Of a DNA stretch of 64,000 nt, positions 1-64,000 are shown piece by piece. This stretch comes from Auanema rhodensis (lineage: Eukaryota > Animalia > Nematoda). The stretch is taken from positions 17,484,001 through 17,548,000 of the forward strand of contig OZ059897.1 of NCBI GenBank assembly GCA_964057225.1, written 5' to 3'. How positions within the stretch are numbered: the stretch's first letter is position 1; every line of letters begins with the position of its first letter. The notes below the pieces were generated by a model, which did no database searches, was not told the origin of the DNA, and worked only from the letters and a program-made list of their open reading frames with translations. A program made the position numbers and the translations under genes.

Positions 1-472
1 ATTGCTGCAGACAATTACGTATTTGTAATATATCTGAATGACTTTTCATCAGTATTATATATGTACTATTGATTCGACTGGTCCTGTCCAGTTGAAATGC
101 CGCTTGCACAAGATTAAACACTGCCAAATTCCAGTGATGAGCCCATACTGTAAAAATGTTGTTGAGTAATTCCTTTGCTGCTTTATTCGATGAAAAAAAG
201 TTCATCAAATCATCCAGCACTAGTATAGTATTTACTCCCTTTTGTTCTTTTATCAAATCAGGATCAGGAGGCCCTTGAATAATTATTAAACGCTCATCAT
301 TTATTGGTACACCTGACGATGACCCACATTGACTAAACCAGAATATTCTATCAATGGGGACGTTGAAAAACTTTTCAGTATTTTCACATATGTGCTTTAT
401 GAGGGTTGTTTTACCGCATTGGGTAGCACCTATTACAGTTGTCTGACTGGGTAGTTTGAAGCTGAAAACCAT
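1..472 (-). CDS. Genome-packaging ATPase (A32/FtsK-HerA-like), 3'-truncated by the window edge; absent from the ORF track
   Basis: Manual translation from ATG at 472: MVFSFKLPSQTTVIGATQCGKTTLIKHI...TILVLDDLMNFF...IFTVWAHHWNLAVFNLVQAAFQLDRTSRINSTYIILMK... Walker A GATQCGKT, Walker B ILVLDD, conserved Q and R-x-N motifs; open to position 1. Confidence 0.93.
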   Translation of the reverse strand, partial: MVFSFKLPSQTTVIGATQCGKTTLIKHICENTEKFFNVPIDRIFWFSQCGSSSGVPINDERLIIIQGPPDPDLIKEQKGVNTILVLDDLMNFFSSNKAAKELLNNIFTVWAHHWNLAVFNLVQAAFQLDRTSRINSTYIILMKSHSDILQIRNCLQQ

Positions 473-551
473 AATCAACCACTCGTAAATGTACCTAAAA
501 TGCAAATGATTTCATTTGCAATAGTGTACACGTATCAAGTGGTGGTTTGTC
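473..551. promoter_or_regulatory. Putative bidirectional promoter between divergent ATPase and minor capsid genes, with a 20-bp dyad
   Basis: 79-bp gap between divergent ATGs. TGCAAATGA-TT-TCATTTGCA (501-520) is a perfect 9-bp inverted repeat. Confidence 0.45.
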
Positions 552-1409
552 ATGGATGATTTTTACATTACTCTTCCATCATCAGTTGACTCTGAAAAAA
601 GTAATACATCATCAGTGTTTCTTACCAGATTACCTGAAACACTAAGGCTACGCAATAATAGGTATTGTATTGGGCTGACAGACATCATTTTTCCTTGTTC
701 TATATTAAATGTTCAAAAAGATTTATCTTATACACTACGTTTTTCCAATAGAAAATTTATTCTACACTTGCCTAAAGGCAACTATGCAAATGGTGATGAA
801 ATAATACGCGGAATCAATGCTGGAAGAGAATCATTTATCGCCAACAATACAAAGCCTCTTGGAGCTGAGGAAGAAGCACGTATAAAAAGTTTAATAGATA
901 AAGATGAAGATGTAAAAAAATGGTATAATAATCGCCAGGCTGAGGCTAAGCTAGTGGAGGAAATGCTCGCAGATGCCACATTTCAGTTTAACAAAACATT
1001 GCAGCGCATAGAGTTTGTAACAAGCAAGCGACTATTAATGAATGCAACGCTTGGTGATGATTTTGCATATTTTCTTGGTTTTGAAAATAAAAACATCAAC
1101 GATACAATAATAGCCAGGCGTCCCATTGATTTTTCAAATAACATTAATACAATGTATATATATTGTGATATTGTAGAATATTCCATTCTTGGTAATGTGA
1201 AAGCTAATTTACTTGCATGTTTACCTGTACCACCTCCTACTGAATTTGGTAAAATGATTGCCAAAACATTTAATCCTATTCGTTATGTACCAATCACTAG
1301 ACAAACACTCGATACCATACGTATTGAAATTTTAGATGAATTTGGTCGTCCTATGCAATTTAATTATGGTTCTACAGTTGTTACATTGCATGTTAAAAAT
1401 ATGAAATAA
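552..1409 (+). CDS. Minor capsid protein (penton, single jelly-roll)
   Basis: 285 aa. N-terminal FYITLPS...FLTRLPETLRL...IGLTDIIFP and C-terminal YIYCDIVE...YVPI...IRIEILDEFGRPMQF...VVTLH are typical of Polinton minor capsid proteins; context agrees. Confidence 0.88.
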   Translation: MDDFYITLPSSVDSEKSNTSSVFLTRLPETLRLRNNRYCIGLTDIIFPCSILNVQKDLSYTLRFSNRKFILHLPKGNYANGDEIIRGINAGRESFIANNTKPLGAEEEARIKSLIDKDEDVKKWYNNRQAEAKLVEEMLADATFQFNKTLQRIEFVTSKRLLMNATLGDDFAYFLGFENKNINDTIIARRPIDFSNNINTMYIYCDIVEYSILGNVKANLLACLPVPPPTEFGKMIAKTFNPIRYVPITRQTLDTIRIEILDEFGRPMQFNYGSTVVTLHVKNMK

Positions 1410-1419
1410 ACGTTTTATT
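1404..1419. terminator. Overlapping back-to-back polyadenylation signals of convergent genes
   Basis: AATAAA-CGT-TTTATT gives AATAAA on both strands, each overlapping the stop codon of one convergent gene. The stops at 1409 and 1415 are 5 bp apart. Confidence 0.55.
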
Positions 1420-1879
1420 CAACAGTTATACAATACCACATTTTTATTTTCGAAGGTTTAAAAGATAGTTTAGGGCAGTTTTGTTTGTCGCTCGGCTCGT
1501 GTTGTGAATGTTCTCCGTCACTATTGCTGCGGCATCTTTTTGATTGGGTTGAATGTACAAACTCCTCAGCTTTTTCAAAGGGTTTGCTGGTATCATTTCC
1601 ATCACCATCTTCACCATTCGTTCCATTATTATTATGAATACGCCGAATATGACGCTCACAATTGAATCTTGTTCCAAAAGTTTCACTACAATGAGGGCAC
1701 AAACGTCTACGAACACCATCCAAATGTCCATATTTTTGAATAAAGTCAGCATTGCTGATATAATTGTTACATATGGGTTGAATCCCTGCATGTCTTTTCA
1801 AAACGTGATCACTAAAATGCTTGGTTGAAGAAAATATTTCCTTGCATGTACCACAATATTTGTTACATAAAAGTTCCAT
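1415..1879 (-). CDS. C2H2 zinc-finger protein (two fingers)
   Basis: First ATG at 1879. CGTCKEIFSSTKHFSDHVLKRH and CPHCSETFGTRFNCERHIRRIH fit C-x2-C-x3-F-x8-H-x4-H; a low-complexity polar tail follows. Confidence 0.8.
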   Translation of the reverse strand: MELLCNKYCGTCKEIFSSTKHFSDHVLKRHAGIQPICNNYISNADFIQKYGHLDGVRRRLCPHCSETFGTRFNCERHIRRIHNNNGTNGEDGDGNDTSKPFEKAEEFVHSTQSKRCRSNSDGEHSQHEPSDKQNCPKLSFKPSKIKMWYCITVE

Positions 1880-1920
1880 TAGAGGAAAATGAAAAACGAC
1901 CACACGCAATCAACCCACTT

Positions 1921-2091
1921 TTATATAATGAGCAATAATATGACTAGTGTTGTACAAAAGCCCAATCCCAATGCTATACCTTTAATAAATGGCACTGAAA
2001 TACATTTCAACATTCTCCTGTATAAAGGCGCTGGTTTAGATTGCTCCAACGTGTATTTGACACATAATTCACAGTGACACGGAATATTCAT
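1921..2091 (-). CDS. Possible small (56 aa) Cys-containing protein with C-terminal transmembrane helix
   Basis: ATG at 2091. MNIPCHCELC...FIKGIALGLGFCTTLVILLLII; fills the gap between two co-oriented genes. Confidence 0.45.
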   Translation of the reverse strand: MNIPCHCELCVKYTLEQSKPAPLYRRMLKCISVPFIKGIALGLGFCTTLVILLLII

Positions 2092-2132
2092 AACTGACCA
2101 CGTAATGTAGCAGGTTATTAATGACAAATTTC

Positions 2133-2588
2133 TTATATAGTAGCCAATTTATAGTCGAATACTTTATGCATAAACGCTTTAATAAAGACATCATCATTTT
2201 TCAATAGTTTAAAAAATGAACAAATGCTTTCAAATGAATTACCAGCCGACAACATTAGTATTACAAATACCACGTAGCCACCACAAGTGTATTCAATTAT
2301 ACGTTGTGGTTTGCAAGTATTAATTTTTACCTTTTTATATTTGGCCAGATAATTTTGAATGTACTTGTTCATTTTATATCCCAAGCTACAGAAAAAATAG
2401 GCTTGCTTGTTACGGACAAAGATGACCTGCCAATGTGTGCCTGGCTTATCATGTGTGTCAGTATTTACGACAAGTGCAAAGTTTTTACGACGCGTTTTGG
2501 GTAGAGTATCAGCGCTATATACACCGAGGAATAGTTTCCGAGTGCTGGGTACAGATTGCAATAGTGATACTATTTCAGACGAATACAT
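2133..2588 (-). CDS. Adenain-like (clan CE) capsid maturation cysteine protease
   Basis: ATG at 2588, 151 aa. FLGVYSADTLP...LVVNTDTHDKPGTHW (His), PQ (oxyanion Gln), TCGGY (Cys). Confidence 0.92.
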   Translation of the reverse strand: MYSSEIVSLLQSVPSTRKLFLGVYSADTLPKTRRKNFALVVNTDTHDKPGTHWQVIFVRNKQAYFFCSLGYKMNKYIQNYLAKYKKVKINTCKPQRIIEYTCGGYVVFVILMLSAGNSFESICSFFKLLKNDDVFIKAFMHKVFDYKLATI

Positions 2589-2639
2589 TTTAGTAGAATG
2601 ATCTAGTGTAACTTTTGTATTGCGCGCGTGCGGTTCGAT

Positions 2640-3092
2640 ATGCCACACCTCCTTTTGGATGTCAACTCTATTCAATGGACAACACTTTTAAATCAACAAA
2701 TGGGTGGCGCCCCATTTAGCGGAATGATGTTTCAACGTGGAATGCAGAGGGGTCATGGTTTGGGTGGTATTTTGGCAACTTTGGCATCATTTCTACCACG
2801 CATCATTCAATCACCTATAGCCCAAAATCTCATCAATGCCGGAAGAAACGTCTTATCCAGTGCTGTAAGCAATAGTCCAGTTGTAAATTCACCTCTTGGC
2901 GGACAGTTGCTGAAAACTGGTAATGAAATTGTCGATGGGGTGCTGAAAGGCGATAATATCAAGGAAACTCTTAAAACAGCCGGCCGACAAGCTATACGAG
3001 ATCTTACCGGTTTGGGCAAACGGCGACGACGCAAAACCACAAAACCTCATAAGCGGTTGTGCATCACTCGTGAGCGGTCGTTTCACATTTAA
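2640..3092 (+). CDS. Basic core/membrane-active virion precursor (pVII/pX-like Polinton protein)
   Basis: ATG at 2640, 150 aa. FSG...QRGHGLGGILATLASFLP amphipathic segment, Gly-rich protease-site-like motifs, Arg/Lys-rich tail GKRRRRKTTKPHKR; directly upstream of the major capsid gene. Confidence 0.75.
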   Translation: MPHLLLDVNSIQWTTLLNQQMGGAPFSGMMFQRGMQRGHGLGGILATLASFLPRIIQSPIAQNLINAGRNVLSSAVSNSPVVNSPLGGQLLKTGNEIVDGVLKGDNIKETLKTAGRQAIRDLTGLGKRRRRKTTKPHKRLCITRERSFHI

Positions 3093-4427
3093 ATGGCTAA
3101 ATTGATAGATTCAAAATCAGCACAAGCCCTTTTACCTAATATCAACTATGGTGAAATACCTGCGTCGGCATTAGGTGTTGAATCCACTCGTACTGTACAA
3201 GTCCCTTTGAAAAATACTTTTCTTCCTCAAGGACCATGGGAATTTGTTATAGCTCAAAATTCCAAATCATTCCTCAATCTGAGAAGATGTTGGTTGAATG
3301 TAAAATTTAAAATTGTAACCACAAACGGTGATCCAGTACCAGACAACCTTGTTTTTGCACCATGTCAACAATTTGCTGCCAGTTTAATACATTCGTATCA
3401 TTTGAAAATTGGCGATGTTAGCGTGTATGACTCTACCGTGAATCATGCCTATAAAACATATATCGAGAATATTTTAATGTATAGCAACGATGTTAAAGAG
3501 AGCAAACTTGCCATATCAGGCTATTATGCTGATAGATATATAGATAATGCATCCAGTGCTGGATTTAGAACGCGTCAAACGCTTGTAAAAAATGGCATAT
3601 TGTGTGAGATGGCTGCTCCCGTCAGTATCGACCTATTTAATCAAGAGCGACTGTTTGTAAACTATTCAAAAATGGAGCTAACTGCATATCCAAACCGTGA
3701 TAACTTTTTAATTGACACTCTAGGCTGGAATAATGAAAACAAGGATACTACATTAAAGGAGGAGTTTCCAAATTTGAAAGTAGATATCAGCGATGTACAT
3801 TTGCTCATTCAAGAGTTTGATCTAAACGCTGGATTAGCTATGGCTATAGAAGATAAACTCGCAAAGGATCGAATACACTACCCCATGACATCAGTGAAAA
3901 TGCGCTCTTATTTCATAGAAGGAGGCCGCTTGGATTCACCTAATAATATATTATTCACGTCTCATACACCGAAACGTGTTGTAGTAGGTCTTGTTGGCGC
4001 ACACGCTTATAATGGTACTTTTAAACATTCGCCATTCAACTTTAAACCGTTTGATTTGAAAAATATATACTTGACGCTCAACAATAGGGTAATACCTACC
4101 CGTCCTTATAATTTAGAATGGCGATCTTCCTATGCCACAGCATATATTGACATGCTCGAAGGTTTGGGACTTGGTCGTACAGATTCATCCAATGGTATTA
4201 CACCAGCAATGTATAAAGCTGGTTTCACATTTTTTGTATTTGATATTTCTCCTACTGTGCATTCGTCAGAGTTATTTGATGTTATACGACAAGGTAATGT
4301 AGCCTTGAAACTGGAATTTGGTCAACAAACGCCGCAAGAGGGCTTATATGCAATTGTTTATGCAGAGTATGACTCTATTCTTTCAATTGACAACAATCGT
4401 GCTCCATATATTGATACCAGTTTGTAA
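3093..4427 (+). CDS. Major capsid protein (double jelly-roll, hexon-like)
   Basis: 444 aa, intronless. Motifs PKRVVVGLV...AYNG...SPFNFKPFDL, GFTFFVFDISP, GNVALKLEF, IVYAEYDSILSID are typical of Polinton MCP. Confidence 0.92.
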   Translation: MAKLIDSKSAQALLPNINYGEIPASALGVESTRTVQVPLKNTFLPQGPWEFVIAQNSKSFLNLRRCWLNVKFKIVTTNGDPVPDNLVFAPCQQFAASLIHSYHLKIGDVSVYDSTVNHAYKTYIENILMYSNDVKESKLAISGYYADRYIDNASSAGFRTRQTLVKNGILCEMAAPVSIDLFNQERLFVNYSKMELTAYPNRDNFLIDTLGWNNENKDTTLKEEFPNLKVDISDVHLLIQEFDLNAGLAMAIEDKLAKDRIHYPMTSVKMRSYFIEGGRLDSPNNILFTSHTPKRVVVGLVGAHAYNGTFKHSPFNFKPFDLKNIYLTLNNRVIPTRPYNLEWRSSYATAYIDMLEGLGLGRTDSSNGITPAMYKAGFTFFVFDISPTVHSSELFDVIRQGNVALKLEFGQQTPQEGLYAIVYAEYDSILSIDNNRAPYIDTSL

Positions 4428-4562
4428 TGTATGTAATAAATTCTTTAAAAGATTTAAGAATAAAATTTATTAATACAACTATTTTTAAAAATATACATGT
4501 ACAATGATAAAATTTTATAAATACAAATATATACAAGATAAAAATTTATAAATTCAAATATA
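4428..4562. terminator. AT-rich convergent 3' region with polyadenylation signals on both strands
   Basis: AATAAA at ~4435 and ~4458 (+) and TTTATT at ~4466 (AATAAA on -), between the MCP and PolB stop codons. Confidence 0.5.
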
Positions 4563-7500
4563 TTAAACACAATAACCGTAGGGTAAAGTACTATAATCTT
4601 GTAGATAACAAAGTTTATCCATTACGACTCTAGTACTTTTTGTCATATCCATTGTGGATATGGCACCGAGTTGCCTCTTTAACAAGGTTGTGTTGGTTTT
4701 TAAAACCAATTTCTCTCCATCCATAACGAGACCGCGAACCAGTCGCTCCATACTTTCAAAGTTTACCACTGACGCTGCCGTGTGGTCCAACGTCTGTAAA
4801 TTATAAAATTATTTGAAAAGTCAAAGCTCGTACTTACCACTCCCTTTGCCTTTGTTACATATTTTACATCACCAGCTGCATTTACAAGTTTATAACTATA
4901 AACTTTTGCCGCTGGTGACACAAACTTGGTCATTGACCAACCATCGGGTATTTCAGAGGTTAGTTTACCTAACCATTCACCCTTCATATCCTCAATTGGA
5001 TCTGGCTCATCCAGGCACCTTTGATAAATTAGTGAATCCGTGTCTAAATAATGTAAGTTTAAATTGAATACAAAGTATAACATTACCTGTATACACCAAA
5101 TTCTTTCCAATTTTCTCCATTGCCTTATACAATAGTAGCCTTGCATGAGCGGTTGTATAGGCCGCAATAGCTACATTTGTAAAAGGCGGTGGTGCCAAAT
5201 GTGAATCCTCTGGTACTGTTGTGCAGTACGCAACATTATCCACAATTTTGAACCCAGTGAGTTCCCTTGCAGGATCAGTAATGATCCTACCAATTTCTGG
5301 GTCCTCAACACCAATAATCTTGGTTTGGGCTTTATCAGGTCTTTGACCCATTTTACCCCAGACACTATAAGCAAATTTGTAATGTATTGTTTTAAAAAGT
5401 TTACAAACCTATTTAGCTGCAGTTTGGCAATGCTACGCATGGCAGCATTCTTCTCAATTTTATTGCTCTCCAGAGCAACACCAGTGTTCTCCTCGTGCTC
5501 TTGGAGATAAATCACCTGTAAAATTCTATTTAATGTGATACTTTTGTTAAAACATACCTTTTCTTCCTCTGTCATGTTTGGCTTTGGCCAGCCCGACGCC
5601 TCTTGTTTAATTTTGATGTACTTTTGTACAAACTCTTTAAACAGGCCGCCTTGTTGCCATTCTTCCCAGTGCCACACCTCATGCACATGAAGCACTTTAT
5701 AGCCACGTTGTATGGCACACTCGAGCTCAACATGTGTCACGGTTAGATGCAGCTTTCTAGCATTTACATCATTCTGGTGCTCACATGTTACATTTTTACT
5801 TTTGACTGCACAAGTGCGGCAGTTTGTAAAAATAAGTTTACCGCCAATACGTGTGCCTAATACAGGGTACAGCAAATTTGTGGGTGCAAGCACGTCACAT
5901 TTTACTAGCCCCTTGTATGGGCAACATGTCTCAAAGCTTTTGAAACCCTCAGTAATAACTTTGGGATTACCTACAGGGTAATAGGCATCAAAGGCTGTGA
6001 CATATGGATATAGTGAACAAAAGTCCACATACTCGAGCGAGTATCTATCCGAAGCTTGTGCCAAAAGCTTATATGTCTGGGTGCGGCCACCGGTAAAGGC
6101 ATCTCTAGGTGCCAAGCGTGTAACAACATTTGTTTCGCGCATAAATTTCGCCATTTCTTCATTGGCCGAAATTTGAGCATTAATTTCGTGCTCCCACACT
6201 GTGGTAACACTAATGCCTTGGCTTTGAATTGCTTCAAGCCTTTTCATGGTTTTATCATAAACCTAAATTTTAAAAGTTAAAATGATTAAAAAAGTCACAA
6301 TTACCTCTTCCATTGTTTCACCATTTCTGCCTGGTGCTATAGCGCTCTTGTTGGTGCACTGGGGGCAACCATGGTAAATGCAACCATTAATCTACAAAAA
6401 TTTGAATTTTTTACATTTATCACAAATTACTCACCTCATAGCCATGATTGGCAACGGGGTCATAAGCATCGAGTAGATAGCGATGACCATCTACTCTCAC
6501 TGCAAATTCACCACCATTAAGCTTATGCATTAATGGGCGGCCCAGTCCTTGTTCTAGCCATTTTATATACTTTATGGCTATTATACTCTGCTTTTGACCG
6601 GCATAATAACCAGTCTCGGGCAGAATACCCACTTGGTTCTCTTTAATATGATTCATTTTCAGCTGTAATATACTAGTTTTGAAAATGCTTGTATTTGAAA
6701 AAACTTGCCTGGAATAAAGAGAAACTGGCAAATGTCATACACTGTATGACAGGGTTCCAGCCAGTGGTGGCGGTTGCCAACTTCATGTAAACTTTCATAC
6801 AGTTGGTTAAAATACGGACATCTGTCCTACAATATTCCAAAAGCTCTTCATCAAAATCAAACGCTCTTTGATTACGCTCTTCATACCAAATATTGAATGA
6901 AGCTAGGTCTTCTGCTTTCATTCTAGCAGTACAATAGTACTGTTTTGGTGGTAAAGATGGTAACACTTTGCCATAATTTATTGGATGGTTAAAGAGGTAA
7001 GGAAACTGTCCTTTACTCATATCAGGTACACCAAATGCCTTGGGTAACGCTGATAGGGGTAAAGGCACTAATAAATAACTATCTTTAAAATATAAATGAT
7101 TAAATTTTTGACCTCTTAAAGGCTTGACAACCATGCTTATAATCTTGGTCCCATTTAAAATTGGATCAGGATATATACCACGGTTTATCAGCCTAGACAC
7201 CAAGAAATGTATGTCAAAGCGTGAACCATTATGCGCAATCAAAATTGCATTATCATTCTCAACAGAGTTGAGTAACCAATCAAGGAAACGATCTGTTACA
7301 GACCATTCACTATCACCTTGTTGATACCCAAAATGGCCCTCCTTGGTTGTGCATTTTTCACATGAGTTGGCATCTATACAACTTTCACAAAATTTATTAT
7401 ACACAACCATATTGGGCCATTGTTCATCTGCATATTCATGAACATTTGTACCGCTTTTTAACACAACCGTTTCAAAGTCATAGAATATAATCTTAAACAA

Positions 7501-9770
7501 GTAAGCATTACACTTGTAAAGATGTAAAATACAAACCTTGTATTTTTCTTGCCTCTTTTTTAACTGATCCTTCTTCTTGTCGTTAGGTGGTACCCAACAA
7601 CAAGAATGATCTTCAGGCTTTGTTTGTCCACACTTTTTGCAAAATTTCTCATTGCAATTGTGCGGTCTATCTGCACGCACCCTGTGATAATGATCACAGT
7701 TTTCACATGTCTGAATTTAGTCTTGTAAAATTTTATATATATTTTTTAAATTACCTTAAACATTCGACATGTTTTTCTAATATGCCTGTCAAAGCATTGA
7801 CGAGTTTTAAACAAAACTCTACAACTATCACATCTTATGCTACTTTCAACCACATTTTCCATCGAATTACATTTTAAGGTGTGGCATTTCTTACACTTGG
7901 CTTTACATCTATGCAACACTGTTTTGTAAGATAATTTACAGTGTTGGCATATAATACCATCAAAAATCTGTGATCTACTACAAGTTGTAATACAGTCATA
8001 ATGATTATTTCGGTAGCCTAGTGTTACCACTTTGCTAGCCGTTTCATTAAAGATACGCTGAATAGCGTACATACGCTGTCCAGGTGGCCTAGCGTATACC
8101 ACAAACTTATAGTCTGTATTACAACTTGCAATAATATTTAAATGGTTCAAATTATAATTTGGTAAATGTACAGAAATACCACACCTATTCAATAAATTGA
8201 TATGATGTGGTTGATTTGGCAACAAGATGTAGTTGCGACGAAGATTTTGAATCCTCCGCTTCTCAACAACATCTTCTGCTGCCTCTTCATCGGCTCTCCA
8301 CATTCCCACAACTGCTGCTCTAGCCAGGCAATGTGTATCAGTGTTCTCAATTGTGCCAGGTATTTTGAGTTCGGCATCAAAATAGAAACCAACTCTACCT
8401 TCACCAGGCATCAGGCTTGGCTGCACTGGTCTCTCATCAAACACATACATTTCAATATTCATTGCCTGGCTAATTACAGCCTCTCGCTTTGACTGCTGCA
8501 CCTTGCTGATGGCATTCATGATGGCAACGCCATCCAAATGCTCCCTTCTACGGAAATCCATAAATATGGATCCCTTTTCAAAGGATGGGTGCTCTATTGA
8601 TAAACAAAATAGTGCTTTTTGTTTATCTGGCACACCACTTTCAGCAAGGCACCGATCAAGAAACTCATTAAATAACCGCGGCATGACAACATGCATTGGC
8701 TCATTAATGGCTTCCAAATGTGGGAACGTGAGCGATCTAACGACCACGTTGGTGAACCGACCAGTGCGTTTTATGCGTCGGTGTGACCACTATAATACAC
8801 ACTTTTTATAATGGTTATACGCTTTTAGTTTAAATATAAATAATTTTTGTTTATAACTTTTTATAAATTTACTTTTCTTTAAATTATTTTTATTAATGTT
8901 TAAAAATAAATGGCATTTGATTTTTAAATATAAAGTTTTTTTTTTTCAACTTTGAAAAAACTTTTATAAACATTTGTTAATGTTAAAAAATAAATGAAAA
9001 GGTCAAGATTGTGTTTTATTATTTTACTAGTTCAAAATGTTTGAAATATTTATAATTTGTAAGAATTCAAAATTGGTTGAAAGAAAGATAGATGAGGAAA
9101 GATAGATAGATAGTGAGATGAAATGTAAAGATTTTAAAATGAATGCTGTTCAAAAGAATGAATATGTAAATTTCAAAATACTTGCAATTTGCTTGATAAA
9201 AGATATAGATTGAGATGAAATGTAAAGATGAGAGAGAGAGCAATTGAAAAAGAGAAATAAATTTCAAAATGTTTTCAAAATATGCAACTGGAGCAAGAGA
9301 AAATTTCATGTTTCAAAAGATATATTATGAAATGATATGTAAATAAAAGATCGCACCTCTATTTTACAGACATCGTTGAATGCCGCTCCATATCCGACTT
9401 GTCCTCCACTGGTTGATGGGGTAGCAGGATCCCATTCGCTTAAAAAGAAAAAAAACTAAATGTTATAATTTTAATATCGCTTACTCATCACTGTCATCCA
9501 AGGTTATTACTTCAATAACCCTTGATGATGAGGGCCCACTGTTAAAAGTGGGTGATGTGGGCTCACAGAGCTCGATCCCACCAGCCTCGGTAAACTTTAT
9601 ACGTTTACTAAAAAACAAAATATATATAAAGATTCAAAATATTGTTAAATTACCTGAGCTGATTGATTTCTTCATAATCAAATCCTAGCTCTTCACATAA
9701 ACGTTTATAACTAAAAAAAGAAAAAGTTTACAAACAAATAATCAAAAAGACACAACCTATTAGCAGCCAT
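4563..9770 (-). CDS. polB: Protein-primed family B DNA polymerase polyprotein (terminal protein-like, vOTU-like, Zn-finger, exonuclease, VSR-like insert, polymerase); 14 exons, 1369 aa
   Basis: Exons (minus): 9770-9757, 9710-9654, 9607-9485, 9438-9357, 8789-7755, 7710-7537, 7491-6709, 6662-6435, 6391-6305, 6262-5558, 5515-5409, 5364-5087, 5043-4838, 4793-4563. They total 4110 nt and all phases are consistent. ExoI YDFET, ExoII AHNGSRFD, ExoIII YCRTDV, motif A DFCSLYP. Splicing restores motif B KLQLNS/VWGK, motif C YT/DTDS and KAKGV/TLD. The four 5'-most exons are less certain than the core. Confidence 0.93.
6663..6708 (-). other. GC-AG spliceosomal intron (46 nt) in polB
   Basis: Donor CAG|GCAAGT, acceptor TTACAG|CTG. 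Removal joins ...FASFSLFQ to LKMNHIKENQ... in frame. Confidence 0.8.
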
Positions 9771-10169
9771 TGTACCTTGATATAATGAATACATCAGTCT
9801 ACACATTGCTGTTGGCATTGTAATTTGTTATGTAACATGGATTTGGGTACAGCTGTCAAAACTAGCAGTTGCGATAAACTTTAAAATAAATAAGCTTATT
9901 GAATACATCTGTTTTTATTGTCCCCGTCGGATTAATTTTTGTTATTAGTTCTTATTAAATTAACTTTATGCGTTTCATTGAGGTCAGCGCAACTGTTTGT
10001 TAATCTTATTGTATTTACCTTCATTGTGTGCTCTATAGAGTTATTGTATTGTTATATTAGTAAAATAAAGTTTAAAACTAATCTTTTATTATAATTTGAA
10101 ACCTTTACTTGTTAGAATAAATATAATTAATAACAATTTGTAATTTCAAAAATTAATAATTTAATGTCA

Positions 10170-10321
10170 TTCTTATCGAATTAACCTTCGATATGTGTTC
10201 CATTGAATTTTGGTATTTCATATCGTTCTTATCGAATTAACTTTCGATATGTGTTCCATTAAATTTTGGTATTTCATATCGTTCTTATCGAATTAACTTT
10301 CGATATGTGTTCCATTGAATT
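10170..10321. repeat. 56-bp tandem repeat, ~2.7 copies, each with a TATCGAA-N6-TTCGATA dyad
   Basis: Units start at 10170, 10226 and 10282 and are near-identical. Confidence 0.92.
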
Positions 10322-10391
10322 ACCCATAACAAGTACGGTGAACAAAATTATCTACATGCAAAAATTTTATTGATCTTTAAAAATACAAATC

Positions 10392-10943
10392 AAGTAAACA
10401 AACATTATTAATAAATATAATAAAGAAATAAAGAAATAAATAAAATTTAAAAACAAATTTATATATTTAAAATTTAAATATTATTTATATATAAAATTTA
10501 AAGTTTAAATATAATTTATATATATAAAATTTAAATATAATTTAAATATTTAAAGTTTAAATAAAATTTATATATATATATATAAAATTTAAATATAATT
10601 TAAATATTTAAAATTAAGATTTTTATTTTTACTTAATATATTTAAAAATAATTGAAAATATATACATACATTTGAAAAAGCATATTTAAATAAAATTAAC
10701 AAAATAAGTAAACAAACATTATTAATAAATATAATAAATAAATAAATAAAATGTATAAACAAATTTACATATTTAAATATAATTTATATATATAAAATTT
10801 AAATATAATTTAAATATATAAAGTTTAAATATAATTTATATATATATAAAATTTAAATATAATTTAAATATTTAAAATTAAGATTTTTATTTTTACTTAA
10901 TATATTTAAAAATAATTAAAAATATATACATACATTTGAAAAA
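10392..10943. repeat. Extremely AT-rich imperfect direct duplication
   Basis: AAGTAAACAAACATTATTAATAAATATAATAAA starts at 10392 and 10706. Both copies end in ...AAGATTTTTATTTTTACTTAATATATTTAAAAATAATT(G/A)AAAATATATACATACATTTGAAAAA (~10679, ~10943). Confidence 0.85.
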
Positions 10944-11029
10944 ACAAATTTAAAATTTGATTTAAAAAAAAATCATGCTTTAAATCATGATTTTTAAATT
11001 TAAAAAAGGAAAATCCATGAACCATGATC

Positions 11030-11152
11030 CCAAAATATGATTTTAACAGCTGACGCTCAAAAATATGTTTTTGACAGCTGACGCGCCCCAAAAGTATGTT
11101 TTTAGCAGCTGACGCCCCCAAAAGTATGTTTTTGACAGCTGTTTGGGGGCGT
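11030..11152. repeat. Subterminal ~30-bp repeats (4 copies) with CAGCTG core, probably part of the terminal inverted repeat
   Basis: CAAAA(G)TATGTTTTTGACAGCTGACGC(CCC)-like unit; CAGCTG at 11047, 11075, 11106, 11136. Confidence 0.88.
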
Positions 11153-11181
11153 GGTTAGTAAATTTTGCACGGCTCTCTACT
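11153..11181 (-). repeat. Outer tip of Maverick terminal inverted repeat (5'-AGTAGAGAGCCGTGC...)
   Basis: AG-initiated AGT/AG short-repeat terminus exactly where unique sequence ends. The partner TIR is outside the window, so TIR length cannot be determined. Confidence 0.75.
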
Positions 11182-14100
11182 AACATTGCTTCCAAAAACA
11201 TTTTGACAAAAATTTTTTCGAAAAATTTCAAGATAATTTAGCAAAAAGTAGATGTTTTTAGATTCCTTTTTTCAAGGCAAAGACGATGGACAATGTTATT
11301 CAACGAAAAAATTAATTCTTCAGGGTGAAAATCGAGGATATAAGTGTGAACTTATATCAGTTGATATCTCGGTGCATTTTTAAGCTAGCGCAAATCTGAT
11401 AACACAGATCGACGCAGCTTAAAAATCCGCATCGAATGCACTATACTACATTGAGAAACGCTTGATACAAAAATTAGTTCTGATCGTTTGAAAAATGATG
11501 CATTAGTGTATGTTGAGTTTCCATGTACACTCAACATTGCTTCCAAAAACATTTTGACAAAAATTTTTTCGAAAAATTTCAAAATAATTTAGCAAAAAGT
11601 AGATGTTTTTAGATTCCTTTTTTCAAGGCAAAGACGATGGACAATGTTATTCAACGAAAAAATTTATTCTTCAGGGTGAAAATCGAGGATATAAGTGTGA
11701 ACTTATATCAGTTGATATCTCGGTGCATTTTTAAGCTAGCGCAAATCTGATAACACAGATCGACGCAGCTTAAAAATCCGCATCGAATGCACTATACTAC
11801 ATTGAGAAACGCTTAATACAAAAATTAGTTATGATCGTTTGAAAAATGATGCATTAGTGTATGTTGAGTTTCCATGTACACTCAACATTGCTTCCAAAAA
11901 CATTTTGACAAAAATTTTTTCGAAAAATTTCAAAATAATTTAGCAAAAAGTAGATGTTTTTAGATTCCTTTTTTCAAGGCAAAGACGATGGACAATGTTA
12001 TTCAACGAAAAAAACAATTCTTCAGGGTGAAAATCGAGGATATAAGTGTGAACTTATATCAGTTGATATATCGGTGCATTTTTAAGCTAGCGCAAATCTG
12101 ATAACACAGATCGACGCAGCTTAAAAATCCGCATCGAATGCACTATACTACATTGAGAAACGCTTGATACAAAAATTAGTTCTGATCGTTTGAAAAATGA
12201 TGCATTAGTGTATGTTGAGTTTCCATGTACACTCAACATTGCTTCCAAAAACATTTTGACAAAAATTTTTTCGAAAAATTTCAAGATAATTTAGCAAAAA
12301 GTAGATGTTTTTAGATTCCTTTTTTCAAGGCAAAGACGATGGACAATGTTATTCAACGAAAAAATTAATTCTTCAGGGTGAAAATCGAGGATATAAGTGT
12401 GAACTTATATCAGTTGATATCTCGGTGCATTTTTAAGCTAGCGCAAATCTGATAACACAGATCGACGTAGCTTAAAAATCCGCATCGAATGCACTATACT
12501 ACATTGAGAAACGCTTAATACAAAAATTAGTTATGATCGTTTGAAAAATGATGCATTAGTGTATGTTGAGTTTCCATGTACACTCAACATTGCTTCCAAA
12601 AACATTTTGACAAAAATTTTTTCGAAAAATTTCAAAATAATTTAGCAAAAAGTAGATGTTTTTAGATTCCTTTTTTCAAGGCAAAGACGATGGACAATGT
12701 TATTCAACGAAAAAAACAATTCTTCAGGGTGAAAATCGAGGATTAAAGTGTGAACTTATATCAGTTGATATATCGGTGCATTTTTAAGCTAGCGCAAATC
12801 TGATAACACAGATCGACGCAGCTTAAAAATCCGCATCGAATGCACTATACTACATTGAGAAACGCTTGATACAAAAATTAGTTCTGATCGTTTGAAAAAT
12901 GATGCATTAGTGTATGTTGAGTTTCCATGTACACTCAACATTGCTTCCAAAAACATTTTGACAAAAATTTTTTCGAAAAATTTCAAGATAATTTAGCAAA
13001 AAGTAGATGTTTTTAGATTCCTTTTTTCAAGGCAAAGACGATGGACAATGTTATTCAACGAAAAAATTAATTCTTCAGGGTGAAAATCGAGGATATAAGT
13101 GTGAACTTATATCAGTTGATATCTCGGTGCATTTTTAAGCTAGCGCAAATCTGATAACACAGATCGACGTAGCTTAAAAATCCGCATCGAATGCACTATA
13201 CTACATTGAGAAACGCTTAATACAAAAATTAGTTATGATCGTTTGAAAAATGATGCATTAGTGTATGTTGAGTTTCCATGTACACTCAACATTGCTTCCA
13301 AAAACATTTTGACAAAAATTTTTTCGAAAAATTTCAAAATAATTTAGCAAAAAGTAGATGTTTTTAGATTCCTTTTTTCAAGGCAAAGACGATGGACAAT
13401 GTTATTCAACGAAAAAATTTATTCTTCAGGGTGAAAATCGAGGATATAAGTGTGAACTTATATCAGTTGATATATCGGTGCATTTTTAAGCTAGCGCAAA
13501 TCTGATAACACAGATCGACGCAGCTTAAAAATCCGCATCGAATGCACTATACTACATTGAGAAACGCTTGATACAAAAATTAGTTCTGATCGTTTGAAAA
13601 ATGATGCATTAGTGTATGTTGAGTTTCCATGTACACTCAACATTGCTTCCAAAAACATTTTGACAAAAATTTTTTCGAAAAATTTCAAAATAATTTAGCA
13701 AAAAGTAGATGTTTTTAGATTCCTTTTTTCAAGGCAAAGACGATGGACAATGTTATTCAACGAAAAAATTTATTCTTCAGGGTGAAAATCGAGGATATAA
13801 GTGTGAACTTATATCAGTTGATATATCGGTGCATTTTTAAGCTAGCGCAAATCTGATAACACAGATCGACGCAGCTTAAAAATCCGCATCGAATGCACTA
13901 TACTACATTGAGAAACGCTTAATACAAAAATTAGTTATGATCGTTTGAAAAATGATGCATTAGTGTATGTTGAGTTTCCATGTACACTCAACATTGCTTC
14001 CAAAAACATTTTGACAAAACTTTTTTCGAAAAATTTCAAGATAATTTAGCAAAAAGTAGATGTTTTTAGATTCCTTTTTTCAAGGCAAAGACGATGGACA

Positions 14101-17100
14101 ATGTTATTCAACGAAAAAAACAATTCTTCAGGGTGAAAATCGAGGATATAAGTGTGAACTTATATCAGTTGATATATCGGTGCATTTTTAAGCTAGCGCA
14201 AATCTGATAACACAGATCGACGCAGCTTAAAAATCTGCATCGAATGCACTATACTACATTGAGAAACGCTTAATACAAAAATTAGTTATGATCGTTTGAA
14301 AAATGATTCATTAGTGTATGTTGAGTTTCCATGTACACTCAACATTGCTTCCAAAAACATTTTGACAAAACTTTTTTCGAAAAATTTCAAGATAATTTAG
14401 CAAAAAGTAGATGTTTTTAGATTCCTTTTTTCAAGGCAAAGACGATGGACAATGTTATTCAACGAAAAAATTAATTCTCCAGGGTGAAAATCGAGGATAT
14501 AAGTGTGAACTTATATCAGTTGATATCTCGGTGCATTTTTAAGCTAGCGCAAATCTGATAACACAGATCGACGCAGCTTAAAAATCCGCATCGAATGCAC
14601 TATACTACATTGAGAAACGCTTAATACAAAAATTAGTTATGATCGTTTGAAAAATGATGCATTAGTGTATGTTGAGTTTCCATGTACACTCAACATTGCT
14701 TCCAAAAACATTTTGACAAAAATTTTTTCGAAAAATTTCAAGATAATTTAGCAAAAAGTAGATGTTTTTAGATTCCTTTTTTCAAGGCAAAGACGATGGA
14801 CAATGTTATTCAACGAAAAAATTAATTCTTCAGGGTGAAAATCGAGGATATAAGTGTGAACTTATATCAGTTGATATCTCGGTGCATTTTTAAGCTAGCG
14901 CAAATCTGATAACACAGATCGACGCAGCTTAAAAATCCGCATCGAATGCACTATACTACATTGAGAAACGCTTAATACAAAAATTAGTTATAATCGTTTG
15001 AAAAATGATGCATTAGTGTATGTTGAGTTTCCATGTACACTCAACATTGCTTCCAAAAACATTTTGACAAAAATTTTTTCGAAAAATTTCAAGATAATTT
15101 AGCGAAAAGTAGATGTTTTTAGATTCCTTTTTTCAAGGCAAAGACGATGGACAATGTTATTCAACGAAAAAATTTATTCTTCAGGGTGAAAATCGAGGAT
15201 ATAAGTGTGAACTTATATCAGTTGATATCTCGGTGCATTTTTAAGCTAGCGCAAATCTGATAACACAGATCGACGCAGCTTAAAAATCCGCATCGAATGC
15301 ACTATACTACATTGAGAAACGCTTAGTACAAAAATTAGTTATGATCGTTTGAAAAATGATGCATTAGTGTATGTTGAGTTTCCATGTACACTCAACATTG
15401 CTTCCAAAAACATTTTGACAAAAATTTTTTCGAAAAATTTCAAGATAATTTAGCAAAAAGTAGATGTTTTTAGATTCCTTTTTTCAAGGCAAAGACGATG
15501 GACAATGTTATTCAACGAAAAAATTAATTCTTCAGGGTGAAAATCGAGGATATAAGTGTGAACTTATATCAGTTGATATCTCGGTGCATTTTTAAGCTAG
15601 CGCAAGTCTGATAACACAGATCGACGCAGCTTAAAAATCCGCATCGAATGCACTATACTACATTGAGAAACGCTTAATACAAAAATTAGTTATGATCGTT
15701 TGAAAAATGATGCATTAGTGTATGTTGAGTTTCCATGTACACTCAACATTGCTTCCAAAAACATTTTGACAAAAATTTTTTCGAAAAATTTCAAGATAAT
15801 TTAGCAAAAAGTAGATGTTTTTAGATTCCTTTTTTCAAGGCAAAGACGATGGACAATGTTATTCAACGAAAAAATTAATTCTTCAGGGTGAAAATCGAGG
15901 ATATAAGTGTGAACTTATATCAGTTGATATCTCGGTGCATTTTTAAGCTAGCGCAAGTCTGATAACACAGATCGACGCAGCTTAAAAATCCGCATCGAAT
16001 GCACTATACTACATTGAGAAACGCTTAATACAAAAATTAGTTATGATCGTTTGAAAAATGATGCATTAGTGTATGTTGAGTTTCCATGTACACTCAACAT
16101 TGCTTCCAAAAACATTTTGACAAAACTTTTTTCGAAAAATTTCAAGATAATTTAGCAAAAAGTAGATGTTTTTAGATTCCTTTTTTCAAGGCAAAGACGA
16201 TGGACAATGTTATTCAACGAAAAAATTAATTCTTCAGGGTGAAAATCGAGGATATAAGTGTGAACTTATATCAGTTGATATCTCGGTGCATTTTTAAGCT
16301 AGCGCAAGTCTGATAACACAGATCGACGCAGCTTAAAAATCCGCATCGAATGCACTATACTACATTGAGAAACGCTTGATACAAAAATTAGTTATGATCG
16401 TTTGAAAAATGATGCATTAGTGTATGTTGAGTTTCCATGTACACTCAACATTGCTTCCAAAAACATTTTGACAAAACTTTTTTCGAAAAATTTCAAGATA
16501 ATTTAGCAAAAAGTAGATGTTTTTAGATTCCTTTTTTCAAGGCAAAGACGATGGACAATGTTATTCAACGAAAAAAACAATTCTTCAGGGTGAAAATCGA
16601 GGATATAAGTGTGAACTTATATCAGTTGATATATCGGTGCATTTTTAAGCTAGCGCAAATCTGATAACACAGATCGACGCAGCTTAAAAATCTGCATCGA
16701 ATGCACTATACTACATTGAGAAACGCTTAATACAAAAATTAGTTATGATCGTTTGAAAAATGATTCATTAGTGTATGTTGAGTTTCCATGTACACTCAAC
16801 ATTGCTTCCAAAAACATTTTGACAAAACTTTTTTCGAAAAATTTCAAGATAATTTAGCAAAAAGTAGATGTTTTTAGATTCCTTTTTTCAAGGCAAAGAC
16901 GATGGACAATGTTATTCAACGAAAAAATTAATTCTCCAGGGTGAAAATCGAGGATATAAGTGTGAACTTATATCAGTTGATATCTCGGTGCATTTTTAAG
17001 CTAGCGCAAATCTGATAACACAGATCGACGCAGCTTAAAAATCCGCATCGAATGCACTATACTACATTGAGAAACGCTTAATACAAAAATTAGTTATGAT

Positions 17101-20100
17101 CGTTTGAAAAATGATGCATTAGTGTATGTTGAGTTTCCATGTACACTCAACATTGCTTCCAAAAACATTTTGACAAAAATTTTTTCGAAAAATTTCAAGA
17201 TAATTTAGCAAAAAGTAGATGTTTTTAGATTCCTTTTTTCAAGGCAAAGACGATGGACAATGTTATTCAACGAAAAAATTAATTCTTCAGGGTGAAAATC
17301 GAGGATATAAGTGTGAACTTATATCAGTTGATATCTCGGTGCATTTTTAAGCTAGCGCAAATCTGATAACACAGATCGACGCAGCTTAAAAATCCGCATC
17401 GAATGCACTATACTACATTGAGAAACGCTTAATACAAAAATTAGTTATGATCGTTTGAAAAATGATGCATTAGTGTATGTTGAGTTTCCATGTACACTCA
17501 ACATTGCTTCCAAAAACATTTTGACAAAAATTTTTTCGAAAAATTTCAAGATAATTTAGCAAAAAGTAGATGTTTTTAGATTCCTTTTTTCAAGGCAAAG
17601 ACGATGGACAATGTTATTCAACGAAAAAATTAATTCTTCAGGGTGAAAATCGAGGATATAAGTGTGAACTTATATCAGTTGATATCTCGGTGCATTTTTA
17701 AGCTAGCGCAAATCTGATAACACAGATCGACGCAGCTTAAAAATCCGCATCGAATGCACTATACTACATTGAGAAACGCTTAATACAAAAATTAGTTATG
17801 ATCGTTTGAAAAATGATGCATTAGTGTATGTTGAGTTTCCATGTACACTCAACATTGCTTCCAAAAACATTTTGACAAAAATTTTTTCGAAAAATTTCAA
17901 GATAATTTAGCAAAAAGTAGATGTTTTTAGATTCCTTTTTTCAAGGCAAAGACGATGGACAATGTTATTCAACGAAAAAATTAATTCTTCAGGGTGAAAA
18001 TCGAGGATATAAGTGTGAACTTATATCAGTTGATATCTCGGTGCATTTTTAAGCTAGCGCAAATCTGATAACACAGATCGACGCAGCTTAAAAATCCGCA
18101 TCGAATGCACTATACTACATTGAGAAACGCTTAATACAAAAATTAGTTATAATCGTTTGAAAAATGATGCATTAGTGTATGTTGAGTTTCCATGTACACT
18201 CAACATTGCTTCCAAAAACATTTTGACAAAAATTTTTTCGAAAAATTTCAAGATAATTTAGCGAAAAGTAGATGTTTTTAGATTCCTTTTTTCAAGGCAA
18301 AGACGATGGACAATGTTATTCAACGAAAAAAGTAATTCTTCAGGGTGAAAATCGAGGATATAAGTGTGAACTTATATCAGTTGATATCTCGGTGCATTTT
18401 TAAGCTAGCGCAAATCTGATAAAACAGATCGACGCAGCTTAAAAATCCGCATCGAATGCACTATACTACATTGAGAAACGCTTAATACAAAAATTAGTTA
18501 TGATCGTTTGAAAAATGATGCATTAGTGTATGTTGAGTTTCCATGTACACTCAACATTGCTTCCAAAAACATTTTGACAAAAATTTTTTCGAAAAATTTC
18601 AAAATAATTTAGCAAAAAGTAGATGTTTTTAGATTCCTTTTTTCAAAGCAAAGACGATGGACAATGTTATTCAACGAAAAAATTTATTCTTCAGGGTGAA
18701 AATCGAGGATATAAGTGTGAACTTATATCAGTTGATATCTCGGTGCATTTTTAAGCTAGCGCAAATCTGATAACACAGATCGACGCAGCTTAAAAATCCG
18801 CATCGAATGCACTATACTACATTGAGAAACGCTTAATACAAAAATTAGTTATGATCGTTTGAAAAATGATGCATTAGTGTATGTTGAGTTTCCATGTACA
18901 CTCAACATTGCTTCCAAAAACATTTTGACAAAAATTTTTTCGAAAAATTTCAAGATAATTTAGCAAAAAGTAGATGTTTTTAGATTCCTTTTTTCAAGGC
19001 AAAGACGATGGACAATGTTATTCAACGAAAAAATTAATTCTTCAGGGTGAAAATCGAGGATATAAGTGTGAACTTATATCAGTTGATATCTCGGTGCATT
19101 TTTAAGCTAGCGCAAGTCTGATAACACAGATCGACGCAGCTTAAAAATCCGCATCGAATGCACTATACTACATTGAGAAACGCTTAATACAAAAATTAGT
19201 TATGATCGTTTGAAAAATGATGCATTAGTGTATGTTGAGTTTCCATGTACACTCAACATTGCTTCCAAAAACATTTTGACAAAAATTTTTTCGAAAAATT
19301 TCAAGATAATTTAGCAAAAAGTAGATGTTTTTAGATTCCTTTTTTCAAGGCAAAGACGATGGACAATGTTATTCAACGAAAAAATTAATTCTTCAGGGTG
19401 AAAATCGAGGATATAAGTGTGAACTTATATCAGTTGATATCTCGGTGCATTTTTAAGCTAGCGCAAGTCTGATAACACAGATCGACGCAGCTTAAAAATC
19501 CGCATCGAATGCACTATACTACATTGAGAAACGCTTAATACAAAAATTAGTTATGATCGTTTGAAAAATGATTCATTAGTGTATGTTGAGTTTCCATGTA
19601 CACTCAACATTGCTTCCAAAAACATTTTGACAAAACTTTTTTCGAAAAATTTCAAGATAATTTAGCAAAAAGTAGATGTTTTTAGATTCCTTTTTTCAAG
19701 GCAAAGACGATGGACAATGTTATTCAACGAAAAAATTAATTCTTCAGGGTGAAAATCGAGGATATAAGTGTGAACTTATATCAGTTGATATCTCGGTGCA
19801 TTTTTAAGCTAGCGCAAGTCTGATAACACAGATCGACGCAGCTTAAAAATCCGCATCGAATGCACTATACTACATTGAGAAACGCTTGATACAAAAATTA
19901 GTTATGATCGTTTGAAAAATGATGCATTAGTGTATGTTGAGTTTCCATGTACACTCAACATTGCTTCCAAAAACATTTTGACAAAAATTTTTTCGAAAAA
20001 TTTCAAAATAATTTAGCAAAAAGTAGATGTTTTTAGATTCCTTTTTTCAAGGCAAAGACGATGGACAATGTTATTCAACGAAAAAATTTATTCTTCAGGG

Positions 20101-23100
20101 TGAACATCGAGGATATAAGTGTGAACTTATATCAGTTGATATCTCGGTGCATTTTTAAGCTAGCGCAAATCTGATAACACAGATCGACGCAGCTTAAAAA
20201 TCCGCATCGAATGCACTATACTACATTGAGAAACGCTTAATACAAAAATTAGTTATGATCGTTTGAAAAATGATGCATTAGTGTATGTTGAGTTTCCATG
20301 TACACTCAACATTGCTTCCAAAAACATTTTGACAAAAATTTTTTCGAAAAATTTCAAAATATTTTAGCAAAAAGTAGATGTTTTTAGATTCCTTTTTTCA
20401 CGGCAAAGACGATGGACAATGTTATTCAACGAAAAAAACAATTCTTCAGGGTGAAAATCGAGGATATAAGTGTGAACTTATATCAGTTGATATATCGGTG
20501 CATTTTTAAGCTAGCGCAAATCTGATAACACAGATCGACGCAGCTTAAAAATCCGCATCGAATGCACTATACTACATTGAGAAACGCTTAATACAAAAAT
20601 TAGTTATGATCGTTTGAAAAATGATGCATTAGTGTATGTTGAGTTTCCATGTACACTCAACATTGCTTCCAAAAACATTTTGACAAAAATTTTTTCGAAA
20701 AATTTCAAGATAATTTAGCAAAAAGTAGATGTTTTTAGATTCCTTTTTTCAAGGCAAAGACGATGGACAATGTTATTCAACGAAAAAATTAATTCTTCAG
20801 GGTGAAAATCGAGGATATAAGTGTGAACTTATATCAATTGATATCTCGGTGCATTTTTAAGCTAGCGCAAATCTGATAACACAGATCGACGCAGCTTAAA
20901 AATCCGCATCGAATGCACTATACTACATTGAGAAACGCTTAATACAAAAATTAGTTATGATCGTTTGAAAAATGATGCATTAGTGTATGTTGAGTTTCCA
21001 TGTACACTCAACATTGCTTCCAAAAACATTTTGACAAAAATTTTTTCCAAAAATTTCAAGATAATTTAGCGAAAAGTAGATGTTTTTAGATTCCTTTTTT
21101 CAAGGCAAAGACGATGGACAATGTTATTCAACGAAAAAATTAATTCTTCAGGGTGAAAATCGAGGATATAAGTGTGAACTTATATCAGTTGATATCTCGG
21201 TGCATTTTTAAGCTAGCGCAAATCTGATAACACAGATCGACGCAGCTTAAAAATCCGCATCGAATGCACTATACTACATTGAGAAACGCTTAATACAAAA
21301 ATTAGTTATGATCGTTTGAAAAATGATGCATTAGTGTATGTTGAGTTTCCATGTACACTCAACATTGCTTCCAAAAACATTTTGACAAAAATTTTTTCGA
21401 AAAATTTCAAAATAATGTAGCGAAAAGTAGATGTTTTTAGATTCCTTTTTTCAAGGCAAAGACGATGGACAATGTTATTCAACGAAAAAATTTATTCTTC
21501 AGGGTGAAAATCGAGGATATAAGTGTGAACTTATATCAGTTGATATATCGGTGCATTTTTAAGCTAGCGCAAATCTGATAACACAGATCGACGCAGCTTA
21601 AAAATCTGCATCGAATGCACTATACTACATTGAGAAACGCTTAATACAAAAATTAGTTATGATCGTTTGAAAAATGATTCATTAGTGTATGTTGAGTTTC
21701 CATGTACACTCAACATTGCTTCCAAAAACATTTTGACAAAACTTTTTTCGAAAAATTTCAAGATAATTTAGCAAAAAGTAGATGTTTTTAGATTCCTTTT
21801 TTCAAGGCAAAGACGATGGACAATGTTATTCAACGAAAAAATTAATTCTCCAGGGTGAAAATCGAGGATATAAGTGTGAACTTATATCAGTTGATATCTC
21901 GGTGCATTTTTAAGCTAGCGCAAATCTGATAACACAGATCGACGCAGCTTAAAAATCCGCATCGAATGCACTATACTACATTGAGAAACGCTTAATACAA
22001 AAATTAGTTATGATCGTTTGAAAAATGATGCATTAGTGTATGTTGAGTTTCCATGTACACTCAACATTGCTTCCAAAAACATTTTGACAAAAATTTTTTC
22101 GAAAAATTTCAAAATAATTTAGCGAAAAGTAGATGTTTTTAGATTCCTTTTTTCAAGGCAAAGACGATGGACAATGTTATTCAACGAAAAAATTTATTCT
22201 TCAGGGTGAAAATCGAGGATATAAGTGTGAACTTATATCAGTTGATATCTCGGTGCATTTTTAAGCTAGCGCAAATCTGATAACACAGATCGACGCAGCT
22301 TAAAAATCCGCATCGAATGCACTATACTACATTGAGAAACGCTTGATACAAAAATTAGTTCTGATCGTTTGAAAAATGATGCATTAGTGTATGTTGAGTT
22401 TCCATGTACACTCAACATTGCTTCCAAAAACATTTTGACAAAAATTTTTTCGAAAAATTTCAAGATAATTTAGCAAAAAGTAGATGTTTTTAGATTCCTT
22501 TTTTCAAGGCAAAGACGATGGACAATGTTATTCAACGAAAAAATTAATTCTTCAGGGTGAAAATCGAGGATATAAGTGTGAACTTATATCAGTTGATATC
22601 TCGGTGCATTTTTAAGCTAGCGCAAATCTGATAACACAGATCGACGCAGCTTAAAAATCCGCATCGAATGCACTATACTACATTGAGAAACGCTTAATAC
22701 AAAAATTAGTTATGATCGTTTGAAAAATGATGCATTAGTGTATGTTGAGTTTCCATGTACACTCAACATTGCTTCCAAAAACATTTTGACAAAAATTTTT
22801 TCGAAAAATTTCAAAATAATTTAGCAAAAAGTAGATGTTTTTAGATTCCTTTTTTCAAGGCAAAGACGATGGACAATGTTATTCAACGAAAAAATTTATT
22901 CTTCAGGGTGAAAATTGAGGATATAAGTGTGAACTTATATCAGTTGATATATTGGTGCATTTTTAAGCTAGCGCAAATCTGATAACACAGATCGACGCAG
23001 CTTAAAAATCCGCATCGAATGCACTATACTACATTGAGAAACGCCTAATACAAAAATTAGTTATGATCGTTTGAAAAATGATGCATTAGTGTATGTTGAG

Positions 23101-26100
23101 TTTCCATGTACACTCAACATTGCTTCCATAAACATTTTGACAAAAATTTTTTCGAAAAATTTCAAAATAATTTAGCAAAAAGTAGATGTTTTTAGATTCC
23201 TTTTTTCAAGGCAAAGACGATGGACAATGTTATTCAACGAAAAAATTTATTCTTCAGGGTGAAAATCGAGGATATAAGTGTGAACTTATATCAGTTGATA
23301 TATCGGTGCATTTTTAAGCTAGCGCAAATCTGATAACACAGATCGACGCAGCTTAAAAATCCGCATCGAATGCACTATACTACATTGAGAAACGCTTAAT
23401 ACAAAAATTAGTTATGATCGTTTGAAAAATGATGCATTAGTGTATGTTGAGTTTCCATGTACACTCAACATTGCTTCCAAAAACATTTTGACAAAAATTT
23501 TTTCGAAAAATTTCAAGATAATTTAGCAAAAAGTAGATGTTTTTAGATTCCTTTTTTCAAGGCAAAGACGATGGACAATGTTATTCAATGAAAAAATTAA
23601 TTCTTCAGGGTGAAAATCGAGGATATAAGTGTGAACTTATATCAGTTGATATCTCGGTGCATTTTTAAGCTAGCGCAAATCTGATAACACAGATCGACGC
23701 AGCTTAAAAATCCGCATCGAATGCACTATACTACATTGAGAAACGCTTAATACAAAAATTAGTTATGATCGTTTGAAAAATGATGCATTAGTGTATGTTG
23801 AGTTTCCATGTACACTCAACATTGCTTCCAAAAACATTTTGACAAAAATTTTTTCGAAAAATTTCAAAATAATTTAGCAAAAAGTAGATGTTTTTAGATT
23901 CCTTTTTTCAAGGCAAAGACGATGGACAATGTTATTCAACGAAAAAAACAATTCTTCAGGGTGAAAATCGAGGATATAAGTGTGAACTTATATCAGTTGA
24001 TATATCGGTGCATTTTTAAGTTAGCGCAAATCTGATAACACAGATCGACGCAGCTTAAAAATCCGCATCGAATGCACTATACTACATTGAGAAACGCTTA
24101 ATACAAAAATTAGTTATGATCGTTTGAAAAATGATGCATTAGTGTATGTTGAGTTTCCATGTACACTCAACATTGCTTCCAAAAACATTTTGACAAAAAT
24201 TTTTTCGAAAAATTTCAAAATAATTTAGCAAAAAGTAGATGTTTTTAGATTCCTTTTTTCAAGGCAAAGACGATGGACAATGTTATTCAACGAAAAAATT
24301 AATTCTTCAGGGTGAAAATCGAGGATATAAGTGTGAACTTATATCAGTTGATATCTCGGTGCATTTTTAAGCTAGCGCAAGTCTGATAACACAGATCGAC
24401 GCAGCTTAAAAATCCGCATCGAATGCACTATACTACATTGAGAAACGCTTGATACAAAAATTAGTTATGATCGTTTGAAAAATGATGCATTAGTGTATGT
24501 TGAGTTTCCATGTACACTCAACATTGCTTCCAAAAACATTTTGACAAAAATTTTTTCGAAAAATTTCAAAATAATTTAGCAAAAAGTAGATGTTTTTAGA
24601 TTCCTTTTTTCAAGGCAAAGACGATGGACAATGTTATTCAACGAAAAAAACAATTCTTCAGGGTGAAAATCGAGGATATAAGTGTGAACTTATATCAGTT
24701 GATATATCGGTGCATTTTTAAGCTAGCGCAAATCTGATAACACAGATCGACGCAGCTTAAAAATCCGCATCGAATGCACTATACTACATTGAGAAACGCT
24801 TAATACAAAAATTAGTTATGATCGTTTGAAAAATGATGCATTAGTGTATGTTGAGTTTCCATGTACACTCAACATTGCTTCCAAAAACATTTTGACAAAA
24901 ATTTTTTCGAAAAATTTCAAAATAATTTAGCAAAAAGTAGATGTTTTTAGATTCCTTTTTTCAAGGCAAAGACGATGGACAATGTTATTCAACGAAAAAA
25001 ACAATTCTTCAGGGTGAAAATCGAGGATATAAGTGTGAACTTATATCAGTTGATATATCGGTGCATTTTTAAGCTAGCGCAAATCTGATAACACAGATCG
25101 ACGCAGCTTAAAAATCCGCATCGAATGCACTATACTACATTGAGAAACGCTTGATACAAAAATTAGTTCTGATCGTTTGAAAAATGATGCATTAGTGTAT
25201 GTTGAGTTTCCATGTACACTCAACATTGCTTCCAAAAACATTTTGACAAAAATTTTTTCGAAAAATTTCAAGATAATTTAGCAAAAAGTAGATGTTTTTA
25301 GATTCCTTTTTTCAAGGCAAAGACGATGGACAATGTTATTCAACGAAAAAATTTATTCTTCAGGGTGAAAATCGAGGATATAAGTGTGAACTTATATCAG
25401 TTGATATATTGGTGCATTTTTAAGCTAGCGCAAATCTGATAACACAGATCGACGCAGCTTAAAAATCCGCATCGAATGCACTATACTACATTGAGAAACG
25501 CTTAATACAAAAATTAGTTATGATCGTTTGAAAAATGATGCATTAGTGTATGTTGAGTTTCCATGTACACTCAACATTGCTTCCAAAAACATTTTGACAA
25601 AAATTTTTTCGAAAAATTTCAAGATAATTTAGCAAAAAGTAGATGTTTTTAGATTCCTTTTTTCAAGGCAAAGACGATGGACAATGTTATTCAACGAAAA
25701 AAACAATTCTTCAGGGTGAAAATCGAGGATATAAGTGTGAACTTATATCAGTTGATATATCGGTGCATTTTTAAGCTAGCGCAAATCTGATAACACAGAT
25801 CGACGCAGCTTAAAAATCCGCATCGAATGCACTATACTACATTGAGAAACGCTTGATACAAAAATTAGTTCTGATCGTTTGAAAAATGATGCATTAGTGT
25901 ATGTTGAGTTTCCATGTACACTCAACATTGCTTCCAAAAACATTTTGACAAAAATTTTTTCGAAAAATTTCAAAATAATTTAGCAAAAAGTAGATGTTTT
26001 TAGATTCCTTTTTTCAAGGCAAAGACGATGGACAATGTTATTCAACGAAAAAATTTATTCTTCAGGGTGAAAATCGAGGATATAAGTGTGAACTTATATC

Positions 26101-29100
26101 AGTTGATATCTCGGTGCATTTTTAAGCTAGCGCAAATCTGATAACACAGATCGACGCAGCTTAAAAATCCGCATCGAATGCACTATACTACATTGAGAAA
26201 CGCTTAATACAAAAATTAGTTATGATCGTTTGAAAAATGATGCATCAGTGTATGTTGAGTTTCCATGTACACTCAACATTGCTTCCAAAAACATTTTGAC
26301 AAAACTTTTTTCGAAAAATTTCAAGATAATTTAGCAAAAAGTAGATGTTTTTAGATTCCTTTTTTCAAGGCAAAGACGATGGACAATGTTATTCAACGAA
26401 AAAAACAATTCTTCAGGGTGAAAATCGAGGATATAAGTGTGAACTTATATCAGTTGATATCTCGGTGCATTTTTAAGCTAGCGCAAATCTGATAACACAG
26501 ATCGACGCAGCTTAAAAATCCGCATCGAATGCACTATACTACATTGAGAAACGCTTAATACAAAAATTAGTTATGATCGTTTGAAAAATGATGCATCAGT
26601 GTATGTTGAGTTTCCATGTACACTCAACATTGCTTCCAAAAACATTTTGACAAAACTTTTTTCGAAAAATTTCAAGATAATTTAGCAAAAAGTAGATGTT
26701 TTTAGATTCCTTTTTTCAAGGCAAAGACGATGGACAATGTTATTCAACGAAAAAAACAATTCTTCAGGGTGAAAATCGAGGATATAAGTGTGAACTTATA
26801 TCAGTTGATATATCGGTGCATTTTTAAGCTAGCGCAAATCTGATAACACAGATCGACGCAGCTTACAAATCCGCATCGAATGCACTATACTACATTGAGA
26901 AACGCTTAATACAAAAATTAGTTATGATCGTTTGAAAAATGATGCATTAGTGTATGTTGAGTTTCCATGTACACTCAACATTGCTTCCAAAAACATTTTG
27001 ACAAAAATTTTTTCGAAAAATTTCAAAATAATTTAGCAAAAAGTAGATGTTTTTAGATTCCTTTTTTCAAGGCAAAGACGATGGACAATGTTATTCAACG
27101 AAAAAATTTATTCTTCAGGGTGAAAATCGAGGATATAAGTGTGAACTTATATCAGTTGATATCTCGGTGTATTTTTAAGCTAGCGCAAGTCTGATAACAC
27201 AGATCGACGCAGCTTAAAAATCCGCATCGAATGCACTATACTACATTGAGAAACGCTTAATACAAAAATTAGTTATGATCGTTTGAAAAATGATGCATTA
27301 GTGTATGTTGAGTTTCCATGTACACTCAACATTGCTTCCAAAAACATTTTGACAAAACTTTTTTCGAAAAATTTCAAGATAATTTAGCAAAAAGTAGATG
27401 TTTTTAGATTCCTTTTTTCAAGGCAAAGACGATGGACAATGTTATTCAACGAAAAAAACAATTCTTCAGGGTGAAAATCGAGGATATAAGTGTGAACTTA
27501 TATCAGTTGATATATCGGTGCATTTTTAAGCTAGCGCAAATCTGATAACACAGATCGACGCAGCTTACAAATCCGCATCGAATGCACTATACTACATTGA
27601 GAAACGCTTAATACAAAAATTAGTTATGATCGTTTGAAAAATGATGCATTAGTGTATGTTGAGTTTCCATGTACACTCAACATTGCTTCCAAAAACATTT
27701 TGACAAAAATTTTTTCGAAAAATTTCAAGATAATTTAGCAAAAAGTAGATGTTTTTAGATTCCTTTTTTCAAGGCAAAGACGATGGACAATGTTATTCAA
27801 CGAAAAAATTAATTCTTCAGGGTGAAAATCGAGGATATAAGTGTGAACTTATATCAGTTGATATCTCGGTGCATTTTTAAGCTAGCGCAAATCTGATAAC
27901 ACAGATCGACGTAGCTTAAAAATCCGCATCGAATGCACTATACTACATTGAGAAACGCTTAATACAAAAATTAGTTATGATCGTTTGAAAAATGATGCAT
28001 TAGTGTATGTTGAGTTTCCATGTACACTCAACATTGCTTCCAAAAACATTTTGACAAAAATTTTTTCGAAAAATTTCAAAATAATTTAGCAAAAAGTAGA
28101 TGTTTTTAGATTCCTTTTTTCAAGGCAAAGACGATGGACAATGTTATTCAACGAAAAAATTAATTCTTCAGGGTGAAAATCGAGGATATAAGTGTGAACT
28201 TATATCAGTTGATATCTCGGTGCATTTTTAAGCTAGCGCAAATCTGATAACACAGATCGACGTAGCTTGAAAATCCGCATCGAATGCACTATACTACATT
28301 GAGAAACGCTTAATACAAAAATTAGTTATGATCGTTTGAAAAATGATGCATTAGTGTATGTTGAGTTTCCATGTACACTCAACATTGCTTCCAAAAACAT
28401 TTTGACAAAATTTTTTTCGAAAAATTTCAAAATAATTTAGCAAAAAGTAGATGTTTTTAGATTCCTTTTTTCAAGGCAAAGACGATGGACAATGTTATTC
28501 AACGAAAAAATTAATTCTTCAGGGTGAAAATCGAGGATATAAGTGTGAACTTATATCAGTTGATATCTCGGTGCATTTTTAAGCTAGCGCAAATCTGATA
28601 ACACAGATCGACGTAGCTTAAAAATCCGCATCGAATGCACTATACTACATTGAGAAACGCTTAATACAAAAATTAGTTATGATCGTTTGAAAAATGATGC
28701 ATTAGTGTATGTTGAGTTTCCATGTACACTCAACATTGCTTCCAAAAACATTTTGACAAAATTTTTTTCGAAAAATTTCAAAATAATTTAGCAAAAAGTA
28801 GATGTTTTTAGATTCCTTTTTTCAAGGCAAAGACGATGGACAATGTTATTCAACGAAAAAAACAATTCTTCAGGGTGAAAATCGAGGATATAAGTGTGAA
28901 CTTATATCAGTTGATATATCGGTGCATTTTTAAGCTAGCGCAAATCTGATAACACAGATCGACGCAGCTTAAAAATCCGCATCGAATGCACTATACTACA
29001 TTGGGAAACGCTTGATACAAAAATTAGTTCTGATCGTTTGAAAAATGATGCATTAGTGTATGTTGAGTTTCCATGTACACTCAACATTGCTTCCAAAAAC

Positions 29101-32100
29101 ATTTTGACAAAAATTTTTTCGAAAAATTTCAAAATAATTTAGCAAAAAGTAGATGTTTTTAGATTCCTTTTTTCAAGGCAAAGACGATGGACAATGTTAT
29201 TCAACGAAAAAATTTATTCTTCAGGGTGAAAATCGAGGATATAAGTGTGAACTTATATCAGTTGATATCTCGGTGCATTTTTAAGCTAGCGCAAATCTGA
29301 TAACACAGATCGACGCAGCTTAAAAATCCGCATCGAATGCACTATACTACATTGAGAAACGCTTAATACAAAAATTAGTTATGATCGTTTGAAAAATGAT
29401 GCATTAGTGTATGTTGAGTTTCCATGTACACTCAACATTGCTTCCAAAAACATTTTGACAAAAATTTTTTCGAAAAATTTCAAGATAATTTAGCAAAAAG
29501 TAGATGTTTTTAGATTCCTTTTTTCAAGGCAAAGACGATGGACAATGTTATTCAACGAAAAAATTAATTCTTCAGGGTGAAAATCGAGGATATAAGTGTG
29601 AACTTATATCAGTTGATATCTCGGTGCATTTTTAAGCTAGCGCAAATCTGATAACACAGATCGACGTAGCTTAAAAATCCGCATCGAATGCACTATACTA
29701 CATTGAGAAACGCTTAATACAAAAATTAGTTATGATCGTTTGAAAAATGATGCATTAGTGTATGTTGAGTTTCCATGTACACTCAACATTGCTTCCAAAA
29801 ACATTTTGACAAAAATTTTTTCGAAAAATTTCAAAATAATTTAGCAAAAAGTAGATGTTTTTAGATTCCTTTTTTCAAGGCAAAGACGATGGACAATGTT
29901 ATTCAACGAAAAAATTAATTCTTCAGGGTGAAAATCGAGGATATAAGTGTGAACTTATATCAGTTGATATCTCGGTGCATTTTTAAGCTAGCGCAAATCT
30001 GATAACACAGATCGACGTAGCTTAAAAATCCGCATCGAATGCACTATACTACATTGAGAAACGCTTAATACAAAAATTAGTTATGATCGTTTGAAAAATG
30101 ATGCATTAGTGTATGTTGAGTTTCCATGTACACTCAACATTGCTTCCAAAAACATTTTGACAAAAATTTTTTCGAAAAATTTCAAAATAATTTAGCAAAA
30201 AGTAGATGTTTTTAGATTCCTTTTTTCAAGGCAAAGACGATGGACAATGTTATTCAACGAAAAAAACAATTCTTCAGGGTGAAAATCGAGGATATAAGTG
30301 TGAACTTATATCAGTTGATATATCGGTGCATTTTTAAGCTAGCGCAAATCTGATAACACAGATCGACGCAGCTTAAAAATCCGCATCGAATGCACTATAC
30401 TACATTGAGAAACGCTTGATACAAAAATTAGTTCTGATCGTTTGAAAAATGATGCATTAGTGTATGTTGAGTTTCCATGTACACTCAACATTGCTTCCAA
30501 AAACATTTTGACAAAAATTTTTTCGAAAAATTTCAAAATAATTTAGCAAAAAGTAGATGTTTTTAGATTCCTTTTTTCAAGGCAAAGACGATGGACAATG
30601 TTATTCAACGAAAAAATTAATTCTTCAGGGTGAAAATCGAGGATATAAGTGTGAACTTATATCAGTTGATATCTCGGTGCATTTTTAAGCTAGCGCAAAT
30701 CTGATAACACAGATCGACGTAGCTTAAAAATCCGCATCGAATGCACTATACTACATTGAGAAACGCTTAATACAAAAATTAGTTATGATCGTTTGAAAAA
30801 TGATGCATTAGTGTATGTTGAGTTTCCATGTACACTCAACATTGCTTCCAAAAACATTTTGACAAAAATTTTTTCGAAAAATTTCAAAATAATTTAGCAA
30901 AAAGTAGATGTTTTTAGATTCCTTTTTTCAAGGCAAAGACGATGGACAATGTTATTCAACGAAAAAAACAATTCTTCAGGGTGAAAATCGAGGATATAAG
31001 TGTGAACTTATATCAGTTGATATATCGGTGCATTTTTAAGCTAGCGCAAATCTGATAACACAGATCGACGCAGCTTAAAAATCCGCATCGAATGCACTAT
31101 ACTACATTGAGAAACGCTTGATACAAAAATTAGTTCTGATCGTTTGAAAAATGATGCATTAGTGTATGTTGAGTTTCCATGTACACTCAACATTGCTTCC
31201 AAAAACATTTTGACAAAAATTTTTTCGAAAAATTTCAAAATAATTTAGCAAAAAGTAGATGTTTTTAGATTCCTTTTATCAAGGCAAAGACGATGGACAA
31301 TGTTATTCAACGAAAAAATTTATTCTTCAGGGTGAAAATCGAGGATATAAGTGTGAACTTATATCAGTTGATATATCGGTGCATTTTTAAGCTAGCGCAA
31401 ATCTGATAACACAGATCGACGCAGCTTAAAAATCCGCATCGAATGCACTATACTACATTGAGAAACGCTTAATACAAAAATTAGTTATGATCGTTTGAAA
31501 AATGATGCATTAGTGTATGTTGAGTTTCCATGTACACTCAACATTGCTTCCAAAAACAATTTGACAAAACTTTTTTCGAAAAATTTCAAGATAATTTAGC
31601 AAAAAGTAGATGTTTTTAGATTCCTTTTTTCAAGGCAAAGACGATGGACAATGTTATTCAACGAAAAAAACAATTCTTCAGGGTGAAAATCGAGGATATA
31701 AGTGTGAACTTATATCAGTTGATATATCGGTGCATTTTTAAGCTAGCGCAAATCTGATAACACAGATCGACGCAGCTTACAAATCCGCATCGAATGCACT
31801 ATACTACATTGAGAAACGCTTAATACAAAAATTAGTTATGATCGTTTGAAAAATGATGCATTAGTGTATGTTGAGTTTCCATGTACACTCAACATTGCTT
31901 CCAAAAACATTTTGACAAAAATTTTTTCGAAAAATTTCAAAATAATTTAGCAAAAAGTAGATGTTTTTAGATTCCTTTTTTTAAGGCAAAGACGATGGAC
32001 AATGTTATTCAACGAAAAAATTAATTCTTCAGGGTGAAAATCGAGGATATAAGTGTGAACTTATATCAGTTGATATCTCGGTGCATTTTTAAGCTAGCGC

Positions 32101-35100
32101 AAATCTGATAACACAGATCGACGTAGCTTAAAAATCCGCATCGAATGCACTATACTACATTGAGAAACGCTTAATACAAAAATTAGTTATGATCGTTTGA
32201 AAAATGATGCATTAGTGTATGTTGAGTTTCCATGTACACTCAACATTGCTTCCAAAAACATTTTGACAAAAATTTTTTCGAAAAATTTCAAAATAATTTA
32301 GCAAAAAGTAGATGTTTTTAGATTCCTTTTTTCAAGGCAAAGACGATGGACAATGTTATTCAACGAAAAAAACAATTCTTCAGGGTGAAAATCGAGGATA
32401 TAAGTGTGAACTTATATCAGTTGATATATCGGTGCATTTTTAAGCTAGCGCAAATCTGATAACACAGATCGACGCAGCTTAAAAATCCGCATCGAATGCA
32501 CTATACTACATTGAGAAACGCTTGATACAAAAATTAGTTCTGATCGTTTGAAAAATGATGCATTAGTGTATGTTGAGTTTCCATGTACACTCAACATTGC
32601 TTCCAAAAACATTTTGACAAAAATTTTTTCGAAAAATTTCAAAATAATTTAGCAAAAAGTAGATGTTTTTAGATTCCTTTTTTCAAGGCAAAGACGATGG
32701 ACAATGTTATTCAACGAAAAAATTTATTCTTCAGGGTGAAAATCGAGGATATAAGTGTGAACTTATATCAGTTGATATATCGGTGCATTTTTAAGCTAGC
32801 GCAAATCTGATAACACAGATCGACGCAGCTTAAAAATCCGCATCGAATGCACTATACTACATTGAGAAACGCTTAATACAAAAATTAGTTATGATCGTTT
32901 GAAAAATGATGCATTAGTGTATGTTGAGTTTCCATGTACACTCAACATTGCTTCCAAAAACATTTTGACAAAACTTTTTTCGAAAAATTTCAAGATAATT
33001 TAGCAAAAAGTAGATGTTTTTAGATTCCTTTTTTCAAGGCAAAGACGATGGACAATGTTATTCAACGAAAAAAACAATTCTTCAGGGTGAAAATCGAGGA
33101 TATAAGTGTGAACTTATATCAGTTGATATATCGGTGCATTTTTAAGCTAGCGCAAATCTGATAACACAGATCGACGCAGCTTACAAATCCGCATCGAATG
33201 CACTATACTACATTGAGAAACGCTTAATACAAAAATTAGTTATGATCGTTTGAAAAATGATGCATTAGTGTATGTTGAGTTTCCATGTACACTCAACATT
33301 GCTTCCAAAAACATTTTGACAAAAATTTTTTCGAAAAATTTCAAGATAATTTAGCAAAAAGTAGATGTTTTCAGATTCCTTTTTTCAAGGCAAAGACGAT
33401 GGACAATGTTATTCAACGAAAAAATTAATTCTTCAGGGTGAAAATCGAGGATATAAGTGTGAACTTATATCAGTTGATATCTCGGTGCATTTTTAAGCTA
33501 GCGCAAATCTGATAACACAGATCGACGTAGCTTAAAAATCCGCATCGAATGCACTATACTACATTGAGAAACGCTTAATACAAAAATTAGTTATGATCGT
33601 TTGAAAAATGATGCATTAGTGTATGTTGAGTTTCCATGTACACTCAACATTGCTTCCAAAAACATTTTGACAAAAATTTTTTCGAAAAATTTCAAAATAA
33701 TTTAGCAAAAAGTAGATGTTTTTAGATTCCTTTTTTCAAGGCAAAGACGATGGACAATGTTATTTAACGAAAAAATTAATTCTTCAGGGTGAAAATCGAG
33801 GATATAAGTGTGAACTTATATCAGTTGATATCTCGGTGCATTTTTAAGCTAGCGCAAATCTGATAACACAGATCGACGCAGCTTACAAATCCGCATCGAA
33901 TGCACTATACTACATTGAGAAACGCTTAATACAAAAATTAGTTATGATCGTTTGAAAAATGATGCATTAGTGTATGTTGAGTTTCCATGTACACTCAACA
34001 TTGCTTCCAAAAACATTTTGACAAAAATTTTTTCGAAAAATTTCAAGATAATTTAGCAAAAAGTAGATGTTTTCAGATTCCTTTTTTCAAGGCAAAGACG
34101 ATGGACAATGTTATTCAACGAAAAAATTAATTCTTCAGGGTGAAAATCGAGGATATAAGTGTGAACTTATATCAGTTGATATCTCGGTGCATTTTTAAGC
34201 TAGCGCAAATCTGATAACACAGATCGACGTAGCTTAAAAATCCGCATCGAATGCACTATACTACATTGAGAAACGCTTAATACAAAAATTAGTTATGATC
34301 GTTTGAAAAATGATGCATTAGTGTATGTTGAGTTTCCATGTACACTCAACATTGCTTCCAAAAACATTTTGACAAAAATTTTTTCGAAAAATTTCAAAAT
34401 AATTTAGCAAAAAGTAGATGTTTTTAGATTCCTTTTTTCAAGGCAAAGACGATGGACAATGTTATTTAACGAAAAAATTAATTCTTCAGGGTGAAAATCG
34501 AGGATATAAGTGTGAACTTATATCAGTTGATATCTCGGTGCATTTTTAAGCTAGCGCAAATCTGATAACACAGATCGACGCAGCTTACAAATCCGCATCG
34601 AATGCACTATACTACATTGAGAAACGCTTAATACAAAAATTAGTTATGATCGTTTGAAAAATGATGCATTAGTGTATGTTGAGTTTCCATGTACACTCAA
34701 CATTGCTTCCAAAAACATTTTGACAAAAATTTTTTCGAAAAATTTCAAGATAATTTAGCAAAAAGTAGATGTTTTCAGATTCCTTTTTTCAAGGCAAAGA
34801 CGATGGACAATGTTATTCAACGAAAAAATTAATTCTTCAGGGTGAAAATCGAGGATATAAGTGTGAACTTATATCAGTTGATATCTCGGTGCATTTTTAA
34901 GCTAGCGCAAATCTGATAACACAGATCGACGCAGCTTAAAAATCCGCATCGAATGCACTATACTACATTGAGAAACGCTTAATACAAAAATTAGTTATGA
35001 TCGTTTGAAAAATGATGCATTAGTGTATGTTGAGTTTCCATGTACACTCAACATTGCTTCCAAAAACATTTTGACAAAACTTTTTTCGAAAAATTTCAAA

Positions 35101-38100
35101 ATAATTTAGCAAAAAGTAGATGTTTTTAGATTCCTTTTTTCAAGGCAAAGACGATGGACAATGTTATTCAACGAAAAAATTTATTCTTCAGGGTGAAAAT
35201 CGAGGATATAAGTGTGAACTTATATCAGTTGATATCTCGGTGCATTTTTAAGCTAGCGCAAATCTGATAACACAGATCGACGTAGCTTAAAAATCCGCAT
35301 CGAATGCACTATACTACATTGAGAAACGCTTAATACAAAAATTAGTTATGATCGTTTGAAAAATGATGCATTAGTGTATGTTGAGTTTCCATGTACACTC
35401 AACATTGCTTCCAAAAACATTTTGACAAAAATTTTTTCGAAAAATTTCAAAATAATTTAGCAAAAAGTAGATGTTTTTAGATTCCTTTTTTCAAGGCAAA
35501 GACGATGGACAATGTTATTCAACGAAAAAATTAATTCTTCAGGGTGAAAATCGAGGATATAAGTGTGAACTTATATCAGTTGATATCTCGGTGCATTTTT
35601 AAGCTAGCGCAAATCTGATAACACAGATCGACGTAGCTTAAAAATCCGCATCGAATGCACTATACTACATTGAGAAACGCTTAATACAAAAATTAGTTAT
35701 GATCGTTTGAAAAATGATGCATTAGTGTATGTTGAGTTTCCATGTACACTCAACATTGCTTCCAAAAACATTTTGACAAAAATTTTTTCGAAAAATTTCA
35801 AAATAATTTAGCAAAAAGTAGATGTTTTTAGATTCCTTTTTCCAAGGCAAAGACGATGGACAATGTTATTCAACGAAAAAAACAATTCTTCAGGGTGAAA
35901 ATCGAGGATATAAGTGTGAACTTATATCAGTTGATATATCGGTGCATTTTTAAGCTAGCGCAAATCTGATAACACAGATCGACGCAGCTTAAAAATCCGC
36001 ATCGAATGCACTATACTACATTGAGAAACGCTTGATACAAAAATTAGTTCTGATCGTTTGAAAAATGATGCATTAGTGTATGTTGAGTTTCCATGTACAC
36101 TCAACATTGCTTCCAAAAACATTTTGACAAAAATTTTTTCGAAAAATTTCAAAATAATTTAGCAAAAAGTAGATGTTTTTAGGTTCCTTTTTTCAAGGCA
36201 AAGACGATGGACAATGTTATTCAACGAAAAAAACAATTCTTCAGGGTGAAAATCGAGGATATAAGTGTGAACTTATATCAGTTGATATATCGGTGCATTT
36301 TTAAGCTAGCGCAAATCTGATAACACAGATCGACGCAGCTTACAAATCCGCATCGAATGCACTATACTACATTGAGAAACGCTTAATACAAAAATTAGTT
36401 ATGATCGTTTGAAAAATGATGCATTAGTGTATGTTGAGTTTCCATGTACACTCAACATTGCTTCCAAAAACATTTTGACAAAAATTTTTTCGAAAAATTT
36501 CAAGATAATTTAGCAAAAAGTAGATGTTTTCAGATTCCTTTTTTCAAGGCAAAGACGATGGACAATGTTATTCAACGAAAAAATTAATTCTTCAGGGTGA
36601 AAATCGAGGATATAAGTGTGAACTTATATCAGTTGATATCTCGGTGCATTTTTAAGCTAGCGCAAATCTGATAACACAGATCGACGTAGCTTAAAAATCC
36701 GCATCGAATGCACTATACTACATTGAGAAACGCTTAATACAAAAATTAGTTATGATCGTTTGAAAAATGATGCATTAGTGTATGTTGAGTTTCCATGTAC
36801 ACTCAACATTGCTTCCAAAAACATTTTGACAAAAATTTTTTCGAAAAATTTCAAAATAATTTAGCAAAAAGTAGATGTTTTTAGATTCCTTTTTTCAAGG
36901 CAAAGACGATGGACAATGTTATTTAACGAAAAAATTAATTCTTCAGGGTGAAAATCGAGGATATAAGTGTGAACTTATATCAGTTGATATCTCGGTGCAT
37001 TTTTAAGCTAGCGCAAATCTGATAACACAGATCGACGCAGCTTAAAAATCCGCATCGAATGCACTATACTACATTGAGAAACGCTTAATACAAAAATTAG
37101 TTATGATCGTTTGAAAAATGATGCATTAGTGTATGTTGAGTTTCCATGTACACTCAACATTGCTTCCAAAAACATTTTGACAAAAATTTTTTCGAAAAAT
37201 TTCAAAATAATTTAGCAAAAAGTAGATGTTTTCAGATTCCTTTTTTCAAGGCAAAGACGATGGACAATGTTATTCAACGAAAAAATTTATTCTTCAGGGT
37301 GAAAATCGAGGATATAAGTGTGAAATTATATCAGTTGATATCTCGGTGCATTTTTAAGCTAGCGCAAATCTGATAACACAGATCGACGCAGCTTAAAAAT
37401 CCGCATCGAATGCACTATACTACATTGAGAAACGCTTAATACAAAAATTAGTTATGATCGTTTGAAAAATGATGCATTAGTGTATGTTGAGTTTCCATGT
37501 ACACTCAACATTGCTTCCAAAAACATTTTGACAAAACTTTTTTCGAAAAATTTCAAAATAATTTAGCAAAAAGTAGATGTTTTTAGATTCCTTTTTTCAA
37601 GGCAAAGACGATGGACAATGTTATTCAACGAAAAAATTTATTCTTCAGGGTGAAAATCGAGGATATAAGTGTGAACTTATATCAGTTGATATATCGGTGC
37701 ATTTTTAAGCTAGCGCAAATCTGATAACACAGATCGACGCAGCTTAAAAATCTGCATCGAATGCACTATACTACATTGAGAAACGCTTAATACAAAAATT
37801 AGTTATGATCGTTTGAAAAATGATTCATTAGTGTATGTTGAGTTTCCATGTACACTCAACATTGCTTCCAAAAACATTTTGACAAAACTTTTTTCGAAAA
37901 ATTTCAAGATAATTTAGCAAAAAGTAGATGTTTTTAGATTCCTTTTTTCAAGGCAAAGACGATGGACAATGTTATTCAACGAAAAAATTAATTCTCCAGG
38001 GTGAAAATCGAGGATATGAGTGTGAACTTATATCAGTTGATATCTCGGTGCATTTTTAAGCTAGCGCAAATCTGATAACACAGATCGACGCAGCTTAAAA

Positions 38101-41100
38101 ATCCGCATCGAATGCACTATACTACATTGAGAAACGCTTAATACAAAAATTAGTTATGATCGTTTGAAAAATGATGCATTAGTGTATGTTGAGTTTCCAT
38201 GTACACTCAACATTGCTTCCAAAAACATTTTGACAAAACTTTTTTCGAAAAATTTCAAAATAATTTAGCAAAAAGTAGATGTTTTTAGATTCCTTTTTTC
38301 AAGGCAAAGACGATGGACAATGTTATTCAACGAAAAAATTAATTCTTCAGGGTGAAAATCGAGGATATAAGTGTGAACTTATATCAGTTGATATCTCGGT
38401 GCATTTTTAAGCTAGCGCAAATCTGATAACACAGATCGACGTAGCTTAAAAATCCGCATCGAATGCACTATACTACATTGAGAAACGCTTAATACAAAAA
38501 TTAGTTATGATCGTTTGAAAAATGATGCATTAGTGTATGTTGAGTTTCCATGTACACTCAACATTGCTTCCAAAAACATTTTGACAAAACTTTTTTCGAA
38601 AAATTTCAAAATAATTTAGCAAAAAGTAGATGTTTTTAGATTCCTTTTTTCAAGGCAAAGACGATGGACAATGTTATTCAACGAAAAAATTTATTCTTCA
38701 GGGTGAAAATCGAGGATATAAGTGTGAACTTATATCAGTTGATATATCGGTGCATTTTTAAGCTAGCGCAAATCTGATAACACAGATCGACGCAGCTTAA
38801 AAATCTGCATCGAATGCACTATACTACATTGAGAAACGCTTAATACAAAAATTAGTTATGATCGTTTGAAAAATGATTCATTAGTGTATGTTGAGTTTCC
38901 ATGTACACTCAACATTGCTTCCAAAAACATTTTGACAAAACTTTTTTCGAAAAATTTCAAGATAATTTAGCAAAAAGTAGATGTTTTTAGATTCCTTTTT
39001 TCAAGGCAAAGACGATGGACAATGTTATTCAACGAAAAAATTAATTCTCCAGGGTGAAAATCGAGGATATAAGTGTGAACTTATATCAGTTGATATCTCG
39101 GTGCATTTTTAAGCTAGCGCAAATCTGATAACACAGATCGACGCAGCTTAAAAATCCGCATCGAATGCACTATACTACATTGAGAAACGCTTAATACAAA
39201 AATTAGTTATGATCGTTTGAAAAATGATGCATTAGTGTATGTTGAGTTTCCATGTACACTCAACATTGCTTCCAAAAACATTTTGACAAAACTTTTTTCG
39301 AAAAATTTCAAAATAATTTAGCAAAAAGTAGATGTTTTTAGATTCCTTTTTTCAAGGCAAAGACGATGGACAATGTTATTCAACGAAAAAAACAATTCTT
39401 CAGGGTGAAAATCGAGGATATAAGTGTGAACTTATATCAGTTGATATATCGGTGCATTTTTAAGCTAGCGCAAATCTGATAACACAGATCGACGCAGCTT
39501 AAAAATCCGCATCGAATGCACTATACTACATTGAGAAACGCTTGATACAAAAATTAGTTCTGATCGTTTGAAAAATGATGCATTAGTGTATGTTGAGTTT
39601 CCATGTACACTCAACATTGCTTCCAAAAACATTTTGACAAAAATTTTTTCGAAAAATTTCAAAATAATTTAGCAAAAAGTAGATGTTTTTAGATTCCTTT
39701 TTTCAAGGCAAAGACGATGGACAATGTTATTCAACGAAAAAATTTATTCTTCAGGGTGAAAATCGAGGATATAAGTGTGAACTTATATCAGTTGATATAT
39801 CGGTGCATTTTTAAGCTAGCGCAAATCTGATAACACAGATCGACGCAGCTTAAAAATCCGCATCGAATGCACTATACTACATTGAGAAACGCTTAATACA
39901 AAAATTAGTTATGATCGTTTGAAAAATGATGCATTAGTGTATGTTGAGTTTCCATGTACACTCAACATTGCTTCCAAAAACATTTTGACAAAACTTTTTT
40001 CGAAAAATTTCAAGATAATTTAGCAAAAAGTAGATGTTTTTAGATTCCTTTTTTCAAGGCAAAGACGATGGACAATGTTATTCAACGAAAAAAACAATTC
40101 TTCAGGGTGAAAATCGAGGATATAAGTGTGAACTTATATCAGTTGATATATCGGTGCATTTTTAAGCTAGCGCAAATCTGATAACACAGATCGACGCAGC
40201 TTACAAATCCGCATCGAATGCACTATACTACATTGAGAAACGCTTAATACAAAAATTAGTTATGATCGTTTGAAAAATGATGCATTAGTGTATGTTGAGT
40301 TTCCATGTACACTCAACATTGCTTCCAAAAACATTTTGACAAAAATTTTTTCGAAAAATTTCAAAATAATTTAGCAAAAAGTAGATGTTTTTAGATTCCT
40401 TTTTTCAAGGCAAAGACGATGGACAATGTTATTCAACGAAAAAAACAATTCTTCAGGGTGAAAATCGAGGATATAAGTGTGAACTTATATCAGTTGATAT
40501 ATCGGTGCATTTTTAAGCTAGCGCAAATCTGATAACACAGATCGACGCAGCTTAAAAATCCGCATCGAATGCACTATACTACATTGAGAAACGCTTGATA
40601 CAAAAATTAGTTCTGATCGTTTGAAAAATGATGCATTAGTGTATGTTGAGTTTCCATGTACACTCAACATTGCTTCCAAAAACATTTTGACAAAAATTTT
40701 TTCGAAAAATTTCAAAATAATTTAGCAAAAAGTAGATGTTTTTAGATTCCTTTTTTCAAGGCAAAGACGATGGACAATGTTATTCAACGAAAAAATTTAT
40801 TCTTCAGGGTGAAAATCGAGGATATAAGTGTGAACTTATATCAGTTGATATATCGGTGCATTTTTAAGCTAGCGCAAATCTGATAACACAGATCGACGCA
40901 GCTTAAAAATCCGCATCGAATGCACTATACTACATTGAGAAACGCTTAATACAAAAATTAGTTATGATCGTTTGAAAAATGATGCATTAGTGTATGTTGA
41001 GTTTCCATGTACACTCAACATTGCTTCCAAAAACATTTTGACAAAACTTTTTTCGAAAAATTTCAAGATAATTTAGCAAAAAGTAGATGTTTTTAGATTC

Positions 41101-44100
41101 CTTTTTTCAAGGCAAAGACGATGGACAATGTTATTCAACGAAAAAAACAATTCTTCAGGGTGAAAATCGAGGATATAAGTGTGAACTTATATCAGTTGAT
41201 ATATCGGTGCATTTTTAAGCTAGCGCAAATCTGATAACACAGATCGACGCAGCTTACAAATCCGCATCGAATGCACTATACTACATTGAGAAACGCTTAA
41301 TACAAAAATTAGTTATGATCGTTTGAAAAATGATGCATTAGTGTATGTTGAGTTTCCATGTACACTCAACATTGCTTCCAAAAACATTTTGACAAAAATT
41401 TTTTCGAAAAATTTCAAGATAATTTAGCAAAAAGTAGATGTTTTCAGATTCCTTTTTTCAAGGCAAAGACGATGGACAATGTTATTCAACGAAAAAATTA
41501 ATTCTTCAGGGTGAAAATCGAGGATATAAGTGTGAACTTATATCAGTTGATATCTCGGTGCATTTTTAAGCTAGCGCAAATCTGATAACACAGATCGACG
41601 TAGCTTAAAAATCCGCATCGAATGCACTATACTACATTGAGAAACGCTTAATACAAAAATTAGTTATGATCGTTTGAAAAATGATGCATTAGTGTATGTT
41701 GAGTTTCCATGTACACTCAACATTGCTTCCAAAAACATTTTGACAAAAATTTTTTCGAAAAATTTCAAAATAATTTAGCGAAAAGTAGATGTTTTTAGAT
41801 TCCTTTTTTCAAGGCAAAGACGATGGACAATGTTATTTAACGAAAAAATTAATTCTTCAGGGTGAAAATCGAGGATAAAAGTGTGAACTTATATCAGTTG
41901 ATATCTCGGTGCATTTTTAAGCTAGCGCAAATCTGATAACACAGATCGACGCAGCTTAAAAATCCGCATCGAATGCACTATACTACATTGAGAAACGCTT
42001 AATACAAAAATTAGTTATGATCGTTTGAAAAATGATGCATTAGTGTATGTTGAGTTTCCATGTACACTCAACATTGCTTCCAAAAACATTTTGACAAAAC
42101 TTTTTTCGAAAAATTTCAAGATAATTTAGCGAAAAGTAGATGTTTTTAGATTCCTTTTTTCAAGGCAAAGACGATGGACAATGTTATTCAACGAAAAAAT
42201 TTATTCTTCAGGGTGAAAATCGAGGATATAAGTGTGAACTTATATCAGTTGATATATCGGTGCATTTTTAAGCTAGCGCAAATCTGATAACACAGATCGA
42301 CGCAGCTTAAAAATCTGCATCGAATGCACTATACTACATTGAGAAACGCTTAATACAAAAATTAGTTATGATCGTTTGAAAAATGATTCATTAGTGTATG
42401 TTGAGTTTCCATGTACACTCAACATTGCTTCCAAAAACATTTTGACAAAACTTTTTTCGAAAAATTTCAAGATAATTTAGCAAAAAGTAGATGTTTTTAG
42501 ATTCCTTTTTTCAAGGCAAAGACGATGGACAATGTTATTTAACGAAAAAATTAATTCTTCAGGGTGAAAATCGAGGATAAAAGTGTGAACTTATATCAGT
42601 TGATATCTCGGTGCATTTTTAAGCTAGCGCAAATCTGATAACACAGATCGACGCAGCTTAAAAATCCGCATCGAATGCACTATACTACATTGAGAAACGC
42701 TTAATACAAAAATTAGTTATGATCGTTTGAAAAATGATGCATTAGTGTATGTTGAGTTTCCATGTACACTCAACATTGCTTCCAAAAACATTTTGACAAA
42801 AATTTTTTCGAAAAATTTCAAAATAATTTAGCAAAAAGTAGATGTTTTCAGATTCCTTTTTTCAAGGCAAAGACGATGGACAATGTTATTCAACGAAAAA
42901 ATTAATTCTTCAGGGTGAAAATCGAGGATATAAGTGTGAACTTATATCAGTTGATATCTCGGTGCATTTTTAAGCTAGCGCAAATCTGATAACACAGATC
43001 GACGCAGCTTAAAAATCCGCATCGAATGCACTATACTACATTGAGAAACGCTTAATACAAAAATTAGTTATGATCGTTTGAAAAATGATGCATTAGTGTA
43101 TGTTGAGTTTCCATGTACACTCAACATTGCTTCCAAAAACATTTTGACAAAACTTTTTTCGAAAAATTTCAAAATAATTTAGCAAAAAGTAGATGTTTTT
43201 AGATTCCTTTTTTCAAGGCAAAGACGATGGACAATGTTATTCAACGAAAAAATTTATTCTTCAGGGTGAAAATCGAGGATATAAGTGTGAACTTATATCA
43301 GTTGATATATCGGTGCATTTTTAAGCTAGCGCAAATCTGATAACACAGATCGACGCAGCTTAAAAATCTGCATCGAATGCACTATACTACATTGAGAAAC
43401 GCTTAATACAAAAATTAGTTATGATCGTTTGAAAAATGATTCATTAGTGTATGTTGAGTTTCCATGTACACTCAACATTGCTTCCAAAAACATTTTGACA
43501 AAACTTTTTTCGAAAAATTTCAAGATAATTTAGCAAAAAGTAGATGTTTTTAGATTCCTTTTTTCAAGGCAAAGACGATGGACAATGTTATTCAACGAAA
43601 AAATTAATTCTCCAGGGTGAAAATCGAGGATATAAGTGTGAACTTATATCAGTTGATATCTCGGTGCATTTTTAAGCTAGCGCAAATCTGATAACACAGA
43701 TCGACGCAGCTTAAAAATCCGCATCGAATGCACTATACTACATTGAGAAACGCTTAATACAAAAATTAGTTATGATCGTTTGAAAAATGATGCATTAGTG
43801 TATGTTGAGTTTCCATGTACACTCAACATTGCTTCCAAAAACATTTTGACAAAAATTTTTTCGAAAAATTTCAAGATAATTTAGCAAAAAGTAGATGTTT
43901 TCAGATTCCTTTTTTCAAGGCAAAGACGATGGACAATGTTATTCAACGAAAAAATTAATTCTTCAGGGTGAAAATCGAGGATATAAGTGTGAACTTATAT
44001 CAGTTGATATCTCGGTGCATTTTTAAGCTAGCGCAAATCTGATAACACAGATCGACGCAGCTTAAAAATCCGCATCGAATGCACTATACTACATTGAGAA

Positions 44101-47100
44101 ACGCTTAATACAAAAATTAGTTATGATCGTTTGAAAAATGATGCATTAGTGTATGTTGAGTTTCCATGTACACTCAACATTGCTTCCAAAAACATTTTGA
44201 CAAAACTTTTTTCGAAAAATTTCAAAATAATTTAGCAAAAAGTAGATGTTTTTAGATTCCTTTTTTCAAGGCAAAGACGATGGACAATGTTATTCAACGA
44301 AAAAATTTATTCTTCAGGGTGAAAATCGAGGATATAAGTGTGAACTTATATCAGTTGATATATCGGTGCATTTTTAAGCTAGCGCAAATCTGATAACACA
44401 GATCGACGCAGCTTAAAAATCTGCATCGAATGCACTATACTACATTGAGAAACGCTTAATACAAAAATTAGTTATGATCGTTTGAAAAATGATTCATTAG
44501 TGTATGTTGAGTTTCCATGTACACTCAACATTGCTTCCAAAAACATTTTGACAAAACTTTTTTCGAAAAATTTCAAGATAATTTAGCAAAAAGTAGATGT
44601 TTTTAGATTCCTTTTTTCAAGGCAAAGACGATGGACAATGTTATTCAACGAAAAAATTAATTCTCCAGGGTGAAAATCGAGGATATAAGTGTGAACTTAT
44701 ATCAGTTGATATCTCGGTGCATTTTTAAGCTAGCGCAAATCTGATAACACAGATCGACGCAGCTTAAAAATCCGCATCGAATGCACTATACTACATTGAG
44801 AAACGCTTAATACAAAAATTAGTTATGATCGTTTGAAAAATGATGCATTAGTGTATGTTGAGTTTCCATGTACACTCAACATTGCTTCCAAAAACATTTT
44901 GACAAAACTTTTTTCGAAAAATTTCAAAATAATTTAGCAAAAAGTAGATGTTTTTAGATTCCTTTTTTCAAGGCAAAGACGATGGACAATGTTATTCAAC
45001 GAAAAAATTTATTCTTCAGGGTGAAAATCGAGGATATAAGTGTGAACTTATATCAGTTGATATATCGGTGCATTTTTAAGCTAGCGCAAATCTGATAACA
45101 CAGATCGACGCAGCTTAAAAATCTGCATCGAATGCACTATACTACATTGAGAAACGCTTAATACAAAAATTAGTTATGATCGTTTGAAAAATGATGCATT
45201 AGTGTATGTTGAGTTTCCATGTACACTCAACATTGCTTCCAAAAACATTTTGACAAAACTTTTTTCGAAAAATTTCAAAATAATTTAGCAAAAAGTAGAT
45301 GTTTTTAGATTCCTTTTTTCAAGGCAAAGACGATGGACAATGTTATTCAACGAAAAAATTTATTCTTCAGGGTGAAAATCGAGGATATAAGTGTGAACTT
45401 ATATCAGTTGATATATCGGTGCATTTTTAAGCTAGCGCAAATCTGATAACACAGATCGACGCAGCTTAAAAATCTGCATCGAATGCACTATACTACATTG
45501 AGAAACGCTTAATACAAAAATTAGTTATGATCGTTTGAAAAATGATGCATTAGTGTATGTTGAGTTTCCATGTACACTCAACATTGCTTCCAAAAACATT
45601 TTGACAAAAATTTTTTCGAAAAATTTCAAGATAATTTAGCAAAAAGTAGATGTTTTCAGATTCCTTTTTTCAAGGCAAAGACGATGGACAATGTTATTCA
45701 ACGAAAAAATTAATTCTTCAGGGTGAAAATCGAGGATATAAGTGTGAACTTATATCAGTTGATATCTCGGTGCATTTTTAAGCTAGCGCAAATCTGATAA
45801 CACAGATCGACGCAGCTTAAAAATCCGCATCGAATGCACTATACTACATTGAGAAACGCTTAATACAAAAATTAGTTATGATCGTTTGAAAAATGATGCA
45901 TTAGTGTATGTTGAGTTTCCATGTACACTCAACATTGCTTCCAAAAACATTTTGACAAAACTTTTTTCGAAAAATTTCAAAATAATTTAGCAAAAAGTAG
46001 ATGTTTTTAGATTCCTTTTTTCAAGGCAAAGACGATGGACAATGTTATTCAACGAAAAAATTTATTCTTCAGGGTGAAAATCGAGGATATAAGTGTGAAC
46101 TTATATCAGTTGATATATCGGTGCATTTTTAAGCTAGCGCAAATCTGATAACACAGATCGACGCAGCTTAAAAATCTGCATCGAATGCACTATACTACAT
46201 TGAGAAACGCTTAATACAAAAATTAGTTATGATCGTTTGAAAAATGATTCATTAGTGTATGTTGAGTTTCCATGTACACTCAACATTGCTTCCAAAAACA
46301 TTTTGACAAAACTTTTTTCGAAAAATTTCAAGATAATTTAGCAAAAAGTAGATGTTTTTAGATTCCTTTTTTCAAGGCAAAGACGATGGACAATGTTATT
46401 CAACGAAAAAATTAATTCTCCAGGGTGAAAATCGAGGATATAAGTGTGAACTTATATCAGTTGATATCTCGGTGCATTTTTAAGCTAGCGCAAATCTGAT
46501 AACACAGATCGACGCAGCTTAAAAATCCGCATCGAATGCACTATACTACATTGAGAAACGCTTAATACAAAAATTAGTTATGATCGTTTGAAAAATGATG
46601 CATTAGTGTATGTTGAGTTTCCATGTACACTCAACATTGCTTCCAAAAACATTTTGACAAAACTTTTTTCGAAAAATTTCAAAATAATTTAGCAAAAAGT
46701 AGATGTTTTTAGATTCCTTTTTTCAAGGCAAAGACGATGGACAATGTTATTTAACGAAAAAATTAATTCTTCAGGGTGAAAATCGAGGATATAAGTGTGA
46801 ACTTATATCAGTTGATATATCGGTGCATTTTTAAGCTAGCGCAAATCTGATAACACAGATCGACGCAGCTTAAAAATCTGCATCGAATGCACTATACTAC
46901 ATTGAGAAACGCTTAATACAAAAATTAGTTATGATCGTTTGAAAAATGATTCATTAGTGTATGTTGAGTTTCCATGTACACTCAACATTGCTTCCAAAAA
47001 CATTTTGACAAAACTTTTTTCGAAAAATTTCAAGATAATTTAGCAAAAAGTAGATGTTTTTAGATTCCTTTTTTCAAGGCAAAGACGATGGACAATGTTA

Positions 47101-50100
47101 TTCAACGAAAAAATTAATTCTCCAGGGTGAAAATCGAGGATATAAGTGTGAACTTATATCAGTTGATATCTCGGTGCATTTTTAAGCTAGCGCAAATCTG
47201 ATAACACAGATCGACGCAGCTTAAAAATCCGCATCGAATGCACTATACTACATTGAGAAACGCTTAATACAAAAATTAGTTATGATCGTTTGAAAAATGA
47301 TGCATTAGTGTATGTTGAGTTTCCATGTACACTCAACATTGCTTCCAAAAACATTTTGACAAAAATTTTTTCGAAAAATTTCAAGATAATTTAGCAAAAA
47401 GTAGATGTTTTCAGATTCCTTTTTTCAAGGCAAAGACGATGGACAATGTTATTCAACGAAAAAATTAATTCTTCAGGGTGAAAATCGAGGATATAAGTGT
47501 GAACTTATATCAGTTGATATCTCGGTGCATTTTTAAGCTAGCGCAAATCTGATAACACAGATCGACGCAGCTTAAAAATCCGCATCGAATGCACTATACT
47601 ACATTGAGAAACGCTTAATACAAAAATTAGTTATGATCGTTTGAAAAATGATGCATTAGTGTATGTTGAGTTTCCATGTACACTCAACATTGCTTCCAAA
47701 AACATTTTGACAAAACTTTTTTCGAAAAATTTCAAAATAATTTAGCAAAAAGTAGATGTTTTTAGATTCCTTTTTTCAAGGCAAAGACGATGGACAATGT
47801 TATTCAACGAAAAAATTTATTCTTCAGGGTGAAAATCGAGGATATAAGTGTGAACTTATATCAGTTGATATATCGGTGCATTTTTAAGCTAGCGCAAATC
47901 TGATAACACAGATCGACGCAGCTTAAAAATCTGCATCGAATGCACTATACTACATTGAGAAACGCTTAATACAAAAATTAGTTATGATCGTTTGAAAAAT
48001 GATTCATTAGTGTATGTTGAGTTTCCATGTACACTCAACATTGCTTCCAAAAACATTTTGACAAAACTTTTTTCGAAAAATTTCAAGATAATTTAGCAAA
48101 AAGTAGATGTTTTTAGATTCCTTTTTTCAAGGCAAAGACGATGGACAATGTTATTCAACGAAAAAATTAATTCTCCAGGGTGAAAATCGAGGATATAAGT
48201 GTGAACTTATATCAGTTGATATCTCGGTGCATTTTTAAGCTAGCGCAAATCTGATAACACAGATCGACGCAGCTTAAAAATCCGCATCGAATGCACTATA
48301 CTACATTGAGAAACGCTTAATACAAAAATTAGTTATGATCGTTTGAAAAATGATGCATTAGTGTATGTTGAGTTTCCATGTACACTCAACATTGCTTCCA
48401 AAAACATTTTGACAAAACTTTTTTCGAAAAATTTCAAAATAATTTAGCAAAAAGTAGATGTTTTTAGATTCCTTTTTTCAAGGCAAAGACGATGGACAAT
48501 GTTATTTAACGAAAAAATTAATTCTTCAGGGTGAAAATCGAGGATATAAGTGTGAACTTATATCAGTTGATATCTCGGTGCATTTTTAAGCTAGCGCAAA
48601 TCTGATAACACAGATCGACGCAGCTCAAAAATCCGCATCGAATGCACTATACTACATTGAGAAACGCTTAATACAAAATTAAGTTATGATCGTTTGAAAA
48701 ATGATGCATTAGTGTATGTTGAGTTTCCATGTACACTCAACATTGCTTCCAAAAACATTTTGACAAAAATTTTTTCGAAAAATTTCAAAATAATTTAGCA
48801 AAAAGTAGATGTTTTTAGATTCCTTTTTTCAAGGCAAAGACGATGGACAATGTTATTCAACGAAAAAATTTATTCTTCAGGGTGAAAATCGAGGATATAA
48901 GTGTGAACTTATATCAGTTGATATATCGGTGCATTTTTAAGCTAGCGCAAATCTGATAACACAGATCGACGCAGCTTAAAAATCTGCATCGAATGCACTA
49001 TACTACATTGAGAAACGCTTAATACAAAAATTAGTTATGATCGTTTGAAAAATGATTCATTAGTGTATGTTGAGTTTCCATGTACACTCAACATTGCTTC
49101 CAAAAACATTTTGACAAAACTTTTTTCGAAAAATTTCAAGATAATTTAGCAAAAAGTAGATGTTTTTAGATTCCTTTTTTCAAGGCAAAGACGATGGACA
49201 ATGTTATTCAACGAAAAAATTAATTCTCCAGGGTGAAAATCGAGGATATAAGTGTGAACTTATATCAGTTGATATCTCGGTGCATTTTTAAGCTAGCGCA
49301 AATCTGATAACACAGATCGACGCAGCTTAAAAATCCGCATCGAATGCACTATACTACATTGAGAAACGCTTAATACAAAAATTAGTTATGATCGTTTGAA
49401 AAATGATGCATTAGTGTATGTTGAGTTTCCATGTACACTCAACATTGCTTCCAAAAACATTTTGACAAAAATTTTTTCGAAAAATTTCAAGATAATTTAG
49501 CGAAAAGTAGATGTTTTTAGATTCCTTTTTTCAAGGCAAAGACGATGGACAATGTTATTCAACGAAAAAATTTATTCTTCAGGGTGAAAATCGAGGATAT
49601 AAGTGTGAACTTATATCAGTTGATATCTCGGTGCATTTTTAAGCTAGCGCAAATCTGATAACACAGATCGACGCAGCTTAAAAATCCGCATCGAATGCAC
49701 TATACTACATTGAGAAACGCTTAATACAAAAATTAGTTATGATCGTTTGAAAAATGATTCATTAGTGTATGTTGAGTTTCCATGTACACTCAACATTGCT
49801 TCCAAAAACATTTTGACAAAACTTTTTTCGAAAAATTTCAAGATAATTTAGCAAAAAGTAGATGTTTTTAGATTCCTTTTTTCAAGGCAAAGACGATGGA
49901 CAATGTTATTCAACGAAAAAATTAATTCTCCAGGGTGAAAATCGAGGATATAAGTGTGAACTTATATCAGTTGATATCTCGGTGCATTTTTAAGCTAGCG
50001 CAAATCTGATAACACAGATCGACGCAGCTTAAAAATCCGCATCGAATGCACTATACTACATTGAGAAACGCTTAATACAAAAATTAGTTATGATCGTTTG

Positions 50101-53100
50101 AAAAATGATGCATTAGTGTATGTTGAGTTTCCATGTACACTCAACATTGCTTCCAAAAACATTTTGACAAAAATTTTTTCGAAAAATTTCAAGATAATTT
50201 AGCAAAAAGTATATGTTTTTAGATTCCTTTTTTCAAGGCAAAGACGATGGACAATGTTATTCAACGAAAAAATTAATTCTTCAGGGTGAAAATCGAGGAT
50301 ATAAGTGTGAACTTATATCAGTTGATATCTCGGTGCATTTTTAAGCTAGCGCAAATCTGATAACACAGATCGACGCAGCTTAAAAATCCGCATCGAATGC
50401 ACTATACTACATTGAGAAACGCTTAATACAAAAATTAGTTATGATCGTTTGAAAAATGATGCATTAGTGTATGTTGAGTTTCCATGTACACTCAACATTG
50501 CTTCCAAAAACATTTTGACAAAAATTTTTTCGAAAAATTTCAAAATAATTTAGCAAAAAGTAGATGTTTTTAGATTCCTTTTTTCAAGGCAAAGACGATG
50601 GACAATGTTATTCAACGAAAAAATTTATTCTTCAGGGTGAAAATCGAGGATATAAGTGTGAACTTATATCAGTTGATATCTCGGTGCATTTTTAAGCTAG
50701 CGCAAATCTGATAACACAGATCGACGCAGCTTAAAAATCCGCATCGAATGCACTATACTACATTGAGAAACGCTTAATACAAAAATTAGTTATGATCGTT
50801 TGAAAAATGATGCATTAGTGTATGTTGAGTTTCCATGTACACTCAACATTGCTTCCAAAAACATTTTGACAAAAATTTTTTCGAAAAATTTCAAGATAAT
50901 TTAGCAAAAAGTAGATGTTTTTAGATTCCTTTTTTCAAGGCAAAGACGATGGACAATGTTATTCAACGAAAAAATTAATTCTTCAGGGTGAAAATCGAGG
51001 ATATAAGTGTGAACTTATATCAGTTGATATCTCGGTGCATTTTTAAGCTAGCGCAAGTCTGATAACACAGATCGACGCAGCTTAAAAATCCGCATCGAAT
51101 GCACTATACTACATTGAGAAACGCTTAATACAAAAATTAGTTATGATCGTTTGAAAAATGATTCATTAGTGTATGTTGAGTTTCCATGTACACTCAACAT
51201 TGCTTCCAAAAACATTTTGACAAAACTTTTTTCGAAAAATTTCAAGATAATTTAGCAAAAAGTAGATGTTTTTAGATTCCTTTTTTCAAGGCAAAGACGA
51301 TGGACAATGTTATTCAACGAAAAAATTAATTCTTCAGGGTGAAAATCGAGGATATAAGTGTGAACTTATATCAGTTGATATCTCGGTGCATTTTTAAGCT
51401 AGCGCAAGTCTGATAACACAGATCGACGCAGCTTAAAAATCCGCATCGAATGCACTATACTACATTGAGAAACGCTTGATACAAAAATTAGTTATGATCG
51501 TTTGAAAAATGATGCATTAGTGTATGTTGAGTTTCCATGTACACTCAACATTGCTTCCAAAAACATTTTGACAAAAATTTTTTCGAAAAATTTCAAAATA
51601 ATTTAGCAAAAAGTAGATGTTTTTAGATTCCTTTTTTCAAGGCAAAGACGATGGACAATGTTATTCAACGAAAAAATTTATTCTTCAGGGTGAAAATCGA
51701 GGATATAAGTGTGAACTTATATCAGTTGATATATCGGTGCATTTTTAAGCTAGCGCAAATCTGATAACACAGATCGACGCAGCTTAAAAATCTGCATCGA
51801 ATGCACTATACTACATTGAGAAACGCTTAATACAAAAATTAGTTATGATCGTTTGAAAAATGATTCATTAGTGTATGTTGAGTTTCCATGTACACTCAAC
51901 ATTGCTTCCAAAAACATTTTGACAAAACTTTTTTCGAAAAATTTCAAGATAATTTAGCAAAAAGTAGATGTTTTTAGATTCCTTTTTTCAAGGCAAAGAC
52001 GATGGACAATGTTATTCAACGAAAAAATTAATTCTCCAGGGTGAAAATCGAGGATATAAGTGTGAACTTATATCAGTTGATATCTCGGTGCATTTTTAAG
52101 CTAGCGCAAATCTGATAACACAGATCGACGCAGCTTAAAAATCCGCATCGAATGCACTATACTACATTGAGAAACGCTTAATACAAAAATTAGTTATGAT
52201 CGTTTGAAAAATGATGCATTAGTGTATGTTGAGTTTCCATGTACACTCAACATTGCTTCCAAAAACATTTTGACAAAAATTTTTTCGAAAAATTTCAAGA
52301 TAATTTAGCAAAAAGTAGATGTTTTTAGATTCCTTTTTTCAAGGCAAAGACGATGGACAATGTTATTCAACGAAAAAATTAATTCTTCAGGGTGAAAATC
52401 GAGGATATAAGTGTGAACTTATATCAATTGATATCTCGGTGCATTTTTAAGCTAGCGCAAATCTGATAACACAGATCGACGCAGCTTAAAAATCCGCATC
52501 GAATGCACTGTACTACATTGAGAAACGCTTAATACAAAAATTAGTTATGATCGTTTGAAAAATGATGCATTAGTGTATGTTGAGTTTCCATGTACACTCA
52601 ACATTGCTTCCAAAAACATTTTGACAAAAATTTTTTCGAAAAATTTCAAGATAATTTAGCGAAAAGTAGATGTTTTTAGATTCCTTTTTTCGAGGCAAAG
52701 ACGATGGACAATGTTATTCAACGAAAAAATTAATTCTTCAGGGTGAAAATCGAGGATATAAGTGTGAACTTATATCAGTTGATATCTCGGTGCATTTTTA
52801 AGCTAGCGCAAATCTGATAACACAGATCGACGCAGCTTAAAAATCCGCATCGAATGCACTATACTACATTGAGAAACGCTTAATACAAAAATTAGTTATG
52901 ATCGTTTGAAAAATGATGCATTAGTGTATGTTGAGTTTCCATGTACACTCAACATTGCTTCCAAAAACATTTTGACAAAAATTTTTTCGAAAAATTTCAA
53001 AATAATTTAGCAAAAAGTAGATGTTTTTAGATTCCTTTTTTCAAGGCAAAGACGATGGACAATGTTATTCAACGAAAAAATTTATTCTTCAGGGTGAAAA

Positions 53101-56100
53101 TCGAGAATATAAGTGTGAACTTATATCAGTTGATATCTCGGTGCATTTTTAAGCTAGCGCAAATCTGATAACACAGATCGACGCAGCTTAAAAATCCGCA
53201 TCGAATGCACTATACTACATTGAGAAACGCTTAATACAAAAATTAGTTATGATCGTTTGAAAAATGATGCATTAGTGTATGTTGAGTTTCCATGTACACT
53301 CAACATTGCTTCCAAAAACATTTTGACAAAAATTTTTTCGAAAAATTTCAAGATAATTTAGCAAAAAGTAGATGTTTTTAGATTCCTTTTTTCAAGGCAA
53401 AGACGATGGACAATGTTATTCAACGAAAAAATTTATTCTTCAGGGTGAAAATCGAGAATATAAGTGTGAACTTATATCAGTTGATATCTCGGTGCATTTT
53501 TAAGCTAGCGCAAATCTGATAACACAGATCGACGCAGCTTAAAAATCCGCATCGAATGCACTATACTACATTGAGAAACGCTTAATACAAAAATTAGTTA
53601 TGATCGTTTGAAAAATGATGCATTAGTGTATGTTGAGTTTCCATGTACACTCAACATTGCTTCCAAAAACATTTTGACAAAACTTTTTTCGAAAAATTTC
53701 AAGATAATTTAGCAAAAAGTAGATGTTTTTAGATTCCTTTTTTCAAGGCAAAGACGATGGACAATGTTATTCAACGAAAAAATTAATTCTTCAGGGTGAA
53801 AATCGAGGATATAAGTGTGAACTTATATCAGTTGATATCTCGGTGCATTTTTAAGCTAGCGCAAGTCTGATAACACAGATCGACGCAGCTTAAAAATCCG
53901 CATCGAATGCACTATACTACATTGAGAAACGCTTGATACAAAAATTAGTTATGATCGTTTGAAAAATGATGCATTAGTGTATGTTGAGTTTCCATGTACA
54001 CTCAACATTGCTTCCAAAAACATTTTGACAAAAATTTTTTCGAAAAATTTCAAAATAATTTAGCAAAAAGTAGATGTTTTTAGATTCCTTTTTTCAAGGC
54101 AAAGACGATGGACAATGTTATTCAACGAAAAAATTTATTCTTCAGGGTGAAAATCGAGGATATAAGTGTGAACTTATATCAGTTGATATCTCGGTGCATT
54201 TTTAAGCTAGCGCAAATCTGATAACACAGATCGACGCAGCTTAAAAATCCGCATCGAATGCACTATACTACATTGAGAAACGCTTAATACAAAAATTAGT
54301 TATGATCGTTTGAAAAATGATGCATTAGTGTATGTTGAGTTTCCATGTACACTCAACATTGCTTCCAAAAACATTTTGACAAAAATTTTTTCGAAAAATT
54401 TCAAAATAATTTAGCAAAAAGTAGATGTTTTTAGATTCCTTTTTTCACGGCAAAGACGATGGACAATGTTATTCAACGAAAAAAACAATTCTTCAGGGTG
54501 AAAATCGAGGATATAAGTGTGAACTTATATCAGTTGATATATCGGTGCATTTTTAAGCTAGCGCAAATCTGATAACACAGATCGACGCAGCTTAAAAATC
54601 CGCATCGAATGCACTATACTACATTGAGAAACGCTTAATACAAAAATTAGTTATGATCGTTTGAAAAATGATGCATTAGTGTATGTTGAGTTTCCATGTA
54701 CACTCAACATTGCTTCCAAAAACATTTTGACAAAAATTTTTTCGAAAAATTTCAAGATAATTTAGCAAAAAGTAGATGTTTTTAGATTCCTTTTTTCAAG
54801 GCAAAGACGATGGACAATGTTATTCAACGAAAAAATTAATTCTTCAGGGTGAAAATCGAGGATATAAGTGTGAACTTATATCAGTTGATATCTCGGTGCA
54901 TTTTTAAGCTAGCGCAAGTCTGATAACACAGATCGACGCAGCTTAAAAATCCGCATCGAATGCACTATACTACATTGAGAAACGCTTGATACAAAAATTA
55001 GTTATGATCGTTTGAAAAATGATGCATTAGTGTATGTTGAGTTTCCATGTACACTCAACATTGCTTCCAAAAACATTTTGACAAAAATTTTTTCGAAAAA
55101 TTTCAAAATAATTTAGCAAAAAGTAGATGTTTTTAGATTCCTTTTTTCAAGGCAAAGACGATGGACAATGTTATTCAACGAAAAAATTTATTCTTCAGGG
55201 TGAAAATCGAGGATATAAGTGTGAACTTATATCAGTTGATATATCGGTGCATTTTTAAGCTAGCGCAAATCTGATAACACAGATCGACGCAGCTTAAAAA
55301 TCTGCATCGAATGCACTATACTACATTGAGGAACGCTTAATACAAAAATTAGTTATGATCGTTTGAAAAATGATTCATTAGTGTATGTTGAGTTTCCATG
55401 TACACTCAACATTGCTTCCAAAAACATTTTGACAAAACTTTTTTCGAAAAATTTCAAGATAATTTAGCAAAAAGTAGATGTTTTTAGATTCCTTTTTTCA
55501 AGGCAAAGACGATGGACAATGTTATTCAACGAAAAAATTAATTCTCCAGGGTGAAAATCGAGGATATAAGTGTGAACTTATATCAGTTGATATCTCGGTG
55601 CATTTTTAAGCTAGCGCAAATCTGATAACACAGATCGACGCAGCTTAAAAATCCGCATCGAATGCACTATACTACATTGAGAAACGCTTAATACAAAAAT
55701 TAGTTATGATCGTTTGAAAAATGATGCATTAGTGTATGTTGAGTTTCCATGTACACTCAACATTGCTTCCAAAAACATTTTGACAAAAATTTTTTCGAAA
55801 AATTTCAAGATAATTTAGCAAAAAGTAGATGTTTTTAGATTCCTTTTTTCAAGGCAAAGACGATGGACAATGTTATTCAACGAAAAAATTAATTCTTCAG
55901 GGTGAAAATCGAGGATATAAGTGTGAACTTATATCAATTGATATCTCGGTGCATTTTTAAGCTAGCGCAAATCTGATAACACAGATCGACGCAGCTTAAA
56001 AATCCGCATCGAATGCACTGTACTACATTGAGAAACGCTTAATACAAAAATTAGTTATGATCGTTTGAAAAATGATGCATTAGTGTATGTTGAGTTTCCA

Positions 56101-59100
56101 TGTACACTCAACATTGCTTCCAAAAACATTTTGACAAAAATTTTTTCGAAAAATTTCAAGATAATTTAGCGAAAAGTAGATGTTTTTAGATTCCTTTTTT
56201 CGAGGCAAAGACGATGGACAATGTTATTCAACGAAAAAATTAATTCTTCAGGGTGAAAATCGAGGATATAAGTGTGAACTTATATCAGTTGATATCTCGG
56301 TGCATTTTTAAGCTAGCGCAAATCTGATAACACAGATCGACGCAGCTTAAAAATCCGCATCGAATGCACTATACTACATTGAGAAACGCTTAATACAAAA
56401 ATTAGTTATGATCGTTTGAAAAATGATGCATTAGTGTATGTTGAGTTTCCATGTACACTCAACATTGCTTCCAAAAACATTTTGACAAAAATTTTTTCGA
56501 AAAATTTCAAAATAATTTAGCAAAAAGTAGATGTTTTTAGATTCCTTTTTTCAAGGCAAAGACGATGGACAATGTTATTCAACGAAAAAATTTATTCTTC
56601 AGGGTGAAAATCGAGAATATAAGTGTGAACTTATATCAGTTGATATCTCGGTGCATTTTTAAGCTAGCGCAAATCTGATAACACAGGTCGACGCAGCTTA
56701 AAAATCCGCATCGAATGCACTATACTACATTGAGAAACGCTTAATACAAAAATTAGTTATGATCGTTTGAAAAATGATGCATTAGTGTATGTTGAGTTTC
56801 CATGTACACTCAACATTGCTTCCAAAAACATTTTGACAAAAATTTTTTCGAAAAATTTCAAGATAATTTAGCAAAAAGTAGATGTTTTTAGATTCCTTTT
56901 TTCAAGGCAAAGACGATGGACAATGTTATTCAACGAAAAAATTAATTCTTCAGGGTGAAAATCGAGGATATAAGTGTGAACTTATATCAGTTGATATCTC
57001 GGTGCATTTTTAAGCTAGCGCAAGTCTGATAACACAGATCGACGCAGCTTAAAAATCCGCATCGAATGCACTATACTACATTGAGAAACGCTTAATACAA
57101 AAATTAGTTATGATCGTTTGAAAAATGATTCATTAGTGTATGTTGAGTTTCCATGTACACTCAACATTGCTTCCAAAAACATTTTGACAAAACTTTTTTC
57201 GAAAAATTTCAAGATAATTTAGCAAAAAGTAGATGTTTTTAGATTCCTTTTTTCAAGGCAAAGACGATGGACAATGTTATTCAACGAAAAAATTAATTCT
57301 TCAGGGTGAAAATCGAGGATATAAGTGTGAACTTATATCAGTTGATATCTCGGTGCATTTTTAAGCTAGCGCAAGTCTGATAACACAGATCGACGCAGCT
57401 TAAAAATCCGCATCGAATGCACTATACTACATTGAGAAACGCTTGATACAAAAATTAGTTATGATCGTTTGAAAAATGATGCATTAGTGTATGTTGAGTT
57501 TCCATGTACACTCAACATTGCTTCCAAAAACATTTTGACAAAAATTTTTTCGAAAAATTTCAAAATAATTTAGCAAAAAGTAGATGTTTTTAGATTCCTT
57601 TTTTCAAGGCAAAGACGATGGACAATGTTATTCAACGAAAAAATTTATTCTTCAGGGTGAAAATCGAGGATATAAGTGTGAACTTATATCAGTTGATATC
57701 TCGGTGCATTTTTAAGCTAGCGCAAATCTGATAACACAGATCGACGCAGCTTAAAAATCCGCATCGAATGCACTATACTACATTGAGAAACGCTTAATAC
57801 AAAAATTAGTTATGATCGTTTGAAAAATGATGCATTAGTGTATGTTGAGTTTCCATGTACACTCAACATTGCTTCCAAAAACATTTTGACAAAAATTTTT
57901 TCGAAAAATTTCAAAATAATTTAGCAAAAAGTAGATGTTTTTAGATTCCTTTTTTCACGGCAAAGACGATGGACAATGTTATTCAACGAAAAAAACAATT
58001 CTTCAGGGTGAAAATCGAGGATATAAGTGTGAACTTATATCAGTTGATATATCGGTGCATTTTTAAGCTAGCGCAAATCTGATAACACAGATCGACGCAG
58101 CTTAAAAATCCGCATCGAATGCACTATACTACATTGAGAAACGCTTAATACAAAAATTAGTTATGATCGTTTGAAAAATGATGCATTAGTGTATGTTGAG
58201 TTTCCATGTACACTCAACATTGCTTCCAAAAACATTTTGACAAAAATTTTTTCGAAAAATTTCAAGATAATTTAGCAAAAAGTAGATGTTTTTAGATTCC
58301 TTTTTTCAAGGCAAAGACGATGGACAATGTTATTCAACGAAAAAATTAATTCTTCAGGGTGAAAATCGAGGATATAAGTGTGAACTTATATCAATTGATA
58401 TCTCGGTGCATTTTTAAGCTAGCGCAAATCTGATAACACAGATCGACGCAGCTTAAAAATCCGCATCGAATGCACTATACTACATTGAGAAACGCCTAAT
58501 ACAAAAATTAGTTATGATCGTTTGAAAAATGATGCATTAGTGTATGTTGAGTTTCCATGTACACTCAACATTGCTTCCATAAACATTTTGACAAAAATTT
58601 TTTCGAAAAATTTCAAAATAATTTAGCAAAAAGTAGATGTTTTTAGATTCCTTTTTTCAAGGCAAAGACGATGGACAATGTTATTCAACGAAAAAATTTA
58701 TTCTTCAGGGTGAAAATCGAGGATATAAGTGTGAACTTATATCAGTTGATATATCGGTGCATTTTTAAGCTAGCGCAAATCTGATAACACAGATCGACGC
58801 AGCTTAAAAATCCGCATCGAATGCACTATACTACATTGAGAAACGCTTAATACAAAAATTAGTTATGATCGTTTGAAAAATGATGCATTAGTGTATGTTG
58901 AGTTTCCATGTACACTCAACATTGCTTCCAAAAACATTTTGACAAAAATTTTTTCGAAAAATTTCAAAATAATTTAGCAAAAAGTAGATGTTTTTAGATT
59001 CCTTTTTTCAAGGCAAAGACGATGGACAATGTTATTCAACGAAAAAATTTATTCTTCAGGGTGAAAATCGAGGATATAAGTGTGAACTTATATCAGTTGA

Positions 59101-62100
59101 TATCTCGGTGCATTTTTAAGCTAGCGCAAATCTGATAACACAGATCGACGCAGCTTAAAAATCCGCATCGAATGCACTATACTACAATGAAAAACGCTTA
59201 ATACAAAAATTAGTTATGATCGTTTGAAAAATGATGCATTAGTGTATGTTGAGTTTCCATGTACACTCAACATTGCTTCCAAAAACATTTTGACAAAAAT
59301 TTTTTCGAAAAATTTCAAAATAATTTACCAAAAAGTAGATGTTTTTAGATTCCTTTTTTCAAGGCAAAGACGATGGACAATGTTATTCAACGAAAAAAAC
59401 AATTCTTCAGGGTGAAAATCGAGGATATAAGTGTGAACTTATATCAGTTGATATATCGGTGCATTTTTAAGCTAGCGCAAATCTGATAACACAGATCGAC
59501 GCAGCTTACAAATCCGCATCGAATGCACTATACTACATTGAGAAACGCTTAATACAAAAATTAGTTATGATCGTTTGAAAAATGATGCATTAGTGTATGT
59601 TGAGTTTCCATGTACACTCAACATTGCTTCCAAAAACATTTTGACAAAAATTTTTTCGAAAAATTTCAAAATAATTTAGCAAAAAGTAGATGTTTTTAGA
59701 TTCCTTTTTTCAAGGCAAAGACGATGGACAATGTTATTCAACGAAAAAATTTATTCTTCAGGGTGAAAATCGAGGATATAAGTGTGAACTTATATCAGTT
59801 GATATCTCGGTGCATTTTTAAGCTAGCGCAAATCTGATAACACAGATCGACGCAGCTTAAAAATCCGCATCGAATGCACTATACTACAATGAAAAACGCT
59901 TAATACAAAAATTAGTTATGATCGTTTGAAAAATGATGCATTAGTGTATGTTGAGTTTCCATGTACACTCAACATTGCTTCCAAAAACATTTTGACAAAA
60001 ATTTTTTCGAAAAATTTCAAAATAATTTACCAAAAAGTAGATGTTTTTAGATTCCTTTTTTCAAGGCAAAGACGATGGACAATGTTATTCAACGAAAAAA
60101 ACAATTCTTCAGGGTGAAAATCGAGGATATAAGTGTGAACTTATATCAGTTGATATATCGGTGCATTTTTAAGCTAGCGCAAATCTGATAACACAGATCG
60201 ACGCAGCTTACAAATCCGCATCGAATGCACTATACTACAATGAAAAACGCTTAATACAAAAATTAGTTATGATCGTTTGAAAAATGATGCATTAGTGTAT
60301 GTTGAGTTTCCATGTACACTCAACATTGCTTCCAAAAACATTTTGACAAAAATTTTTTCGAAAAATTTCAAAATAATTTACCAAAAAGTAGATGTTTTTA
60401 GATTCCTTTTTTCAAGGCAAAGACGATGGACAATGTTATTCAACGAAAAAAACAATTCTTCAGGGTGAAAATCGAGGATATAAGTGTGAACTTATATCAG
60501 TTGATATCTCGGTGCATTTTTAAGCTAGCGCAAGTCTGATAACACAGATCGACGCAGCTTAAAAATCCGCATCGAATGCACTATACTACATTGAGAAACG
60601 CTTGATACAAAAATTAGTTATGATCGTTTGAAAAATGATGCATTAGTGTATGTTGAGTTTCCATGTACACTCAACATTGCTTCCAAAAACATTTTGACAA
60701 AAATTTTTTCGAAAAATTTCAAAATAATTTAGCAAAAAGTAGATGTTTTTAGATTCCTTTTTTCAAGGCAAAGACGATGGACAATGTTATTCAACGAAAA
60801 AATTTATTCTTCAGGGTGAAAATCGAGGATATAAGTGTGAACTTATATCAGTTGATATCTCGGTGCATTTTTAAGCTAGCGCAAATCTGATAACACAGAT
60901 CGACGCAGCTTAAAAATCCGCATCGAATGCACTATACTACATTGAGAAACGCTTAATACAAAAATTAGTTATGATCGTTTGAAAAATGATGCATTAGTGT
61001 ATGTTGAGTTTCCATGTACACTCAACATTGCTTCCAAAAACATTTTGACAAAAATTTTTTCGAAAAATTTCAAAATAATTTAGCAAAAAGTAGATGTTTT
61101 TAGATTCCTTTTTTCACGGCAAAGACGATGGACAATGTTATTCAACGAAAAAAACAATTCTTCAGGGTGAAAATCGAGGATATAAGTGTGAACTTATATC
61201 AGTTGATATATCGGTGCATTTTTAAGCTAGCGCAAATCTGATAACACAGATCGACGCAGCTTAAAAATCCGCATCGAATGCACTATACTACATTGAGAAA
61301 CGCTTAATACAAAAATTAGTTATGATCGTTTGAAAAATGATGCATTAGTGTATGTTGAGTTTCCATGTACACTCAACATTGCTTCCAAAAACATTTTGAC
61401 AAAAATTTTTTCGAAAAATTTCAAGATAATTTAGCAAAAAGTAGATGTTTTTAGATTCCTTTTTTCAAGGCAAAGACGATGGACAATGTTATTCAACGAA
61501 AAAATTAATTCTTCAGGGTGAAAATCGAGGATATAAGTGTGAACTTATATCAATTGATATCTCGGTGCATTTTTAAGCTAGCGCAAATCTGATAACACAG
61601 ATCGACGCAGCTTAAAAATCCGCATCGAATGCACTATACTACATTGAGAAACGCCTAATACAAAAATTAGTTATGATCGTTTGAAAAATGATGCATTAGT
61701 GTATGTTGAGTTTCCATGTACACTCAACATTGCTTCCATAAACATTTTGACAAAAATTTTTTCGAAAAATTTCAAAATAATTTAGCAAAAAGTAGATGTT
61801 TTTAGATTCCTTTTTTCAAGGCAAAGACGATGGACAATGTTATTCAACGAAAAAATTTATTCTTCAGGGTGAAAATCGAGGATATAAGTGTGAACTTATA
61901 TCAGTTGATATATCGGTGCATTTTTAAGCTAGCGCAAATCTGATAACACAGATCGACGCAGCTTAAAAATCCGCATCGAATGCACTATACTACATTGAGA
62001 AACGCTTAATACAAAAATTAGTTATGATCGTTTGAAAAATGATGCATTAGTGTATGTTGAGTTTCCATGTACACTCAACATTGCTTCCAAAAACATTTTG

Positions 62101-64000
62101 ACAAAAATTTTTTCGAAAAATTTCAAAATAATTTAGCAAAAAGTAGATGTTTTTAGATTCCTTTTTTCAAGGCAAAGACGATGGACAATGTTATTCAACG
62201 AAAAAATTTATTCTTCAGGGTGAAAATCGAGGATATAAGTGTGAACTTATATCAGTTGATATCTCGGTGCATTTTTAAGCTAGCGCAAATCTGATAACAC
62301 AGATCGACGCAGCTTAAAAATCCGCATCGAATGCACTATACTACAATGAAAAACGCTTAATACAAAAATTAGTTATGATCGTTTGAAAAATGATGCATTA
62401 GTGTATGTTGAGTTTCCATGTACACTCAACATTGCTTCCAAAAACATTTTGACAAAAATTTTTTCGAAAAATTTCAAAATAATTTACCAAAAAGTAGATG
62501 TTTTTAGATTCCTTTTTTCAAGGCAAAGACGATGGACAATGTTATTCAACGAAAAAAACAATTCTTCAGGGTGAAAATCGAGGATATAAGTGTGAACTTA
62601 TATCAGTTGATATATCGGTGCATTTTTAAGCTAGCGCAAATCTGATAACACAGATCGACGCAGCTTACAAATCCGCATCGAATGCACTATACTACATTGA
62701 GAAACGCTTAATACAAAAATTAGTTATGATCGTTTGAAAAATGATGCATTAGTGTATGTTGAGTTTCCATGTACACTCAACATTGCTTCCAAAAACATTT
62801 TGACAAAAATTTTTTCGAAAAATTTCAAGATAATTTAGCAAAAAGTAGATGTTTTTAGATTCCTTTTTTCAAGGCAAAGACGATGGACAATGTTATTCAA
62901 CGAAAAAATTAATTCTTCAGGGTGAAAATCGAGGATATAAGTGTGAACTTATATCAGTTGATATATCGGTGCATTTTTAAGCTAGCGCAAATCTGATAAC
63001 ACAGATCGACGCAGCTTAAAAATCTGCATCGAATGCACTATACTACATTGAGAAACGCTTAATACAAAAATTAGTTATGATTGTTTGAAAAATGATTCAT
63101 TAGTGTATGTTGAGTTTCCATGTACACTCAACATTGCTTCCAAAAACATTTTGACAAAACTTTTTTCGAAAAATTTCAAGATAATTTAGCAAAAAGTAGA
63201 TGTTTTTAGATTCCTTTTTTCAAGGCAAAGACGATGGACAATGTTATTCAACGAAAAAATTAATTCTTCAGGGTGAAAATCGAGGATATAAGTGTGAACT
63301 TATATCAATTGATATCTCGGTGCATTTTTAAGCTAGCGCAAATCTGATAACACAGATCGACGCAGCTTAAAAATCCGCATCGAATGCACTATACTACATT
63401 GAGAAACGCTTAATACAAAAATTAGTTATGATCGTTTGAAAAATGATGCATTAGTGTATGTTGAGTTTCCATGTACACTCAACATTGCTTCCAAAAACAT
63501 TTTGACAAAAATTTTTTCGAAAAATTTCAAGATAATTTAGCGAAAAGTAGATGTTTTTAGATTCCTTTTTTCAAGGCAAAGACGATGGACAATGTTATTC
63601 AACGAAAAAATTAATTCTTCAGGGTGAAAATCGAGGATATAAGTGTGAACTTATATCAGTTGATATCTCGGTGCATTTTTAAGCTAGCGCAAATCTGATA
63701 ACACAGATCGACGCAGCTTAAAAATCCGCATCGAATGCACTATACTACATTGAGAAACGCTAAATACAAAAATTAGTTATGATCGTTTGAAAAATGATGC
63801 ATTAGTGTATGTTGAGTTTCCATGTACACTCAACATTGCTTCCAAAAACATTTTGACAAAAATTTTTTCGAAAAATTTCAAAATAATTTAGCAAAAAGTA
63901 GATGTTTTTAGATTCCTTTTTTCAAGGCAAAGACGATGGACAATGTTATTCAACGAAAAAATTAATTCTTCAGGGTGAAAATCGAGGATATAAGTGTGAA
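11182..64000. repeat. 351-bp tandem satellite array, ~150.5 head-to-tail monomers, runs off the right edge
   Basis: AACATTGCTTCC at 11182 recurs every 351 bp and is still in exact register at 63481 (11182+149x351). Monomers differ only by a few substitutions. Confidence 0.99.

What the first reader, a model, noticed from the sequence alone, without database searches (positions are those of the whole stretch)
4563..9770. Viral-type DNA polymerase split by 13 spliceosomal introns yet fully intact, while the virion genes look intronless
Seen: what the ORF track shows as fragments splices into one 1369-aa ORF. There are 12 introns of 42-46 nt (4794-4837, 5044-5086, 5365-5408, 5516-5557, 6263-6304, 6392-6434, 6663-6708, 7492-7536, 7711-7754, 9439-9484, 9608-9653, 9711-9756) and one of 567 nt (8790-9356). 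Two introns interrupt catalytic motifs B and C. MCP, minor capsid, protease, core and the visible ATPase need no introns. Inference: an early/late split in which the replication gene mimics host gene architecture, possibly to be licensed for germline expression or to evade silencing, while the late genes do not.
Basis: partly seen in the sequence, partly recalled or inferred. Interest (0 to 1): 0.8.

Follow-up and report, generated by a model that had tools for sequence, protein, structure and literature searches.

The report
Maverick polymerase gene with 13 introns
A virus-like element (Maverick/Polinton) in what is likely a nematode genome has its DNA polymerase gene cut by 13 host-type introns while its capsid genes have none, and unrelated elements carry introns in the same catalytic motifs, which likely reflects targeted intron gain or retention rather than an early/late switch.

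Summary
Observation confirmed. All 13 introns lie where stated (12 GT-AG, 1 GC-AG) and leave 1369 stop-free codons. A blind spliced alignment built only from intronless homologues recovers 9 of 9 introns in the alignable part. Contigs of a putative RNA run skip 3 of the 13 exactly; none of 5 DNA runs does. Listed exon variants are mostly synonymous (34 of 44). MCP, minor capsid, protease and the visible ATPase show no intron. Relatives at 56-64% identity share introns 6, 7 and 10, so they are old. The early/late reading is untested and weakened: in two other elements polB is spliced but the integrase is not. The stronger signal is site bias: introns in distant pPolBs pile up in the same few motifs at different bases (7 of 10 events near this gene's sites; 21 of 59 ORF breaks in motif B), a pattern known for inteins and group I introns, not spliceosomal ones. 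Published animal Mavericks are called intronless; this scan has noted intron-rich Polintons before on other DNA (29 notes, at least 6 genomes).

The parts
4563..9770 (-). protein-primed DNA polymerase B gene, 14 exons, 1369 codons; low-complexity N-terminus, TP/vOTU-like region, exonuclease, VSR-like insertion, palm motifs A-C
   Evidence: (PF03175 in exons 7 and 10); vOTU/VSR labels from visible motifs and PMC11161782 / PMC10748475
9711..9756 (-). intron 1, 46 nt, phase 2
   Evidence: internal features only
9608..9653 (-). intron 2, 46 nt, phase 2
   Evidence: internal features only
9439..9484 (-). intron 3, 46 nt, phase 2
   Evidence: indels at 9454, 9468 in run X1
8790..9356 (-). intron 4, 567 nt, phase 0
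   Evidence: indels at 8935, 9239
7711..7754 (-). intron 5, 44 nt, phase 0
   Evidence: indels 7735, 7747
7492..7536 (-). intron 6, 45 nt, phase 0, in frame, just before Exo I; shared with P0042
6663..6708 (-). intron 7, 46 nt, GC-AG, phase 0; same site in P0042 with a GT-type start
6392..6434 (-). intron 8, 43 nt, phase 0, in the VSR-like motif
   Evidence: X12 loose end
6263..6304 (-). intron 9, 42 nt, phase 0, in frame
   Evidence: indel 6287
5516..5557 (-). intron 10, 42 nt, phase 0; shared with P0044, P0091
   Evidence: skipped in X13
5365..5408 (-). intron 11, 44 nt, phase 2, in polymerase motif B; same site in L059
   Evidence: skipped in X13
5044..5086 (-). intron 12, 43 nt, phase 1, in polymerase motif C
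   Evidence: P0076 breaks at the same column
4794..4837 (-). intron 13, 44 nt, phase 0, after the KxKG motif
   Evidence: skipped in X13
3093..4427 (+). double jelly-roll major capsid protein, 444 aa, one ORF
   Evidence: fold matches Sputnik/PBCV-1/mavirus MCP, E 3e-15
2640..3092 (+). basic 150-aa ORF abutting MCP ('core', label unverified)
   Evidence: only E 0.03 to an ORF beside the MCP of L030
2133..2588 (-). adenain-like protease, 151 aa, one ORF
   Evidence: (PF00770 E 0.0013, below cut-off)
1921..2091 (-). small 56-aa ORF with hydrophobic end, unknown
1415..1879 (-). C2H2 zinc-finger ORF, one ORF
   Evidence: ungapped X12 contigs
552..1409 (+). probable minor capsid (penton) protein, 285 aa, one ORF
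   Evidence: (E 1e-6 to ORFs of the capsid module of L004/L007)
2..472 (-). packaging ATPase, cut by the window start
   Evidence: (E 3e-15 to L009 ATPase)
10169..11181 (.). terminal region with short tandem and AT-rich palindromic repeats; element end reads 5'-AGTAGAGAG on the minus strand
   Evidence: compare (AGT)2 and (AG)3 end motifs, PMC8097293
11182..64000 (.). 351-bp satellite array (about 150 copies) that the element end abuts

Best explanation
This is an integrated Maverick/Polinton whose polymerase gene carries 13 short GT/GC-AG introns (three of them skipped in contigs of a putative RNA run) and whose capsid genes carry none; the introns are likely removed by the host spliceosome, likely old and inherited with the element, and likely pile up in polB because its conserved catalytic motifs gain or keep introns far more readily than other sites. 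Shown: intron positions, open frame, synonymous excess, sharing of introns 6, 7, 10 with relatives, clustering of introns of distant pPolBs in motif B and the VSR-like motif. Inferred: the provirus is transcribed in the nucleus by host Pol II; introns enter at AG|G proto-splice sites and take on host size; inside an invariant motif only exact loss is tolerated, and conserved flanks let an intron pass between co-resident elements by recombination, so polB, the longest and best conserved gene, accumulates them while short, fast-evolving, highly expressed capsid genes mostly stay clean.
For: introns real; 34 of 44 listed exon variants synonymous, expected share 0.27; shared introns in 56-64% relatives, with diverged intron bodies; 9 of 80 metagenome loci with convincing introns, at profile columns 670, 675, 774, 780, 962, 964, 965, 599, 1077; 7 of 10 events within 7 codons of this gene's 9 mapped sites, expected 1.5-1.8, p 1-3e-4 even among conserved columns; 21 of 59 ORF ends between columns 930 and 1149 fall in columns 960-969, p 6e-14; 7 end in LN-R, the read-out of a phase-2 donor at the site of intron 11; intron label needs at least 5 changes on starred branches; L004, L009: only polB interrupted; AG before 11 of 13 donors. 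PMC2814812 (passages) gives the exact-loss argument for inteins and group I introns.
Against: Within this gene the bias to conserved columns is modest (p 0.02-0.09) and 4 of 13 introns lie in the unconserved N-terminus. Introns in homologues are easier to see in conserved flanks, and I chose 15 of 35 aligner calls by eye. The protein-end signal has no DNA behind it. The LN-R label is forced to only 2 changes by starred branches, so one old intron with many losses is not excluded. PMC2814812 found no such bias for spliceosomal introns of cellular genes. No transfer of an intron between elements was shown.
Confidence: 0.45

Rival explanations
1. Early/late or latency programme: polB is expressed from the provirus and needs host-like architecture to escape silencing or be licensed in the germ line; virion genes are expressed late from amplified templates and stay intronless.
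For: 13:0 asymmetry; polB-only introns in L004 and L009; intron size and signals look host-adapted; punuivirus latency genes are intron-enriched against virion genes (10.64898/2026.10.09.758095, passages); chlorovirus polB has a spliceosomal intron (PMC7019647, passages).
Against: Integrases of L004 and L009 and the zinc-finger ORF here are single ORFs; capsid-module and polB sequence are in the same RNA? run; mirusvirus introns are enriched in virion genes (PMC12768974); unchecked scan notes report spliced capsid genes; it does not explain motif targeting; no viral RNA polymerase is visible that would separate late transcription.
Confidence: 0.25
2. Nuclease-driven homing: the introns descend from, or are spread like, spliceosomal homing introns; an intron in a conserved motif destroys a cut site, so intron-bearing polB alleles convert intron-free ones when elements share a nucleus, with a nuclease acting in trans (perhaps the polymerase's own VSR-like domain).
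For: Different bases of the same motifs are hit in distant lineages, the signature of homing elements (PMC2814812); spliceosomal introns with HNH, GIY-YIG and VSR-like nucleases exist in mirusviruses (PMC12768974 section 9); two subfamilies co-occur in every DNA run laid.
Against: No intron here can encode a nuclease (42-46 nt; the 567-nt one holds only a low-complexity 80-aa frame); none of the 15 introns kept in other loci exceeds 269 nt; no sign of recent conversion: relatives share positions but not intron sequence.
Confidence: 0.15
3. An intron-rich ancestral Maverick polB with repeated loss; today's positions are survivors, shifted by sliding.
For: The motif-B phase-2 site occurs here, in L059 and probably in 7 scattered proteins; column 670 phase 1 occurs in two separate clades; trees are poorly resolved.
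Against: 8 of this gene's 9 mapped sites are empty in all 41-78 loci that cover them; neighbouring positions differ by 5-22 nt, more than usual sliding (recalled); most relatives are intronless.
Confidence: 0.1
4. Domesticated host gene or decaying fossil whose 'introns' are chance insertions.
For: Sits in satellite DNA; a few minor DNA contigs carry internal deletions.
Against: Exact blind recovery, RNA joints, synonymous excess in polB and in capsid-module genes (9 of 12), complete capsid module, element-type terminus, two subfamilies.
Confidence: 0.03

Closest known systems
Nematode Mavericks/Polintons (10.1101/2022.07.12.499685; PMC10748475; passages)
   Same: pPolB, ATPase, protease, major and minor capsid; the best named polB hits are Caenorhabditis angaria, C. 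brenneri and Steinernema proteins (43-45%), which group with this one at local support 87-88
   Different: Core genes there are described as intronless, with introns only in cargo genes; here polB has 13
Vertebrate Mavericks (PMC8097293; passages)
   Same: gene set, AG/AGT-type end motif, purifying selection
   Different: [quoted passage not shown]
Chlorovirus DNA polymerase intron (PMC7019647; passages)
   Same: spliceosomal intron in a viral B-family polymerase gene
   Different: one intron, lytic giant virus, RNA-primed polymerase
Punuivirus latency genes (10.64898/2026.10.09.758095; passages)
   Same: endogenous virus with introns outside the virion genes
   Different: giant virus with expression data and its own late promoter; here no timing data and a motif bias
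Mirusvirus spliceosomal and homing introns (PMC12768974; passages, section 9)
   Same: intron-rich nuclear DNA virus genes, gene-specific targeting
   Different: introns enriched in virion genes, some encode nucleases; none here does
Introners in dinoflagellate eupolintoviruses (PMC12166617; passages)
   Same: spliceosomal introns inside Polinton-type elements
   Different: there transposon-derived, mostly gained after integration; here the 12 short introns are no more alike than shuffles and are inherited under selection

Membership tests
Maverick/Polinton | [quoted passage not shown] | tested here: met
   PF03175 E 6e-23 and 5e-16; motifs in exons
Maverick/Polinton | double jelly-roll major capsid protein | tested here: met
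   model pLDDT 76, Foldseek E 3e-15 to Sputnik MCP
Maverick/Polinton | packaging ATPase, adenain-like protease, minor capsid | tested here: met
   ATPase cut by window, minor capsid by weak similarity and position only
Maverick/Polinton | retroviral-like integrase | not testable with these tools
   left part of the element is outside the window; no genome held
Maverick/Polinton | [quoted passage not shown] | tested here: inconclusive
   one end only, 5'-AGTAGAGAG at 11181
Maverick/Polinton as described in print | intronless core genes (a described trait, not a defining one) | tested here: not met
   13 introns in polB
U2-type spliceosomal intron | GT/GC-AG ends, T-rich acceptor, frame restored | tested here: met
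   13 of 13
U2-type spliceosomal intron | removed in RNA, present in DNA | tested here: met
   3 of 13 exact joints in RNA? run X13, a 4th from a loose end; 0 in 5 DNA runs; 9 without cover; the run type is a guess
Introner | many near-identical intron sequences | tested here: not met
   pair scores equal to shuffles, mean 13.7 vs 13.3
Spliceosomal homing intron (shintron) | nuclease ORF inside the intron | tested here: not met
   42-46 nt; no plausible ORF in the 567-nt intron (not searched against families)
Early/late (latency) programme | spliced and unspliced genes expressed at different times | not testable with these tools
   only assembled contigs, no raw reads

The most novel reading that the evidence does not exclude
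Spliceosomal introns in Maverick polymerases behave like inteins or group I introns: they are driven into catalytic motifs again and again across the family, by nuclease-assisted conversion between co-resident elements, and a large intron-bearing part of Maverick diversity is filed as 'degraded' because intactness is scored on intronless ORFs.
Probability: 0.2. Interest if true: 0.85.

Novelty: new variant of a known kind. Interest (0 to 1): 0.62.

Why it matters
Animal Mavericks are described as intronless and are scored as intact only if their ORFs are unbroken, so spliced lineages are missed or counted as fossils: 21 of 59 broken pPolB ORFs in the hit list stop in one 10-codon motif. Splicing ties their transcription to the host nucleus and may limit host range to hosts that read 42-46-nt introns. 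A spliceosomal-intron hot spot in catalytic motifs is unexpected and gives a compact, multi-lineage system in which intron gain and retention can be tested.

Tried and rejected
No whole genome held, so host intron sizes, copy number, left end and integrase could not be checked. MCP-based scans found no related locus in viral contigs or metagenomes; a polB scan of viral contigs was empty. No RNA holder is on record; X12-X14 are guessed RNA from one study, and lack of cover at 9 junctions is no evidence. Organisms A-E show the same variants and two subfamilies, so I do not read them as five hosts or as horizontal transfer. The 39-nt call at 8185-8223 was rejected. 20 of 35 frame- or stop-requiring aligner calls in other loci were dropped as GC-rich or weak-donor calls in degraded copies; L063's intron (GC 0.50) was kept for its donor and position. 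The 'stop' variant at 5023 shares a codon with 5022 and is not a real stop. Introner origin rejected. One 45-nt GT-AG stretch in the protease ORF passes a crude filter but the aligner does not use it. No sequence hit for MCP in PDB. Protein atlas unreachable. PMC1450207 and PMC11426020 not held. No fold of the whole polymerase was made.
Full report
Setting. The first 11.2 kb of the window hold the right part of a Maverick/Polinton; the rest is a 351-bp satellite. Genes from the window start: packaging ATPase (cut), probable minor capsid, a zinc-finger ORF, a small ORF, protease, a basic ORF, major capsid, polymerase, then a repeat-rich terminal region ending 5'-AGTAGAGAG at 11181. The MCP folds as a double jelly roll. 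No genome is held. In the deeper tree, which lacks those proteins, the window is an unplaced long branch.

Are the introns real? Yes. All 13 have GT or GC and AG ends at the stated bases, are AT-rich, and leave 1369 stop-free codons. A spliced aligner whose profile came only from 29 unbroken homologues found introns 5-13 exactly, with one extra call that I reject. Two low-depth contigs of putative RNA run X13 skip introns 10, 11 and 13 exactly, and a loose end in X12 implies intron 8 in a diverged copy; five DNA runs show no such joint. The RNA label is the tool's guess and the three such runs come from one study. Introns 1-4 lack homology and RNA support but three are 46 nt and the listed indels fall in them. 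Of 8 distinct listed indels in the gene, 7 are in introns and 1 at the last codon (16 more rows not shown). Of 53 listed substitutions (best-supported rows only; over 500 per call not shown), 44 are exonic: 34 synonymous, 9 non-synonymous, 1 scoring artefact; expected synonymous share 0.27. Each DNA run holds two subfamilies, about 99% and 86-88% alike, with the same variants under five organism labels, probably one host.

Age. P0042 (64% identical) reads through a 15-codon intron at the site of intron 6 and runs into intron 7; the intron bodies are unrelated in sequence. P0044 and P0091 (56-57%) break at intron 10. The introns are therefore inherited within the element lineage. The 12 short introns are no more alike than shuffles, so no introner burst.

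Asymmetry. The aligner finds no intron in MCP, minor capsid, protease or the visible ATPase; 13:0 has p 3e-4 by length. Among 80 metagenome loci (best 80 of 185; ranking favours intronless genes, many from one sample), 9 carry convincing polB introns (15 of 35 frame- or stop-requiring calls kept by eye). In two near-complete ones (L004, L009) polB has one intron while MCP, ATPase, protease and integrase are single ORFs. So 'polB first' recurs, but 'early genes spliced' does not hold for the integrase there. Unchecked notes of this scan describe both capsid-spared and capsid-spliced Polintons.

Site bias. Prompted by note e1-8586750 I mapped positions. Collapsed to 10 events, 7 lie within 7 codons of one of this gene's 9 mapped introns (expected 1.5-1.8; p 1-3e-4; 6 of 9, p 0.001-0.002, if column 670 is counted once). 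They hit the VSR-like motif (columns 668, 670, 675) and motif B (962, 964, 965) at different bases. Independently, of the 150 best protein hits 74 end before column 1150, 59 between 930 and 1149, and 21 of these 59 in columns 960-969 (p 6e-14; interval suggested by the earlier data); 7 end in LN-R, as a phase-2 donor at the site of intron 11 would read, and P0076 breaks at the site of intron 12. No DNA was seen for these proteins. The intron label needs at least 5 changes on starred branches of a 58-row tree (41 of 80 loci picked, one left out; quick search), but the LN-R label is forced to only 2. Inside this gene the bias to conserved columns is modest (p 0.02-0.09).

How it likely works. 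The provirus is transcribed in the nucleus and spliced by the host (shown for 3-4 junctions, inferred for the rest). Introns entered at proto-splice sites (AG before 11 of 13 donors) and persist where loss must be exact and where conserved flanks allow exchange between co-resident elements (inferred; 0.45). Rivals: latency or early/late licensing (0.25), nuclease-driven homing (0.15), intron-rich ancestor with loss (0.10), fossil or domesticated gene (0.03).

What is known. [quoted passage not shown] Searches listed no paper on spliceosomal introns in animal Maverick polymerases; the library lacks most subscription papers and Repbase, two key papers were not held, and no supplements were read, where such gene models may exist. 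This scan has noted intron-split Polinton genes before in at least 6 other genomes (29 notes); none resembles this sequence.

Verdict. A real, well-supported new variant of a known kind: an intact-frame Maverick polB with 13 host-type introns and intron-free virion genes. Interest 0.62.

Noticed in passing
window 11181/11182-64000: The element end abuts a homogeneous 351-bp satellite array (about 150 copies, 97-99% alike); an earlier scan note (e1-7499233) also has an intron-rich Polinton in satellite DNA.
   Followed up: partly
window 6544-6588 (run X12, table 7): A contig of a diverged copy appears to lack about 45 nt in frame inside exon 8: a cryptic splice or a deletion; another contig of a diverged copy has intron 8 removed but keeps a shorter intron 9.
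   Followed up: no
window 473-551 and 2589-2639: Two divergent gene pairs share only 79 and 51 bp; both gaps hold TAGTGTA. A T-rich AG 22 nt upstream of the ATPase start and an AG 6 nt upstream of the polB start could be trans-splice or UTR-intron acceptors.
   Followed up: no
window 3087-3095: The 'core' stop codon abuts the MCP start codon directly (TAAATG); how MCP is translated is unexplained.
   Followed up: no
window 9485-9520: The unconserved N-terminal exons encode a VIEVITLDDSD stretch that resembles a SUMO-interacting motif (label recalled).
   Followed up: no
P0045, P0047, P0049, P0050: Caenorhabditis and Steinernema pPolBs carry the same VSR-like ExxGCxxHGC motif, although PMC10748475 reports VSR only in a marine nematode pPolB2; class assignment left open.
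   Followed up: partly
L009:14151-15227: A Polinton accessory ORF fuses a CARD domain to PC4 domains.
   Followed up: no
P0106, P0091: Close relatives seem to break inside what is exon 10 here (about columns 754 and 807), hinting at intron turnover in the clade.
   Followed up: no

What the first reader, a model, noticed from the sequence alone, without database searches (positions are those of the whole stretch)
11150..11200. Intact-looking Maverick virus-like element joined precisely to a 351-bp satellite monomer: possible satellite-targeted integration
Seen: the element tip ...CTCTCTACT (11181) is followed with no filler by AACATTGCTTCC. In every other monomer this sequence is preceded by GTACACTC, and the first monomer shows no decay. 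Known: Polinton retroviral-like integrases make ~6-bp target-site duplications. Inference: this is a recent clean integration into the array with TSD AACATT. If other copies use the same satellite or monomer position, this would be a polintovirus that uses satellite heterochromatin as a safe harbour. One junction cannot show targeting.
Basis: partly seen in the sequence, partly recalled or inferred. Interest (0 to 1): 0.85.

Follow-up and report, generated by a model that had tools for sequence, protein, structure and literature searches.

The report
Polinton end abutting a nematode satellite
A virus-like Polinton transposon, whose polymerase gene is predicted to be split by eight or nine tiny introns, ends cleanly against a 351-base satellite array, most likely as one recent chance insertion into very abundant repeat DNA rather than by targeting it.

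Summary
The junction is real in the window. Bases 1-11181 are the right ~11 kb of a Polinton/Maverick (ATPase, penton, protease, double jelly-roll capsid, pPolB); 11182-64000 is 150.5 copies of a 351-bp satellite. The first monomer is ordinary and 150 of 150 internal monomer starts follow GTACACTC. But 'joined precisely to a monomer' carries no information, because the junction itself sets the monomer phase, and the target-site duplication cannot be tested: the far end and the integrase lie outside the window. Targeting is not supported. The satellite is 60-3300 times deeper than the tip, so a chance hit is plausible. Best reading: a recent integrase insertion into abundant, weakly selected repeat DNA of a nematode. 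The more unusual trait is a pPolB that stays open across 8-9 predicted 42-46 nt introns, where published core Maverick genes are intronless.

The parts
1..472 (-). Packaging ATPase (A32/FtsK-like), cut by the window edge
   Evidence: ORF; Walker A GATQCGKT in the translation; Pfam ATPase_2 E=1e-4 and Pox_A32 E=0.03, both below curated cut-offs
552..1409 (+). Minor capsid (penton) protein, 285 aa
   Evidence: Model pLDDT 83.7; best fold match mavirus penton E=5.6e-9, then adenovirus penton bases; best named relative Auanema sp., 47%
1415..1879 (-). C2H2 zinc-finger protein, 154 aa
   Evidence: Pfam zf-C2H2_4 E=4.4e-5, below cut-off
2133..2588 (-). Adenain-like cysteine maturation protease, 151 aa
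   Evidence: Pfam Peptidase_C5 E=8.9e-4, 19.4 bits against cut-off 21.3
2640..3092 (+). Basic, Gly-rich 150-aa protein; likely virion core protein with xGG protease sites (inferred, motif recalled)
   Evidence: Translation; no family hit
3093..4427 (+). Major capsid protein, double jelly-roll, 444 aa, no predicted introns
   Evidence: Model pLDDT 73; matches iridovirus, PBCV-1, Sputnik and mavirus MCPs, E 2e-15 to 5e-14; relatives of 441-463 aa at 49-73%
4563..8696 (-). Protein-primed DNA polymerase B with a VSR-like GCxxHGC insert, split by 8 predicted introns of 42-46 nt plus one in-frame 45-nt candidate
   Evidence: Pfam DNA_pol_B_2 E=1e-23 and 3e-16, above cut-off; collinear with residues 66-1264 of a 1351-aa Caenorhabditis protein; 0 stops in 9 exons read one by one, 1261 codons; Exo I-III, Pol A and B motifs found, Pol C split by an intron
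9309..9830 (-). Small predicted spliced gene (3 predicted 46-nt introns; ends approximate); one exon holds a SUMO-interaction-like motif followed by acidic residues (label recalled)
   Evidence: no family hit for that exon
10159..11181 (.). AT-rich non-coding end with 56-bp and 30-bp subrepeats; putative right terminal inverted repeat (length unknown without the far end)
   Evidence: 80-96 nt stretches are carried by contigs with 0 differences in 4 of 4 runs (table 8)
11173..11181 (.). Element terminus, (CT)3 followed by ACT
   Evidence: published end motifs are (ACT)2 or (CT)3; a deep contig in run X5 matches to 11181 with 0 differences
11182..11187 (+). AACATT, candidate 6-bp target-site duplication (untested)
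   Evidence: far end of the element not held
11182..64000 (+). 351-bp satellite array, 150.5 copies, 32% GC, 1.5% mean pairwise difference, no indels, 80 variants, local multi-monomer duplications, 41-bp locally invariant box spanning the junction phase
   Evidence: no Rfam match to E=1

Best explanation
A Polinton/Maverick ends at base 11181 directly against a 351-bp satellite array, most likely because its integrase recently pasted this one copy into a very abundant repeat without aiming at that sequence. Steps: (shown) the visible 11 kb carry the polintovirus core genes and end in an AG..CT-type terminus; (shown) the first monomer is unaltered; (inferred) a retroviral-type integrase, encoded beyond the window's left edge, joined the tip to a staggered cut, which would leave a 6-bp duplication at the far end; (inferred) the family is multi-copy and recently active, and the satellite is a large target; (inferred) copies in repeat blocks persist because selection there is weak, perhaps because the block is germline-limited as in other rhabditid nematodes; (predicted) the polymerase mRNA is made by host splicing of 8-9 short introns.
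For: Junction falls at a terminus resembling published Maverick ends with 0 strict-register microhomology and no satellite-element similarity better than E=0.08, which fits integrase joining better than recombination or an overlap misjoin. First monomer ordinary. Summed contig depth on the satellite is 60-3333 times that on the tip in 4 of 4 runs (not a copy number). Contigs identical to the terminal region are 30-283 times deeper than a diverged single-looking copy, a rough sign of many near-identical ends. With 15 copies, the chance that at least one lies in a repeat filling 3-10% of the genome is 0.37-0.79 (both inputs assumed). None of 11 joints and 7 gapped joints links the tip to another satellite phase or switches strand, although satellite-internal joints at depth 6-15 were listed. 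Satellite arrays are commonly interrupted by young transposons (7-18% of array space), and repeat-rich eliminated DNA in a rhabditid is enriched in transposon genes (39% against 0.9%).
Against: Far end, TSD and integrase unseen. No shown piece bridges the junction. Short-read contigs drop rare branches, only 24 of 225 loose ends and 32 of 32,267 pieces were shown, and the best run holds 0.66 of the window's words, so the missing joints are weak evidence. The non-satellite flank belongs to a diverged relative and may be one locus. The junction lies in the longest locally invariant run of the monomer (41 bp; 12% of phases). The X5 main tip contig has 3 further letters beyond 11181, so the usual terminus may be longer than this copy's. 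No RNA evidence for the introns; donors were picked by eye before the frame test.
Confidence: 0.65

Rival explanations
1. Regional chromatin targeting: the integrase (possibly through a chromodomain) steers the element into satellite heterochromatin or germline-limited repeat blocks at any phase, like centrophilic retrotransposons.
For: Adintovirus integrases carry a predicted chromodomain thought to bias integration (passage). Tal1 shows chromatin-guided insertion into satellite centromeres (abstract). This copy is young and in an array.
Against: No tip-to-satellite joint at other phases in 4 of 4 runs; relative's tip outside this satellite. Integrase not in the window. Only one 351-bp family was offered as reference, so flanks in other satellites would be missed, which leaves this rival open.
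Confidence: 0.14
2. The junction is secondary: the element inserted earlier, and deletion, unequal exchange or slippage then brought the array against a slightly trimmed tip, or removed the array on the far side.
For: Tip has one ACT where a common published end has two; the deep X5 contig has 3 more letters past 11181; tip and satellite share ACT at a 1-nt offset; the array shows frequent local duplications.
Against: A random break is unlikely to land within 0-3 nt of the terminus of an element over 11 kb long; first monomer unaltered; strict-register microhomology 0.
Confidence: 0.13
3. Sequence- and phase-specific targeting of AACATT in the conserved box of the monomer.
For: Junction lies in a 41-bp run invariant over 150 monomers (42 of 351 phases, P about 0.12).
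Against: Repeated use of this site would give deep strand-switch joints and a tip contig continuing with AA; neither was listed, and the X5 tip contig does not continue with AAC. The site is not unusually palindromic (63 of 351 phases score as high). The box does vary genome-wide at 3 listed places (table 3).
Confidence: 0.04
4. Assembly misjoin between a Polinton end and a satellite contig.
For: No shown contig bridges the junction; both sides are repeats.
Against: No shared sequence on which an overlap could form; no N, no indel in 150 monomers and orderly variant blocks point to accurate long reads (inference).
Confidence: 0.04

Closest known systems
Nematode Polintons/Mavericks (Jeong et al., 10.1101/2023.08.22.554363; Widen et al., 10.1101/2022.07.12.499685)
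   Same: pPolB, ATPase, adenain-like protease, major and minor capsid; pPolB best named hits Caenorhabditis brenneri and C. nigoni at 39-41%, penton best named hit Auanema sp. at 47%; copies mostly at strain-specific positions.
   Different: Core genes were described as intronless; this pPolB has 8-9 predicted introns. Fusogen, integrase and cargo region are not visible here. pPolB1 or pPolB2 class not assigned. No satellite insertion seen in the passages read.
Vertebrate Mavericks (Barreat and Katzourakis, PMC8097293)
   Same: AG..CT-type short-repeat termini; 6-bp TSD expected.
   Different: Ends are (ACT)2 or (CT)3, here (CT)3-ACT; intact elements there have intronless ORFs.
Centrophilic retrotransposons (Tal1, ATHILA; PMC11735389; centromere atlas 10.64898/2026.09.17.752431)
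   Same: Young mobile element with a retroviral-type integrase found in a homogeneous satellite array.
   Different: Their targeting rests on many insertions and de novo mapping; here one junction and no enrichment. The atlas text names neither Maverick nor Polinton (0 occurrences).
Introner-bearing Maverick-Polinton-like proviruses of dinoflagellates (PMC11957031)
   Same: Introns inside full-length Polinton-like elements.
   Different: Here the 11 predicted introns tested are no more alike than shuffles (0.38 against 0.37), so not a recent introner burst, and they are confined to pPolB and one small gene.

Membership tests
Polinton/Maverick (polintovirus) | [quoted passage not shown] | tested here: met
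   Pfam DNA_pol_B_2 above cut-off; motifs per exon; open only if the predicted introns are spliced
Polinton/Maverick (polintovirus) | Double jelly-roll major capsid protein | tested here: met
Polinton/Maverick (polintovirus) | Penton (minor capsid) protein | tested here: met
Polinton/Maverick (polintovirus) | Packaging ATPase and adenain-like protease | tested here: met
   Pfam hits below curated cut-offs but of the expected families and in the expected company
Polinton/Maverick (polintovirus) | Retroviral-type integrase | not testable with these tools
   Left part of the element lies outside the window; no genome held
Polinton/Maverick (polintovirus) | Paired terminal inverted repeats with short-repeat AG..CT ends | tested here: inconclusive
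   One end only; (CT)3-ACT mixes the two published motifs; may be 3 nt shorter than the common end
Polinton/Maverick (polintovirus) | 5-8 bp (usually 6 bp) target-site duplication | not testable with these tools
   Far end absent; no strand-switch joint listed in 4 runs
Polinton/Maverick (polintovirus) | Intronless core genes (descriptive trait in nematode and vertebrate surveys, not a formal criterion) | tested here: not met
   Met for MCP, penton, protease and the visible ATPase (0 candidates each); pPolB has 8-9 predicted introns; no RNA test
Satellite-targeting (centrophilic) element | Copies enriched in the satellite beyond its genome share | tested here: inconclusive
   No further tip-satellite joints in 4 of 14 listed runs; sensitivity unknown; flanks of the identical family not read
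Satellite-targeting (centrophilic) element | Repeated use of one monomer position | tested here: not met
   No strand-switch joint; main X5 tip contig does not continue with AAC; moderate strength
Satellite-targeting (centrophilic) element | Targeting domain on the integrase; de novo insertion bias | not testable with these tools
   Integrase not in the window

The most novel reading that the evidence does not exclude
A nematode polintovirus lineage adapted to germline heterochromatin: its integrase steers it into satellite blocks (possibly DNA that somatic cells eliminate), and its polymerase gene has gained host-type introns that let it be expressed there despite small-RNA silencing.
Probability: 0.1. 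Interest if true: 0.82.

Novelty: new variant of a known kind. Interest (0 to 1): 0.37.

Why it matters
As one chance insertion it is ordinary: young transposons in satellite arrays are common. It still shows that capsid-coding Polintons sit in repeat blocks that short-read assemblies lose. The predicted intron-rich polymerase matters more: ORF-based Polinton surveys would miss or call such elements broken, and it ties virus-type DNA replication to host splicing. If regional targeting proved true, it would add a DNA virus-like element to the centrophilic strategy so far shown for retrotransposons; none of my ten searches listed a paper whose title or abstract start reports that.

Tried and rejected
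No whole genome is held, so the far end could not be fetched. Flank letters of copies identical to this tip were not read, which leaves targeting open at the regional level. Earlier findings of the scan: 0 in 4 look-ups. Related loci by MCP alignment: 3 short metagenome contigs of 1.5-2.7 kb at 25-32%, without element ends or satellites; 0 in viral contigs. No RNA holder listed, which says nothing on expression. The protein atlas did not answer. PHROGs: 0 hits for 6 proteins. Rfam on three monomers: 0, so the repeat is not a known RNA-gene array. Satellite derived from the element: rejected, best blastn E=0.078 in AT-rich words. Palindromic target: rejected. Introner origin of the introns: not supported. 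Intron count alone is not decisive: 8 in pPolB against mean 2.4 but maximum 8 in 200 shuffles; the frame test carries the weight (two alternative donors gave 46 and 52 stops). A published 351-bp nematode satellite was not found (0 occurrences of 351). The host species was not determined and the satellite was not matched to any published family; repeat tables of 10.64898/2026.08.27.747507 are images, and bioRxiv supplements (also the Polinton table of 10.1101/2023.08.22.554363) were not seen and may bear on both novelty claims. Depth sums are not copy numbers; the chance model uses assumed inputs.

Full report
1. Observation. The window has two parts. Bases 11182-64000 are one array of a 351-bp unit, 150.5 copies, 98% matches, no indels. 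Splitting at the 12-mer named in the finding gives 151 starts and 150 complete monomers, all 351 bp, of 80 distinct variants; 150 of 150 internal starts are preceded by TTCCATGTACACTC and the first by the element tip. Mean pairwise difference is 5.4 of 351 bases; the first monomer has 0 private variants and ranks 59 of 150 in distance to the rest. The sequence facts are therefore right. Two glosses are not. A tandem array has no natural start, so any clean cut yields a 'full first monomer'; loose ends in 4 of 4 public runs show that this phase is an ordinary internal position. And the duplication cannot be read from one end.

2. The element. Bases 1-11181 hold an ATPase cut by the window edge, a 285-aa penton (best fold match mavirus penton, E=5.6e-9), a C2H2 protein, an adenain-like protease, a basic 150-aa protein, a 444-aa double jelly-roll capsid and a pPolB, then about 1.3 kb of AT-rich DNA with subrepeats. 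Named relatives are nematode: Caenorhabditis for pPolB (39-41%), Auanema sp. for the penton (47%), Aphelenchus for the capsid (28%); most hits are unnamed. The host is likely a nematode; the species was not determined. Integrase and far TIR lie outside the window and no genome is held.

3. Is it intact? The pPolB is split into several ORFs but aligns collinearly with residues 66-1264 of a 1351-aa relative, with frame changes. At these places lie AT-rich 42-46 nt stretches with GT (once GC) and AG ends. Read exon by exon with the phase carried over, 9 exons have 0 stops and total 1261 codons; the two alternative donors tried give 46 and 52 stops. A ninth, in-frame 45-nt candidate is undecided. 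The same filter finds 0 candidates in the capsid, penton, protease and visible ATPase genes, 3 on the opposite strand of pPolB, and a mean of 2.4 (maximum 8) in 200 shuffles, so the count alone is not decisive. Exo I-III, Pol A and B motifs and the C-terminal PYGY lie in the expected exons; Pol C is split by an intron (motif patterns recalled). Donors were chosen by eye and no RNA run was laid, so the introns are predicted. Core genes are called intronless in Caenorhabditis Mavericks (10.1101/2022.07.12.499685, passages) and vertebrate Mavericks (PMC8097293, passages). Introns in Polinton-like proviruses are known from dinoflagellate introners (PMC11957031, passages), but the 11 introns tested here are no more alike than shuffles. 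Searches listed no paper whose title or abstract start reports an intron-rich nematode pPolB.

4. The junction. The tip reads (CT)3-ACT; published ends are (ACT)2 or (CT)3 with 6-bp duplications (5-8 bp in 10.1101/2023.08.22.554363, passages). Strict-register microhomology is 0, 5 of the last 30 letters match, and the satellite has no real similarity to the element. This fits integrase joining. I read minus-strand records on their own strand, as X5 record 20 against X9 record 27 indicates. Either the usual end is longer than this copy's or many copies share another flank; neither favours AACATT as the common target.

5. Targeting. Fourteen runs were listed, 12 holding the stretch, best share 0.66; 4 of them, from 3 studies, were laid on the tip plus one monomer. 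None of 11 joints or 7 gapped joints joins the tip to another satellite phase or switches strand, as the far end of such an insertion would, although satellite-internal joints at depth 6-15 were kept. A relative with 9-10 differences in 94-117 letters runs 82, 218, 379 and 154 letters beyond its tip without being laid on the monomer, in 4 of 4 runs; this may be one locus. Limits: contigs drop rare branches, 24 of 225 loose ends and 32 of 32,267 pieces were shown, none bridges the window's own junction, and the flank letters of identical copies were not read. Summed depth on the satellite is 60-3333 times that on the tip, and identical terminal contigs are 30-283 times deeper than the diverged copy; these are rough signs of a very abundant satellite and a multi-copy family, not copy numbers. 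With 15 copies and a 3-10% target the chance of at least one hit is 0.37-0.79 (assumed inputs). In favour of a special site: the junction lies in the longest invariant run of the monomer, 41 bp, which covers 12% of phases; the site is not unusually palindromic (63 of 351 phases).

6. Mechanism and rivals. Most likely (0.65) an untargeted recent insertion into abundant repeat DNA, kept because selection there is weak. In Auanema rhodense most of a 61% eliminated germline fraction is 167-504 nt tandem repeats, and transposon genes are enriched there (10.64898/2026.08.27.747507, passages and section 7; its tables are images and were not seen). Whether this array is germline-limited is untested. 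Rivals: regional chromatin targeting (0.14; chromodomain on adintovirus integrases, PMC8502044 passage; Tal1 precedent, PMC11735389 abstract), secondary junction (0.13), phase-specific targeting (0.04), misjoin (0.04). That introns help germline expression in nematodes is recalled, not checked.

7. Known and new. It works like, and on every core gene that could be tested is, a Polinton/Maverick; integrase, paired TIRs and TSD could not be tested. It does not qualify as a satellite-targeting element. Transposons fill 7-18% of satellite centromere arrays across 325 genomes, and that text does not name Mavericks or Polintons (10.64898/2026.09.17.752431, passages). Searches listed no title or abstract start on satellite-targeted Polintons, and none on a 351-bp nematode satellite; the library lacks most subscription journals and bioRxiv supplements were closed. 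Also read as passages, with little bearing: 10.1101/2023.08.22.554363 section 4 part 1 of 3, 10.1101/2024.01.15.575659, PMC12220804, PMC7593179, PMC6431247. Four look-ups in earlier findings returned nothing.

8. Verdict. Observation partly confirmed, interpretation partly supported, targeting unsupported. Novelty: new variant of a known kind, on the strength of the predicted intron-rich polymerase rather than the junction. Interest 0.37; the boldest reading not excluded has probability 0.10 and would deserve 0.82.

Noticed in passing
window 4563-8696 (-): pPolB stays open across 8 predicted 42-46 nt introns (one GC-AG) plus a 45-nt in-frame candidate, while the capsid, penton, protease and visible ATPase genes have no candidates; published core Maverick genes are intronless.
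   Followed up: partly
window ~9309-9830 (-): Small predicted spliced gene beside the terminal region, with a hydrophobic-then-acidic motif like a SUMO-interaction motif (label recalled); possible early regulator.
   Followed up: no
   Followed up: partly
window 11016-11186, run X1 joints: One contig (depth 11) holds tip segments in tandem (joints 11045 to 11121 and 11186 back to 11121): possibly rearranged or nested element ends.
   Followed up: no
window 11182-64000, monomer columns 324-13: A 41-bp run is invariant over 150 monomers (P=0.002 if variable columns were placed at random, but monomers are related); possible protein-binding box.
   Followed up: partly
window 11182-64000: Variant order shows local 2-, 3- and ~10-mer duplications (lowest mean distance at lag 10) without a regular higher-order repeat, and no indel in 150 monomers.
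   Followed up: partly
window 10159-10321, 10420-10954, 11029-11141: 56-bp, AT-rich 58/264-bp and 30-bp subrepeats in the terminal region; the 30-bp units share a CAGCTG core.
   Followed up: no
P0008: A nematode relative of the capsid protein is named 'CBN-RNR-2 protein' by its source, probably a mislabel.
   Followed up: no
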